IMG/VR virus record: IMGVR_UViG_2667527789_000020
Coordinates: 1 to 19,197 of that record
Length of the DNA stretch: 19,197 bases
Origin: a virus
Taxonomy: Duplodnaviria > Heunggongvirae > Uroviricota > Caudoviricetes
Direction: 5' to 3' (one strand)
Shown: positions 1 to 19,197 of the stretch, in pieces
How the letters are laid out: each line of letters opens with the position of its first letter
Position numbering within the stretch: position 1 is the first letter of the stretch
The notes under the pieces: model-generated
What the model was told of the DNA's origin: nothing
Database searches by the model: none
What the model saw: the letters and a program-made list of their open reading frames with translations, nothing else
Translations under genes and position numbers: made by a program

Positions 1-1020
1 CTACTTGCTGACCACAAGTGGCAAATCCAGTGTCGGCGTGATTTTTGTTTTACGATCATAAATCAACACCTGATTTTCTGTTTTATGTCCACTGAAAATC
101 TGTTTGTCGCGACTGCTTCCTTCGTAATCTGATATTCCTTTGGCTTTTATGTCATGGAAATTGCACCCAAACGGGACGCCGGATTTTTTCTCGGCTGCGT
201 GTTTAGCCTGGTTCCACCAGTTGTTTAGCGTTTTAGCTATGACCTTCCCGCCCTTGGTTGTGTTGATCACATATTCACATGTGCCTGAAGATACATTTCT
301 GGCTAACTGGATCGCGGTTCGTAATCGTGGAGACCATTCCTTGATTTGTTTGGTGCCGGTCTTGTTTTGCTCAATGTAGATTCCTTTATCCATAATATCC
401 TGCCATTTCAGCTCGAGCACATCACCGAGTCTTGCCGCACAAAGATAGGATATCTCCATTGCAATGCGTAACTGTGGTATTGCTTCCGCATATATCGCCG
501 CATACTGTTCATCTGTGATGTAAACAGTGCGGGCTTTAAGCGTAAATTTCCTGACTCCTTTGCATGGGTTATTCTTCACATATCCACGCTCATATCCCCA
601 CCCGTATACACGACTGAGACTTGCCAGTTCATGGTTTGCCTGGGTCTTGCTCTCAATCCCCCGTTTATCCATGAAAATTCTTACCTGCTCAATTTTTACA
701 TTATCAGCCAGTACTTTTCCGAAGACTGCCAGTAACGCCCTCTGATGTTGCCGATAATCTTTTTGGGTTCTGGGGGCCAGTTCTGTAAATGCGGGGGAAT
801 CCATAAACATGTGCCATAATTTAGCGACGGTCATTATGTTGTGGCGTTTTGCTTTTTCCAGTTCATAATTCTGCCAGACTTTAGCTATGCTGGTTTCCCG
901 CACTCTTCCTAGCCCTATAGTTTTTGTGCTTCCTTCGGGTTTCCATACGTAACTGTAACCATTCGATCTAACACGTGGCGGTAGTGCATTATCTTTTTTG
1001 TTTTTTCTTGGTCTTCCCAT
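1..1020 (-). CDS. int: Tyrosine recombinase, lambda-Int family phage integrase (339 aa)
   Basis: Complete ORF. N-terminus MGRPRKNKKD...PPRVRSNGYSY...GLGRVRE parallels the lambda Int arm-binding domain. C-terminal half carries the catalytic Arg (AARLGD), an HDIK box and GHKTE...VLIYDR containing the nucleophilic Tyr. Sits at the prophage end followed by an overlapping xis-like gene. Confidence 0.93.
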   Translation of the reverse strand: MGRPRKNKKDNALPPRVRSNGYSYVWKPEGSTKTIGLGRVRETSIAKVWQNYELEKAKRHNIMTVAKLWHMFMDSPAFTELAPRTQKDYRQHQRALLAVFGKVLADNVKIEQVRIFMDKRGIESKTQANHELASLSRVYGWGYERGYVKNNPCKGVRKFTLKARTVYITDEQYAAIYAEAIPQLRIAMEISYLCAARLGDVLELKWQDIMDKGIYIEQNKTGTKQIKEWSPRLRTAIQLARNVSSGTCEYVINTTKGGKVIAKTLNNWWNQAKHAAEKKSGVPFGCNFHDIKAKGISDYEGSSRDKQIFSGHKTENQVLIYDRKTKITPTLDLPLVVSK

Positions 1021-1240
1021 TGTTCAGCGCCTCAAAATCGGGGTCAGCAGAAACCAGTTCAGATACTTTCGGTATCGCAGTCAGTCCGCGCGGGACATCA
1101 CTGCGAAGAACTATTGGTTCGTTTTTAGGACCGGGTACAAATGGGATACCGTGCAACCTTAACTGTTGTTGCTGTTTTGTATACCGTTCGTATCTCGTGA
1201 TCTCTTGAATTTCTGCTGGCGATAGAGTTAATTCGTACAT
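989..1240 (-). CDS. Putative excisionase / recombination directionality factor (83 aa)
   Basis: ATG at 1240; small basic protein with a K/R-rich C-terminus whose 3' end overlaps the int start by 32 bp, the classic xis-int arrangement. No recognisable similarity to lambda Xis, so the call rests on position only. Confidence 0.45.
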   Translation of the reverse strand: MYELTLSPAEIQEITRYERYTKQQQQLRLHGIPFVPGPKNEPIVLRSDVPRGLTAIPKVSELVSADPDFEALNNGKTKKKQKR

Positions 1241-1306
1241 GTGGTCACGTGCCTTACAGCATGACCGCCGCCACTATAGCTTGTGGGCGGCGATATGGGT
1301 TGAACA

Positions 1307-3745
1307 TTAAAAATCAGCCTGATTCGGGAACAGTTTTTGCCAGATAGCTGAAACGTATTTTGCCTGGTAACGCGCATCGTGCAGGGCATTATGGCGTTCA
1401 CCCTCAAATGTGATGACACTTCGAGCATCGAAATCCATCACCAGCCCCAGGGCAACAATCGTTCTTACATCACGATCATTGGTGTAACGCCACGGGCAGG
1501 GGATCTCCTGCCGTTCATATGAACGGCGTAAAATCACGTTGTCGAAGTTGGCTCCATTTCCCCAGACCTGAACAAAAAACTCACCGGAGTTTTCGTCTAT
1601 AAATTCCCGTAATTGTAAAAGCGCATCATCAAGCGGTATTCGATCAGCTAAAATGGCGGCACGGGCTTCGCCAGAGCGTTGAAGCCACCATTCGATGGTG
1701 CTTATGTCTACAGTGCCGCCACATGTACCCATATCAATTATTTTGCTGAATTCAGGCCCCTGCTCTCCGGTTTGTGGATCGAAAAATACAGCGCCTATTG
1801 AGGCTATTGGTGCGTCAGGATTTTTGCCCATTGTTTCAAGGTCAATCATCAGATGGTGCCACAACCTGCTGGTGGATGTGATTTCACGATGACCGTTCAC
1901 CTTAATTAAGGGATTTGCTGTCTCGCCTGTTTCATTATTGCCATTGGCATGTTGATCGCCTTCGGTGCACTCCTTGTTCGGGAGTCCGGCACTTTCCATT
2001 TCCTCCGGATCTTTTTCCCGGGCTTCATCCTGGCTTTCTTCGTTGAATGTCTCCTGGTAGGTTGCGTCCCCCATCACTGCGCCACAATCAGGGCAGTTAC
2101 CACCACCAGTCTGATTGCATGCGGTACAAACTTTTTCCTCTTCCTGTTGCACTACTGGTTCAGGTTGTTTCGTTTCTGGCTCGTTTTGTAACGCATTTGG
2201 GCTGTTTTGTTCCGCTTTCTGACCGTTCTGTTCCGTTTCTTGCTGGTTCTGGTTCACAGAATCGCAGGTTTCAATCCCCTTAACCCATTTCGAATCATTC
2301 GGGTCGCTAATCCCTTCAACAAACTCACCACGAGAAGCGGCAAGCAATTTGTCGGCATCTGGTCGACTGATGTCTGCTGCCTCCATAATTTTATTTACTT
2401 CTTCAGCAGTAACTTTTACCTGTGACTTGTCATCCAGCGGCTGCGGGTCCTGATGATGTTCAACTGTATCCGCTGCCATTGTTTCAGCCGTTGCCTGTTC
2501 ATCTGCCATTGCGCCAGATGGTTGCGGGTTTTCTTCATCATTTTTTTCTTCTTCTGTTTTGCACTCAGCAGCCAGTCCGCCGTTAATTTCTTCCAGGATA
2601 TCTTTTTCCGGTGTATGCCGGGCAGCCATGAGCGTTTCAGCTGTGGGATTCTCGTGATCAGTTTCTGTCAGGTTGGCATTGATATACCCCTGAAGGCGTC
2701 CCGGGTAGTGATAAAACTCAGGGTGGGCGCTCCGGATAAGTGCAAAAATAGCTGCGCGGGAATAGTCCAGGATACCAGGGGTTGCGCGAAGTGCTGCGGA
2801 CCATTCCCTGAACGGACTTTCTTTTTTCAGGACGATTTCTTTTGCGCGACGATAAACGCTCACGGGTATTTCATAAATATTAAAATCCATCGGAAGTGTG
2901 GCTGCTGCAGCCTCCACATCCAGAGTATCGAGGGTGTGTACTAAGTCAGGATTACGATCGGTTTTATTTCCGCCACCGGCATTTGCACCGGAAGCCGTGC
3001 GGGTGATGCGAGAAACACGATTTCCTTTCATCCACTCTTTTGTCAGCAGACCTCGATCGGTATAGTCAGCGTCCAGGTATGCTTCGAAAAAAGCAGTCAT
3101 TAACCCCAGACTGGAATTAACGGGATTAGGGAAAACTTTGTCTGTGTCGCGTACCAGTTTGTGAAGGTCGCGAATCTCCAGCGGGTCGAGCAGCTTTGTG
3201 TTGTGGGAAATAGCCAGGGTAGTAACAGCCGGCAGTTCTTCAGCTCGTGCGATATGTAATGCCTGAAGTTCTTCCCGTGAAACGTGCGTTACCGGTTTTT
3301 CGCTGCCATGTTGCGCAAGCCAGCGAATGGGCAGTTCCTGACCGGAAATCGGCAGGAGCATATTATCCTCAATCTCAGCCATGTCTTCGCCATTGACGTT
3401 GGTATTGTCAGTGCTGGCTGGTTTGTCCTGAACTGAGGGGGAAGGCGCTATAAATATCATTGTGATGCCATCTTCCCCGCCTTTTTCATAGCGGTTGCAG
3501 AATTCGGTATCAAACACGCCTTCCGGTGGAAGGTCATTCACAACGGGGAAATGGACGCGGACAGGTTTTTTGAAATCATCAGCGTCGTAGCCTGCCTCGT
3601 CCATTGCAACAACGCACCGTGAGATGGCAACAGATAATTTTTTTGCTGTAGTCCAGTAAAAACCCCCTTTAATCCCAAGGCGTTTTCTGACCTTGTCATT
3701 TTTTGCTTCGCAATATAGCGAAAATTCTTCTTTATCAGTGCTCAT
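1307..3745 (-). CDS. Large prophage exonuclease (812 aa): RecE-N-terminal-like region, CxxC-x8-CxxC zinc ribbon, C-terminal DEDDh (DnaQ-like) 3'-5' exonuclease domain
   Basis: ATG at 3745 preceded by GAGG with 7-nt spacer. C-terminal domain shows Exo I (MIDLETMG), Exo II (VWGNGANFDNVIL) and Exo III (HNALHDARYQAKY) motifs. Central Cys cluster CTACNQTGGGNCPDCG. N-terminal part (NTNVNGEDM.EIE.NMLLPISGQELPIRWLAQHGSEKPVTHVSR) resembles, from memory, the dispensable N-terminal region of Rac RecE. Confidence 0.8.
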   Translation of the reverse strand: MSTDKEEFSLYCEAKNDKVRKRLGIKGGFYWTTAKKLSVAISRCVVAMDEAGYDADDFKKPVRVHFPVVNDLPPEGVFDTEFCNRYEKGGEDGITMIFIAPSPSVQDKPASTDNTNVNGEDMAEIEDNMLLPISGQELPIRWLAQHGSEKPVTHVSREELQALHIARAEELPAVTTLAISHNTKLLDPLEIRDLHKLVRDTDKVFPNPVNSSLGLMTAFFEAYLDADYTDRGLLTKEWMKGNRVSRITRTASGANAGGGNKTDRNPDLVHTLDTLDVEAAAATLPMDFNIYEIPVSVYRRAKEIVLKKESPFREWSAALRATPGILDYSRAAIFALIRSAHPEFYHYPGRLQGYINANLTETDHENPTAETLMAARHTPEKDILEEINGGLAAECKTEEEKNDEENPQPSGAMADEQATAETMAADTVEHHQDPQPLDDKSQVKVTAEEVNKIMEAADISRPDADKLLAASRGEFVEGISDPNDSKWVKGIETCDSVNQNQQETEQNGQKAEQNSPNALQNEPETKQPEPVVQQEEEKVCTACNQTGGGNCPDCGAVMGDATYQETFNEESQDEAREKDPEEMESAGLPNKECTEGDQHANGNNETGETANPLIKVNGHREITSTSRLWHHLMIDLETMGKNPDAPIASIGAVFFDPQTGEQGPEFSKIIDMGTCGGTVDISTIEWWLQRSGEARAAILADRIPLDDALLQLREFIDENSGEFFVQVWGNGANFDNVILRRSYERQEIPCPWRYTNDRDVRTIVALGLVMDFDARSVITFEGERHNALHDARYQAKYVSAIWQKLFPNQADF

Positions 3746-3837
3746 GGATAAACCTCATAACTATTTTAAGGTTGTACGAACCCCTGCCATTGCTGGCATG
3801 CTTAATCAACGGGTATGGCGTTAATATGGCTGGTGGA

Positions 3838-4026
3838 TTATCCAGCCGGTATTTCGTTATTCAGGTACAGCGATACTTTTTTTAACGGGAGGCATTCGCC
3901 AGAAATTTTTTGCTCGTCTCTTGCACGGAGGCATGATTCTTTACTGGCATAAATTCCGGTAATCACATTCTGTGGCTCACCCGTTATAAGAAAAACAGTC
4001 ATTACCAGTGCAAATGCAGAAGTCAC
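3838..4026 (-). CDS. Small hypothetical protein with a hydrophobic N-terminal segment (YdfD-like position after dicB)
   Basis: GTG at 4026 overlaps the dicB-like stop (GTGA); alternative in-frame ATG at 4002. Hydrophobic stretch FALVMTVFLITG. Same strand and tightly coupled within the leftward operon. Identity unknown. Confidence 0.35.
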   Translation of the reverse strand: MTSAFALVMTVFLITGEPQNVITGIYASKESCLRARDEQKISGECLPLKKVSLYLNNEIPAG

Positions 4027-4211
4027 TGCTGCCCCCCGAAAATACCAAGTTTAAGAAGGGCAATTCTGGAGAGTATGGAATTATCATTGAGAAGATAAGG
4101 CTCATATTTTCTCATCTTAATGGCATCTTCAGTAAACTCCCGGTTACTGAGCAGAATACCAATATCAAAACACCCTTCAGACGTATTAACGTTTGGTAAT
4201 AACGTTTCCAT
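4023..4211 (-). CDS. dicB: Cell-division inhibitor DicB homolog (62 aa)
   Basis: METLLPNVNTSEGCFDIGILLSNREFTEDAI... closely matches the N-terminal half of E. coli Qin DicB as I recall it (MKTLLPNVNTSEGCFEIG...FTEDAI), and the length is identical. ATG at 4211 preceded by GAGGA with a 7-nt spacer. Confidence 0.75.
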   Translation of the reverse strand: METLLPNVNTSEGCFDIGILLSNREFTEDAIKMRKYEPYLLNDNSILSRIALLKLGIFGGQQ

Positions 4212-4221
4212 TATCGCGTCC

Positions 4222-4806
4222 TCAACAATGAATTTTTAGTAATTGCTCCACAGTCATATTTTTAATTGCGCTCCGGTTTACAAGAGTCCAGCCTTGTTTC
4301 TCCAGATAAAACTGGAAGGTATCCAGGGTGCAGACCATTGCACCATCAGGAACGGTTTCAGTGAATTTGATATTGCCGTGTTCGTCGAGACGGATAACCA
4401 GGGTACGTCCGTCCCCGTGAATCATTTTGTCGGGAGACGGGGCGTTATTCTGGCGCAGTTCTTTCTCCATGCGATCGAACTCAGCGATGTAGGCTTCTTT
4501 AAATGCAGCGGCTTTTTTGCCGGTGAAGCCCATCACCAGGAAAACGAAGCCGTTTTTGGTGATTTGGTACATAGGGAGTTTGCGCCCGGTTGAGTCGGTA
4601 TATTCACTGGGCGAAAAATTTCGCTCAGTGAATTCTGCTGAACAGTCTAGACGTGAAATTTTTGCCAGTACATCTTTGTGTGGTTTCCGGAAATACTCGG
4701 CAACAGCTAAAGAGGATGTAACAGCACGCCCATTGGCGATAGTAATTTCAGGGTGAGAAAGGGCAGGGATAGTAGCCATGATGGCAGCCTCCATGATGAA
4801 TTTCAT
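4222..4806 (-). CDS. Rha-family phage regulatory protein (antirepressor-like)
   Basis: Core ITIANGRAVTSSLAVAEYFRKPHKDVLAKISRL...MYQITKNGFVFLVMGFTGKKAAAFKEAYIAEF is typical of the Phage_pRha domain. The six-frame ORF extends to 5073 but the first ~90 codons are compositionally non-protein-like and contain a terminator-like hairpin. Likely start is ATG at 4806 (SD-like GGTGGTGAG upstream) or ATG at 4779 (GGAGG, 8-nt spacer). Confidence 0.7.
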   Translation of the reverse strand: MKFIMEAAIMATIPALSHPEITIANGRAVTSSLAVAEYFRKPHKDVLAKISRLDCSAEFTERNFSPSEYTDSTGRKLPMYQITKNGFVFLVMGFTGKKAAAFKEAYIAEFDRMEKELRQNNAPSPDKMIHGDGRTLVIRLDEHGNIKFTETVPDGAMVCTLDTFQFYLEKQGWTLVNRSAIKNMTVEQLLKIHC

Positions 4807-4943
4807 TAACTCACCACCGGAGGTAGCAATCTCATGGGTGGTGAGACGCACAGGGTTGCTACAACCGGTCATCATGGAACCCGGCCAGCCTTGCGGCTGC
4901 CCTGCACGCCCCACCATAATCTGAATGTGGCTGTGCATTACGC

Positions 4944-4968
4944 ATAAAAAAACCGCCTGAGCGCGGTT
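4944..4968 (-). terminator. Candidate Rho-independent terminator on the minus strand
   Basis: Minus-strand RNA would form AACCGC / GCGGTT stem (6 bp, 6-nt loop) followed by a 7-U run (plus-strand A7 at 4946-4952). Lies between the DicF-like element and the Rha start. Confidence 0.4.
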
Positions 4969-5264
4969 ATGCGCCATGATGAACATCGGGGTAGCAATCC
5001 CGGCACCCGCTTTATGAGGTGCAGGTGCACTATAATTCCACCCGTTCTGGTTTTCAATAGCTACATTCAACATTTTCTCTTACCTTTCATCACCGAAGTG
5101 AACTTTGTCGATGCAGTGCCTGGTGCCTCCAGGTGACGTTAACCAGTTAACAATTAACGCCGGAATACAGAAGTATGCCCGTTACGCCCCGTAAAAGACC
5201 ACTTTACGGTTTTAACTGTTCCGCGTGCGCTTAGCCGCATTCACCGCATCACAAAATTCACTTT

Positions 5265-5322
5265 AAAAAGGGCGGACATCAGAAAGCTAATAAACTGATG
5301 CCGCCAAAGGTACCACTGCCAT
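5265..5322 (-). ncRNA. dicF: DicF-like small RNA candidate with intrinsic terminator
   Basis: Minus-strand transcript ...ACCUUUGGCGGCAUCAG-UUUAUUAGCUUU-CUGAUGUCCGCC-CUUUUU: an 11-bp GC-rich stem (one bulge), 12-nt loop and U5 tail. The UUUGGCGG.AUCAGUUU and CCGCCCUUUUU segments resemble E. coli DicF as I recall it. Lies in the same operon and upstream of the dicB homolog, as in Qin. The 5' end is not defined. Confidence 0.45.
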
Positions 5323-5590
5323 TGAAACATGGAGATGTTGTGGCGGGGTTGTCACTCAGGCATATGGTCAACCTGACAACCCGGTGTCCTCAATGAGGGG
5401 AAAAGAAATAAAAACCCCCAGCCATATTTACCGCCGCGCCATTTCGCGGATTGCCACAACCGGAAGCACACGGTCGAAGAAATCTAACGACAAGCCTTCT
5501 AAGGGAAAGAGCTTCGCCGTGCGCTTTCGTGTTATACCCTGACTTTTCAGGGTAAATTAACCAGTGGCAACCTGTTTTTACTGGTGCTAA

Positions 5591-5743
5591 TCAGTTAGTG
5601 TTTCTGGCTAACCAGCGACGCGCGCCAGCTTCGGTTTTAAACTTTTTACTTTTGGTATACGTCATCGCGGTAAACGTGCCGTCCTGGTTAGGGAACACAC
5701 CACATACCAGAGATTCGTTGTTGCCAAGATTGAGCGTATCCAT
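5591..5743 (-). CDS. Small protein (50 aa), YdfA/YdaF-like (DUF1391-like) first gene of the leftward operon
   Basis: ATG at 5743 preceded by GAGG with a 5-nt spacer (TGAGGTCAACATG). The six-frame ORF extends to 5797, but that upstream start has no RBS. Product MDTLNLGNNESLVCGVFPNQDGTFTAMTYTKSKKFKTEAGARRWLARNTN. Family assignment is from position and vague recall only. Confidence 0.5.
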   Translation of the reverse strand: MDTLNLGNNESLVCGVFPNQDGTFTAMTYTKSKKFKTEAGARRWLARNTN

Positions 5744-5923
5744 GTTGACCTCATTTCCCCTTAACGCCGGGGTAGCGGAACAAAAAACCTGCTGCATAGT
5801 TAAACGTAATCCCCGCCGTCATGTTCATACGCCTCAGGCTGGCTACTTAACCCCTGACCACTGCCGGGTAACTCGAAGTATTGCCCTGCGTTCTGTGGGG
5901 CGGGGTGGGTTTATGGATACAAT

Positions 5924-6006
5924 TTACAAATTAAAATTTAACTGGTCAACATGTTTATTATTAAATTTGTAATTGCGAGCTGTTGCATTAGTCCCAAAAT
6001 GGGACT
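5924..6006. promoter_or_regulatory. Candidate operator/promoter region (OL-like, divergent leftward promoter and higBA promoter)
   Basis: AT-rich. Inverted repeat TTACAAATT (5924-5932) / AATTTGTAA (5964-5972), and a second perfect palindrome AGTCCCA-aaa-TGGGACT (5990-6006) immediately upstream of higB. The TTACAAAT half-site recurs in the repressor/cro intergenic region. Confidence 0.4.
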
Positions 6007-6017
6007 ACTATACAGTT

Positions 6018-6320
6018 ATGAAGATTATCTCAGTTAAAACACTCAGGGATTTTTGGGCGGAGAATCCTGATGCAGAACAACCGCTAAGGGCATGGGTGGA
6101 TGAGGCGGCAAAAGCTGACTGGAAAAGCCCAGCAGACATTAAGGCACAATACCGAACGGCCAGTATATTGAAAAACCGGCGCGTGGTATTCAACATAAAA
6201 GGTAATCATTACCGTTTAATTGTTGCAATTGCGTATCAGCGAGGATGGGTATTTGTTAAATTCATCGGAAACCACAAGGAATACGATGCTATTGATGCTG
6301 ATACCATCGAACTGGAGTAA
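6018..6320 (+). CDS. higB: Type II toxin HigB (RelE/ParE superfamily mRNA interferase), 100 aa
   Basis: ...VVFNIKGNHYRLIVAIAYQRGWVFVKFIGNHKEYD parallels E. coli HigB (VFNVGGNELRVVAMV...HKEYD). Directly followed by an HTH antitoxin gene 2 bp downstream. The six-frame ORF starts at a TTG at 5973; ATG 6018 is preferred. Confidence 0.85.
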   Translation: MKIISVKTLRDFWAENPDAEQPLRAWVDEAAKADWKSPADIKAQYRTASILKNRRVVFNIKGNHYRLIVAIAYQRGWVFVKFIGNHKEYDAIDADTIELE

Positions 6321-6322
6321 GC

Positions 6323-6682
6323 ATGAACATCAAACCTATTCGTACAGAGCAAGATTATGAAGCCGCGTTGCGTGCTGTTGAACCCATGTTCGACAATGAG
6401 CCCGAAATTGACACGCCTGAGGGGGATTTTTTTGAGGTGATGTGTTTGCTAATAGAGGAATATGAAAAAAAACATTATCCCATTGAGCCACCATCCCCAA
6501 TTGAAGCTATAAGATTTCGCATGGAACAGCAGGGGCTGACTGTGAAAGATTTGGAACCCGCAATTGGGAAAAAAAATCGGGTTTATGAGGTGTTGAATGG
6601 TACCAGAAGCCTTACGTTACCAATGATTCGCCGTCTTCATAATCAATTTGGTATCCCCCTGGAAAGCCTGGTTGGATTATAA
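6323..6682 (+). CDS. higA: Antitoxin HigA (XRE-family HTH), 119 aa
   Basis: Acidic N-terminal part and C-terminal HTH (LTVKDLEPAIGKKNRVYEVLNGTRSLTLPMIRRLHNQFGIPLESLV). Toxin-first gene order with a 2-bp spacing is typical of higBA. Confidence 0.85.
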   Translation: MNIKPIRTEQDYEAALRAVEPMFDNEPEIDTPEGDFFEVMCLLIEEYEKKHYPIEPPSPIEAIRFRMEQQGLTVKDLEPAIGKKNRVYEVLNGTRSLTLPMIRRLHNQFGIPLESLVGL

Positions 6683-6697
6683 AATCTGCTAGTCATT

Positions 6698-6746
6698 TGC
6701 CTGATGCTCGTTCCAGAAAAGGAATGCATCAGGCAGTTTTGTTTTT
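6698..6746 (+). terminator. Rho-independent terminator after higA (convergent with the repressor 3' end)
   Basis: TGCCTGATGC (6698-6707) pairs with GCATCAGGCA (6726-6735), with an inner TTCC/GGAA stem, followed by GTTTTGTTTTT. Overlaps the stop codon of the minus-strand repressor gene. Confidence 0.6.
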
Positions 6747-7121
6747 CTGCCGCAGTAACTCTTCAAGTTTCCGTTTATAGAAATCGCGTTTTTGCTCCAT
6801 ATCACGAATGATCTGCTCTGCGTCGCTTTGAGGTAACTCATCTAAAAGCGATATGATTTTTCGTTGTTGTTCTGTAAGTTGCGGTTGGTTGTCATTACTG
6901 GATACAGCCATTTTATCGCCGAGAGTTTCTTCTTCCATAAAGAACCAATGGACGGGATGTTGTGAGAGCTCTGCTAATTTTTCCAGTTTATCCATTCTTG
7001 GCATCACGCCTTTCAACCAACCTTGCACGGATTGGGGTTTTACACCAAGACGTCTTCCCAGCTCTGACTGGTTTATATTCAATTCCTGCAACACCTGCTG
7101 AAGGCGTTTTACAAAGATCAT
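6729..7121 (-). CDS. DicA-like prophage repressor (N-terminal XRE HTH, C-terminal coiled-coil), 130 aa
   Basis: HTH LQQVLQELNINQSELGRRLGVKPQSVQGWLKG, then a charged helical tail (EQQRKIISLLDELPQSDAEQIIRDMEQKRDFYKRKLEELLRQ) with the same architecture as DicA. No S24 peptidase domain. ATG at 7121 preferred (GAGGGG, 5-nt spacer) over the in-frame GTG at 7127. Divergent from the cro-like gene. Confidence 0.8.
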   Translation of the reverse strand: MIFVKRLQQVLQELNINQSELGRRLGVKPQSVQGWLKGVMPRMDKLEKLAELSQHPVHWFFMEEETLGDKMAVSSNDNQPQLTEQQRKIISLLDELPQSDAEQIIRDMEQKRDFYKRKLEELLRQKNKTA

Positions 7122-7176
7122 CACCACCCCTCGTAAACTAGTTCCGCGATCCTACAGAAAAAATTGATAAGTGGCA

Positions 7177-7214
7177 TTACAAATAGAAGTTGAAATTTAA
7201 ATTTAAATTTGTAA
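7177..7214. promoter_or_regulatory. Candidate operator (OR-like) in the repressor/cro divergent promoter region
   Basis: Inverted repeat TTACAAAT (7177-7184) / ATTTGTAA (7207-7214) flanking three tandem AAATTT units. Lies in the 126-bp intergenic space between the repressor start and the ydaS-like start. Confidence 0.4.
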
Positions 7215-7247
7215 TCATCGGTGTCATCGTAAAGTTCGGAGGGAAAC

Positions 7248-7508
7248 ATGCAAAAAAGTACTCAAGTGAAAATCCTGTCAATAATGAGCCAATCAGAATT
7301 AGGGCGTCGTCTTGGTAAAACACCGCAAACCATAAGTGGGTGGTTTAAAAAACGAGTGCCAGCGGAGGAGGTTATACCAGCATGTGAGGCGCTTGACTGG
7401 GGAGTAACTCCGCATGAATTGCGCCCTGATAAATACCCTAATCCAACCGATGGTTTACCTGTTGAGTATCAGGCTAACGCACAAGCAGCGGCGGGAGTTG
7501 ATTCATGA
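7248..7508 (+). CDS. ydaS: Cro-like HTH protein, YdaS family (86 aa)
   Basis: SQSELGRRLGKTPQTISGWFKKRVPAEEVIPACEALDWGVTPHELRPDKYP matches the YdaS/Cro-like pattern (LG.TPQ..S.W...VPAE.V...E......HELRPD.YP). ATG preceded by GGAGGG. Divergent from the repressor. Confidence 0.7.
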   Translation: MQKSTQVKILSIMSQSELGRRLGKTPQTISGWFKKRVPAEEVIPACEALDWGVTPHELRPDKYPNPTDGLPVEYQANAQAAAGVDS

Positions 7509-7942
7509 AAATCAAGCATGAGCACATCCGCATGGCGATGAATGCGTGGCTGCTTTATCCGAGGGTAGGGCGCAAAAAAATCGCTGATGATATAGCGACA
7601 GCATATTTTGAGCTTGAAATGACTTATCCACCAATGCATGACACCTCTACGACAGAGGGTATTGGATTGAATATACAAAATATTTTTCGCTGGCTTGAAA
7701 AGGATACGCCTGATGCTGTTGAAAAAATTCAGGCACTAATTCCGGCTATCCTGACTGTTCTTCCGCGTGAACTGCGTTATCACCTCAGTATTTTTGACAC
7801 TGTTGAGCGCCGTGCATTACTGGCGGCGCAGGAAGCGTTGAGCACGGCAATTGATGCACATGATGATGCTGTCCAGGCCGTTTACCGGAAAGCGTATTTC
7901 AGCGACGGCGGGTCATCCGGCGAGTCTGTTGTGGTGCATTGA
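7505..7942 (+). CDS. ydaT: YdaT-family protein (CII-like regulator / putative toxin YdaT), 145 aa
   Basis: Begins MKIKHEHI; C-terminal LIPAILTVLPRELRYHLSIFDTVERRALLAAQEALSTAIDAHDDAVQAVYRKAYFSDGGSSGESVVVH matches Rac YdaT as I recall it. ATGA overlap with the ydaS-like stop. Confidence 0.7.
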   Translation: MKIKHEHIRMAMNAWLLYPRVGRKKIADDIATAYFELEMTYPPMHDTSTTEGIGLNIQNIFRWLEKDTPDAVEKIQALIPAILTVLPRELRYHLSIFDTVERRALLAAQEALSTAIDAHDDAVQAVYRKAYFSDGGSSGESVVVH

Positions 7943-8028
7943 TATTTATGCCAGCCCCCTGCTGATTCTGTTGATTGGGGAATCACAGAATATCACCAGA
8001 GGATGGTTCGTCACAAGATGAGGCAATT

Positions 8029-9039
8029 ATGGCCGCATTACCATACATGCAACTGTACATAGCTGATTACCTAGCTGACACCATGCATTTGTCCGCAGAG
8101 GAGCACGGTGCGTATTTGTTGCTGATGTTCAATTACTGGCAAACAGGGAAACCAATACCTAAAAACAGGCTGGCAAAAATTTCCCGTCTGACTAACGAGC
8201 GATGGGCTGATGTGGAACCATCCTTGCGGGAGTTTTTTTGCGATAACGGCGATGAATGGGTGCATCTTCGGATTGAGGAAGATCTGGCATCAGTCAGGGA
8301 AAAATTAACCAAAAAATCAGCCGCCGGAAAAGCATCTGTTCAGGCCAGAAGAAGCAGAAAGGAAGCATATGTTCAAACAAAACAAGAGAGAGATTTAACA
8401 GGCGTTCAAACAAATGTTGGTGTTGTGTTTGAACATGACGCAAACACAAAAGCAACTAATAAAGATACAGATCTAAAAGAATTAAACCCCACACATAACG
8501 TGCGTGAACGCGAGAGTATTCCGACCAGTGAGTCGCATGGTGCGCCGTTGCAGACAGCCGAACCTGAATACCTGGACGGCCTGAGCGAACCGATCGGGAA
8601 ATTTTCGATGACCACTGTCTGGCAGCCGTCGCCGGATTTTCGACAACGGGCAGCAGTGTGGGGTATGGCTCTGCCTGAGCCGGAATTTACACCTGCTGAG
8701 CTTGCCGCATTCCGGGATTACTGGATGGCGGAGGGGAAGGTTTTCACACAGGTTCAGTGGGAGCAGAAATTTGCCCGCCACGTGCAGCACGTCAGGGCAC
8801 AGGTAAAACCAGTCAGCAAGGGGGGAAGCCATGCAGCATCAGGTGGCACGGCATCACGGGCAATTCAGGAAATCCGGGCAGCACGCGAACAGTGGGAACG
8901 AGACAACGGATTTATCAGCAACGGAAACGGCCTGGAAGCTGTGGGAGCTTATGGGGGAGGTGTATTCGAACCGCTGGACTCAGAAGAACGGGGCCGCACC
9001 TTCGAAGCTCTGGATTGCCCAGATTGGTGCGATGACTGA
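8029..9039 (+). CDS. Replication initiation protein, YdaU-like (DUF1376 N-terminal domain, DnaT-like C-terminal region)
   Basis: ATG at 8029 preceded by GAGG with a 5-nt spacer; the six-frame ORF starts at a TTG at 7975. N-terminus YMQLYIADYLADTMHLSAEEHGAYLLLMFNYWQTG is the DUF1376 signature. C-terminal half (SMTTVWQPSPDFRQRAAVWG...FTPAELAAFRDYW) resembles DnaT-like domains. Confidence 0.7.
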   Translation: MAALPYMQLYIADYLADTMHLSAEEHGAYLLLMFNYWQTGKPIPKNRLAKISRLTNERWADVEPSLREFFCDNGDEWVHLRIEEDLASVREKLTKKSAAGKASVQARRSRKEAYVQTKQERDLTGVQTNVGVVFEHDANTKATNKDTDLKELNPTHNVRERESIPTSESHGAPLQTAEPEYLDGLSEPIGKFSMTTVWQPSPDFRQRAAVWGMALPEPEFTPAELAAFRDYWMAEGKVFTQVQWEQKFARHVQHVRAQVKPVSKGGSHAASGGTASRAIQEIRAAREQWERDNGFISNGNGLEAVGAYGGGVFEPLDSEERGRTFEALDCPDWCDD

Positions 9040-9493
9040 ACAGCAAATCCGGCAGGTCTGTCGTCAGTGCATGGACCGCTGCCGGGCGGGTGAAACGTGG
9101 CCCCCGGACCTGGCTGAGTTTGTTGCGCTGATTTCGGAGAGTGGGGCAAATCCATTTGGTCTTACGGTGGATGCCGTGATGGAAGAGTACCGGCGCTGGC
9201 GCAATGAATCCTGGCGATACGACGGGAGTGATAAATACCCGTGGCCACAGCCTGTGCTGTACCACATCTGCCTCGAAATGCGTACCAGAGGGATTGAGCG
9301 CCAGATGACGCAGGGTGAGTTAAAACGACTTGCGGAACGGCAACTGACGAAATGGGCAAAGCATGTTGGTAACGGGATGAGTGTTCCGCCAGTGCGACGA
9401 CAACTGGAAGGGGCGAAACACCCGAAAGGGCCAACGCCAATTGAATGGCTGAAACAGGAATACGAACGCCGGAAGGCAGCTGGTTTTATTTGA
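8831..9493 (+). CDS. Lambda P-like replication protein (helicase loader family)
   Basis: PPDLAEFVALISESGANPFGLTVDAVMEEYRRWRNE...DKYPWPQPVLYHICLEMRTRG...QGELKRLAERQL parallels lambda P (PSPGQFVAWCREE...GLPNVSELVDMVYEYCRKRG...ESYPWKSNAHYWL...TDAELRRKAADEL). ATG at 8831 has a strong SD (AAGGGGGGAAG) but overlaps the upstream gene by 209 bp in another frame. Alternative starts are 8951 and 9032. Confidence 0.6.
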   Translation: MQHQVARHHGQFRKSGQHANSGNETTDLSATETAWKLWELMGEVYSNRWTQKNGAAPSKLWIAQIGAMTEQQIRQVCRQCMDRCRAGETWPPDLAEFVALISESGANPFGLTVDAVMEEYRRWRNESWRYDGSDKYPWPQPVLYHICLEMRTRGIERQMTQGELKRLAERQLTKWAKHVGNGMSVPPVRRQLEGAKHPKGPTPIEWLKQEYERRKAAGFI

Positions 9494-9526
9494 ATCTGAG
9501 AAGCGATTTTGTAGGAGGAAATTTTA

Positions 9527-10288
9527 ATGGAAACCGTTTTTGACGCACTGAAAGCAATGGGAAAAGCCAGCTCTGTTGGACTGGCTGAGCGGCTTGATAT
9601 CAGTCGTGAAGAGGTTCTCAACGAACTGTGGGAACTCAAAAGAAATGGCGTTGTTGATAAAGCGGGTCACATCTGGTTTCTGGCTGGCGAAGGTGAATCC
9701 GGGGTAACCGAAGAGCAGCCAGAACAGTCTGAAGTACCGGATGTGCTGACCGGGGAGGTCGAACAAAAAGTTACCGCAGACATGATGATTGAGTTTATCG
9801 GTCAGGAGGGGGCTAAAACGTGTGAGGAACTGGCGGATAAGTTCGGTGTTAGCATTCGCAAGGTTGCTTCCACGTTGGCGGTGGTAACCGCAACGGGACG
9901 CCTGGCACGCGTAAATCAGAACGGTAAATTTCGTTACTGCATGCCGGGCGATAATTTACCAGCAGAGCCGAAAGCCGTGCCGGTAACGGAAAATGATGGT
10001 AAGGCCTTTCCTCAGCCAGCAGGTGTTGCGTTACCAGTACAGGAATCTGCAACACAGGAAGATATTAAAACAGAAACAGTGGCGGACATTGTGCAGTCGT
10101 TGCCATCGTTTACCGAAACGCAAGCAGATGAGCTGATTTTTCTGTCCCTGTGCAGGGCAAACCTGGCGCTGCGCAGGGCGAAAAGTGATGTTCAGAAGTG
10201 GGAGCGAGTCTGTGCCGCGCTGCGGGAACTGAACAAACACAGGGATATTCTCCGGGATATTACCGCCACCAGAGAGCTGCTGCGGTGA
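9527..10288 (+). CDS. Hypothetical protein with two tandem winged-helix-like modules (253 aa)
   Basis: ATG preceded by AGGAGG. Two internally similar segments ([30 protein letters not shown] and [32 protein letters not shown]) look like wHTH units. Function unknown. Confidence 0.65.
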
Positions 10289-10320
10289 GTGGCTGGAAGA
10301 AGTGGCGCTGGGCGGAAATT

Positions 10321-10602
10321 ATGATACTCCGGCAGTGTGCGGGAACGATGACAGTCGAAAGCATCGGCAGTCTGATTGGCCGTAGTGGGGCTGCCGTCAG
10401 GACGAAAGCGCGGGAACTGGGTATCTGCATGATGTTACGGGGTGATTATCACCAGTCAGCCAAATGTTCACAGCGTGATATTGAGCTGGCGCGGCAACTG
10501 CATCAGCGTGGCGTACCCCGACGGGAAATTGCCGAAAAGTTTGGGATGAAGTTGGGCGCAGTGAATAACTACGTTTATTTCGACAGGAGGGTTCAGGCGT
10601 GA
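10321..10602 (+). CDS. Small HTH-domain protein
   Basis: Two HTH-like segments (TVESIGSLIGRSGAAVRTKARELGI and VPRREIAEKFGMKLGAVNNYV). Start is uncertain: GTG 10285 overlapping the upstream stop, ATG 10321 or ATG 10342, all with weak RBS. Confidence 0.5.
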   Translation: MILRQCAGTMTVESIGSLIGRSGAAVRTKARELGICMMLRGDYHQSAKCSQRDIELARQLHQRGVPRREIAEKFGMKLGAVNNYVYFDRRVQA

Positions 10603-10904
10603 GGGTGAGAATTTATATCGCCGGTCCGATGACGGGATATGAAAATTTCAACCGTGAGGCGTTTCACAGGGCGGAAGAAGCACTGAAACGGGAAGGGCAT
10701 ACCGTTTTAAACCCGGCAGTACTTCCGGACGGACTGACACAGCCACACTACATGGATATTTGCATGGCGATGATACGCTGCGTGGATGCGATTTACATGC
10801 TGAAAGGCTGGCAGCGGTCGGCAGGCGCTAAGGCAGAACTGGCACTGGCGGAGAAACTGGGACATGCGGTTATTTTCCAGGAGGCAACCAGTGAGAAAAA
10901 TTAA
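10599..10904 (+). CDS. DUF4406-family protein (nucleoside 2-deoxyribosyltransferase-like fold), 101 aa
   Basis: GTG start overlapping the upstream stop (GTGA), preceded by AGGAGG. N-terminal MRVRIYIAGPMTGYENFNREAF is the characteristic DUF4406 signature. Confidence 0.7.
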   Translation: MRVRIYIAGPMTGYENFNREAFHRAEEALKREGHTVLNPAVLPDGLTQPHYMDICMAMIRCVDAIYMLKGWQRSAGAKAELALAEKLGHAVIFQEATSEKN

Positions 10905-11541
10905 TTATCAGACGCTACGTGAGATAGCAAAACTGGCAACCCAGGGCGAATGGGTCGCATTCATTTCGCCGGGCACTGATACATATGCGGTGCATACGCC
11001 GGGGGATGAACGTTGCGGAGACATTATCAAATGGCCTGGCTTTGATGACCAGAAAAATGCAGAGAACAACGCAGAATTTATTGCAGCTTTCAACCCTGAA
11101 GTAGTACAGGCACTGCTGGATGAACGGGAAGCCCAAAGCAAACGTATTGCAGAGCTGGAAGCTAATCTTGTGGCGCTGGCGGCGGAGAATGCACTTGCTC
11201 GTAAAGCAGTTCAGGCATTCTGCGATGTTGTTGGCGACAACACCGAGGTTATCTGCGAGGAGGTTGGGAGAGATGGCGTTCTGGTTATTTTGGAGGCCAT
11301 GAAGGCAACAGGAAATATGCCAGCCACCGATGCTTTCCTGTCTGAAGTGCGGGCGCTGGGGGTGGATGCTGCTATAGAAGCTGCAAAAAATCTGGTGGCC
11401 CAAGAATATGAGTATAAGGATTTCAAAGCGGCGCAGAGTGATTGCTGTATGCACCCTGGTTCAGACCTGATAGGGAAGGTTGAAATGACTGAGTGGTTAG
11501 TTGACTTTGCTGCCCAGCTTCGCAAAGGAGTTCAGTCATGA
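10891..11541 (+). CDS. ead/Ea22-like family protein
   Basis: GTG start (AGGAGG, 6-nt spacer) giving VRKINYQTLREIAKLATQGEW..., the Ea22-like N-terminal motif, followed by a coiled-coil segment (AQSKRIAELEANLVALAAENALARKAV). The six-frame ORF begins upstream at 10864 inside the DUF4406 gene. Confidence 0.6.
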   Translation: MRKINYQTLREIAKLATQGEWVAFISPGTDTYAVHTPGDERCGDIIKWPGFDDQKNAENNAEFIAAFNPEVVQALLDEREAQSKRIAELEANLVALAAENALARKAVQAFCDVVGDNTEVICEEVGRDGVLVILEAMKATGNMPATDAFLSEVRALGVDAAIEAAKNLVAQEYEYKDFKAAQSDCCMHPGSDLIGKVEMTEWLVDFAAQLRKGVQS

Positions 11542-11867
11542 GAGCTTCAATTAGTTATGTCGACGATTGCCACCTAAGCGTGCGTGTTGATGAAATTGTG
11601 TCATCCGTGCCAACTTTTCCGACAAAAAATGCAGCCGTTAATGCAGGCGCGCCATTCGGATGGAGGACGGCAGTTCGTATTGAGCGTCGATTCGAAAACG
11701 TTTGGGTGGTAGGTAAGAAATGCTTCCAAAGCGATCGCTCTGCGGGGCTTAATTTTGAAGCATATCGATTCCCGTTCCTCCGATGGGAGAAAGAGGGCGG
11801 GATTACAAAATGCCCGATTCTTTCCGTGCGCAGATTCAAGCAGGAGGCAACCAGTGAGCAAGATTGA
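11538..11867 (+). CDS. Hypothetical protein (109 aa)
   Basis: ATGA overlap with the upstream stop. Its C-terminus (...KQEATSEQD) is encoded by the same 18-bp junction sequence that forms the C-terminus of the DUF4406 gene (...FQEATSEKN), which suggests a genuine gene at a module joint. Confidence 0.4.
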   Translation: MRASISYVDDCHLSVRVDEIVSSVPTFPTKNAAVNAGAPFGWRTAVRIERRFENVWVVGKKCFQSDRSAGLNFEAYRFPFLRWEKEGGITKCPILSVRRFKQEATSEQD

Positions 11868-12198
11868 CTATCAGGTATTGCGTGAGGCAGCACAAAACTA
11901 TCGGTCGATGCTGGCGTGGTATCAGGAGAAACCAGACAGTCCAAACGCTGAGCAGGATTGTGATGCAGCTTTGGCTGCGTTTAAGCGTGAAATCCGTCAT
12001 CGTGAAGTGGGTATTATCGCTGATTTGCTGGATGAACTGGAGGAAGCAAAACAGCGTATCGACGAGCAGGAGTCCCGCATAGTGAAGTTACCAGAACCAT
12101 TCAAGCTGGCTAAATCATCAAGTGGATTAACGTACTACTACGCTGATGAGGTCAATGCCGCACTGACTGCTGCTGGTATTCGCATAGAAGGAGAGTGA
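11854..12198 (+). CDS. Ea22-like N-terminal-motif protein (114 aa)
   Basis: GTG start within the repeated junction. VSKIDYQVLREAAQNY parallels VRKINYQTLREIAKLA of the upstream Ea22-like gene, followed by a coiled-coil segment (LDELEEAKQRIDEQESRIVKL). Confidence 0.5.
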   Translation: MSKIDYQVLREAAQNYRSMLAWYQEKPDSPNAEQDCDAALAAFKREIRHREVGIIADLLDELEEAKQRIDEQESRIVKLPEPFKLAKSSSGLTYYYADEVNAALTAAGIRIEGE

Positions 12199-12199
12199 G

Positions 12200-12553
12200 A
12201 TGACCACTATTACCAAAGAGCGACTGCAATGGCTGGCTAACATTTCTGGCCGCGATGACATTGACGATATAGACGGCGGTGAAATTCGTGAGCTGGCGCT
12301 TATCGCGCTGGCATCGCTGGAAGCGAAGCCTGTAGCTTCATGTATTATTGAAGATGGGGGCATGTGTGTTGACGGGTTCGGTGAGTATGTTGGTCACTCG
12401 CTGCCTGATGGAACGCACCAGCTTTACGCCGCCCCGCCAGTGCCTAGTAAGTTGCCGCGTGAATACAGAAACGGTTGGCCTCTTGCATATAGTGATTATG
12501 CTGAAGGCTGGAACGACTGCCGCGAAGCCATGCTTCAGGGAGATAAATCATGA
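12200..12553 (+). CDS. Hypothetical protein (117 aa)
   Basis: ATG preceded by GGAGAG, 1 bp after the upstream stop; the downstream gene starts with an ATGA overlap. No recognisable domain. Confidence 0.55.
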   Translation: MTTITKERLQWLANISGRDDIDDIDGGEIRELALIALASLEAKPVASCIIEDGGMCVDGFGEYVGHSLPDGTHQLYAAPPVPSKLPREYRNGWPLAYSDYAEGWNDCREAMLQGDKS

Positions 12554-12912
12554 TTAATCGTATCAAGCTGGAGCACATCCTCGAATATGCCAGGCAGCAG
12601 AAGCATACTGGTCAGCATTGTAAAATTCCACCAGGGGATATGGTTGAAATCATGGAGATTGCCATGCGCAAGGCTGGCAATTCTCCGGTAACTCCGGATG
12701 GTTGGATAAGCTGTAGTGAGCGAATGCCGAATACCAAAACAGCCGTTCTTGTTGCCGTGGAGTTTGACAGGAAAGGTGACTGGCGAATGAAATGGGCTAC
12801 TTACATCCCGGGGCATCATGACGCTAATGATGGGTGGATAATTCCTGGTGCGTCGTGGAAACCGTCACACTGGATGCCGCTACCAGAACCGCCGAAGGAG
12901 GTGCGCCAATGA
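12550..12912 (+). CDS. DUF551-domain protein (120 aa)
   Basis: C-terminal DGWISCSERMPNT...VLVAV...W......W...SHWMPLPEPP is the characteristic DUF551 signature of lambdoid nin-region proteins. Confidence 0.65.
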   Translation: MINRIKLEHILEYARQQKHTGQHCKIPPGDMVEIMEIAMRKAGNSPVTPDGWISCSERMPNTKTAVLVAVEFDRKGDWRMKWATYIPGHHDANDGWIIPGASWKPSHWMPLPEPPKEVRQ

Positions 12913-13138
12913 GCTGGCCTGAGGCCTTCTCAAATGTTGGTATTGCAATGGCGCTGGTGGTGTATTCGATTTGCCGCTGGGGATAAAAACGGTTTGCGGG
13001 GAAAGAAGAGTTAAGTAGAATTGCTGCGGGTGCCTGAGGCTGTCTGCCTCAGGCATGAACACCAAAAGGCAGATAGAGAAAGCCCCAGTTAACATTACGC
13101 GTCCTGTAAGACGCTCAACATTAATCTGAGGCATATGG

Positions 13139-14263
13139 ATGCGGATGAAAGAATTAAATAAATTCAGAGTGATAGACCTCTTTTGTGGGGCAGGTGGATT
13201 ATCTTATGGTTTTCTTCATGGAGAGATGTCTGACTACTTTGAAAGTATCCTTGCTATTGATAATAATGCTGCAGCTATAAATACCTACAATGCCAATTTT
13301 GGTTTGCATGGAGTTCAGGCAAATATTGAGGAGTGGGCATCCAGCAATACTGTTCCTGAGGCTGATGTGGTCATAGGTGGCCCCCCGTGTCAGGGATTCA
13401 GTTTATTGAATAAGAATCGTTATGGTGATCACCGAAGAGCATTGTGGGAGCCTTATATGGATGTCATTGAGCGTTCAAGGGCTTGCATGTTCGTCATGGA
13501 AAATGTCCCCGGATTGCTGATAAGCGATGAGTTTGCGGACATTACGTTTAGAGCGAAATCCATGGGCTTTATTCTGCTTAATCCAATGGTGTTGAATACT
13601 GCTGACTATGGAGTACCTCAGACAAGAAAACGAACGATAGCAATCGGTATCAAACGAGAACTCTTCGATGAGCATAGTATTCCGGCGTTCCCGCCAGCAC
13701 CAACGCATCGTTCCCCTGATAAGGATGTCGCTTTGCCTGAATGGGTCTGTACGCGTGATGCAATTGGTGACTTACCTGCTCCTGTTGGAACTGATATTCG
13801 TAATGAACTTCCTCCGCTGAACTTACATTTTGGGCGTAATCCCACACCTGTTTCTCTGGAGCGATATAAAGCGGTTCCACCAGGAGGTAACCGTTTCGAT
13901 TTACAGAAAAAAAGACCTGATATAACCCCGGCGTGCTGGCTAAAAAAGAAATCTGGAGGGACCGATTTGTTTGGACGTCTGTGGTGGGACAGACCTTCAG
14001 TAACGATTCGTACTGAGTTTTTCAAACCGGAGAAAGGGCGATATTTACATCCGGAAGAGGATCGGCCAATAACTCATCGTGAGGCAGCGAGATTAATGTC
14101 TTTTCCTGATAATTTCATTTTTACCGGTTCAAAAACTGAGATTGCAAAGCAGATCGGGAATGCTGTTCCACCGCTATTTGCGGCAAAAATCGCACAATAT
14201 GTGTATGGAGTTTTGCAGGGACGGTATAAGAATAACATCAGTAAGAATAGTCAAGCAGCCTGA
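13139..14263 (+). CDS. DNA (cytosine-5)-methyltransferase, modification subunit of a Type II R-M system (374 aa)
   Basis: Motif I DLFCGAGG (FxGxGG), motif IV GGPPCQGFS (catalytic PC), motif VI ENV, motif X-like QIGNAVPPLFAAKIA. ATG preceded by GAGG with a 7-nt spacer. Visibly more AT-rich than the flanking phage genes. Confidence 0.9.
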   Translation: MRMKELNKFRVIDLFCGAGGLSYGFLHGEMSDYFESILAIDNNAAAINTYNANFGLHGVQANIEEWASSNTVPEADVVIGGPPCQGFSLLNKNRYGDHRRALWEPYMDVIERSRACMFVMENVPGLLISDEFADITFRAKSMGFILLNPMVLNTADYGVPQTRKRTIAIGIKRELFDEHSIPAFPPAPTHRSPDKDVALPEWVCTRDAIGDLPAPVGTDIRNELPPLNLHFGRNPTPVSLERYKAVPPGGNRFDLQKKRPDITPACWLKKKSGGTDLFGRLWWDRPSVTIRTEFFKPEKGRYLHPEEDRPITHREAARLMSFPDNFIFTGSKTEIAKQIGNAVPPLFAAKIAQYVYGVLQGRYKNNISKNSQAA

Positions 14264-14276
14264 AGGAAATCCAGAA

Positions 14277-15154
14277 ATGAATGGAGATTTGGTTGACAGC
14301 ATAGTTGGTTTTGCTGAAGCCAGAAAGGAGTTTCATGCCCAATTGTTACTGAATACGCTCACAATTAATACTGCCGGAGTTGTTAGTAACGCAGATAGCA
14401 GTAACAAAAACAGTAAAGCTATAGCAAGAGAAATTGCTCGCTTCTTGCAGGCTGAAACGATTGGTGAACGTGTTGCAGGGCAAACATCTGGTAATCAGTT
14501 TGAGAGTATCTGCGCAGAGTTTATAAAAAAACCTTTTTTAAACTCAGCCACTTACGCCCTGGGAAATGGAATGTATATCAGGTTTCTGGTAGAAACAGAT
14601 TAGAGATAGCTAAATATGAACAATATGCCCATCTTATAGCATTGGATAGTGCTGCAAAAAGTAATCCTCAGCTAGCTGCTGCACTGGGGAGTGATTATAC
14701 GATTTCACCAGATATTATTGTTGAAAGAGAACCTGAATGCGATCAAGTTATCAACAGTCCTGAATTACTGGTGGATGATTCTGTTACCCGCATGTCAGCT
14801 CTCAGGAGTTCGAATGGTGGGAAACCAATATTACACGCAAGTATTTCCTGCAAATGGACAATAAGAAGCGACCGGGCCCAGAATGCTCGTTCTGAGGCAT
14901 TAAATCTTATTCGCAACCGTAAGGGAAATCTCCCTCATGTAATGGTTGTTACTGCTGAGCCTACTCCAAGTCGTCTGGCGTCTATTGCTCTTGGTACTGG
15001 TGATATAGATTGCGTGTACCATTTTGCGCTTTATGAACTTATATCAGCAGTTGAAATACTGGGGCTCAGCGATGCAGCTGACATGCTTTCCGTGATGGTT
15101 AATGGTAAAAGATTAAAGGATATTTCTGATCTTCCCTTGGATCTTGCAGTCTGA
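14277..15154 (+). pseudogene. Type II restriction endonuclease, Cfr10I/NgoMIV-like, reading frame split by a 1-nt shift in a homopolymer region
   Basis: N-terminal piece 14277-14603 (frame 3) and C-terminal piece open from 14504 to 15154 (frame 2) overlap around an A7 tract (14525-14531) and a T6 tract (14534-14539). The C-terminal piece carries SPD-X46-SCK-X13-E (SPDIIVERE...HASISCKWTIRSDRAQNARSE), matching the PD-X46-55-K-X13-E active-site arrangement of the Cfr10I/NgoMIV family. Starts 14 bp after the C5-methyltransferase stop. Joined length is about 290 aa, typical for this family. Confidence 0.6.
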
Positions 15155-15226
15155 CATCTCTATGTAAATAGAGTCTGTCATATTTTAACTGTGATGGCAC
15201 GTCATTGACTTCAGTACATTTTTACT

Positions 15227-15252
15227 AACCTGCTTCGCGGGTTTTGTTTTTT
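15227..15252 (+). terminator. Rho-independent terminator downstream of the R-M cassette
   Basis: AACCTGC-ttc-GCGGGTT stem (7 bp with one G-U pair) followed by TTGTTTTTT. A weaker hairpin (GACA.CTCTA / TAGAG..TGTC) lies directly after the endonuclease stop at 15153-15179. Confidence 0.55.
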
Positions 15253-15324
15253 CCTGGCATTCTGGTTTACAATCCACACGCCAGCCTGAACAACTGGCAC
15301 CTGCTGCGCCAGCAGAGACAACCG

Positions 15325-15597
15325 ATGGCGCACAATACCAAACACCACAATTCTGATACCGACCCTGCCAGCAGGTACGGGCGGCGTTCTCACACATTCA
15401 AATCTGACTGGTTCCAGCATGACCCATGCACTGAAGAACAGGCCGAATGGCTGATCCAGTGTTACCGCAGGCGCGGATATGAGTTTGAGAAAGCCCTCAG
15501 CCTCGATTATCGTCACTGGATAATCTCTGTCAGGCTCCCTTATTCCGAACGCCCACCTCGTCCGTCCCGCACATTCCAGCAGCGCATCTGGAGGTAA
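15325..15597 (+). CDS. Hypothetical protein, translationally coupled to the DUF968 gene
   Basis: Stop at 15595-15597 lies 1 bp before the DUF968 ATG. The six-frame ORF starts at 15244 inside the terminator, so the internal ATG at 15325 (MAHNTKHH...) is preferred. RBS is weak and no domain is recognised. Confidence 0.4.
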   Translation: MAHNTKHHNSDTDPASRYGRRSHTFKSDWFQHDPCTEEQAEWLIQCYRRRGYEFEKALSLDYRHWIISVRLPYSERPPRPSRTFQQRIWR

Positions 15598-15598
15598 C

Positions 15599-16657
15599 AT
15601 GCGGGTATTACTTCGACCTGTTCTGGTACCGGAACTCGGGATGGTGGTCCTTAAGCCGGGTCGTGAATCAATGTCAGCATTCCATAACGGCAGAATATTG
15701 GTGGAGCCGGAACCGAAAAACATGCGCGGTCTGCCGTCCGGAGTCGTTCCCGCCGTTCGACAGCCGCTGGCAGAGGATAAAACATTACTGCCATTTTTCA
15801 GCAACGAACGGGTGATTCGTGCTGCGGGTGGCGCTGGTGCACTGTCTGACTGGTTATTACGTCACGTGAAATCCTGCCAGTGGCCACACGGCGATTATCA
15901 TCACAGCGAAACCGTTATTCACCGTTACGGTGCTGGCGCAATGGTGTTGTGCTGGCACTGTGACAACCAGCTGCGCGACCAGACATCAGAATCACTCGAT
16001 CAACTTGCTCAGCAGAATCTGGTTGCCTGGATGATTGACGTCATCCGTCATGCAATAAGCGGTACGCAGGAGAGGGAGTTATCGCTGGCCGAATTATCCT
16101 GGTGGGCGGCCTGCAATCAGGTGGTGGATGCACTACCTGAGGCAGTAGCGCGTCGTTCGCTGGGATTACCGGTGGAAAAAATCCGCTCCGTATACCGTGA
16201 GAGTGACATCGTACCGGGAGAACAGACAGCCATCAGCATACTGAAGCAGCGCACAAAAAATATTGCGCTGCCACTTCACGTCCACCAGCAACAGCCCCCA
16301 CCCCAGGAAAAGACGTTAGTAAGCATCGCCGTTGATCCGGAGTCTCCGGCTCAGTACCTCCAGCGCCAGAAACCACAACGGGAAGAGATGCCTGTATACA
16401 CGCGCTGGGTAAAAACGCAGAAATGCATGACGTGTGGCAATCAGGCAGATGATCCGCATCACATCATTGGTCATGGACTGGGAGGCATGGGAACAAAGGC
16501 TGACGATTTGTTTGTTATTCCGTTATGCCGTAAATGCCATAACGAACTACATGCCGGAGTAAAAGATTTTGAAGAGAAACACGGCAGTCAGCTGTTGTTG
16601 CTGATTCGTTTTTTAATGCACGCGAGAAATTCGGGTGTTCTGAAGTGGAAAGCATAA
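15599..16657 (+). CDS. DUF968-domain protein (YdfU-like) with C-terminal HNH-like Cys/His motif, 352 aa
   Basis: ATG preceded by GGAGG. C-terminus CMTCGNQADDPHHIIGHGLGG...LCRKCHNELH is an HNH/zinc-finger-like CxxC...HH...CxxH arrangement. Sits immediately upstream of rusA, as ydfU-like genes do in lambdoid prophages. Confidence 0.8.
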   Translation: MRVLLRPVLVPELGMVVLKPGRESMSAFHNGRILVEPEPKNMRGLPSGVVPAVRQPLAEDKTLLPFFSNERVIRAAGGAGALSDWLLRHVKSCQWPHGDYHHSETVIHRYGAGAMVLCWHCDNQLRDQTSESLDQLAQQNLVAWMIDVIRHAISGTQERELSLAELSWWAACNQVVDALPEAVARRSLGLPVEKIRSVYRESDIVPGEQTAISILKQRTKNIALPLHVHQQQPPPQEKTLVSIAVDPESPAQYLQRQKPQREEMPVYTRWVKTQKCMTCGNQADDPHHIIGHGLGGMGTKADDLFVIPLCRKCHNELHAGVKDFEEKHGSQLLLLIRFLMHARNSGVLKWKA

Positions 16658-17026
16658 ATGACCGAGCGCATAGAATTTGTTTTGCCTTACCCGCCGACGG
16701 TGAACACTTACTGGCGACGCCGTGGCAGCACATATTTTGTATCAAAATCCGGGGAGCGTTATCGCCGGGCAGTGGCACTTATTGTTCGCCAGCAGCAGTT
16801 GAAATTAAGCCTGTCCGGACGGCTGGCAATAAAAATTATTGCAGAACCACCGGATAAGCGCCGCCGTGACCTGGACAATATTCTGAAAGCACCGCTGGAT
16901 GCGCTGACGCACGCGGGGTTGTTAATGGACGATGAACAGTTTGATGAAATCAATATTGTACGTGGTCAGCCAGTATCTGGTGGACGGCTGGAAATAAGAA
17001 TTACAGAGGTGGGTGTGCATGAATAA
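16658..17026 (+). CDS. rusA: Holliday junction resolvase RusA (crossover junction endodeoxyribonuclease), 122 aa
   Basis: LPYPPTVNTYWRRRG...DKRRRDLDNILKAPLDALTHAGLLMDDEQ...GGRLEIRITEVG matches E. coli RusA (LPWPPSNNRYYR...[22 protein letters not shown]...GGRLELTITEMG), including the catalytic Asp cluster. Confidence 0.9.
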   Translation: MTERIEFVLPYPPTVNTYWRRRGSTYFVSKSGERYRRAVALIVRQQQLKLSLSGRLAIKIIAEPPDKRRRDLDNILKAPLDALTHAGLLMDDEQFDEINIVRGQPVSGGRLEIRITEVGVHE

Positions 17027-17708
17027 CCAGTATTTACAGTTTGTTCGTGAGCAACTCATGATTGCCACTGCAGATCTCAGTGGGTCGACAAAAGGCCAGC
17101 TGGAAGCCTGGCAGGAAAATGCCCTGTTCGATACAGGGCGTTACAGACGCAAAAAAATTCGTTACCGCGATGAGGTAACCGGAAAAATGATCACGCGGGA
17201 TAATCCCCCGATCCAGGGTAAACAATCACTGGCGAAAGGCTCATCAATTGCGCTGGTCAGTCCTGTTGAGTTTGCAACATCATCGTGGCGGCGTGCCCTT
17301 CTGGAACTGGAAGAACATCAGAAGGCGTGGTTGTTGTGGTGTTATGGCGGAAACATTTGCTGGGAGCATCAGATCGCGATAACGCAGTGGGTGTGGAGTG
17401 AATTTAAAACTCAGTCCGGCTCCAGAAAAATTGCAGTGAAAACGCTGGAGCGTGTGAAGAAGTTGATCTGGCTGGCGGCACAGGATGTCAGAGGATGGGT
17501 TACCGGGTGTGAGGTCTACCAGAGACAGGAGCTTGCCAGACTGTGTGGAGTTAAGCCTGATAACTGGAGCCATAATTATGCGAACTACTGGCGTGAGATG
17601 TGCGATATTTTTAAGCGTCTCGATAGAGAATCCTTGATTTGCTCCGTGAAAATAAGAGCGCAACAAAAAGCGACCTTTTCACGACGAGATATTGCAAAAG
17701 TCAATTAA
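17019..17708 (+). CDS. Putative late-gene antitermination protein Q (Qin/QuuQ-like), 229 aa
   Basis: ATG at 17019 overlaps the rusA stop (the six-frame ORF starts at GTG 17013). Position immediately after rusA and immediately upstream of a strong terminator is the canonical Q location. Family assignment is by position and size, not by recognised motifs. Confidence 0.55.
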   Translation: MNNQYLQFVREQLMIATADLSGSTKGQLEAWQENALFDTGRYRRKKIRYRDEVTGKMITRDNPPIQGKQSLAKGSSIALVSPVEFATSSWRRALLELEEHQKAWLLWCYGGNICWEHQIAITQWVWSEFKTQSGSRKIAVKTLERVKKLIWLAAQDVRGWVTGCEVYQRQELARLCGVKPDNWSHNYANYWREMCDIFKRLDRESLICSVKIRAQQKATFSRRDIAKVN

Positions 17709-17770
17709 ATCGCGTATGTTTCGTATAAATCTGATATTTTGCCGATTTTGTACACGATGGCAAAGTAAGA

Positions 17771-17797
17771 AAAAACCACCGCCAGGTGGTTTTTTTA
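17771..17797 (+). terminator. Rho-independent terminator (tR'-like) downstream of the putative Q gene
   Basis: AAAAA-ACCACC-gcca-GGTGGT-TTTTTTT: a 7-bp stem flanked by an A-run and a T7 run, 63 bp after the Q stop. Confidence 0.7.
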
Positions 17798-17919
17798 TGT
17801 CCGAAAATCTCGTCAGTACAGTAAACGCGCTGGTGGCGGTGAATACCGGTCTTTCAGCTTGCTGGCTTTTTTGACAAGAGTTATTGGTGTGTCACGTTAA
17901 CCGGAAAAGGGAAAAAGAC

Positions 17920-18117
17920 ATGCTGAAACAGCAGGATATGACCGAAACCGCCAGAGTGGTGTTTAATGAATTAAGCGTCACTGAACCGGCGACAGTCGGG
18001 GAGATTGCGCAGAATACTTATCTTTCACGTGAACGCTGCCAGTTAATACTGACCCAGCTTGTTATGGCGGGTCTGGCAGACTATCAGTTCGGTTGTTACA
18101 GACGCCTTCAGTCCTGA
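17920..18117 (+). CDS. Small putative winged-helix DNA-binding protein (65 aa)
   Basis: ATG at 17920 preceded by AAGGGAAAAAG; the six-frame ORF starts upstream at 17884. EPATVGEIAQNTYLSRERCQLILTQLVMAGL looks like a wHTH. Stop codon is embedded in a terminator. Confidence 0.45.
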   Translation: MLKQQDMTETARVVFNELSVTEPATVGEIAQNTYLSRERCQLILTQLVMAGLADYQFGCYRRLQS

Positions 18118-18127
18118 AGGCTTTTTT
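18104..18127 (+). terminator. Rho-independent terminator
   Basis: GCCTTCA-gtcc-TGAAGGC stem followed by TTTTTT. Overlaps the stop codon of the preceding small ORF. Confidence 0.65.
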
Positions 18128-18267
18128 ATTTGTGGTAAATGGGCGGCTGGTGGGTGTTAGGGGCACTCACCAGCCATCTGCTCATGCGTCCGGATCACAA
18201 GCAAACCTCAGGCCCACTGCTTTGCGCAAAAGCAGAATGAGCCTATCAGAGACAGGCTTAATGATCC

Positions 18268-19197
18268 ATGCTTAATACTGTAAAAATATCCAGTTGTGAG
18301 TTAATCAACGCCGACTGCCTGGAATTTATCCGGTCGTTACCCGAAAATTCTGTTGACCTGATAGTCACGGACCCGCCGTACTTTAAAGTGAAGCCTGAGG
18401 GCTGGGATAACCAGTGGAAGGGCGACGATGATTACCTGAAGTGGCTGGACCAGTGTCTTGCGCAGTTCTGGCGGGTGCTGAAACCTGCCGGAAGTCTTTA
18501 CCTGTTCTGTGGCCATCGCCTGGCATCTGATATCGAAATCATGATGCGTGAACGCTTCAGTGTGCTGAACCATATTATCTGGGCGAAGCCGTCCGGACGC
18601 TGGAACGGGTGCAACAAGGAAAGCCTGCGGGCGTATTTCCCCGCCACAGAGCGCATTCTGTTCGCGGAACATTATCAGGGGCCGTATCGTCCGAAAGATG
18701 CCGGGTATGAGGCGAAGGGCAGGGCACTGAAACAGCATGTGATGGCTCCGCTGATTGCTTACTTTCGTGATGCGCGTGCTGCCCTGGGGATAACGGCAAA
18801 ACAGATTGTGGATGCCACAGGAAAGAAAAACATGGTGTCGCACTGGTTCAGTGCCGGTCAGTGGCAGCTACCGAACGAAAGCGATTATCTGAAATTACAG
18901 GCGCTGTTTGCCCGGGTGGCAGAAGAGAAGCATCAGCGCGGTGAACTGGAAAAGCCCCACCACCAGCTGCTGGAGACGTATACTTCACTGAACCGGCAGT
19001 ATGCGGAACTGCAGAGTGAATATAAGCATCTGCGGCGGTATTTTGGCGTGACGGCGCAGGTGCCGTACACGGATGTGTGGACGCATAAACCGGTGCAGTA
19101 CTATCCCGGGAAACATCCGTGCGAAAAACCGGCAGAAATGCTGCAGCAGATAATCAGCGCGAGCAGTCGTCCGGGGGACCTGGTTGCAGATTTTTTC
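18268..19197 (+). CDS. DNA methyltransferase, beta class (N6-adenine or N4-cytosine), 3' end truncated by the window
   Basis: Open frame from ATG 18268 to the window end with no stop (so absent from the ORF track). DPPY motif (LIVTDPPYF) near the N-terminus and an AdoMet-binding-type motif beginning PGDLVADFF at the window edge; motif IV before motif I indicates the beta-class order. Confidence 0.85.
   Translation, partial: MLNTVKISSCELINADCLEFIRSLPENSVDLIVTDPPYFKVKPEGWDNQWKGDDDYLKWLDQCLAQFWRVLKPAGSLYLFCGHRLASDIEIMMRERFSVLNHIIWAKPSGRWNGCNKESLRAYFPATERILFAEHYQGPYRPKDAGYEAKGRALKQHVMAPLIAYFRDARAALGITAKQIVDATGKKNMVSHWFSAGQWQLPNESDYLKLQALFARVAEEKHQRGELEKPHHQLLETYTSLNRQYAELQSEYKHLRRYFGVTAQVPYTDVWTHKPVQYYPGKHPCEKPAEMLQQIISASSRPGDLVADFF

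Follow-up and report, generated by a model that had tools for sequence, protein, structure and literature searches.

A hok toxin mRNA leader fused to a DNA methyltransferase cassette, beside a separate conserved small gene, in a phage sequence

What lies in the short interval between a DUF551 gene and a DNA methyltransferase gene, and do its parts belong together? The question arises from a 19,197-nt sequence of a tailed phage (IMG/VR record IMGVR_UViG_2667527789_000020, positions 1 to 19,197; hereafter the window), in which the DUF551 gene (12550-12912, plus strand; Pfam PF04448, E = 1.7e-21) is followed by a tiny ORF, a hairpin and a C5 DNA cytosine methyltransferase gene (13139-14263, plus strand; Pfam PF00145, E = 3e-54). 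The initial annotation described a 25-codon ORF at 12909-12986 with an ATGA overlap on the DUF551 stop, and a perfect hairpin with a 10-bp stem and no T-run at 13031-13055; we find both exactly as described. The hairpin reads TGCCTGAGGC-tgtct-GCCTCAGGCA on the plus strand (arms 13031-13040 and 13046-13055), and is followed directly by TGAACACCAAAAGG, its last base lying 84 nt ahead of the methyltransferase ATG at 13139. The RNA form has a predicted folding energy of -22.3 kcal/mol (z = -5.4 relative to dinucleotide shuffles) and gains one further G.U pair. Counting perfect 10-bp stems with 3-8-nt loops across the whole window returned two (at 13031 and 17770), against a mean of 0.19 in 200 shuffles; since 25 of the 200 shuffles hold at least one perfect hairpin, the hairpin taken alone is only mildly unusual. 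A 25-codon ORF by itself is no evidence of a gene. The significance of both features comes from conservation rather than from the sequence of the window.

Comparison with known RNA families identifies the hairpin as the metastable/tac stem-loop that forms the 5' end of type I toxin mRNAs of the hok family, left from a toxin-antitoxin locus that the cassette overwrote, an identity that the initial annotation had missed. Window positions 13028-13208 match Rfam RF01794 at 61.0 bits against a gathering score of 59, about half of what intact hok loci score (113-122 bits): model positions 1-88 align in full, and in its 3' third the alignment covers methyltransferase coding sequence, a chance match. 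Within the model the hairpin takes up positions 1-30, of which position 7 is marked as non-canonical for the long stem. The 5' metastable hairpin, the tac/fbi and tac/ucb elements and the mok Shine-Dalgarno have all been described for hok mRNA, and in the intact mRNA the hairpin is transient, forming during transcription and trapping tac so that the toxin is not translated early (PMC9841398 for the element). All of the leader features that mark a hok/sok locus are found in the window, within a leader remnant spanning +1 to +105 (13028-13132, plus strand; RF01794 and leader alignments) that is 89-95% identical to the leaders ahead of mok/hok in three related loci (L002, L003 and L007). These are tac, which pairs with the sequence just downstream to form the metastable hairpin at 13031-13055 (RF01794 alignment, PMC9841398 and fold energies), the ucb/anti-Shine-Dalgarno AGCCCC (13081-13086, plus strand), the Sok-target region, and the former mok Shine-Dalgarno GAGG (13128-13131, plus strand; alignments), which now stands 7 nt 5' of the methyltransferase ATG. 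Ahead of the leader lies the hok promoter (12993-13021, plus strand), placed relative to Rfam model position 1, with a -35 TTTGCG at 12993-12998, a 17-nt spacer and a -10 TAGAAT at 13016-13021. The -10 is conserved in all hok loci and the relatives' -35 is TTGGCA or TTGGCG at unchanged spacing; the window's own promoter falls below threshold in a consensus promoter scan. By this alignment, the transcript would start at 13028.

The window thus retains the hok promoter, transcript start and leader as far as the mok Shine-Dalgarno, and a foreign methyltransferase/endonuclease cassette replaces the rest. Homology to every hok locus stops at 13132/13133 (CTGAGGC / ATATGGATGCGG), a left junction that is identical in the window, L005, L006, L129-131 and L186-209. 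Homology to hok-bearing phage backbones restarts at about 15209/15210, and the cassette (13133-15209) has taken the place of everything 3' of the leader. In L002, positions 1456-1685 align with window 12909-13132 and positions 2622-3185 with window 15210-15766 (87%); between these two matches the mok/hok segment has been swapped out, and no BLAST trace of it was found anywhere in the window, mok, hok and the 3' UTR all being gone. No Hok toxin ORF (about 50 aa, with the ...LCE[VI]R... motif) was found downstream of the leader. The mok reading frame, which overlaps and is coupled to hok, is absent, and the methyltransferase ATG stands in the mok start position; in L003, mok starts 8 nt past the end of homology to the window. 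The antisense side is equally incomplete. The sok promoter (TTGCCT-17-TAACCT) of L002, L003 and L007 occupies leader +129 to +157, past the junction at +105, and the minus strand of window 13133-13230 holds no equivalent. What is left of sok is its 3' two-thirds, body and terminator (13077-13132, minus strand), with the promoter and 5' recognition tail gone; the cassette has replaced the first ~17 nt of sok, and dcb as well. A substitute sok promoter inside the methyltransferase gene was considered and rejected, only weak matches being present (13236-13290). The 3' fbi (ending CCTCAAYGCACCC, at about +370) is present in L002, L003 and L007 and not in the window, where the best partner for tac is an unrelated G-rich site 3 kb away. 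Because mok, hok, the sok promoter and 5' tail, dcb and fbi are all missing, no toxin-antitoxin system is left and, judged on its sequence, the window cannot act as one.

The replacing segment is compositionally foreign (GC 39-47% within it against 50-57% outside). Its methyltransferase starts at 13139, or at 13145 according to RefSeq on the identical gene, WP_001427299.1, in L005 and L129; the translation displays motif I (FCGAGG) and the PCQ motif, the catalytic motifs of a C5 enzyme. Downstream lies an NgoMIV-family restriction endonuclease gene (14277-15154, plus strand) that is frameshifted, with Pfam PF09015 split over two ORFs by a 1-nt deletion at ~14525 (TATAGAAAAAAC to TATAAAAAAAC). 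The window therefore holds no intact cognate endonuclease. Compared with the intact 292-aa gene of L005 it shows 99.4% identity and this single indel, and the endonuclease is intact in all 22 related viral contigs of sufficient length; the frameshift may alternatively stem from a sequencing error in the A-run. Neither a donor of the cassette nor its native upstream sequence was found, the plasmid-borne methyltransferase homologues being at most 64% identical (Pandoraea, Sphingomonas). CCTNAGG, found in the hairpin arms and in the small ORF and nine times in the window against three expected, was considered as a recognition site; the idea was dropped because the cassette belongs to the NgoMIV family and because hok leaders ordinarily carry the motif at this place in the hairpin. 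The site of NgoMIV itself is GCCGGC.

The arrangement is not peculiar to the window. The same leader/cassette junction occurs in 60 of 5,426 complete E. coli genomes and in 24 viral contigs; one strain with the cassette is E. coli O157:H7 strain 9000 (CP018252). The hairpin, there containing wobble pairs, also stands at the head of about 95 ordinary hok loci. Another methyltransferase cassette, unrelated to the first (methyltransferase, GHKL ATPase and PF20553), has overwritten hok at the same region and likewise left the hairpin, with a breakpoint in L117 at about +80 to +98 of the leader as compared with hok subfamily L179. Two cassettes have replaced hok independently, and both breakpoints fall where mok translation would be initiated, within a structured regulatory RNA. 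We found no description of a hok leader fused to a restriction-modification cassette in the literature; the element itself is known, and its arrangement here is new.

Taken as a whole, the locus is best explained, and we are fairly confident of this, as a hok-leader relic overwritten by a restriction-modification cassette, next to a separate and real small gene. The leftover leader would then act as the methyltransferase 5' UTR, supplying a promoter (beside read-through from the upstream operon) and a Shine-Dalgarno, and the hok promoter is probably used for the methyltransferase. The hairpin would be an inherited relic with no dedicated restriction-modification function, a status supported by its presence in the ~95 ordinary hok loci and by the second cassette, which also left it in place. 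In the cassette lineage, it would have changed from a transient to a permanent stem. The earlier proposal of a boundary element of the cassette survives only loosely: the hairpin lies 77 nt upstream of the left junction and was present in every cassette copy examined, but as the stem-loop of the hok leader it is not specific to restriction-modification. The cassette-linked leader also carries three private substitutions and a 1-nt deletion, all of which shift the predicted folding consistently; this runs against a passive relic, and the leader could instead have adapted.

Three other readings of the hairpin were weighed. With its perfect 10-bp arms around a 5-bp spacer, upstream of a methyltransferase gene, the inverted repeat resembles a DNA operator for a restriction-modification regulator, for example a C protein or the methyltransferase itself. 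However, the ~95 hok loci share the element without restriction-modification genes, and their arms are imperfect as DNA yet pair as RNA through G.U; the palindrome sits 3' of the promoter, within the transcript; and the methyltransferase begins right at motif I, without an N-terminal DNA-binding extension. Only the M and R genes were found in 13133-15209, with no controller or HTH ORF. Since the cassette has no controller gene and the palindrome is older than the cassette, a C-protein operator finds no footing here, and we consider an operator of any such kind extremely unlikely. It is just as hard to credit a transcription terminator or insulator closing the DUF551/small-ORF operon: the stem is strong, GC-rich and placed after the last upstream ORF, but it lacks a T-run, a terminator scan of 12400-13400 returned nothing, and the hairpin spans +3 to +29 of a known transcript, 3' of a conserved promoter.

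The third reading is less improbable, although we lean against it: the hok leader may have been co-opted to control the methyltransferase, with a stable 5' hairpin guarding the mRNA end, a weak tac stem freeing the anti-Shine-Dalgarno, and the old Sok-target region pairing with the ribosome-binding site and start codons of the methyltransferase and throttling translation; Sok RNAs of sibling prophages may also act in trans, genomes with the cassette carrying up to seven hok-leader copies each. The C at 13034 makes the stem perfect and breaks one tac-stem pair. This perfect-stem allele (C7, with a shortened A-run) is found only with the cassette (28/28, against none of ~95 hok-linked leaders). 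By prediction, it brings the hairpin to within 2 kcal/mol of the tac stem, where the difference is otherwise 8-16 kcal/mol. C7 is the equivalent of T6 in R1, where T6C destabilises the tac stem and blocks translation (PMC9841398). Two further private SNPs, 13107 T and 13116 C, occur in 6/6 cassette leaders and in none of ~95 others; each adds stability to a predicted helix that joins leader +66..+90 to the region of the ribosome-binding site and ATGs (+100..+120), and the total gain of 5.3 kcal/mol switches the minimum free energy structure. Leader/RBS complementarity exceeds that of shuffles at p about 0.02, yet significance in the range p = 0.02-0.04 is modest. Moreover, a single fusion event is ancestral to all cassette copies, so the exclusivity of the allele may reflect linkage or drift after loss of the toxin, and L005 and L006 carry the cassette behind ordinary T7 leaders. 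Cassettes of the second type carry a promoter-like sequence of their own and start ~230 nt past the junction, so they do not use the leader in this way, and the Sok 5' recognition tail has no target in the cassette leader. The evidence for co-option consists entirely of in-silico predictions, and the regulatory role in methyltransferase expression that the initial annotation suggested for the hairpin is, on these predictions, possible.

The small ORF is a different matter. Its product, MSWPEAFSNVGIAMALVVYSICRWG (12909-12986, plus strand), is 25 aa long with a predicted single helix, and belongs to a family of 25-28 aa of the form M-x-WPEAF...YSICRWG, in which the window allele has an in-frame 2-codon deletion within the hydrophobic core. 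The last codons of the DUF551 gene hold its Shine-Dalgarno, AAGGAGGT (12895-12902, plus strand; 7 nt 5' of the ATG), and the DUF551 stop TGA at 12910-12912 overlaps its ATG at 12909-12911. Matches to the peptide were found in 93 phage records by tblastn, and copies were also gathered by degenerate DNA patterns; 55 distinct DNA variants were compared, which encode 35 different peptides. By codon position, they differ at 3.8/2.0/6.8, and pN/pS is 0.42. Across an independently anchored sample of some 120 copies, ~95% are intact, which bears out the expectation of conservation in related prophages. The start is ATG, rarely GTG, and the peptides have a mean Kyte-Doolittle value of 2.15 over residues 8-23. 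The sequence evidence points to a real conserved gene family, common at this position in lambdoid prophages, and the coding-type constraint agrees with the small membrane peptide first proposed: a single-helix peptide that probably inserts into the membrane and would be translationally coupled to whichever gene lies upstream. Searches of Pfam, NCBIfam and PHROGs with the peptide gave only sub-threshold hydrophobic matches, and we found no paper that prints it.

Could the conservation instead belong to a DNA or RNA element, or to a gene on the minus strand, the small ORF itself not being a gene? One antisense frame has an equally low pN/pS (0.41), minus-strand CDSs are annotated across the ORF in some records, no curated family covers it, and ~5% of copies are disrupted, with an amber at codon 3 recurring in diverged lineages. 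Against this, conservative replacements are confined to the plus frame (BLOSUM62 +0.36 vs -0.47), and the ends of the covering minus-strand ORFs vary widely whereas the start and stop of the plus ORF are fixed. All indels are in-frame, and an SD-like site lies 4-11 nt upstream in 127/127 copies across at least four unrelated upstream gene families. Mosaic boundaries fall at the start (L002) and at the stop (L004) of the small ORF, and the hydrophobic helix is kept in all 35 distinct peptides. We judge a non-coding origin of the conservation to be quite improbable. Candidate readings of the same segment that were rejected include the minus-strand 84-aa ORF of the window (12880-13134) and its relatives' minus-strand CDSs, which have variable ends and non-conservative replacements; programmed frameshifting that would carry ribosomes out of the upstream gene and into the frame of the peptide, for which the offset differs between contexts (-1 in the window vs +1 in L002); and a DUF551-peptide fusion. 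In the last case, 27-aa peptides share 90% clusters with DUF551 proteins of 121 and 185 aa, a clustering artefact, because those proteins end in ...PEPPQEVNQ without the peptide.

Hairpin and small ORF do not form a unit: the latter is missing from all 24 viral contigs and all three E. coli loci that carry the identical hairpin allele, and roughly half of its copies come without any hok leader. Where the small ORF neighbours hok, as it often does, shared gene order accounts for this; the gene is independent of hok and of the cassette alike.

How does the locus compare with known systems? It shares the promoter, transcription start and 105-nt leader with the hok/sok systems of plasmid R1 and of Sakai prophage Sp5 (hokW-sokW; PMC9841398, PMC8621323), and differs from them in everything listed above as lost; the leader itself differs from hok-linked leaders, whose hairpin is 8-16 kcal/mol weaker than the tac stem, in that its hairpin is perfect and of nearly equal energy. 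The cassette has the M-then-R order and the PF00145 and PF09015 domains of NgoMIV-family type II restriction-modification systems, and RefSeq annotates its relatives as a DNA cytosine methyltransferase and an NgoMIV-family endonuclease; unlike such systems, it appears to use a captured toxin-mRNA leader in place of its own promoter, and its endonuclease is frameshifted in the window. As in lambdoid moron and defence-cargo hotspots, a low-GC foreign cassette occupies a fixed slot, here between the replication/DUF551 region and DUF968-rusA-Q, which in lambdoid prophages holds hok, this restriction-modification cassette or the methyltransferase/GHKL ATPase/PF20553 cassette; unlike the usual hotspots, the breakpoints of two independent events lie inside a structured regulatory RNA. 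Small single-helix membrane proteins and type I toxins of bacteria include KdpF, DinQ, ShoB and Ibs. The small-ORF peptide resembles them in size (25-27 aa), in its one hydrophobic helix with aromatic and basic flanks and in being mostly unannotated; it shows no significant similarity to them (best KdpF, E = 0.024, below the cut-off), and its gene, which lacks a separate leader, would be translationally coupled to the one before it.

A joint reading, in which the hok slot is a recurrent exchange point, the leader has been exapted as a methyltransferase controller and the peptides form a new, widespread membrane-peptide family, seems to us unlikely. If true, a type I module would be swapped at the mok translation-initiation region for methyltransferase-based cassettes, and the NgoMIV-type lineage would have a post-transcriptional controller made of a locked 5' hairpin and a helix sequestering the ribosome-binding site. 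That helix would derive from the old Sok-target region via two private substitutions, with cross-talk from sibling Sok RNAs possible, and the M-x-WPEAF...YSICRWG peptides would have a role in lysogeny or exclusion.

None of these findings overturns current understanding. They do correct an annotation: the Rfam "sok antitoxin" match here is not a toxin-antitoxin system but a toxin-less leader fused to a DNA methyltransferase, and the same correction applies to at least 60 E. coli genomes, many of them O157:H7. They also draw attention to a phage peptide of 27 residues that is conserved yet passed over by most annotation pipelines. The locus is a natural example of one addiction/defence module being replaced by another at the same regulatory RNA, and offers a simple way to ask what role hok leader elements play once the toxin is lost.

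The hairpin between the DUF551 gene and the methyltransferase gene is an already described RNA element in a novel arrangement: a hok leader without its toxin, joined to an R-M cassette. In the window, the ATG at 12909 that opens the small ORF (to 12986, plus strand; product MSWPEAFSNVGIAMALVVYSICRWG) overlaps the TGA stop of the DUF551 gene (12550-12912; Pfam PF04448), and the hairpin has arms TGCCTGAGGC and GCCTCAGGCA at 13031-13040 and 13046-13055, a 5-nt loop and no T-run, as the initial annotation had described. The RNA fold reaches -22.3 kcal/mol (z = -5.4); perfect 10-bp hairpins number two in the window against a mean of 0.19 per shuffle, with at least one in 12.5% of shuffles. By itself the window sequence makes neither the small ORF nor the hairpin compelling, and the identity of both is drawn from comparison with other sequences. 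The observation held, whereas its interpretation, a small membrane peptide and a regulatory or boundary element for the R-M cassette, was right only in part: the small gene stood, and the hairpin proved to belong to hok.

In an Rfam scan, RF01794 matched plus-strand positions 13028-13208 at 61 bits (gathering score 59). Despite its name, "sok antitoxin", this model spans the 5' leader of hok mRNA, from nucleotide 1 up to the hok ATG, and the hairpin aligns with model positions 1-30. In the inert full-length form of R1 hok mRNA, the 5' 'tac' element is paired with the 3' 'fbi' element, and after 3' processing a pairing of tac with 'ucb' (the mok anti-SD) exposes the mok Shine-Dalgarno (SD) sequence (PMC9841398); the hairpin is the 5' hairpin of this published scheme. 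Upstream of it lies the hok promoter, with -35 TTTGCG (12993-12998), a 17-nt spacer and -10 TAGAAT (13016-13021); in relatives the -10 is unchanged throughout and the -35 reads TTGGCA or TTGGCG.

Window sequence from about 12949 to 13132 recurs with 90-96% identity in many lambdoid phages, and every time the homology ends at 13132. In Rac-SA53 the annotated mok begins 8 nt past this point and is followed by hok, and mok/hok likewise follow in vB_EcoS-689R5 (L002) and, with mokW, in Min27. Since vB_EcoS-689R5 matches the window on both sides (1456-1685 with 12909-13132, 2622-3185 with 15210-15766), window positions 13133-15209 replace mok/hok and one further gene. The replacing DNA carries an R-M gene pair, a PF00145 C5 cytosine methyltransferase and a PF09015 endonuclease of the NgoMIV family, at 39-47% GC against 50-57% in the flanks. 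Alignments place the junction directly 3' of the mok SD (CTGAGGC, then ATATGGATGCGG), with the methyltransferase ATG at 13139 in the expected position of the mok ATG, 7 nt from GAGG. Three ATGs lie close together behind this former SD (13135-13147): the one at 13135 opens an out-of-frame ORF of 8 codons, and those at 13139 and 13145 are in-frame candidate starts, the latter being the RefSeq choice in an identical gene. The replacement removed mok, hok, dcb and about 17 nt of the 5' end of sok; the sok promoter (TTGCCT-17-TAACCT, at leader +129 to +157 in intact loci, past the junction at +105) has no equivalent in the window, nor was fbi (about +370 in the three intact loci) found there. RF01794 scores 113-122 bits at intact loci against 61 for the window and for L129, another cassette carrier. 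Given these losses, what remains is no toxin-antitoxin locus but the promoter and leader of hok joined to an R-M cassette. The endonuclease gene (14277-15154) carries a 1-nt deletion by an A-run at about 14525 (TATAGAAAAAAC to TATAAAAAAAC), which yields two ORFs (14142-14603 and 14642-15154), and apart from this shares 99.4% identity with the intact gene of 292 aa; the indel reflects either true decay that leaves the methyltransferase an orphan or a sequencing error in the homopolymer.

The junction occurs in 60 of 5426 complete E. coli genomes, many of them O157:H7, with 58 of the 60 at 99% identity or more. It is the same base for base in the cassette carriers L005, L006 and L129-131, and so had a single origin from which it spread. 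L129-131 have QueH upstream, lack the small ORF and match the window only from about 24 nt 5' of +1 (13028); despite this different upstream DNA, their hairpin allele is that of the window. When the perfect-hairpin allele was searched for by exact match, it was found in 24 viral contigs, in every one of which the methyltransferase junction is present and in none of which hok or the small ORF occurs; the endonuclease is intact (292 aa) in all 22 of sufficient length. We found no otherwise identical cassette without the hairpin, which is present in the cassettes of these 24 contigs and of L129-131; the small ORF, by contrast, is not part of the cassette. In L005 and L006, RefSeq has a 34-aa hypothetical protein (WP_001278450.1, 3367-3471) that follows the small ORF (3248-3331, itself unannotated) and precedes the hok promoter; it has no counterpart in the window and may be another small gene of the same slot.

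Comparison of leaders shows the perfect stem to be a derived state. Leader position 7 is T in all of about 95 hok-linked leaders, whose hairpins (-16 to -20 kcal/mol) each contain one wobble pair or more, and with two exceptions their long tac stem exceeds the hairpin in stability by 8-16 kcal/mol, which fits a merely transient hairpin. In the main cassette allele, position 7 (13034) is C and the A-run is one A shorter; its hairpin becomes perfect (-22.3), its tac stem (-24.3) lacks the U7-A55 pair, flagged as non-canonical in Rfam's own alignment, and the gap falls to 2 kcal/mol. From its pairing context (G-C-U facing A-G-C in the anti-SD) we infer that position 7 corresponds to T6 of R1 hok, where T6C is reported as a loss-of-function change that destabilises the tac stem (PMC9841398).

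The leader could in principle have adapted to its new gene rather than persisting as a passive relic. Two further substitutions, 13107 T and 13116 C, occur in 6/6 cassette-linked leaders but in 0 of about 95 hok-linked ones, and both reinforce a predicted helix between the old Sok-target region (+66 to +90) and the methyltransferase RBS and start codons (+100 to +120), in which CGCGUCC/GGAUGCG spans the ATG at 13139; jointly they add 5.3 kcal/mol of helix strength and switch the predicted MFE. We nevertheless consider such co-option unlikely, since the complementarity is only modestly beyond chance (p about 0.02-0.04), all cassette copies derive from one fusion, and L005 and L006 have ordinary T7 leaders; given the last two points, drift after toxin loss explains the leader data as well as adaptation does.

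That the hairpin is a relic is also supported by its having been left in place in a second and independent replacement. Among 104 leaders with enough downstream DNA, hok comes next in 93, this methyltransferase in 5, an insertion-interrupted hok in 2, a hok variant in 1 and a different cassette in 3 (L117, L120 and L160). This second cassette (L117 4030-7839), 3' of the hok promoter and 5' hairpin, comprises a 383-aa C5 methyltransferase just 29% identical to that of the window and, on the opposite strand, a PF20553 methyltransferase-like protein and a GHKL (HATPase_c_3) ATPase; it has its own promoter-like sequence (TGTTATAAT) and looks like a defence-type module. Relative to its matching hok subfamily (L179), homology extends from the -10 box as far as about +80 to +98 and is lost around the mok SD and start. 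At least two replacements have thus struck hok at its translation-initiation region, each sparing the promoter and the 5' hairpin. At L027 and L099, unrelated sequence with an identical novel ORF (MYGSTTYCNFCSLLKY...) breaks the mok/hok region soon after the hok SD; it looks like the end of an insertion element and is an additional route to toxin inactivation.

The small ORF is conserved as a full-length peptide in 93 phage records (tblastn), and its N-terminal DNA pattern retrieved 127 copies with 55 distinct DNA variants and 35 distinct peptides. Over codons 8-27, outside the part fixed by the search pattern, mean pairwise differences per codon position are 3.8/2.0/6.8 and pN/pS is 0.42, against 0.76 and 2.06 in the remaining forward frames; a value of 0.41 in one antisense frame is the expected third-position ambiguity, and replacements are conservative in the plus frame only (mean BLOSUM62 +0.36 vs -0.47). 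Start and stop are fixed, every indel is in-frame, the ends of overlapping minus-strand ORFs vary widely, and mosaic boundaries fall at the start (L002) and the stop (L004). An SD lies 4-11 nt upstream in 127/127 copies, within the last codons of upstream genes from at least four unrelated families. A second sample, drawn independently by way of the C-terminus, contained about 120 genuine copies, some 95% intact at 25-28 codons, N-terminal motif variants included. Disruptions are rare: the start is lost in L002, L142 and L151, and codon 3 is amber in several lineages. This TGG to TAG change recurs in clearly diverged copies that are otherwise open (L001, the L004 group, L103, L135), and could reflect independent inactivation, spread by recombination or something else. 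From conservation, coding-type substitutions and SDs together we conclude that this is a real, translationally coupled small gene encoding a single-helix peptide, which from its hydrophobicity alone may insert into the membrane. Some pipelines call the 27-aa ORF a "bacteriophage protein", one variant of which occurs on 79 contigs; the 25-aa allele of the window, with a 2-codon deletion in the helix, was absent from a 15-billion-protein collection, the peptide has no significant family match in Pfam, NCBIfam or PHROG, and its sequence was not found in print. A hok leader lies within 600 nt of about half of the copies and is lacking for the other half; the small ORF adjoins hok by shared gene order.

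Other features of the window were recorded alongside. The second perfect hairpin (AAAAAACCACC-gcca-GGTGGTTTTTT, 17770-17795), 60 nt 3' of the Q antiterminator gene (17013-17708), is flanked on both sides by A-/T-runs like a bidirectional intrinsic terminator, and is probably a late-operon terminator of tR' type. The 9-mer GCCTGAGGC occurs in the WPEA codons of the small ORF (12916-12924) and in the hairpin left arm (13032-13040), and in read-through transcripts both copies might compete for the right arm; because the copies differ in relatives (GCCTGAAGC vs GCTTGAGGC), their identity is window-specific and probably coincidental. CCTNAGG is overrepresented (9 sites, at 5832, 6416, 12918, 13033, 13047, 13355, 16136, 18206 and 18394, vs 3.0 expected; 0/200 shuffles reached 9), and the resident R-M system, being NgoMIV-family, is not an obvious cause. 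An 84-aa ORF on the minus strand (12880-13134) runs over the entire hok leader, the small ORF and the 3' end of the DUF551 gene; some phage records list ORFs of this kind as CDSs (such as Min27 ORF82 and POCJ13 gp73), but as genes all are almost certainly spurious, with ends that vary widely among relatives. At 4834-5022 on the minus strand, Rfam identifies a C4 antisense RNA (RF01695, 77.9 bits) beside the Hfq-binding RNA isrK (RF01394, 64.7 bits), a P1/P7-type immunity/antirepressor control module in this lambdoid prophage.

Alongside the identities, junctions, element losses and allele linkage observed here, we propose how the locus would work. The methyltransferase-endonuclease mRNA would begin at 13028, from the weak hok promoter, and as no terminator was found between the upstream operon and the methyltransferase gene, read-through would probably contribute extra transcription. 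The former mok SD would drive initiation at 13139. The 5' hairpin would stay as a stable terminal stem-loop, and the folding switch would have nothing to control because fbi, dcb, sok and the toxin are gone. In E. coli, mRNAs with a stem at most 2 nt from the 5' terminus tend to be more stable. Together with the description of hok mRNA as highly stable (PMC3874152), this makes a stabilising side-effect of the hairpin on the cassette mRNA plausible. For annotation, Rfam 'sok' matches may, as here, be no toxin-antitoxin system, and the locus, although of modest overall weight, is a natural experiment in module replacement.

Follow-up and report, generated by a model that had tools for sequence, protein, structure and literature searches.

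A prophage-borne NgoMIV-family restriction-modification cassette with a frameshifted endonuclease gene and an intact methyltransferase gene

A Caudoviricetes record in IMG/VR (IMGVR_UViG_2667527789_000020), whose positions 1 to 19,197 were analyzed here as a single stretch of 19,197 nt that we call the window, carries a methyltransferase gene followed by an endonuclease gene whose reading frame is broken next to two homopolymer runs. An earlier note, made from the letters of this DNA, had offered three readings of the break: a sequencing indel, a decayed endonuclease leaving an orphan methyltransferase, or a slippage-prone site. The question raised by the locus is which of these accounts for it. 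The two genes, referred to below as M (methyltransferase) and R (endonuclease) and listed with the neighboring features in Table 1, make up a two-gene type II restriction-modification (R-M) module, arranged M then R in a single operon. The module is part of a lambdoid, Rac-like Escherichia coli prophage, in which it occupies the equivalent of the nin region.

Table 1. Positions of the cassette genes, the frame break, and the flanking elements in the window
Feature	Position	Strand	Basis and remarks
hok/sok 5' leader, retained	13008..13132	+	Rfam RF01794; phage homology; 10-bp stem
C5-cytosine DNA methyltransferase gene (M), intact	13139..14263	+	374 aa; PF00145, TIGR00675, catalytic motifs
R, N-terminal fragment	14277..14603	+	108 aa: native residues 1-83, 25 out-of-frame residues, stop; PF09015 positions 1-72
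R, C-terminal part, -1 frame	14525..15154	+	native residues 84-292; PF09015 positions 89-275
A7 run, frameshift site	14525..14531	+	alignment to intact alleles
T6 run, second slippage site, intact in the window	14534..14539	+	T5 in other null alleles
Intrinsic-terminator-like hairpin and T run	15227..15252	+	terminator scan; hairpin 15227-15243

Both pieces of R matched the profile of the NgoMIV family (PF09015) above its curated cut-off of 23.2 bits, and they did so colinearly, with the N-terminal fragment covering the start of the model (E=5e-18, 65.7 bits) and the -1 frame that runs to 15154 covering most of the remainder (E=1.5e-93, 313.4 bits); NCBIfam offered no model for R. When the pieces were joined at the A tract, a check that the earlier note had proposed, the frame-restored protein aligned end to end with NgoMIV as deposited in PDB 1FIU (E=1e-118, 65% identity), and residues D34, Q63, E70, PD140, S185-C-K187, R191-S-D-R194, E201, and R227 all had their match in NgoMIV. 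These results bear out the claim of a type II R-M cassette whose NgoMIV/Cfr10I-type endonuclease is split. The active-site layout of the family, E...PD-X46-53-K-X13-E (PMC3413111), was found in R as E...PD-X46-K-X13-E, with its residues divided between the two fragments: the equivalents of NgoMIV D34, Q63, and E70 lie in the N-terminal fragment (that of E70 within 'NQFES'), and the PD, SCK, and E residues lie in the C-terminal part together with the RSDR recognition motif. The layout had previously been written as SPD-X46-SCK-X13-E, of which the 46 residues from D to K and the X13 spacing hold, but not the SPD and SCK boundaries, which are separated by 44 residues when the formula is read literally.

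Three residues that contact the outer G:C pair (Q63, D34, and R227) are conserved at the sequence level in the alignment to 1FIU, and two of them, D34 and R227, are said in the paper on that structure to specify the pair in NgoMIV. The Q63 contact helps to specify it (PMC3413111). The CCGG core is read by an RXDR motif, which takes the form RSDR in NgoMIV and SgrAI (PMC2532715, PMC3413111), and the C-terminal fragment of R has this motif in the stretch KWTIRSDRAQN, identical to that of NgoMIV. R is predicted to cut G/CCGGC. An uninterrupted R frame of ~290 aa was not found in the window; R is here a pseudogene of the NgoMIV family, since an A run that is 1 nt short puts a stop codon at 14601-14603. 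We found no support for a split enzyme reassembled from the two fragments, as the C-terminal part lacks both a plausible start and a credible Shine-Dalgarno sequence.

That the gene beginning at 13139 encodes a C5-cytosine methyltransferase, as already proposed, was confirmed by matches to PF00145 (E=3e-54) and TIGR00675 (155 bits, against a cut-off of 100.65) and by the full set of motifs I, IV, VI, VIII, and X (FxGxG, PCQ, ENV, QxRxR, and GNAVP), which read FCGAG, PPCQGFS, ENV, QTRKR, and GNAVPP. An alternative start at 13145 would give a protein of 372 aa, which is the length of M in every one of the frameshifted loci. The gap between M and the next ATG (14277) measures 13 nt and not the 14 bp given before. 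Of the 10 places listed for the identical M protein, 9 have it next to an intact R of 292 aa, and because exactly this M coexists with an intact endonuclease elsewhere, the M of the window is very probably an active enzyme.

M is not an orthologue of M.NgoMIV, from which it is too dissimilar (25% identity, limited to the motifs common to C5 enzymes). Family loci from other species carry an Ngo-type M, 59-93% identical to M.NgoMIV, in 77 cases out of 79; the window type accompanies the remaining 2, both cyanobacterial. None of the best 120 M homologues had a characterized or REBASE-type name. With R belonging to the NgoMIV family and M to another C5 lineage than M.NgoMIV, M would still have to protect the site of R, and it is from this partnership solely that we infer a common recognition site for the two enzymes.

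The flanks of the cassette are those of the hok/sok (hokW-type) loci of lambdoid prophages, namely, a leader with the mok Shine-Dalgarno sequence on the left and a terminator on the right. The leader scored 61 bits against the Rfam sok family RF01794 (gathering score, 59), although of the 157 positions in the model only about the first 88 aligned well, and is 91.5% identical to the segment that precedes mok/hok in phage vB_EcoS-640R1. Within it lie a perfect stem of 10 bp (13031-13055) and the Shine-Dalgarno sequence of mok (GAGG, 13128-13131), and the cassette junction falls at 13132/13133. Homology to hok-bearing phage resumes at 15226. Unlike hok/sok loci, the window lacks the mok/hok coding region (tblastn found no Hok ORF in the window) and has M and R in its place; at the corresponding position, related phages carry 287 bp of mok/hok sequence instead of the 2093-bp AT-rich cassette. 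The cassette evidently replaces the mok/hok genes inside a hok/sok locus, and the 'empty' site in related phages supports its horizontal acquisition. In the phage collection that we searched, only the flanks of the cassette were recovered, with no near-identical copy of the cassette itself.

Several features that the earlier note had taken as signs of a horizontally acquired insertion can be restated in this light. Acquisition stands, on the evidence of the empty site, but the event was not a simple insertion, mok/hok having been replaced. Both of the bracketing hairpins exist, but the left one is part of the hok/sok leader and not of the cassette. The cassette is indeed richer in AT than its surroundings (GC, 0.428 versus 0.513 in the left flank and 0.506 in the right flank). 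The terminator-like element, which corresponds to the hok locus at its 3' end, closes the module; it follows R in all contexts examined and thus accompanies the cassette when the latter is found in other prophage settings. Control of M translation by antisense Sok RNA was set aside because the sok promoter, judging from the hok/sok locus of plasmid R1, would fall in the deleted mok region. As a separate observation, the window contains one GCCGGC site versus 5.0 +/- 2.3 expected, a marginal avoidance.

The two R frames overlap by exactly 100 bp (14504-14603), and the A7 and T6 runs both lie inside the overlap, just as had been described. At the tract, intact R alleles have either A8 (ATA AAA AAA ACC, K84) or AGAAAAAA (E84); in a search with an A8 query the E84 and A8 alleles each show two mismatches and hence are inseparable by identity. 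Another E. coli assembly, L131 (GCA_040205255.1), is the same as the window over 13008-15300 apart from its A8 run, and over 5296 nt the two differ by 1 SNP and the A8/A7 indel. With A8 as the sole difference between L131 and the window in these 2.3 kb, the break is a homopolymer slip in which an A8 run at codons 84-85 has become one A shorter (A8 -> A7). Deletion of the G from the common AGAAAAAA allele, an origin that we had considered, was superseded by the finding of an A8 allele otherwise identical to the window.

A 1-nt change in homopolymer length is a classic type of sequencing or assembly error, the window was taken from a draft assembly, and none of the 60 complete RefSeq E. coli genomes that carry the cassette has the frameshift, all of which would fit an R gene that is in truth intact. 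However, independent assemblies (NCBI and SRA-derived) encode the exact 108-aa R product on at least 21 contigs, spread over several haplotypes and at least 3 prophage backbones, and in at least 27 samples among the matches listed. A second assembly, L130 (GCA_005046365.1), agrees with the window without any difference over 5.5 kb. Because the same allele recurs in many independent assemblies, we rejected the sequencing indel that had been one of the original options, and we consider it extremely improbable that an error hides a working gene. The frameshifted R is nonetheless a rare minority state, found in 1 of 26 IMG/VR copies and in none of 6 metagenome copies; the commonest R allele is AGAAAAAA (E84), present in 59 of the 60 complete genomes.

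The loss is not confined to the haplotype of the window. A second A8/A7 pair was found on haplotype B, ~2.7% divergent from the window, where 4 SNPs and the indel are all that separate L107 (A8) from L003 (A7) in 3064 nt, and A7 is also present on haplotypes B' and D, giving four haplotypes with A7 altogether. Other null alleles of R comprise a T6 -> T5 change and a probable IS insertion; at the protein level, P0148 and P0149 have the sequence IEKTFLNSATY..., as would result from the loss of one T. The T5 alleles and a truncated one (P0138) were identified from protein sequences. Across haplotypes, the variable codons of R are 26 synonymous versus 8 non-synonymous, suggesting that the alleles diverged while functional and that the breaks are recent. 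The data support a recurrent A8 -> A7 loss on several haplotypes, with the T6 run hit as well, and in respect of recurrence they agree with the slippage-prone site of the earlier note; the haplotypes behind the word 'recurrent' are few, and recombination could have spread one event across backgrounds.

The two tract lengths thus occur on otherwise identical alleles (L131 and the window; L107 and L003), as they would in a phase-variable locus, and the A8/A7 run, with T6, might be an ON/OFF switch of the nuclease that leaves M on and produces mixed lysogen populations. In keeping with this, the ON/OFF pairs differ essentially only in tract length on two divergent haplotypes, A7 is present on four haplotypes, the states in the B/B' clade require either two losses or one loss and a reversion, and every A7 allele keeps the downstream frame open with hardly a change. 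For efficient phase variation in mismatch-repair-proficient E. coli, however, eight A in a row make a short tract, and the G of the commonest allele breaks the run in nearly all of the complete genomes. Nor is the tract conserved in the wider family, which varies greatly at positions 84-85 and has FF in the cluster of the window alone, and the probable IS insertion constitutes an apparently irreversible null allele. We regard a phase-variable switch as unlikely, and somewhat less likely still the fuller proposal that A8 (with T6) is a functional, reversible ON/OFF switch beside a constitutive methylase, in which A7 might also leak through -1 frameshifting.

Leakage could also be proposed in its own right, with -1 ribosomal frameshifting or transcriptional slippage on A7 yielding a little full-length endonuclease and weak restriction. 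The A7 run stands in frame as an A_AAA_AAA heptamer, a -1 shift on it gives ...EFIKKTFFKL..., exactly the natural K84 enzyme, and slippage at A7 runs is known (PMC4066793). Against recoding, the 80 nt 3' of the run form a less stable fold than any of 200 shuffled versions (z=+1.98), an upstream Shine-Dalgarno-like stimulator was not obvious by eye, and heptamers without stimulators in E. coli reach at most ~10x a 0.055% background, that is, at most ~0.5% frameshifting (PMC4066793). Moreover, A7 is a derived minority state rather than a conserved signal, and the other null alleles are beyond rescue by a -1 shift. Programmed frameshifting was rejected given the lack of downstream structure and these low unstimulated rates, and recoding on any scale that would matter to restriction seems to us quite improbable, although the in-frame heptamer may allow a trace of full-length enzyme.

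We conclude, with considerable confidence, that the window contains a type II R-M cassette in which R is genuinely null through recurrent slippage and an orphan M is left; among the original options, the decayed endonuclease with an orphan methyltransferase is the best supported, R being null and M intact. The R null allele is an inherited one, with A8 -> A7 stopping translation 25 codons on, and its 108-aa product would be unable to cleave DNA because it is without D140, K187, and E201. As M is undamaged and has the same sequence as copies found together with an active R, the locus would now act as a solitary methyltransferase. Host and phage DNA would be marked at GCCGGC, and this methylation would shield progeny phage and the lysogen from an intact version of the cassette; incoming DNA would no longer be restricted, and the host would no longer be addicted. 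The A8 tract and its neighbor, the T6 tract, are probably slippage hot spots, where separate events have led to loss of the nuclease more than once.

The cassette is a known kind of system. Its closest characterized relative is NgoMIV of Neisseria gonorrhoeae (PDB 1FIU/4ABT; type IIF, G/CCGGC), to which the restored R is similar over its full length and with which it shares PF09015, PD-X46-K-X13-E with E70, the RSDR motif, Q63, and the gene order M then R. Unlike NgoMIV, the R of the window is frameshifted at codon 84, the cassette resides on an E. coli lambdoid prophage and not on the gonococcal chromosome, and M (374 aa, versus 312 aa for M.NgoMIV) is of a different C5 lineage. Intact cassettes in E. 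coli and Salmonella prophages are 97-99.96% identical to the window at the DNA level, an example being WP_001012717.1 with WP_001427299.1 in E. coli O157:H7 strain 9000; PGAP names the intact R 'NgoMIV family type II restriction endonuclease'. These cassettes are placed as in the window, with replication genes on one side and DUF968/RusA/Q on the other, and most share its hok/sok leader and terminator flanks, but their R has 292 aa with AGAAAAAA (E84) or A8 (K84) where the window has A7.

Cases in which a decayed R-M system has left a solitary methyltransferase are well known, as are R-M genes in Haemophilus, Helicobacter, and Neisseria that are phase variable through homopolymers. The window resembles such cases in that R has been lost and M kept through a 1-nt change in a coding homopolymer, and it resembles the phase-variable genes in having both tract lengths on otherwise identical haplotypes. 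It is unlike the latter in that its tract is short (8), its host is mismatch-repair proficient, and the change affects the R of a prophage type IIP/F system. Our literature search returned nothing specific on the E. coli cassette or on GCCGGC methylation in E. coli prophages.

The locus illustrates cleanly how, in nature, a mobile type II R-M system can become a solitary methyltransferase, with the same one-base A8 slip apparently arising independently on several haplotypes, beside other nuclease knock-outs, and with the methylase retained. For annotation, the split R gene should be treated as a true allele, and the strain probably has m5C at GCCGGC without restriction. Should the tract turn out to switch in both directions, it would provide a rare instance in E. 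coli of type II restriction under phase variation, in which lysogens would hedge between defense or addiction (ON) and openness to foreign DNA or lower self-damage (OFF). The locus also appears to have exchanged one addiction-type module, hok, for another, R-M, within the same regulatory shell. For phage biology, the retention of M suggests that prophages profit from self-methylation even without the nuclease, as a guard that would act against the intact system, carried by roughly 1% of E. coli.

The cassette belongs to a known kind: it is a type II restriction-modification module of the NgoMIV family, carried on a prophage. The methyltransferase gene (M) matched PF00145 (E=3e-54) and TIGR00675 in profile searches, with five of five catalytic motifs checked present, and both pieces of the endonuclease gene (R) matched the NgoMIV family model PF09015 colinearly, the N-terminal piece at model positions 1–72 (E=5e-18) and the C-terminal piece at positions 89–275 (E=1.5e-93). 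These matches bear out the earlier note, which had proposed a C5-cytosine methyltransferase and an NgoMIV-type endonuclease spread over two frames. Its 100-bp overlap of the R frames, containing an A7 and a T6 run, proved exact, and the cassette is indeed more AT-rich than its flanks (GC 0.428 vs. 0.51 on each side). The gap between M and R is short, as claimed, but spans 13 nt rather than 14. The active site, described there as SPD-X46-SCK-X13-E, is present in the family layout PD-X46-K-X13-E (PMC3413111), in which the X46 is counted from D to K.

Features of the window, with positions, strand and supporting detail
Feature	Position	Strand	Detail
M ORF	13139–14263	+	374 aa; C5-cytosine methyltransferase; ORF list and sequence
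R N-terminal frame	ATG 14277, stop 14603	+	ORF list and sequence
R –1 frame	open 14504 to stop 15154	+	ORF list and sequence
A7 run	14525–14531	+	inside overlap of R frames
T6 run	14534–14539	+	inside overlap of R frames
hok/sok 5' leader	13008–13132		left flank of cassette; Rfam sok 61 bits; only first ~88 model positions align well
mok/hok replacement	13008–13132 and 15226–15252		hok leader and terminator flanks; L002 4126–4412
Hairpin stems	13031–13055; 15227–15243		
GCCGGC site	3228–3233		
ASH/pRha-type gene	4222–5073		
C4 antisense RNA	4834–4921	–	Rfam, 77.9 bits
isrK Hfq-binding RNA	4946–5022	–	Rfam, 64.7 bits
HigB toxin/HTH antitoxin	6018–6320 and 6323–6682	+	Pfam matches on identical locus L005
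Second DNA methyltransferase	18268–19197	+	PF01555 N6_N4_Mtase; cut by window end

We found the cassette (≥97% identity) in 60 of 5,426 complete E. coli genomes, and PGAP names its products "DNA cytosine methyltransferase" and "NgoMIV family type II restriction endonuclease" (292 aa). The intact 292-aa R aligned over its full length with crystallised NgoMIV (1FIU/4ABT; E=1e-118, 65% identity) and retains E70, PD140, S185-C-K187 and E201 of that enzyme, as well as D34 and R227, which contact the outer G:C pair. The intact R also keeps RSDR, the motif for reading CCGG (PMC2532715, PMC3413111), and Q63, a contact to the outer C (PMC3413111). Because of this match and the residues kept, we predict with good confidence that R has G/CCGGC specificity. 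GCCGGC occurs only once in the 19.2-kb window, where shuffles expect 5.0 ± 2.3, a scarcity that is not significant alone and hints only weakly that the predicted target is avoided. M shares 25% identity with the 312-aa methyltransferase upstream of NgoMIV in N. gonorrhoeae and, judged by sequence, is not an M.NgoMIV orthologue. The M.NgoMIV type was present at 77 of 79 NgoMIV-family loci from other species (among L016–L095 of the loci compared), and the window type at two, both cyanobacterial (L074 and L082; 58% identity). Two unrelated C5 methyltransferase lineages partner NgoMIV-family endonucleases, and the enterobacterial prophage cassettes carry the 374-aa window type. No characterised name appeared among the best 120 homologues of M, and its presumed target site is deduced solely from its partnership with R.

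A sequencing indel, one explanation offered earlier for the broken frame, is ruled out for practical purposes by independent assemblies. At least 21 contigs, from independent NCBI and SRA-derived (Logan) assemblies, encode the exact 108-aa truncated R product, with 27 samples among the places listed and at least three different prophage backbones represented. A second assembly, GCA_005046365.1 (L130), matches the window without a difference over 5,510 nt, A7 included.

The commonest intact R allele reads TTTATAGAAAAAACC and encodes E84, while other intact alleles, in E. coli and Salmonella, carry eight As (A8; TTTATAAAAAAAACC) and encode K84. Ten further loci have the window's exact M protein, and in nine of them R is intact (292 aa) and its tract is A8. 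Locus L131 (GCA_040205255.1) differs from window positions 13008–15300 solely in having A8 rather than A7, and over 5,296 nt by one SNP plus this indel. Because L131 matches except for A8, we read the window allele as an A8-to-A7 homopolymer slip; deletion of the G from TTTATAGAAAAAACC, which we had considered as its origin, was overturned by the same locus.

Within the window haplotype, the window, L005 and L130 have A7 and L131 has A8. In haplotype B, ~2.7% divergent from it, L003, L004 and L006–L009 have A7 and the IMG/VR contig L107 has A8, the L107 and L003 copies differing by 4 SNPs and the indel in 3,064 nt. A7 is also found in haplotypes B' (L010 and L011; 18–23 differences from B) and D (L106; 50–59 differences from all others). 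Barring short-patch recombination between backgrounds, the slip has two or more separate origins, probably four. Across all haplotypes, with the region 3' of the break included, 26 variable R codons are synonymous and 8 non-synonymous; purifying selection therefore acted on R while its alleles diverged, and the breaks are young compared with the divergence. Two other null forms were seen at the protein level only. One, IEKTFLNSATY..., on 18 contigs, is exactly the product expected if the neighbouring T6 run had lost a T. The other, on 17 contigs, ends after KYEQYA, and its C-terminal counterpart restarts at QYAHL after foreign residues (proteins P0138, P0150 and P0163 for this allele). An insertion sequence that duplicated 9 bp of its target is suggested by the KYEQYA/QYAHL break.

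Copies with A7 are a minority. R is full length in 60 of 60 complete E. coli genomes (59 consistent with E84 and one with A8), the IMG/VR copies comprise 23 with E84 and one each with A8, AAGAAAAA and A7, E84 was found in six of six JGI metagenome copies, and at least 1,000 contigs encode the intact E84 protein. Since the nearest intact relative of the A7 copies checked as DNA, where one was found, always has A8, the pattern fits A8 as an unstable precursor and the G-interrupted run as the stable form.

The earlier note had also raised a slippage-prone switch. Slippage holds, on several haplotypes, but it seems doubtful that the tract is a reversible ON/OFF switch of R. We consider it very improbable that leaky recoding, by a –1 frameshift on A7, restores full-length R. 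In the zero frame the run forms the slippery heptamer A_AAA_AAA, at which a –1 shift would give exactly the natural K84 enzyme; however, the 80 nt 3' of the run fold worse than 200 of 200 shuffles (z=+1.98), and A7 is a derived, rare state rather than a signal kept by conservation. Heptamers without stimulators in E. coli reach only 2–10 times a 0.055% background (PMC4066793), rates that speak against programmed recoding, and leakage through a –1 frameshift at A7 should be well below 1%.

The R-M module has taken the place of the toxin genes in a hok locus, because phage vB_EcoS-640R1 and its relatives hold 287 bp of mok/hok exactly at the site of the window's 2,093-bp cassette, the flanks are shared, with homology resuming at 15226 within the terminator, and no Hok ORF is left in the window. 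M starts 7 nt past the mok Shine-Dalgarno GAGG, at the former mok translation start, and we infer that the hok promoter, together with phage early read-through, drives M and R. Both hairpins once described as bracketing the cassette exist, but they are the hok leader stem and the shared terminator. Cassettes in other prophage backbones have their own conserved 72-nt upstream region (L003 8797–8868; also L004, L006, L007, L010 and L011), which the hok-context copies lack; it contains a promoter-like TTGATA-N17-TATGGT ending 8 nt 5' of the M ATG, suggesting a putative near-leaderless native promoter. Haplotypes B and D (L003, L004, L006–L009 and L106) carry a 6-nt ATCTCT duplication within the imperfect hairpin just past the R stop codon (window equivalent 15155).

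The neighbouring genes belong to a lambdoid, Rac-like prophage, with the repressor region, YdaS/YdaT, O/P-like replication genes, DUF1627, Ead/Ea22 and DUF551 upstream of the cassette and DUF968, RusA, antiterminator Q and a second methyltransferase downstream, and they confirm the nin-equivalent position that had been proposed. Contig JXVM01000034.1, from the E. coli draft assembly GCA_000948605.1, ends in a stretch that matches window 4277–19197 at 100% identity. The PF01555 gene lies 3' of antiterminator Q and, counted with M, gives the prophage two methylases. The C4 and isrK matches lie within or beside the ASH/pRha-type gene, a P1/P7-like immunity arrangement in a lambdoid prophage, and the HigB/HTH pair adjoins the repressor region.

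M is full length in all frameshifted loci, and the window M protein recurs without a single residue change next to an intact R in nine further assemblies. Because an inactive M next to an active R would be lethal, the window M is almost certainly active. The A8-to-A7 slip has knocked out R and leaves a solitary C5 methyltransferase, and of the explanations first put forward it is a decayed endonuclease with an orphan methyltransferase that best agrees with the broken R and full-length M. The interest of the system lies in its population genetics: independent slips at one tract, on several haplotypes, with further knock-outs of R and M always retained.

Follow-up and report, generated by a model that had tools for sequence, protein, structure and literature searches.

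Within the stretch of DNA analysed here (the window, 19,197 nt), the features of interest all lie on the + strand, and they comprise a methyltransferase gene, the two pieces of a restriction endonuclease gene, and a short homopolymer tract in which the endonuclease reading frame is broken. The methyltransferase gene (M), at 13139..14263, is intact and encodes a C5-cytosine DNA methyltransferase (Pfam PF00145, E = 3e-54), the partner of the broken endonuclease (R). A PGAP-style annotation starts it at the second ATG, at 13145, for a product of 372 aa, and at homologous loci it is annotated as "DNA cytosine methyltransferase". It ends 13 nt upstream of the endonuclease gene, on the same strand.

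The N-terminal piece of the NgoMIV-family endonuclease is found at 14277..14603 in frame 3 and runs from an ATG at 14277 to a TAG, encoding 108 aa. The C-terminal piece, at 14504..15154, is in frame 2, which is open from 14504 to the stop codon TGA at 15152-15154. The TGA that closes frame 2 upstream (14501..14503) and the premature TAG at which frame 3, by then shifted, terminates (14601..14603) are the left and right edges of an overlap between the two open reading frames of exactly 100 bp, 14504-14603, with the coordinates that an earlier reading of this DNA, made from the sequence only, had given. That sequence-only reading had also named an A7-CC-T6 stretch as the only slippery sequence in the overlap, and in a scan of 14504-14603 it was the only homopolymer stretch, with no other run longer than 3. 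The stretch, AAAAAAACCTTTTTT, is located at 14525-14539 and consists of an A7 run (14525-14531), CC, and a T6 run (14534-14539). Comparison of alleles, described below, identifies the A7 run as the lesion, whereas the T6 run has its usual length in the window; other strains show it to be a further hot spot, where contraction from T6 to T5 shifts the frame.

Around the tract, frame 3 reads GAG TTT ATA AAA AAA CCT TTT TTA AAC. Residues 1-83 of the frame-3 piece are authentic, and past the A run this piece is out of frame as far as the TAG at 14601-14603; the frame-2 piece is authentic from the A run onward. No ATG, GTG or TTG occurs in frame 2 from 14504 until a TTG at 14642. The endonuclease gene of the window is 878 nt in length, compared to 879 nt for in-frame alleles. 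An A7 run is not unusual by count in this DNA (15 found in the window, compared to 8.3 ± 4.1 expected), and therefore the significance of the run at 14525-14531 comes from the comparison of alleles and not from composition.

Both continuations had been described as protein-like, and this was confirmed by a Pfam search. The NgoMIV_restric profile (PF09015) matched the N-terminal piece over profile positions 1-72 (E = 5e-18) and the C-terminal piece over positions 65-275 of 275 (E = 6e-104), so that the two frames when joined span the whole profile, and the way in which the matches are split brackets the frame switch, by homology alone, to about 14519-14544. By these matches, 14277-14603 and frame 2 between them specify an entire type II restriction endonuclease of the NgoMIV family. 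Members of this family have one uninterrupted open reading frame of about 290 aa; that of the window gene is interrupted by the frameshift at 14525-14531, and the gene is a pseudogene member of the NgoMIV family.

Residues 12-292 of the repaired (intact) protein align with residues 5-286 of NgoMIV (PDB 1FIU) with E = 1e-118. The FE, PD, SCK and RSE motifs, which hold the equivalents of NgoMIV Glu70, Asp140, Lys187 and Glu201, are kept in this alignment. We take these four residues to have the catalytic roles described with the NgoMIV structure (1FIU). The Glu70 equivalent is in the frame-3 piece, and the equivalents of Asp140, Lys187 and Glu201 are in the frame-2 piece (the PD...SCK...E motif). 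Because the catalytic residues are divided in this way and frame 2 lacks ATG, GTG and TTG codons before 14642, neither piece should be active alone. The high similarity to NgoMIV suggests that the specificity of the endonuclease is probably GCCGGC.

NgoMIV of Neisseria gonorrhoeae (PDB 1FIU/4ABT; PF09015) is accompanied by a C5 methyltransferase, and the window locus likewise has one, immediately upstream. In contrast to the window copy, which is interrupted by the frameshift, NgoMIV is a single chain of 286 aa. A further difference from the N. gonorrhoeae system is that the cassette type found in the window resides in lambdoid prophages of E. coli and Salmonella. Nothing specific on NgoMIV-type systems in prophages of E. 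coli came up in a search of the literature.

The comparison with homologous prophages showed that intact, single-ORF versions of the gene exist and that the A run is precisely where they differ from the window gene. A contig of another E. coli assembly (L066, GCA_043652275.1) aligned with window positions 12731-18159 with 0 mismatches and 1 gap, an eighth A; this allele has A8, Lys84 and a single 292-aa ORF. The alignment with a second contig (L065) contained 1 mismatch plus the A8/A7 gap over 6141 nt, and a third (L063) is the same prophage over 10.9 kb, also with an intact 292-aa ORF. The only indels in the 10.9-kb L063 alignment are the A8/A7 difference and one compensating pair near 18973/18975, in a divergent 3′ stretch, neither member of which is a homopolymer-length change. 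No secondary lesion was found in the endonuclease gene of the window, which has 0 other differences from its A8 counterpart. The sequence-only reading had proposed a recent single-base change in the slippery tract, and the identity with L066 save for one extra A places the frameshift in the A run. On the nature of the change, that reading is refined here: the A run stands as the frameshift site, with A8 as the ancestor and A7 as the product. The event is very recent, to the point that more than 5 kb of the window show no further change relative to L066.

We considered whether the strain is truly A8 and the homopolymer length was miscalled in a draft assembly, which we regard as quite improbable. 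Some platforms commonly produce homopolymer-length errors, the source of the window is a draft assembly (it matches the last 14.9 kb of contig JXVM01000034.1 of GCA_000948605.1, L005, with 100% identity), and the A7 of the window haplotype rests on one contig, listed for 2 samples. An example of what such errors can do is provided by the 5.3-Mb contig L046 (GCA_008122345.1), in which the methylase, the DUF968 gene and the endonuclease are all split, which suggests systematic indel errors; this contig was set aside as frameshift-ridden, and its T5 call was not counted as evidence. However, the window assembly is not riddled with homopolymer errors: no other homopolymer indel was found over 5.4-10.9 kb in comparison to L066, L065 and L063, despite the 15 A7/T7 runs in the window. 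Furthermore, numerous independent assemblies carry A7 on other haplotypes; one such contig (L007) was found in 12 samples.

The frequency of in-frame alleles was evaluated in complete E. coli genomes, in which the gene is present in 60 of 5,426 and in frame in all 60. In each of the 60, a 71-nt query around the tract matched a 72-nt stretch, within a feature annotated as an NgoMIV-family endonuclease, and at those loci that were opened the endonuclease is an 879-nt CDS encoding 292 aa. The gene is also in frame in 25 of 26 viral contigs and in 6 of 6 metagenome contigs. Among the 60 complete genomes, the tract appears to be A-G-A6 (Glu84) in 59, read directly in two of them, and is A8 in 1.

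Four natural states of the tract were found: A-G-A6 (Glu84), A8 (Lys84), A-A-G-A5 (Arg84) and the frameshifted A7. The A8 state is common in Salmonella enterica and is found in E. coli too. Codon 84 (14526-14528) is thus GAA, AAA or AGA among in-frame alleles, with a G breaking the A8 run at two positions, in two lineages. The position equivalent to residue 84 is occupied by Gln in NgoMIV, which indicates that this residue is free to vary. The G-broken tracts (A-G-A6 and A-A-G-A5) could reflect either selection for a non-slippery tract or a site that tolerates substitution.

In an alignment with the most frequent E. coli allele (ATA GAA AAA ACC), the gap in the window sequence ATA-AAA-AAA-CC falls opposite the G, and only 4 other sites distinguish this allele from the window gene. 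A direct deletion of the G, from A-G-A6 to A7 without homopolymer slippage, was accordingly our first reading, which was dropped when A8 alleles turned up, followed by the isogenic A8 contig. We now regard it as very improbable, as the A8 allele with 0 other differences shares the changes at 14576 (His101Tyr) and 15019 with the window. The window protein was also rebuilt, either with an A or with a G, and each version was looked up by exact sequence in a collection of 15 billion sequences. The A-repaired protein, with Lys84 and the window-specific Tyr101, was found as P0047, an E. coli protein on 7 contigs, whereas the G-repaired protein was absent from this collection by exact look-up.

The window haplotype has two private substitutions, 14576 C to T (His101Tyr) and 15019 T to C (synonymous). 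Because both are common to the in-frame A8 partner (P0047; L063-L067), they predate the frameshift. The window allele is therefore best read, from these alignments, as a contraction from A8 to A7, of which the true parent would be the A8/Lys84 allele.

The broken form of the gene is found beyond the window, as the exact 108-aa N-terminal fragment is present on at least 21 contigs with differing prophage backbones. In a haplotype analysis of 60 gene copies, A7 was found on four haplotypes, which are 6-21 substitutions apart from one another. The nearest in-frame allele fetched for each of these A7 haplotypes is an A8 allele, at 0, 1, 4 and 4 substitutions, and public data contain the exact Lys84 version of the protein for each of them (P0047, P0046, P0022 and P0048). 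The most divergent A7 haplotype has six private substitutions; all are synonymous in the repaired frame, which indicates that they accumulated while the gene was intact, before the frameshift. The pattern of haplotypes suggests that the run has contracted several times, recently and independently, and that the A7 copies do not descend from one old pseudogene. By rough contig counts among the listed cluster members, A7 makes up roughly 10% of the copies in the A8 lineage.

Two other explanations of the A7 haplotypes were tried and rejected. The idea that A7 is ancestral in its clade, which was raised by its presence on several haplotypes and an apparent link to 14563G, is contradicted by haplotype H05, which carries A7 with an A at 14563, and by the near-identical A8 partner of every A7 haplotype. 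A short gene-conversion patch that brought in A7 together with 14563G from another haplotype need not be invoked, since the other states of the window are already present in the isogenic A8 allele. As a separate observation, a 214-aa E. coli protein (P0028), encoded on a 217-kb contig, is a C-terminal fragment with a CTG start in frame 2 that reads "...VYKKTFF..." and has Val148 and Ser220; it probably represents a fifth A7 background.

The presence of two ORFs in at least 21 contigs, in differing prophage backbones, is also what would be seen if the endonuclease were genuinely split into two subunits encoded by conserved, independent ORFs. Homologues with two ORFs do recur, on four haplotypes, but a conserved split does not follow from them: each two-ORF allele has an A8 neighbour with a single ORF at a distance of 0-4 substitutions, and the layout is not a conserved one. 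Moreover, frame 2 has no ATG, GTG or TTG between 14504 and 14642 from which a second subunit could start, the catalytic residues are divided between the pieces, and NgoMIV itself is a single 286-aa chain. The probability of a two-subunit enzyme is in our view negligible, and the recurring two-ORF arrangement is recurrent breakage and not a conserved split gene.

The T6 run is a second site of breakage. On the common E. coli haplotype (H00), in which the A run is interrupted by G, a T6 to T5 frameshift was found: the DNA of L047-L051 has AGA6 together with T5, and the proteins P0014/P0013 read "...FIEKTFLNSATY..." at the T6 hot spot. By rough counts among the listed cluster members, no more than a few per cent of the G-interrupted lineage is T5. 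The 15-bp tract A8-CC-T6 is a recurrent mutational hot spot at which the endonuclease is inactivated and the methylase spared. The M gene is intact in 12 of the 12 A7 loci in which it is complete, and the loss of R with M intact in these loci is the asymmetry expected for a restriction-modification pair.

Knock-outs of the endonuclease were also observed outside the tract. In a metagenome contig (OBRH01000748.1) with the common E. coli haplotype, a CAA to TAA change creates a stop at Gln69, equivalent to window position 14481, and is another independent endonuclease knock-out. In three human gut metagenome contigs (L071-L073), the end of an IS1 element is inserted after nt 355 of the endonuclease, equivalent to window position ~14631; the 126-nt tail matches IS1B-family elements at 100% identity, and the 119-aa product (P0003) is found on at least 24 contigs. 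This insertion is an independent route to the loss of R with M kept intact. The reverse arrangement was seen in a viral record (IMGVR_UViG_2526164664_000010), in which the A7 run of M itself (window 13907-13913) reads A6, breaking the M frame, and the endonuclease is in frame (A-G-A6, T6) despite the broken M. Because an active R next to an inactive M should kill the cell, this record represents either a sequencing error or a silent R.

As for the genetic setting, the cassette is carried in the early-right (nin) part of a lambdoid prophage of E. coli, and the proteins are named as E. coli by their sources. The upstream neighbours of the cassette are DUF551 and Ead/Ea22-like genes, and downstream of the endonuclease there are genes for a DUF968/NinG-like protein and RusA, followed by antiterminator Q and a further methyltransferase (identical contig L005). 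The same M-R cassette (13139-15154) was found in differing lambdoid backbones (L003, L010, L053, L056, L068 and others), with DUF551, QueH, DUF977 or integrase genes as upstream neighbours and DUF968-RusA-Q, DUF1367-YbcO or NinB genes as downstream neighbours. It is hosted by E. coli and Salmonella, and the source named for a related methylase is Kosakonia. The M-R cassette behaves as a mobile, moron-like module.

Comparison of the window with complete E. coli genomes gave mosaic relatives only, with coverage of 84% or less, and a megablast search of the INPHARED phages gave no match. The exact 43-nt A7 pattern had 0 matches in genome_contigs and 0 in metagenome_contigs, and a degenerate tract pattern had 0 matches in genome_contigs; the result in genome_contigs is due to its content of species-representative genomes without the cassette. 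Within the downstream N6/N4 methyltransferase gene, positions 18531-19003 differ from L063 10256-10728 by ~25 substitutions and the compensating indel pair, whereas only 4 differences separate the two prophages over 10 kb outside this segment. This divergent cluster looks like a recombination patch.

It could be argued that the frameshift is compensated, by programmed or leaky decoding, such that enough full-length enzyme remains and the A7 allele is attenuated rather than dead. This could occur by a -1 slip on A_AAA_AAA (14525-14531) or T_TTT_TTA (14534-14540), or by the addition of an A by RNA polymerase. Frame 3 reads both heptamers in the X_XXY_YYZ register, the shift required is -1, and the natural Lys84 protein is exactly what would result from slippage on the A run or from one A added by RNA polymerase. 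There is precedent in E. coli, in that -1 frameshifting on C-AAA-AAA rescues one-base deletions in expression constructs (PMC1851650), and the concept of a "savior indel plus low-level frameshifting" has been documented (PMC5009743). On the other hand, A_AAA_AAG is far more prone to shifting in E. coli than either A_AAA_AAA or U_UUU_UUA (PMC5009743). The 80 nt past the A run (14532-14611) fold worse than shuffled sequences (MFE -9.3, compared to a shuffle mean of -15.1; z = +1.98), and thus no stimulatory structure was found there, and no strong Shine-Dalgarno-like sequence was seen upstream by eye (unscored). In-frame alleles greatly outnumber A7 in complete genomes and in viral and metagenome contigs, and the isogenic A8 allele exists. 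We consider an attenuated but working A7 allele decidedly unlikely.

In comparison to known -1 sites of E. coli (A_AAA_AAG of dnaX and those of IS elements), the window shares an in-register heptamer, A_AAA_AAA, and the -1 direction. Unlike dnaX-type sites, it has no stimulatory element and lacks the efficient AAG variant, and the two-frame arrangement is not conserved across homologues. Because no stimulatory RNA structure and no conserved two-ORF layout were found, and because an isogenic in-frame allele exists, the site is not a programmed frameshift; residual expression, if any, is regarded as incidental leakage.

Restriction-modification genes undergo on/off switching and decay through homopolymers at the contingency loci of Helicobacter, Neisseria and Haemophilus, where the tracts are usually longer than 8 nt. 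The window locus resembles these loci in having a mononucleotide run within a coding sequence, in the difference in tract length between otherwise identical alleles, and in the recurring independent contractions that strike R and spare M. Tract-length polymorphism between otherwise identical alleles has arisen repeatedly here, as A8/A7 on four haplotypes and as T6/T5 on H00. The window locus differs from classical contingency tracts in that the run is only 8 nt and in that nearly all copies are in frame in unbiased samples (complete genomes, viral contigs and metagenome contigs). We consider it unlikely, although worth stating, that A8-CC-T6 is a low-frequency contingency switch for prophage restriction in E. 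coli and Salmonella. If it were, lysogen populations would repeatedly yield restriction-OFF variants (A7 or T5) that keep methylation, the OFF state would be leaky, as a -1 slip of the ribosome or of RNA polymerase on A_AAA_AAA restores the natural Lys84 enzyme, and the A-G-A6 and A-A-G-A5 alleles would be "locked-ON" versions.

Taken together, the best explanation, to which we assign a probability of roughly 85%, is that the window contains a restriction-modification cassette in a lambdoid prophage, the endonuclease of which was recently broken by slippage from A8 to A7. The polarity is read as A8 to A7 because A8 is much more abundant and wider spread, and because the family is single-chain. 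The ancestral endonuclease gene would have had an A8 run, ATA AAA AAA ACC, encoding Ile-Lys-Lys-Thr, from which slipped-strand mispairing during replication may have dropped one A. The resulting A7 would shift the frame after codon 85, with translation stopping at the TAG at 14601. The predicted 108-aa product would keep the Glu70 equivalent and lack those of Asp140, Lys187 and Glu201, and the downstream piece would be left lacking a proper start codon. Restriction would be lost with the methyltransferase intact, such that the prophage would carry an orphan methylase.

In terms of annotation, 14277-15154 should be treated as a single frameshifted NgoMIV-family pseudogene and not as two genes, and the methyltransferase as a putatively functional orphan. 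The locus is an ordinary recent pseudogene, a new example of a known process (homopolymer slippage and the decay of restriction genes) that opens no long-standing question. Across strains, R is the part of the cassette that is lost and M the part that is kept, by way of A8 to A7, T6 to T5, a nonsense codon or an IS1 insertion, and most of the R knock-outs are concentrated in one short homopolymer stretch. The length of the tract at this site could therefore mark whether such prophages still restrict incoming DNA.

Follow-up and report, generated by a model that had tools for sequence, protein, structure and literature searches.

The gene at positions 15599..16657 (plus strand) of the analyzed window, a 19,197-nucleotide stretch of caudoviral DNA, is an unremarkable copy of ydfU (DUF968), one of the very common prophage genes. 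Its product appears to be a YdfU-family lambdoid prophage protein built of three parts, namely an N-terminal domain, a flexible linker, and a C-terminal HNH domain. The balance of the evidence tilts toward an accessory DNA endonuclease of the YdfU type that carries an N-terminal domain with a probable zinc site and a linker and is encoded at the end of the nin operon. The HNH assignment itself is not new (PMC5714182, PMC4118853); it was published in 2014–2017 together with the RusA/Q neighborhood, "HNH endonuclease" is already the label of the gene in GenBank phages, and on these points nothing is added to the existing annotation. Three observations go beyond the earlier note on this DNA: a Cys/His tetrad in the N-terminal domain, a mosaic joint relative to K-12 ydfU, and a homolog, PdcB of phage P1, that has lost its catalytic histidines.

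The open reading frame encodes 352 residues between an ATG start and a TAA stop and exists exactly as previously described. It is real and under purifying selection: measured against 31 close alleles, the median dN/dS is 0.12 for the gene and 0.025 for the C-terminal domain, where selection is strongest. The Pfam DUF968 model (PF06147) covers residues 160–344 (model positions 1–169 of 171) with 211.1 bits against a cut-off of 27.8, placing the protein in the DUF968/YdfU family above the gathering threshold. Of 5426 complete E. coli genomes, 4538 contain a match to the ydfU–rusA region, at up to nine places per genome, and the carriers include Stx-converting phages.

Residues ~238–352 (16310..16654, plus strand) form a C-terminal HNH, or His-Me finger, domain and, as judged by profile searches and the AlphaFold2 domain model, belong to the His-Me/HNH superfamily. 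Significant similarity to known HNH profiles and structures comes from several sources. Pfam HNHc_6 is matched with 31.9 bits (cut-off 26.6), PHROG 96 "HNH endonuclease" over the full length (E 2e-163), and PHROGs 131, 7370, and 144 under the same name. The profile of the domain aligns with K-12 YbcO at an hhalign probability of 78% (E 1.8e-5) and, among PDB sequences, with 3g27 (E 0.009) and EcoKMcrA (E 0.05); the PDB-sequence alignments superpose the HH pair, D303 (on Asn), and CxxCHxxLH. The family-wide profile yields zero matches to PDB sequences. A published classification places DUF968 and DUF1364 in group 7 of the His-Me superfamily and lists RusA and Q as their neighbors (Jablonska 2017, PMC5714182).

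Structure prediction and comparison with HNH nucleases, which the earlier note had proposed as a check, returns an HNH-like fold and supports the HNH reading. The AlphaFold2 model contains a beta-beta-alpha unit with strands at 285–288 and 306–309 and a helix at 311–319 (core pLDDT >90), and the C-terminal domain modeled alone reaches a pLDDT of 90.9; the beta-beta-alpha-metal topology is thus present in the predicted structure. When the domain model is compared with the PDB by Foldseek, the best 13 matches are all HNH nucleases, P1 Ref among them, the best having an E of 0.03 and none being individually significant. The structure 3g27 itself is absent from these matches, and the full-length model retrieves nothing from the PDB below E 1. 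In BFVD, the matching folds belong to small proteins of the DUF968, HNH, Ref-like, and endonuclease VII types, and standalone phage proteins of ~110 residues match the C-terminal domain with a TM of 0.77 (E 9e-8).

The C-terminal HNH-like Cys/His motif claimed previously is found in the form C276xxC279…H287H288…D303…C310xxC313-H314xxxH318. Of its earlier spelling, "CxxC...HH...CxxH," the first parts hold, and the last part is really CxxCH-x3-H. The core, defined by sequence and alignment, comprises C276xxC279, D284-D285-P-H287-H288, D303, C310xxC313-H314, and H318 (16424..16552, plus strand). Judging by its conservation, the motif is no chance pattern, because the pentad H287/H288/D303/H314/H318 is retained in 68 of 74 representatives of 50%-identity clusters and the tetrad C276/C279/C310/C313, with C or H at the fourth position, in 57 of 71 cluster representatives. 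The four cysteines conform in sequence to the CxxC...CxxC signature of the zinc-finger HNH subclass, and the catalytic histidine at the end of strand 1 and the metal ligands of the helix are present as H287-H288, H314, and H318. The central Asn of the H-N-H signature is missing; its position is occupied by D303, which is invariant (77 of 77 representatives). The same variant is found in YbcO (PPDL), and since the Asn position varies across the His-Me superfamily (PMC5714182), the Asp does not exclude superfamily membership.

EcoKMcrA (6ghc), the Gme HNH protein (4h9d), the HNH domains of Cas9/IscB, Cap5, and colicin E9 share with the window protein the arrangement CxxC...HH...(N/D)...CxxCH...H and the predicted beta-beta-alpha fold. 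Zinc-finger HNH nucleases are its best PDB matches in fold and sequence, all of them marginal (E 0.03–1). Compared with the classical members, the window protein has Asp for Asn, a longer GHGxGGMGTK loop between the strands, and an unrelated N-terminal partner domain. As modeled, residues ~238–352 would be a beta-beta-alpha-metal nuclease domain held by a Cys4-type zinc site consisting of C276, C279, C310, and C313. By alignment with McrA, and by comparison with colicin E9, the general base would be H288 and the ligands of the catalytic metal would be H287, H314, and H318, with D303 in place of the HNH Asn. In the literature searched, no report of nuclease activity was found for YdfU/DUF968, YbcO, or PdcB.

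Residues 1–158 (15599..16072, plus strand) constitute a separate conserved domain with neither a Pfam family nor a convincing structural match. PHROG 11007 ("unknown function") spans residues 2–135, and the Pfam search gave nothing at E<0.08; a YnfU match on the N-terminal motif (E 0.11) is not significant. The AlphaFold2 pLDDT is mostly 80–96, and Foldseek comparison with the PDB and BFVD returns only small HNH-type proteins plus noise. Gram-positive DUF968 members have been described as an Orf/NinB-HNH fusion (Curtis et al. 2014). For the N-terminal domain, homology to Orf/NinB was rejected: the hhalign probability of the family profile against lambda NinB is 0.05%, and there is no Pfam NinB match. 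Fusions of this domain to tail-fiber, collar, or J domains (P0173, P0175, P0147, and P0224) were likewise discarded as functional clues and are interpreted as remnants left by prophage deletions or as chimeras of assembly.

Conservation and the predicted structure suggest that C93, H101, C118, and C121 (15875..15961, plus strand) probably form a second, structural zinc site. The tetrad is predicted to sit in a hairpin (105–110 and 113–118) followed by a helix (119–125). C93 and C118 are nearly invariant, and positions 101 and 121 each hold either C or H in every sequence and swap between the two: the pattern is CHCC in 34 sequences, CCCH in 25, CHCH in 10, and CCCC in none. With a probable zinc site of its own, the domain may confer specificity for a DNA substrate or a partner. 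The middle region and linker (residues 159–237; 16073..16309, plus strand), where the Pfam DUF968 model starts, contain the conserved ELxWWA...LP helices. The linker, which holds an (R/K)ESD motif, is predicted with low confidence (pLDDT <50 at residues 226–237).

The closest known system is YdfU of the K-12 Qin prophage, a member of His-Me finger group 7. The two proteins are 79% identical over 348 residues, equal in length, and alike in their three-part architecture and in both Cys/His motifs, and both genes lie in a nin-to-Q region with the small open reading frame 1 nt upstream. However, the N-terminal 240 residues are ~90% identical, whereas the HNH domains share only ~62% identity, a contrast suggestive of a recombination joint within the linker, near the end of the middle region. 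Further differences are CRKHH in K-12 YdfU for CRKCH in the window protein and the gene that follows, which in K-12 is Q (ydfT), without rusA.

YbcO of K-12 DLP12 (DUF1364; PDB 3g27) falls in the same His-Me subgroup as the C-terminal domain, the profile match spanning H-x-I-x-x-G...GTK-x-x-D...C-x-x-C-H-x-E. With 96 residues, it is a nuclease module only and lacks the N-terminal domain and linker; its gene lies directly upstream of rusA with a 4-nt overlap. P1 PdcB is a full-length homolog (25.5% identity over residues 12–348) in which the N-terminal motifs CQ...C...LCWHHDN and WWA persist, while H288, H314, and H318 are gone, as is the GGMG loop. It is encoded immediately upstream of the late-gene activator lpa, with no rusA nearby. 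P1 pdcB is non-essential (PMC10695390), and pdcB::kan lysogens have been recovered (PMC10067587).

PdcB is not the only decayed member of the family. The catalytic histidines are also lost in P0195, P0200, and P0228, and the cysteines in Vibrio phage Len and P0183, with the N-terminal domain kept in each case. This domain is conserved from lambdoid phages through P1 to Vibrio phages even where the nuclease is dead, and such losses imply that the conserved function of the family may not be catalysis. Points that speak against the endonuclease reading are the lack of any activity report in the literature searched, the weak fold matches (best PDB Foldseek E 0.03, with 3g27 absent), the exchange of Asn for Asp, and these decayed branches.

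Two other members of the His-Me superfamily, lambda Rap/NinG and P1 Ref, serve phages as accessory nucleases; the searches showed no family-level sequence relationship of either to the window protein. Membership in the NinG/Rap family was rejected, as only 18 columns around CxxCG...H align, at a probability of 6.9%. Rap/NinG has the nin-region neighborhood in common with the window gene, and in the samples, NinG and group-7 genes are mutually exclusive. For P1 Ref (3plw), there is a fold-level Foldseek match with TM 0.46/0.48 and a weak E of 0.87 and no Pfam match; a Ref-like protein in BFVD is also a weak fold match (E 0.12).

The gene forms a block with a small open reading frame, rusA, and Q that is bracketed by terminator-like hairpins in a consensus scan. 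The upstream edge of the block is a putative terminator, proposed by analogy with the lambda nin-region terminators, which consists of a hairpin and a T-run (15227..15253, plus strand) between a restriction-modification module and the small gene. The latter (15325..15597, plus strand) encodes 90 residues from its ATG, the frame being open from TTG 15244, and corresponds to a hypothetical CDS of 273 bp in the E. coli ECA64 annotation. Its long form matches PHROG 1212 at residues 52–117 (E 2.4e-37), with no match in Pfam or NCBIfam. It is specific to the close clade, being found in 74 of 78 close loci versus 9 of 78 diverse loci.

The small gene ends with TAA at 15595–15597, one base before the DUF968 ATG at 15599, and this 1-nt gap recurs in 61 of 78 close loci. 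A Shine-Dalgarno sequence, GGAGG (15590..15594, plus strand), can be read within the end of the small gene, 4 nt before the ATG. The DUF968 stop codon (TAA, 16655–16657) is followed with zero gap by the ATG of rusA (16658..17026, plus strand), which encodes a 122-residue protein of the Holliday-junction resolvase family (Pfam RusA, PF05866, E 2.9e-17; PHROG 34). The end of rusA overlaps by 8 nt, as is also annotated in E. coli ECA64, the start (ATG 17019) of the late-gene antiterminator Q (17019..17708, plus strand; Pfam Phage_antiter_Q, E 3.7e-83). The gene occupies the distal end of the delayed-early nin operon, immediately ahead of Q, and would share a transcript, and possibly translational coupling, with the small gene, rusA, and Q. 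The abutments reported in the earlier note are thus accurate, but their use as a sign of one functional unit does not stand: a possible start lies within −14..+2 of the previous stop at ~12 of 20 same-strand junctions of the early operon, making abutment generic there and not a specific signal.

The association with rusA depends on the distance considered. Among close relatives, rusA is directly downstream in all 76 cases, with a gap of 0 in 75, and RusA is encoded within 4 kb in 76 of 80 close loci. Of 80 species-level loci, however, only 3 have rusA immediately after the gene and 12 immediately before it; in 39 it lies 650–1800 nt upstream and in 26 it is missing within 4 kb, a position about 0.7–1 kb upstream or absence being the usual state. 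An antirepressor-type gene stands between the two genes in 39. Family-wide direct adjacency, as expected of an obligate DUF968–RusA pair, is accordingly not observed. The co-occurrence analysis suggested earlier supports a looser association, which is real in these samples: in 54 of 80 diverse loci, RusA is encoded on the same strand no more than 4 kb away, and 66 of 80 K-12-type rusA genes have a YbcO/DUF968-type nuclease gene in the same range, directly upstream in about 38. The next gene in the species-level loci is most often a late-gene antiterminator Q (Phage_antitermQ 42, DUF1133 16, Antiterm 14, and Phage_antiter_Q 11), with RusA next in 3, and the position before Q is stable across many genera. 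Group-7 nucleases and RusA co-occur in the sampled loci, and neither is found alongside NinG/Rap. Eighty lambda-type NinG loci, a nearly clonal sample (98–100% identity), contain neither a DUF968/YbcO-type nuclease nor RusA, and NinG is absent from all 160 DUF968 loci (jackhmmer from NinG) and across 240 DUF968 or RusA loci; these counts are phylogenetically non-independent, all three types of gene belonging to the mosaic nin region. A paper on HusR concerns only the regulation of rusA.

These counts bear on the possibility that the DUF968 protein and RusA, perhaps with the small upstream gene product, form one DNA-processing unit in which two nucleases act sequentially on the same branched intermediates in place of Rap/NinG. 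The invariant pairing in close relatives, the association within 4 kb in diverse loci and around K-12-type rusA genes, the ybcO/rusA overlap in DLP12, and the mutual exclusion with NinG all favor it, as do the recurrence of the pairing across RusA subtypes, nuclease architectures, and gene orders and the reported DUF968–RusA fusions (PMC4118853). Yet rusA is missing nearby in 26 diverse loci, in K-12 Qin, and in P1; the antirepressor-type gene often intervenes; abutment is generic in the operon; the counts share the non-independence and clonality noted above; and RusA resolves Holliday junctions alone, according to Mahdi et al. 1996 as cited in PMC12844172. The unit is therefore possible but unlikely, and the pairing in the window is the packing of a mosaic module on top of a loose family-level association, not an obligate two-protein unit. 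A mainly non-catalytic DNA-binding or regulatory factor of the early-to-late switch, with the HNH fold as a DNA-binding module, would suit the most conserved neighbor, a late-gene regulator (Q families in lambdoid loci and Lpa in P1), the state of PdcB, and the annotation of one family member as a phage transcriptional regulator (PMC5714182). It is nevertheless improbable, given that the catalytic pentad is widely retained, that dN/dS is lowest in the HNH domain, that domain searches including Pfam detect no helix-turn-helix or other regulator domain, and that a distal position in the nin operon would by itself bring any gene next to Q.

Still less probable is a selfish or antagonistic nuclease, either a homing endonuclease of the free-standing HNH type or a nuclease carried as a moron for exclusion, anti-host, or anti-defense purposes. 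Homing endonucleases and toxins commonly contain HNH domains (PMC5714182), the gene adjoins the restriction-modification module in the window, the region can reach nine copies per E. coli genome, and mosaicism extends to the domain level. Against this, no PADLOC defense family is matched at E<=0.001 by the DUF968 protein, the small gene product, or RusA, so membership in a defense system was rejected; the syntenic place before Q is stable; homing-type DNA-binding modules are not recognizable; the clade-specific small gene leaves no conserved immunity-like partner; and the restriction-modification module is missing from most homologous loci. That the protein is a terminase-associated HNH assisting cos cleavage, as in HK97-like phages, is scarcely credible: the P1 homolog is encoded two genes upstream of pacA and pacB, but its catalytic residues are lost and P1 can dispense with it, as it cannot with pacA and pacB (PMC10695390), and the lambdoid copies lie in the nin region with Q immediately downstream.

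The accessory endonuclease thus has the largest share of the probability. By analogy with Rap/NinG and P1 Ref, its likeliest role would be to cut intermediates of phage replication or recombination as a metal-dependent DNA endonuclease that the phage can do without, gene context being the source of both the proposed substrate and the proposed role. The role is taken to be accessory because P1 pdcB is non-essential and K-12 keeps ydfU without rusA. A recombination context is suggested by RusA nearby in most diverse and close loci, by the lack of NinG in the 160 DUF968 loci, and by the role in recombination and repair hypothesized for group 7 (PMC5714182).

A broader and distinctly doubtful extension is that lambdoid phages repeatedly employ a pair of nucleases, a group-7 His-Me enzyme of the YdfU/YbcO type and RusA, in place of Rap/NinG. 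The N-terminal zinc domain might then be a new module that senses DNA structure or a partner and, shortly ahead of the late switch, guides the HNH domain to intermediates of recombination or replication. Should the nuclease prove active and cooperate with RusA, this would explain how branched DNA is processed in lambdoid phages without Rap/NinG. It would also give a function to ydfU, a y-gene that persists in E. coli, and would probably do the same for ybcO and P1 pdcB.

On the basis of an alignment of 28 diverse full-length DUF968 members (25-91% identical), an AlphaFold2 model (mean pLDDT 85.5), and partial homologues, the 352-aa DUF968 protein (window 15599..16657, + strand) falls into an N-terminal domain spanning residues 1-158, a helical middle segment with a disordered linker (159-237; pLDDT below 50 at 226-237), and a C-terminal domain (238-352). 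The latter is also found as standalone ~110-aa phage proteins (BFVD TM 0.77, E 9e-8). Relatives number 2116 at E<=1e-3 among the 1.84 billion cluster representatives searched. The reading frame, as read from the sequence, is real and is under purifying selection, with a median dN/dS of 0.12 against 31 close alleles (N-terminal domain, 0.12; middle region, 0.19; C-terminal domain, 0.025).

The C-terminal domain is supported, by profile and model, as an HNH/His-Me finger. The earlier note had described its motif as CxxC...HH...CxxH; the pattern is present, but the last element is CxxCH plus one more histidine, giving C276-x2-C279, D284-D285-P-H287-H288, D303, and C310-x2-C313-H314-x3-H318. The HNH-like character suggested there is supported by a Pfam HNHc_6 score of 31.9 bits (threshold 26.6), an end-to-end match to PHROG 96 "HNH endonuclease" (E 2e-163), and profile matches of the domain to K-12 YbcO (hhalign probability 78%, E 1.8e-5) and, among PDB sequences, to YbcO 3g27 (E 0.009) and EcoKMcrA 6ghc (E 0.05). 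In the McrA alignment, HH corresponds to H287-H288, the motif Asn to D303, and CPNCHRELH to CRKCHNELH. Of the representatives of clusters formed at 50% identity, 68 of 74 retain the whole H-H-D-H-H pentad, 77 of 77 retain D303, and 57 of 71 retain the Cys tetrad, with C or H accepted as its fourth ligand. The spacing of H288, D303, H314, and H318 (15, 11, 4) resembles that of H103, N118, H127, and H131 in colicin E9 (15, 9, 4). The domain-only model (pLDDT 90.9) predicts a beta-beta-alpha unit, made up of strands at 285-288 and 306-309 and then a helix at 311-319. Its best 13 Foldseek PDB matches are all HNH nucleases, including McrA, Cas5-HNH Cascade, Cap5, IscB, P1 Ref, and Gme HNH, with a best E of 0.03 and none individually significant. 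Profile and predicted fold together thus uphold the proposed kinship, at the level of prediction.

The HNH assignment is not new. In the classification of Jablonska et al. 2017 (PMC5714182), DUF968 and DUF1364 belong to His-Me finger group 7, and YdfU and YbcO (3g27) are named; the authors record RusA, antiterminator Q, and antirepressors among the neighbouring genes and suggest a recombination/repair function akin to that of NinG and RecA-dependent nucleases. According to Curtis et al. 2014 (PMC4118853), DUF968 has a zinc-finger HNH motif, and fusions to Erf, Rad52, and RusA occur. In 175 phage records, GenBank labels homologues "HNH endonuclease", "YdfU family protein", "DUF968 domain-containing protein", or "PdcB". 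No biochemical work on YdfU, YbcO, or PdcB turned up in the literature search.

A second Cys/His tetrad, C93, H101, C118, and C121 (residues 93-121; window 15875..15961), is absent from the earlier note and is a new observation. C93, Q94, C118, W119, and D122 are invariant or nearly so across the family. Only Cys or His occurs at positions 101 and 121, and the two swap between lineages (C-H-C-C in 34 sequences, the window's included; C-C-C-H in 25; C-H-C-H in 10; C-C-C-C in none). Such a pattern is consistent with zinc held for structural purposes on a predicted hairpin and helix (105-125), which in the model resembles a degenerate beta-beta-alpha finger; the tetrad is probably a second, structural zinc site. 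The site lies outside the Pfam DUF968 model, and neither a Pfam family nor a convincing structural neighbour was found for the N-terminal domain. Kinship with lambda Orf/NinB is rejected (probability 0.05%), so the published view of Gram-positive members as Orf-HNH fusions does not extend to it. Four database proteins (P0173, P0175, P0147, and P0224) join the first 150-230 residues of a YdfU-like protein to a tail-collar, tail-fibre, or J (tip attachment) domain. They seem not to be genuine architectures but the outcome of large prophage deletions that brought the nin region and tail genes together, or else chimeras of assembly.

The N-terminal ~240 residues of K-12 YdfU (L164, the K-12 locus, 259..1305, minus strand) are about 90% identical to the window protein, whereas the HNH domain is only ~62% identical. 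This contrast indicates a recombination joint in the linker (window ~16300..16330) and, therefore, two domains with different histories. In E. albertii (L086), a K-12-type HNH domain occurs together with a downstream rusA. Between rem and ydfU, K-12 MG1655 also carries an unannotated 92-aa ORF (L164 1307..1585, minus strand; NC_000913.3 about 1644306..1644584). This ORF is a homologue of the small gene upstream of DUF968 in the window (15325..15597, PHROG 1212) and stops 1 nt before the ydfU start, a spacing also seen in the window.

Phage P1 PdcB (L326 4468..5511, OP279344.1), listed as of "unknown function", is a full-length homologue with 25.5% identity. Its N-terminal motifs are retained, but H288, H314, H318, and the GGMG loop are gone, and its HNH domain is predicted to be catalytically degenerate. 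The gene is non-essential (PMC10695390), and pdcB::kan lysogens have been recovered (PMC10067587). In other branches, Vibrio phage Len and the database protein P0183 among them, the cysteines are lost and the histidines kept. Such losses mark the N-terminal domain as the constant part and the nuclease as dispensable in some lineages.

Both junctions noted earlier are as described. The small upstream ORF ends in TAA at 15595-15597, one base before the DUF968 ATG at 15599, with a Shine-Dalgarno GGAGG (15590-15594) within its last codons; the DUF968 stop (16655-16657) directly precedes the rusA ATG (16658), and the first 8 nt of Q (ATG 17019) lie within rusA. Pfam assigns the last three genes to DUF968 (211 bits), RusA, and Phage_antiter_Q. 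Terminator-like hairpins flank this four-gene block, at 15227..15253 (also given as 15227-15243) on its 5′ edge and at about 17770..17795 (AAAAAACCACCTGGCGGTGGTTTTTT) directly 3′ of Q. Farther upstream, an NgoMIV-family type II restriction endonuclease (14277..15154) is split by a 1-nt deletion at ~14526 (window TTTATA-AAAAAACC vs E. coli ECA64 TTTATAGAAAAAACC) into ORFs 14277..14603 and 14642..15154, which match Pfam NgoMIV_restric positions 1-72 and 108-275. It adjoins an intact C5 cytosine methyltransferase (13139..14263), and represents either a dead endonuclease with an orphaned methylase or a homopolymer sequencing error.

In the early-gene chain (5598 to 17708), about 12 of the 20 junctions between same-strand genes have a possible start at -14..+2 from the preceding stop; therefore, abutment is no specific signal here. 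Among close relatives (IMG/VR loci, at least 89% identity), rusA lies directly 3′ of DUF968 in all 76 with enough flank (gap 0 in 75), and the small upstream ORF is present in 74/78, vs 9/78 diverse loci. In the diverse set (80 loci, one genome per species, 43-91% identity), nearly all have a Q antiterminator as the next 3′ gene (Pfam hits in 77 loci: Phage_antitermQ 42, DUF1133 16, Antiterm 14, Phage_antiter_Q 11, RusA 3); DUF1133 is taken from K-12-like loci to be the K-12 YdfT/QuuQ family. The 5′ neighbour is most commonly an antirepressor (Rha/ANT 29, KilA-N 8); RusA takes this place in 10 loci, and a DNA methyltransferase does so in about 12. A sensitive RusA search of the 80 loci places rusA directly downstream in 3 and directly upstream in 12; in a further 39 the gene is 650-1800 nt upstream with the same orientation, and the remaining 26 have none within 4 kb. 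An obligate unit, as drawn from abutment, is not supported, and co-occurrence of DUF968 with rusA is partial.

K-12 Qin has ydfU then ydfT (Q) without rusA, and in K-12 DLP12 ybcO and rusA overlap by 4 nt. A YbcO/DUF968-type nuclease lies within 4 kb in 66/80 loci found via K-12-type RusA. NinG is found in 0/240 DUF968 or RusA loci (80 of them K-12-type RusA loci), and neither RusA nor a group-7 nuclease is found in any of the 80 lambda-type NinG loci. NinB/Orf is present in 77/80 NinG loci, 60/80 K-12-type RusA loci, and 0/160 YdfU-type loci. Group-7 nucleases go with RusA in these samples, and NinG/Rap and RusA plus a group-7 His-Me nuclease are mutually exclusive in the sampled loci, which are phylogenetically non-independent, the NinG set being nearly clonal.

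This co-occurrence gives the rusA "functional unit" only loose support, and a true two-nuclease unit of the DUF968 protein with RusA, given the generic abutment and the loci lacking rusA, is a minority possibility. P1 has the order phd-doc-pdcA-pdcB-lpa-pacA-pacB, with pdcB directly 5′ of the late-promoter activator lpa, paralleling DUF968-then-Q in lambdoid phages; a mainly non-catalytic or regulatory role tied to the late switch, to be set beside the widely complete pentad, is nevertheless improbable. A selfish or antagonistic nuclease, for which PADLOC gives no match, is less probable still, and a terminase helper is very improbable. The favoured and somewhat probable reading is that the DUF968 protein would be an accessory zinc-stabilised HNH DNA endonuclease, its activity being predicted. 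Expressed from a delayed-early operon within the small ORF-DUF968-rusA-Q block, it would act on phage replication or recombination intermediates, with specificity supplied by the N-terminal zinc domain.

Follow-up and report, generated by a model that had tools for sequence, protein, structure and literature searches.

Gene content of the late-control region

The 3′ end of the window, the whole 19,197-nucleotide stretch of DNA analysed here, carries a gene for a Q antiterminator protein, a predicted late promoter that overlaps the end of this gene, an intrinsic terminator, a small conserved open reading frame (ORF) with a second terminator at its end, a structured leader and a gene for an adenine DNA methyltransferase, all reading in the same direction (Table 1). 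The late-control region itself is ordinary and of the textbook kind; the leader of the methyltransferase (methylase) mRNA is the one new RNA motif inside it.

The assignment of the 229-aa protein is based on a match to Pfam family PF06323 (279 bits against a cut-off of 25; E=3.6e-83) that covers 217 of the 220 profile positions, and the protein is also placed in phrog_304. PF06323 is the Q82 family (PMC9388147). The protein is 66% identical to the Q protein of phage 82, 63% to that of phage 434 and 60% to that of Gifsy-1, and in the ORF listing its gene ends in a TAA stop codon at 17706-17708. By sequence it is a phage-82-family Q antiterminator with predicted antitermination activity; an earlier note on this DNA had named it as Q, an identification borne out by the profile match and the identity to phage 82 Q.

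Profile searches place genes for a DUF968/HNH protein and for RusA on the 5′ side of Q. A segment of 99.5% identity is present in several complete Escherichia coli chromosomes, 2121 of 5426 genomes have it in some form, and in one near-identical E. coli prophage the order on the 3′ side is small ORF, methylase, tRNA-Ile/Arg/Arg, SASA esterase, holin and lysozyme. With the lysis genes placed from this near-identical prophage, Q lies between the nin/rusA region and the lysis genes, as in the lambdoid layout. In Stx phages whose Q genes are unrelated, the module of small ORF, methylase and tRNA genes also lies ahead of stx2. Because of the gene identities and the neighbouring gene order, the window is assigned to a lambdoid prophage and the region to its late-control region.

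The methyltransferase matches PF01555 (108 bits), has a TDPPYF sequence (the DPPY motif) at residues 33-38, in its N-terminal part, and counts RsrI, CcrM and MboIIA among its relatives in the PDB. It is identical to the enzyme of phage 1720a-02 at 307 of 310 residues (99%). The phage 1720a-02 enzyme is very similar to M.EcoGII, a non-specific adenine methylase that is toxic if constitutively expressed and is silent in lysogens (PMC5778455). By way of its likeness to the 1720a-02 enzyme, we infer that the window enzyme is M.EcoGII-like and would methylate non-specifically.

Overall, it is very probable that we see here the late-gene switch of a lambdoid E. coli prophage of the phage 82 type, followed by the first genes of the late operon. 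The earlier note had described a late-gene control region here, and this is upheld by the Q family, the gene order, the conserved promoter and the terminators.

Table 1. Features of the late-control region, with positions in the window
Feature	Position	Strand	Basis
Q antiterminator gene, phage-82 family, 229 aa	17019-17708	+	PF06323, phrog_304, identity to phage 82 and 434 Q
pR′ −35 hexamer TTGCAA, inside the Q coding sequence (last codons)	17692-17697	+	conservation
17-bp spacer, candidate Q-binding element (QBE)	17698-17714	+	phage 82 analogy, co-variation with Q C-terminus
pR′ −10 hexamer TATGTT	17715-17720	+	TAnnnT conservation
Putative sigma-70-dependent pause element, extended −10-like, TGATATTTT	17732-17740 (+6 to +14)	+	conservation, phage 82 homology
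Predicted short pR′-tR′ transcript, about 70 nt	17727-17797	+	inferred start A17727, fold
tR′, bidirectional intrinsic terminator and mosaic joint	17770-17797	+	terminator scan, homology boundary
Conserved 65-aa ORF, possible HTH protein	17920-18117	+	phrog_331, homologues
t2, second intrinsic terminator	18104-18127	+	7-bp stem, 4-nt loop, T6
Conserved structured 5′ leader of methyltransferase mRNA, about 135 nt	18131-18270	+	covariance model R1, covariation
Helix P1 (outer stem 18139-18144/18180-18185, inner stem 18145-18156/18164-18175)	18139-18185	+	pairing, covariation
Linker GGAUCACAAGCAAACC; its 5′ part (18192-18197) can pair with 18262-18267 beside the AUG (P0)	18192-18207	+	conservation
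Helices P2 (18211-18216/18238-18243) and P2a (18217-18223/18229-18235)	18211-18243	+	covariation
Alternative hairpin P3 (AGCCU/AGGCU), one strand in common with P2	18240-18258	+	pairing
Beta-class N6-adenine DNA methyltransferase gene, M.EcoGII-like	ATG at 18268, to 19197 (runs off the window)	+	PF01555

The late promoter pR′

A scan of the + strand from 17690 to 17770 for the sigma-70 consensus gave no match of at least 9 of 12 positions, and the promoter was therefore assigned from conservation; the pR′ candidate agrees with the consensus at 8 of 12 positions, below the scan threshold. The 3′ end of Q and the DNA downstream of it were collected from 80 viral contigs in which Q is 66-100% identical to the query, phage 434 and Gifsy-1 were added, and the sequences were aligned with the Q stop codon as anchor, giving 43 distinct regions. 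A table of 29 distinct Q82-type promoter regions was also built by searching for TTGCAAAA and then for TGnTATnTT. Since these were the search patterns, TTGCAA (29/29) and forms of TGnTATnTT are universal in this table by construction; the stop-anchored alignment has both motifs in nearly all of its 43 regions, and TTGCAA is missing from only a few of them, namely Gifsy-1 and two loci with a stray stop call. The hexamer has the same position in phages 82 and 434. Exactly 17 bp 3′ of it, every tabulated relative keeps TAnnnT, in forms that include TACATT, TACGTT, TATATT, TAAATT and TATACT, and in the 29-region table this is followed by six further bases and then by AAAT-n-TGATATTTTGCC. Read from this conservation, pR′ would be TTGCAA-17-TATGTT, with a predicted start at about A17727, 7 nt 3′ of the −10 hexamer.

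The earlier note had put a PR′-like promoter and a Q-utilisation site into the gap between the Q stop codon and the first terminator, and had pointed to TATAAAT at 17724-17730, which is indeed present there. Taken as the −10 element of a promoter lying wholly within this gap, it would give a start at about 17736-17738 and a transcript of about 60 nt, and TATAAA, at five of six consensus positions, is by eye the most promoter-like hexamer and is shared by the window with its closest relatives, whose Q is 90% identical or more. Yet this hexamer has no T at −7, the best −35 element 16-18 bp upstream of it reaches only two of six positions, and the essential A at −11 is lost in the distant Q82-type relatives, which read TGTAAA, CGTAAA or TGCAAA (the key A is a G in most relatives, as in GTGTAAA and ATGCAAA). 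TTGCAA-17-TAnnnT, by contrast, is kept in all relatives in which TATAAA varies, and a start at 17736-17738 would put TGATATTTT over +1, which is incompatible with a pause of the phage 82 +25 type. We regard a promoter of this kind as improbable. A PR′-like promoter with a Q-utilisation site is thus retained as TTGCAA-17-TATGTT at the 3′ end of Q, not wholly in the gap, as the −35 hexamer lies inside the gene; TATAAAT is unconserved as a promoter element and spans the predicted start site.

The spacer of pR′ is a candidate Q-binding element. The QBE of phage 82 is located between the −35 and −10 elements (PMC4914094). Classes of spacer sequence track the variable C-terminal third of Q, a co-variation that would agree with a QBE at this place and is confounded by physical linkage and by the fact that the spacer encodes the C-terminus of Q.

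Downstream of the predicted start, the extended −10-like element reads TGATATTTT in all tabulated Q82-type relatives bar phage 434, where TGGTATGTT stands at this offset; as the table required TGnTATnTT, it is the exact bases of the element, and not its presence, that are the observation. This element had been missed in the earlier note. The corresponding −10-like element of phage lambda lies at +1 to +6 and leads to a pause at +16/17. If the lambda spacing is applied to an element at +9 to +14, a pause is predicted near +24/25, matching the published pause at +25 of phage 82 pR′ (PMC4914094); this would fall at about 17750-17751 in the window. At the level of sequence, then, the locus has the parts of a late promoter: a spacer suited to be a QBE, a pause element and a terminator downstream.

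The terminator tR′ and a predicted short transcript

The first terminator, tR′, has the sequence A6-CCACC-GCCA-GGTGG-T7 (17770-17797) and was called on both strands by the terminator scan. The hairpin at 17778-17790 is followed by T7 (an 11-bp stem in the − strand reading) and that of t2, at 18104-18121, by T6; between 16900 and 18500 there are 8 terminator-like sites, against 1.8 ± 1.5 in shuffled sequences. Scan hits, predicted hairpins and enrichment over shuffles agree that both intrinsic terminators listed in the earlier note are genuine.

A transcript from pR′ to tR′ would be about 70 nt long. The 72-nt leader RNA is predicted to fold into two hairpins, one at 17735-17767 and then the terminator, with −25.7 kcal/mol and z = −5.6, and no shuffled sequence folded as well. 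The very short terminated leader transcript that had been proposed for this place is supported, as a prediction, by this distance from promoter to tR′. The Rfam match to isrK (RF01394) at 17718-17796 scores 19.4 bits, where the cut-off is 50, and stems from the terminator. This match is not homology, since the true isrK homologue of the window lies at 4946-5022 on the − strand (64.7 bits), where it adjoins a C4 RNA. Weak Rfam matches between 17699 and 17799 (Phe leader, isrK and RNAI) are all far below their cut-offs and terminator-driven, and were likewise rejected.

The terminator also marks a boundary of homology. Similarity to Stx phages begins at 17772, and among 80 loci found through the small ORF the shared late module begins at 17770-17788 in 68. 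Upstream of the shared module there are at least six unrelated leaders, each ending in a terminator with a different stem, and one of them is clearly lambda-like, with TAAATT and AACGATGGG. Because of this pattern, tR′ is taken to be both functional punctuation and the recombination joint at which a cassette of Q and pR′ meets the late module.

The small ORF and the terminator t2

The 65-aa ORF between the terminators belongs to phrog_331, a family of unknown function (E=1e-37); NCBI lists its 335 homologues in Enterobacteriaceae as ‘TrmB family’. Against the Pfam TrmB profile the protein scores 18.1 bits (cut-off 25.6), and a search of NCBIfam gave no match. Its AlphaFold model has three helices and no wing strands (pLDDT 70.5), and a Foldseek search with this model returned no meaningful structural match (best E-value 4.3). 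The earlier note had listed a small wHTH ORF: the ORF is conserved at the position given in Table 1, and its wHTH label is tentative in view of the sub-cut-off TrmB score and the Foldseek result. A promoter of its own was considered for this ORF and rejected, the TTGACA at 17872 having no usable −10 element and reading TCGACA in most relatives.

The second terminator, t2, reads GCCTTCA-GTCC-TGAAGGC followed by T6 and overlaps the stop codon of the small ORF. Its hairpin is preserved by compensatory changes in Klebsiella (GCCTCCCT/AGGGAGGC); the U-tract is strong only in the E. coli versions and weak outside E. coli.

The proposed late switch

From homology to phage 82, we propose that RNA polymerase would start at pR′ near A17727 and pause about 25 nt downstream, because sigma-70 would rebind the −10-like TGATATTTT. 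Without Q, polymerase would stop at tR′ (17770-17797) and an RNA of about 70 nt would be released. Once made, Q would bind the promoter spacer and load onto the paused polymerase, rendering it terminator-resistant, and the modified polymerase would read past tR′ and t2 into the small ORF, the methyltransferase gene, the tRNA genes and the lysis genes. Within this scheme the positions of the start, of the pause and of Q binding, like termination itself, are predictions.

A conserved structured leader precedes the methylase gene

Between t2 and the methylase start, the earlier note had pointed to hairpins that might be regulatory or RNA-processing elements. The first of these, a hairpin with a 12-bp stem at 18145-18175 (GGCTGGTGGGTG/CACTCACCAGCC), is present as described, with 11 Watson-Crick pairs and one G.U pair, and forms the inner stem of P1. 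The second, a near-palindrome (CTGCTTTGCGCAAAAGCAG), exists too, at 18217-18235 and so ten bases further left than the 18227-18245 given for it, and corresponds to P2a. An RNA structure prediction, which the note had suggested as a check, gave z = −5.2 for the region 18095-18290, with no shuffled sequence folding as well. As set out below, covariation identifies both as RNA elements, and they are not separate hairpins but helices of one leader.

In E. coli, Salmonella, Klebsiella and Buttiauxella, 148-150 nt separate the small ORF from the methylase, and this spacer has a column identity of 82%. The 20-mer ATGGGCGGCTGGTGGGTGTT (18139-18158) is found exactly in the genomes of 44 Enterobacterales species, including Providencia, Morganella, Erwinia and Mixta, and in 42 of the 44 a methylase homologue starts 128-135 nt after it. 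Leaders are 70-84% identical, far more than the third codon positions in the adjacent methylase gene (38-61%). The leader alignment contains single-base indels, and coding is therefore excluded. Two short ORFs in it were considered and rejected: a 33-aa ORF from 18139 runs into a stop after 7 codons in most relatives, and a 12-codon upstream ORF at 18237 is unconserved, with GTG and a different stop in Klebsiella.

For structural analysis, 118 distinct leaders were reduced to 39 representatives and aligned. RNAalifold and manual inspection gave a helix P1 with an outer stem of 6 bp and an inner stem of 12 bp, a linker GGUCACAAGCNAACC, and a helix P2 stacked on P2a. Pairing in the MAFFT alignment reaches 92.5% of cells and falls to 35-45% if the partners are slid; six pairs change on both sides, a number equalled in 1 of 500 shuffles. 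A covariance model finds one copy per locus, with scores of 91-174 bits; on the window the model, R1, gives a single match of 131.7 bits (E=3e-35). The model-fitted alignment has 96.1% of cells paired (99% in the outer and 98% in the inner stem of P1) and eight covarying pairs, which none of 500 shuffles equalled. P2 and P2a have two-sided changes at three to five positions. GGTCACAAGCNAACC recurs across the leader family, and P3 is 91.8% paired, yet it is the minimum-free-energy fold in only 4 of 36 leaders.

The family was then approached independently of the leader, through 80 loci fetched solely by protein similarity to a divergent methylase. Among the 79 of these that were searched, 61 have a full leader ending at the methylase start and 6 a P1-only form. 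The arms of P1 vary widely in this divergent set, as in GACTGTAAAAGTG/CACCTTTACAGTC and GGCGTACATGATG/CATCTTGCACGCC, and 9 of the 12 inner P1 pairs covary. There are 157 cells with a two-sided change against 48 in shuffles, 89% of cells are paired, and covariation is 0.312 against 0.144 in shuffled alignments, a value that no shuffle out of 500 reached. Fitting to the model, as was done for the covariation alignments (A4 and A6), favours the structure; the controls with slid partners reach 26-45% pairing across these alignments, against 96% and 89% for the real partners.

Searches of Rfam 15 by covariance model (E≤1), with the window leader and two other members of the family, matched no family, and in the literature we found no description of the leader sequence or of a methylase-associated RNA motif; the paper on M.EcoGII does not mention an upstream leader (PMC5778455). 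The leader is fixed to M.EcoGII-like methylase genes across Enterobacterales and covaries strongly. It is apparently an undescribed, well-supported structured RNA and a candidate for a new Rfam family.

What the leader may do

The methylase gene lacks a Shine-Dalgarno sequence, and the region from −12 to −4 is about 75% paired over 36 independent folds. Helix P0, between the 5′ part of the linker and the bases beside the AUG, is 89.7% paired and belongs to the minimum-free-energy fold of 27 of 36 leaders; a single one of its pairs covaries, and some divergent members lack it. Because the bases before the AUG pair with the linker in the predicted fold and there is no Shine-Dalgarno sequence, the leader would keep translation low or conditional, and it probably limits or gates translation of the M.EcoGII-like, toxic methylase. 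Such a brake on translation would add to the two terminators that already block transcription without Q. The P1 hairpin may be a site of processing or of protein binding. Structured phage leaders that limit or gate translation are known, the lambda N leader with its RNase III site being an example.

Instead of a static brake, the leader might be a site of processing by RNase III or another nuclease, or a switch that responds to a ligand or protein. Cutting or unfolding of P1 would then allow its 3′ strand to pair with the linker, and the bases next to the AUG would be freed for late translation of the methylase. P1, as an 18-bp helix with an internal loop, has the usual size of an RNase III substrate, and PMC7547250 cites a reference on RNase III processing sites in Q-dependent lambda late transcripts. 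The linker sequence ACRRGC can indeed pair with the 3′ strand of the outer P1 stem (68-75% paired), with pair 58/78 of this alternative helix being UA in 20 sequences and CG in 13, and P2 and P3 are mutually exclusive and both conserved. Against this, the alternative helix of P1 and linker has two central mismatches in the E. coli type, P3 is, as noted, seldom the most stable fold, the leader has no conserved loop or junction pocket beyond the linker, and no known riboswitch model matches it. We hold this alternative to be rather less likely than not. Equally tentative is a more specific proposal, under which 18131-18270 could represent an uncatalogued family of cis-regulatory RNAs in the late operons of Enterobacterales prophages, acting as a conformational switch (P1 outer stem versus linker; P2 versus P3) that would gate translation of non-specific, self-toxic adenine methylases and might be triggered by RNase III, by the methylase or by SAM/SAH.

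A role at the level of DNA is unlikely. One arm of the hairpin would then be a Chi recombination hotspot, and the small HTH-like protein would use the palindrome as its operator, controlling the methylase in the manner of the C proteins of restriction-modification systems. A Chi sequence, GCTGGTGG, does lie in the invariant left arm of P1 (18146-18153), with a second at 17829-17836 and 7 in the window against 0.66 expected; in Buttiauxella the palindrome core is perfect over 16 bases (GCTTTAGCGCTAAAGC); and 31 of the 44 species have the small ORF ahead of the leader. However, Chi was rejected as the cause of the invariant arm, as divergent members lose it and keep the P1 helix by the compensatory changes described above for 9 of 12 pairs. 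Many leader pairs are G.U, among them pair 12/54 (G.U in 61 of 70 sequences), and such frequent G.U pairs are useful only in RNA of the + strand. The operator reading has against it that 13 of the 44 species have the leader but not the small ORF, that P2a varies in sequence with compensation (GC to UA at pair 99/119 in the divergent set), and that the consensus scan found no promoter nearby for an operator to control. An RNA-level leader that probably limits or gates methylase translation remains our preferred reading.

M.EcoGII is a widely used reagent enzyme, and its silence in lysogens and its toxicity on expression are known and unexplained. The leader provides a testable handle on how prophages hold such a methylase off until lysis.

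Comparison with known systems

The closest counterpart of the switch is that of phages 82 and 434, which have a Q protein of the same Pfam family, TTGCAA in the last Q codons, a 17-bp spacer, a TAnnnT −10 element, an extended −10-like element at +6 to +14 and a terminator immediately after. Downstream of Q, phage 434 served as proxy for phage 82: the only phage 82 record ends at the Q stop codon, and a text search of the literature for phage 82 sequences beyond it found nothing. The 3′ end of phage 434 Q is identical to that of phage 82, and the 434 promoter reads TTGCAA-17-TATACT, with its start at an A. The window differs from this system in the C-terminal third of Q and the spacer (...KPDNWSHNY... 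with AAGTCAATTAAATCGCG, against ...TSKNWSETF... with AACTGGATTAAAAGCCA), in the pause element (TGATATTTT against TGGTATGTT) and in about 20 extra nt that form the additional hairpin (17735-17767) ahead of the terminator.

The predicted short transcript resembles lambda 6S RNA and StxS, in which a constitutive late promoter and a close terminator yield a short RNA that is abundant in lysogens. StxS is about 74 nt long, binds Hfq and is made by termination at tR′ (PMC7547250). The predicted window RNA of about 70 nt would correspond to these RNAs; in sequence, however, it does not resemble the StxS-type or lambda-type leaders found ahead of this late module in other prophages. IsrK of Gifsy-1, which lies directly 3′ of a Q gene of the Q82 family, is an analogue by position only. 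The Q/pR′/tR′ part matters mainly as correct annotation. Related phages carry Shiga toxin genes in the same late module, and the type of Q and the promoter therefore set how strongly this module fires.

The methylase leader may be compared with structured phage leaders such as that of lambda N, which likewise combine a long hairpin with a sequestered ribosome-loading region in a transcript made by antitermination. Lambda N-type leaders have no sequence or Rfam relationship to the leader of the window. The enzyme that follows it has its counterparts in M.EcoGII and M.EcoGI of E. coli O104:H4 prophages, which are likewise prophage-borne, of the beta class and with an N-terminal DPPY motif.

Mosaicism and Chi sites in the methylase leader

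Comparison of the 80 relative loci found through the 65-aa small ORF revealed that common sequence ends in the loop of P1, the helix of the structured methylase mRNA leader, directly past its left arm in 13 loci, with unrelated sequence beyond. Judged by sequence, the P1 loop is a second mosaic joint, placed inside the leader hairpin itself. In one relative locus, L106, the right arm of P1 is retained and is built of G.U-compatible changes. Atypical copies of the leader were also found: those in L169 (2708-2854) and L213 have no intact methylase directly downstream, and L381-L388, which are among the loci fetched by protein similarity to a divergent methylase, carry a shortened leader consisting of P1 only, with the methylase ATG close behind.

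The 19.2 kb window contains seven Chi sites (GCTGGTGG), compared with 0.66 expected from shuffled sequences. One on the + strand lies just 3′ of the late terminator tR′, in the conserved leader there (AAACGCGCTGGTGG), and most relatives retain AAACGCGCTGGTGG; another + strand site falls within the left arm of P1.

Features located in the window
Feature	Position	Strand	Remarks
P1-loop joint	18157		end of shared sequence; loci L107, L132, L145, L152, L158, L111
Chi sites	1868, 3829, 12953, 17829, 18146	+	GCTGGTGG, 5/7
Chi sites	16282, 18960	-	GCTGGTGG, 2/7
Extra hairpin UAUUUUGCCG...UGGCAAAGUA	17735-17767		predicted, in short RNA; takes in pause element
Promoter-like site TTGCCA-16-CAAAAT	17763-17736	-	9/12 consensus positions
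C4 antisense RNA	4834-4921	-	Rfam match, 77.9 bits, above gathering score
isrK	4946-5022	-	Rfam match, 64.7 bits, above gathering score
sok antitoxin RNA	13028-13208	+	Rfam match, 61 bits, cut-off 59

Small RNAs of the early region

An Rfam search placed C4 antisense RNA and isrK next to each other in the early region (4834-5022, - strand), a pair that resembles the immI / antirepressor control module of the P1/P7 type. Both matches are overlapped by a 283-aa ORF call (4222-5073, - strand), the 5′ end of which is probably over-extended. A hokD toxin gene is annotated in the same early region as the sok match in a near-identical E. coli prophage.

The predicted short RNA and its opposite strand

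The extra hairpin of the short RNA predicted to run from the late promoter pR′ to tR′ is almost unchanged in relatives with Q antiterminator proteins up to 30% different, whereas it is missing from the phage 82/434 type and from the L050 type. Within a small RNA it could serve as a functional module. On the opposite strand, the promoter-like site is made up of two conserved pieces of this hairpin, GGCAA and ATTTTG; by analogy with lambda paQ, a transcript antisense to pR′ and to the 3′ end of Q could arise from it. Phages 434 and 82 possess a CII-box half-site, TTGC-N6-TTGC, which in the window is degenerate (TTGC-N6-TCGT).
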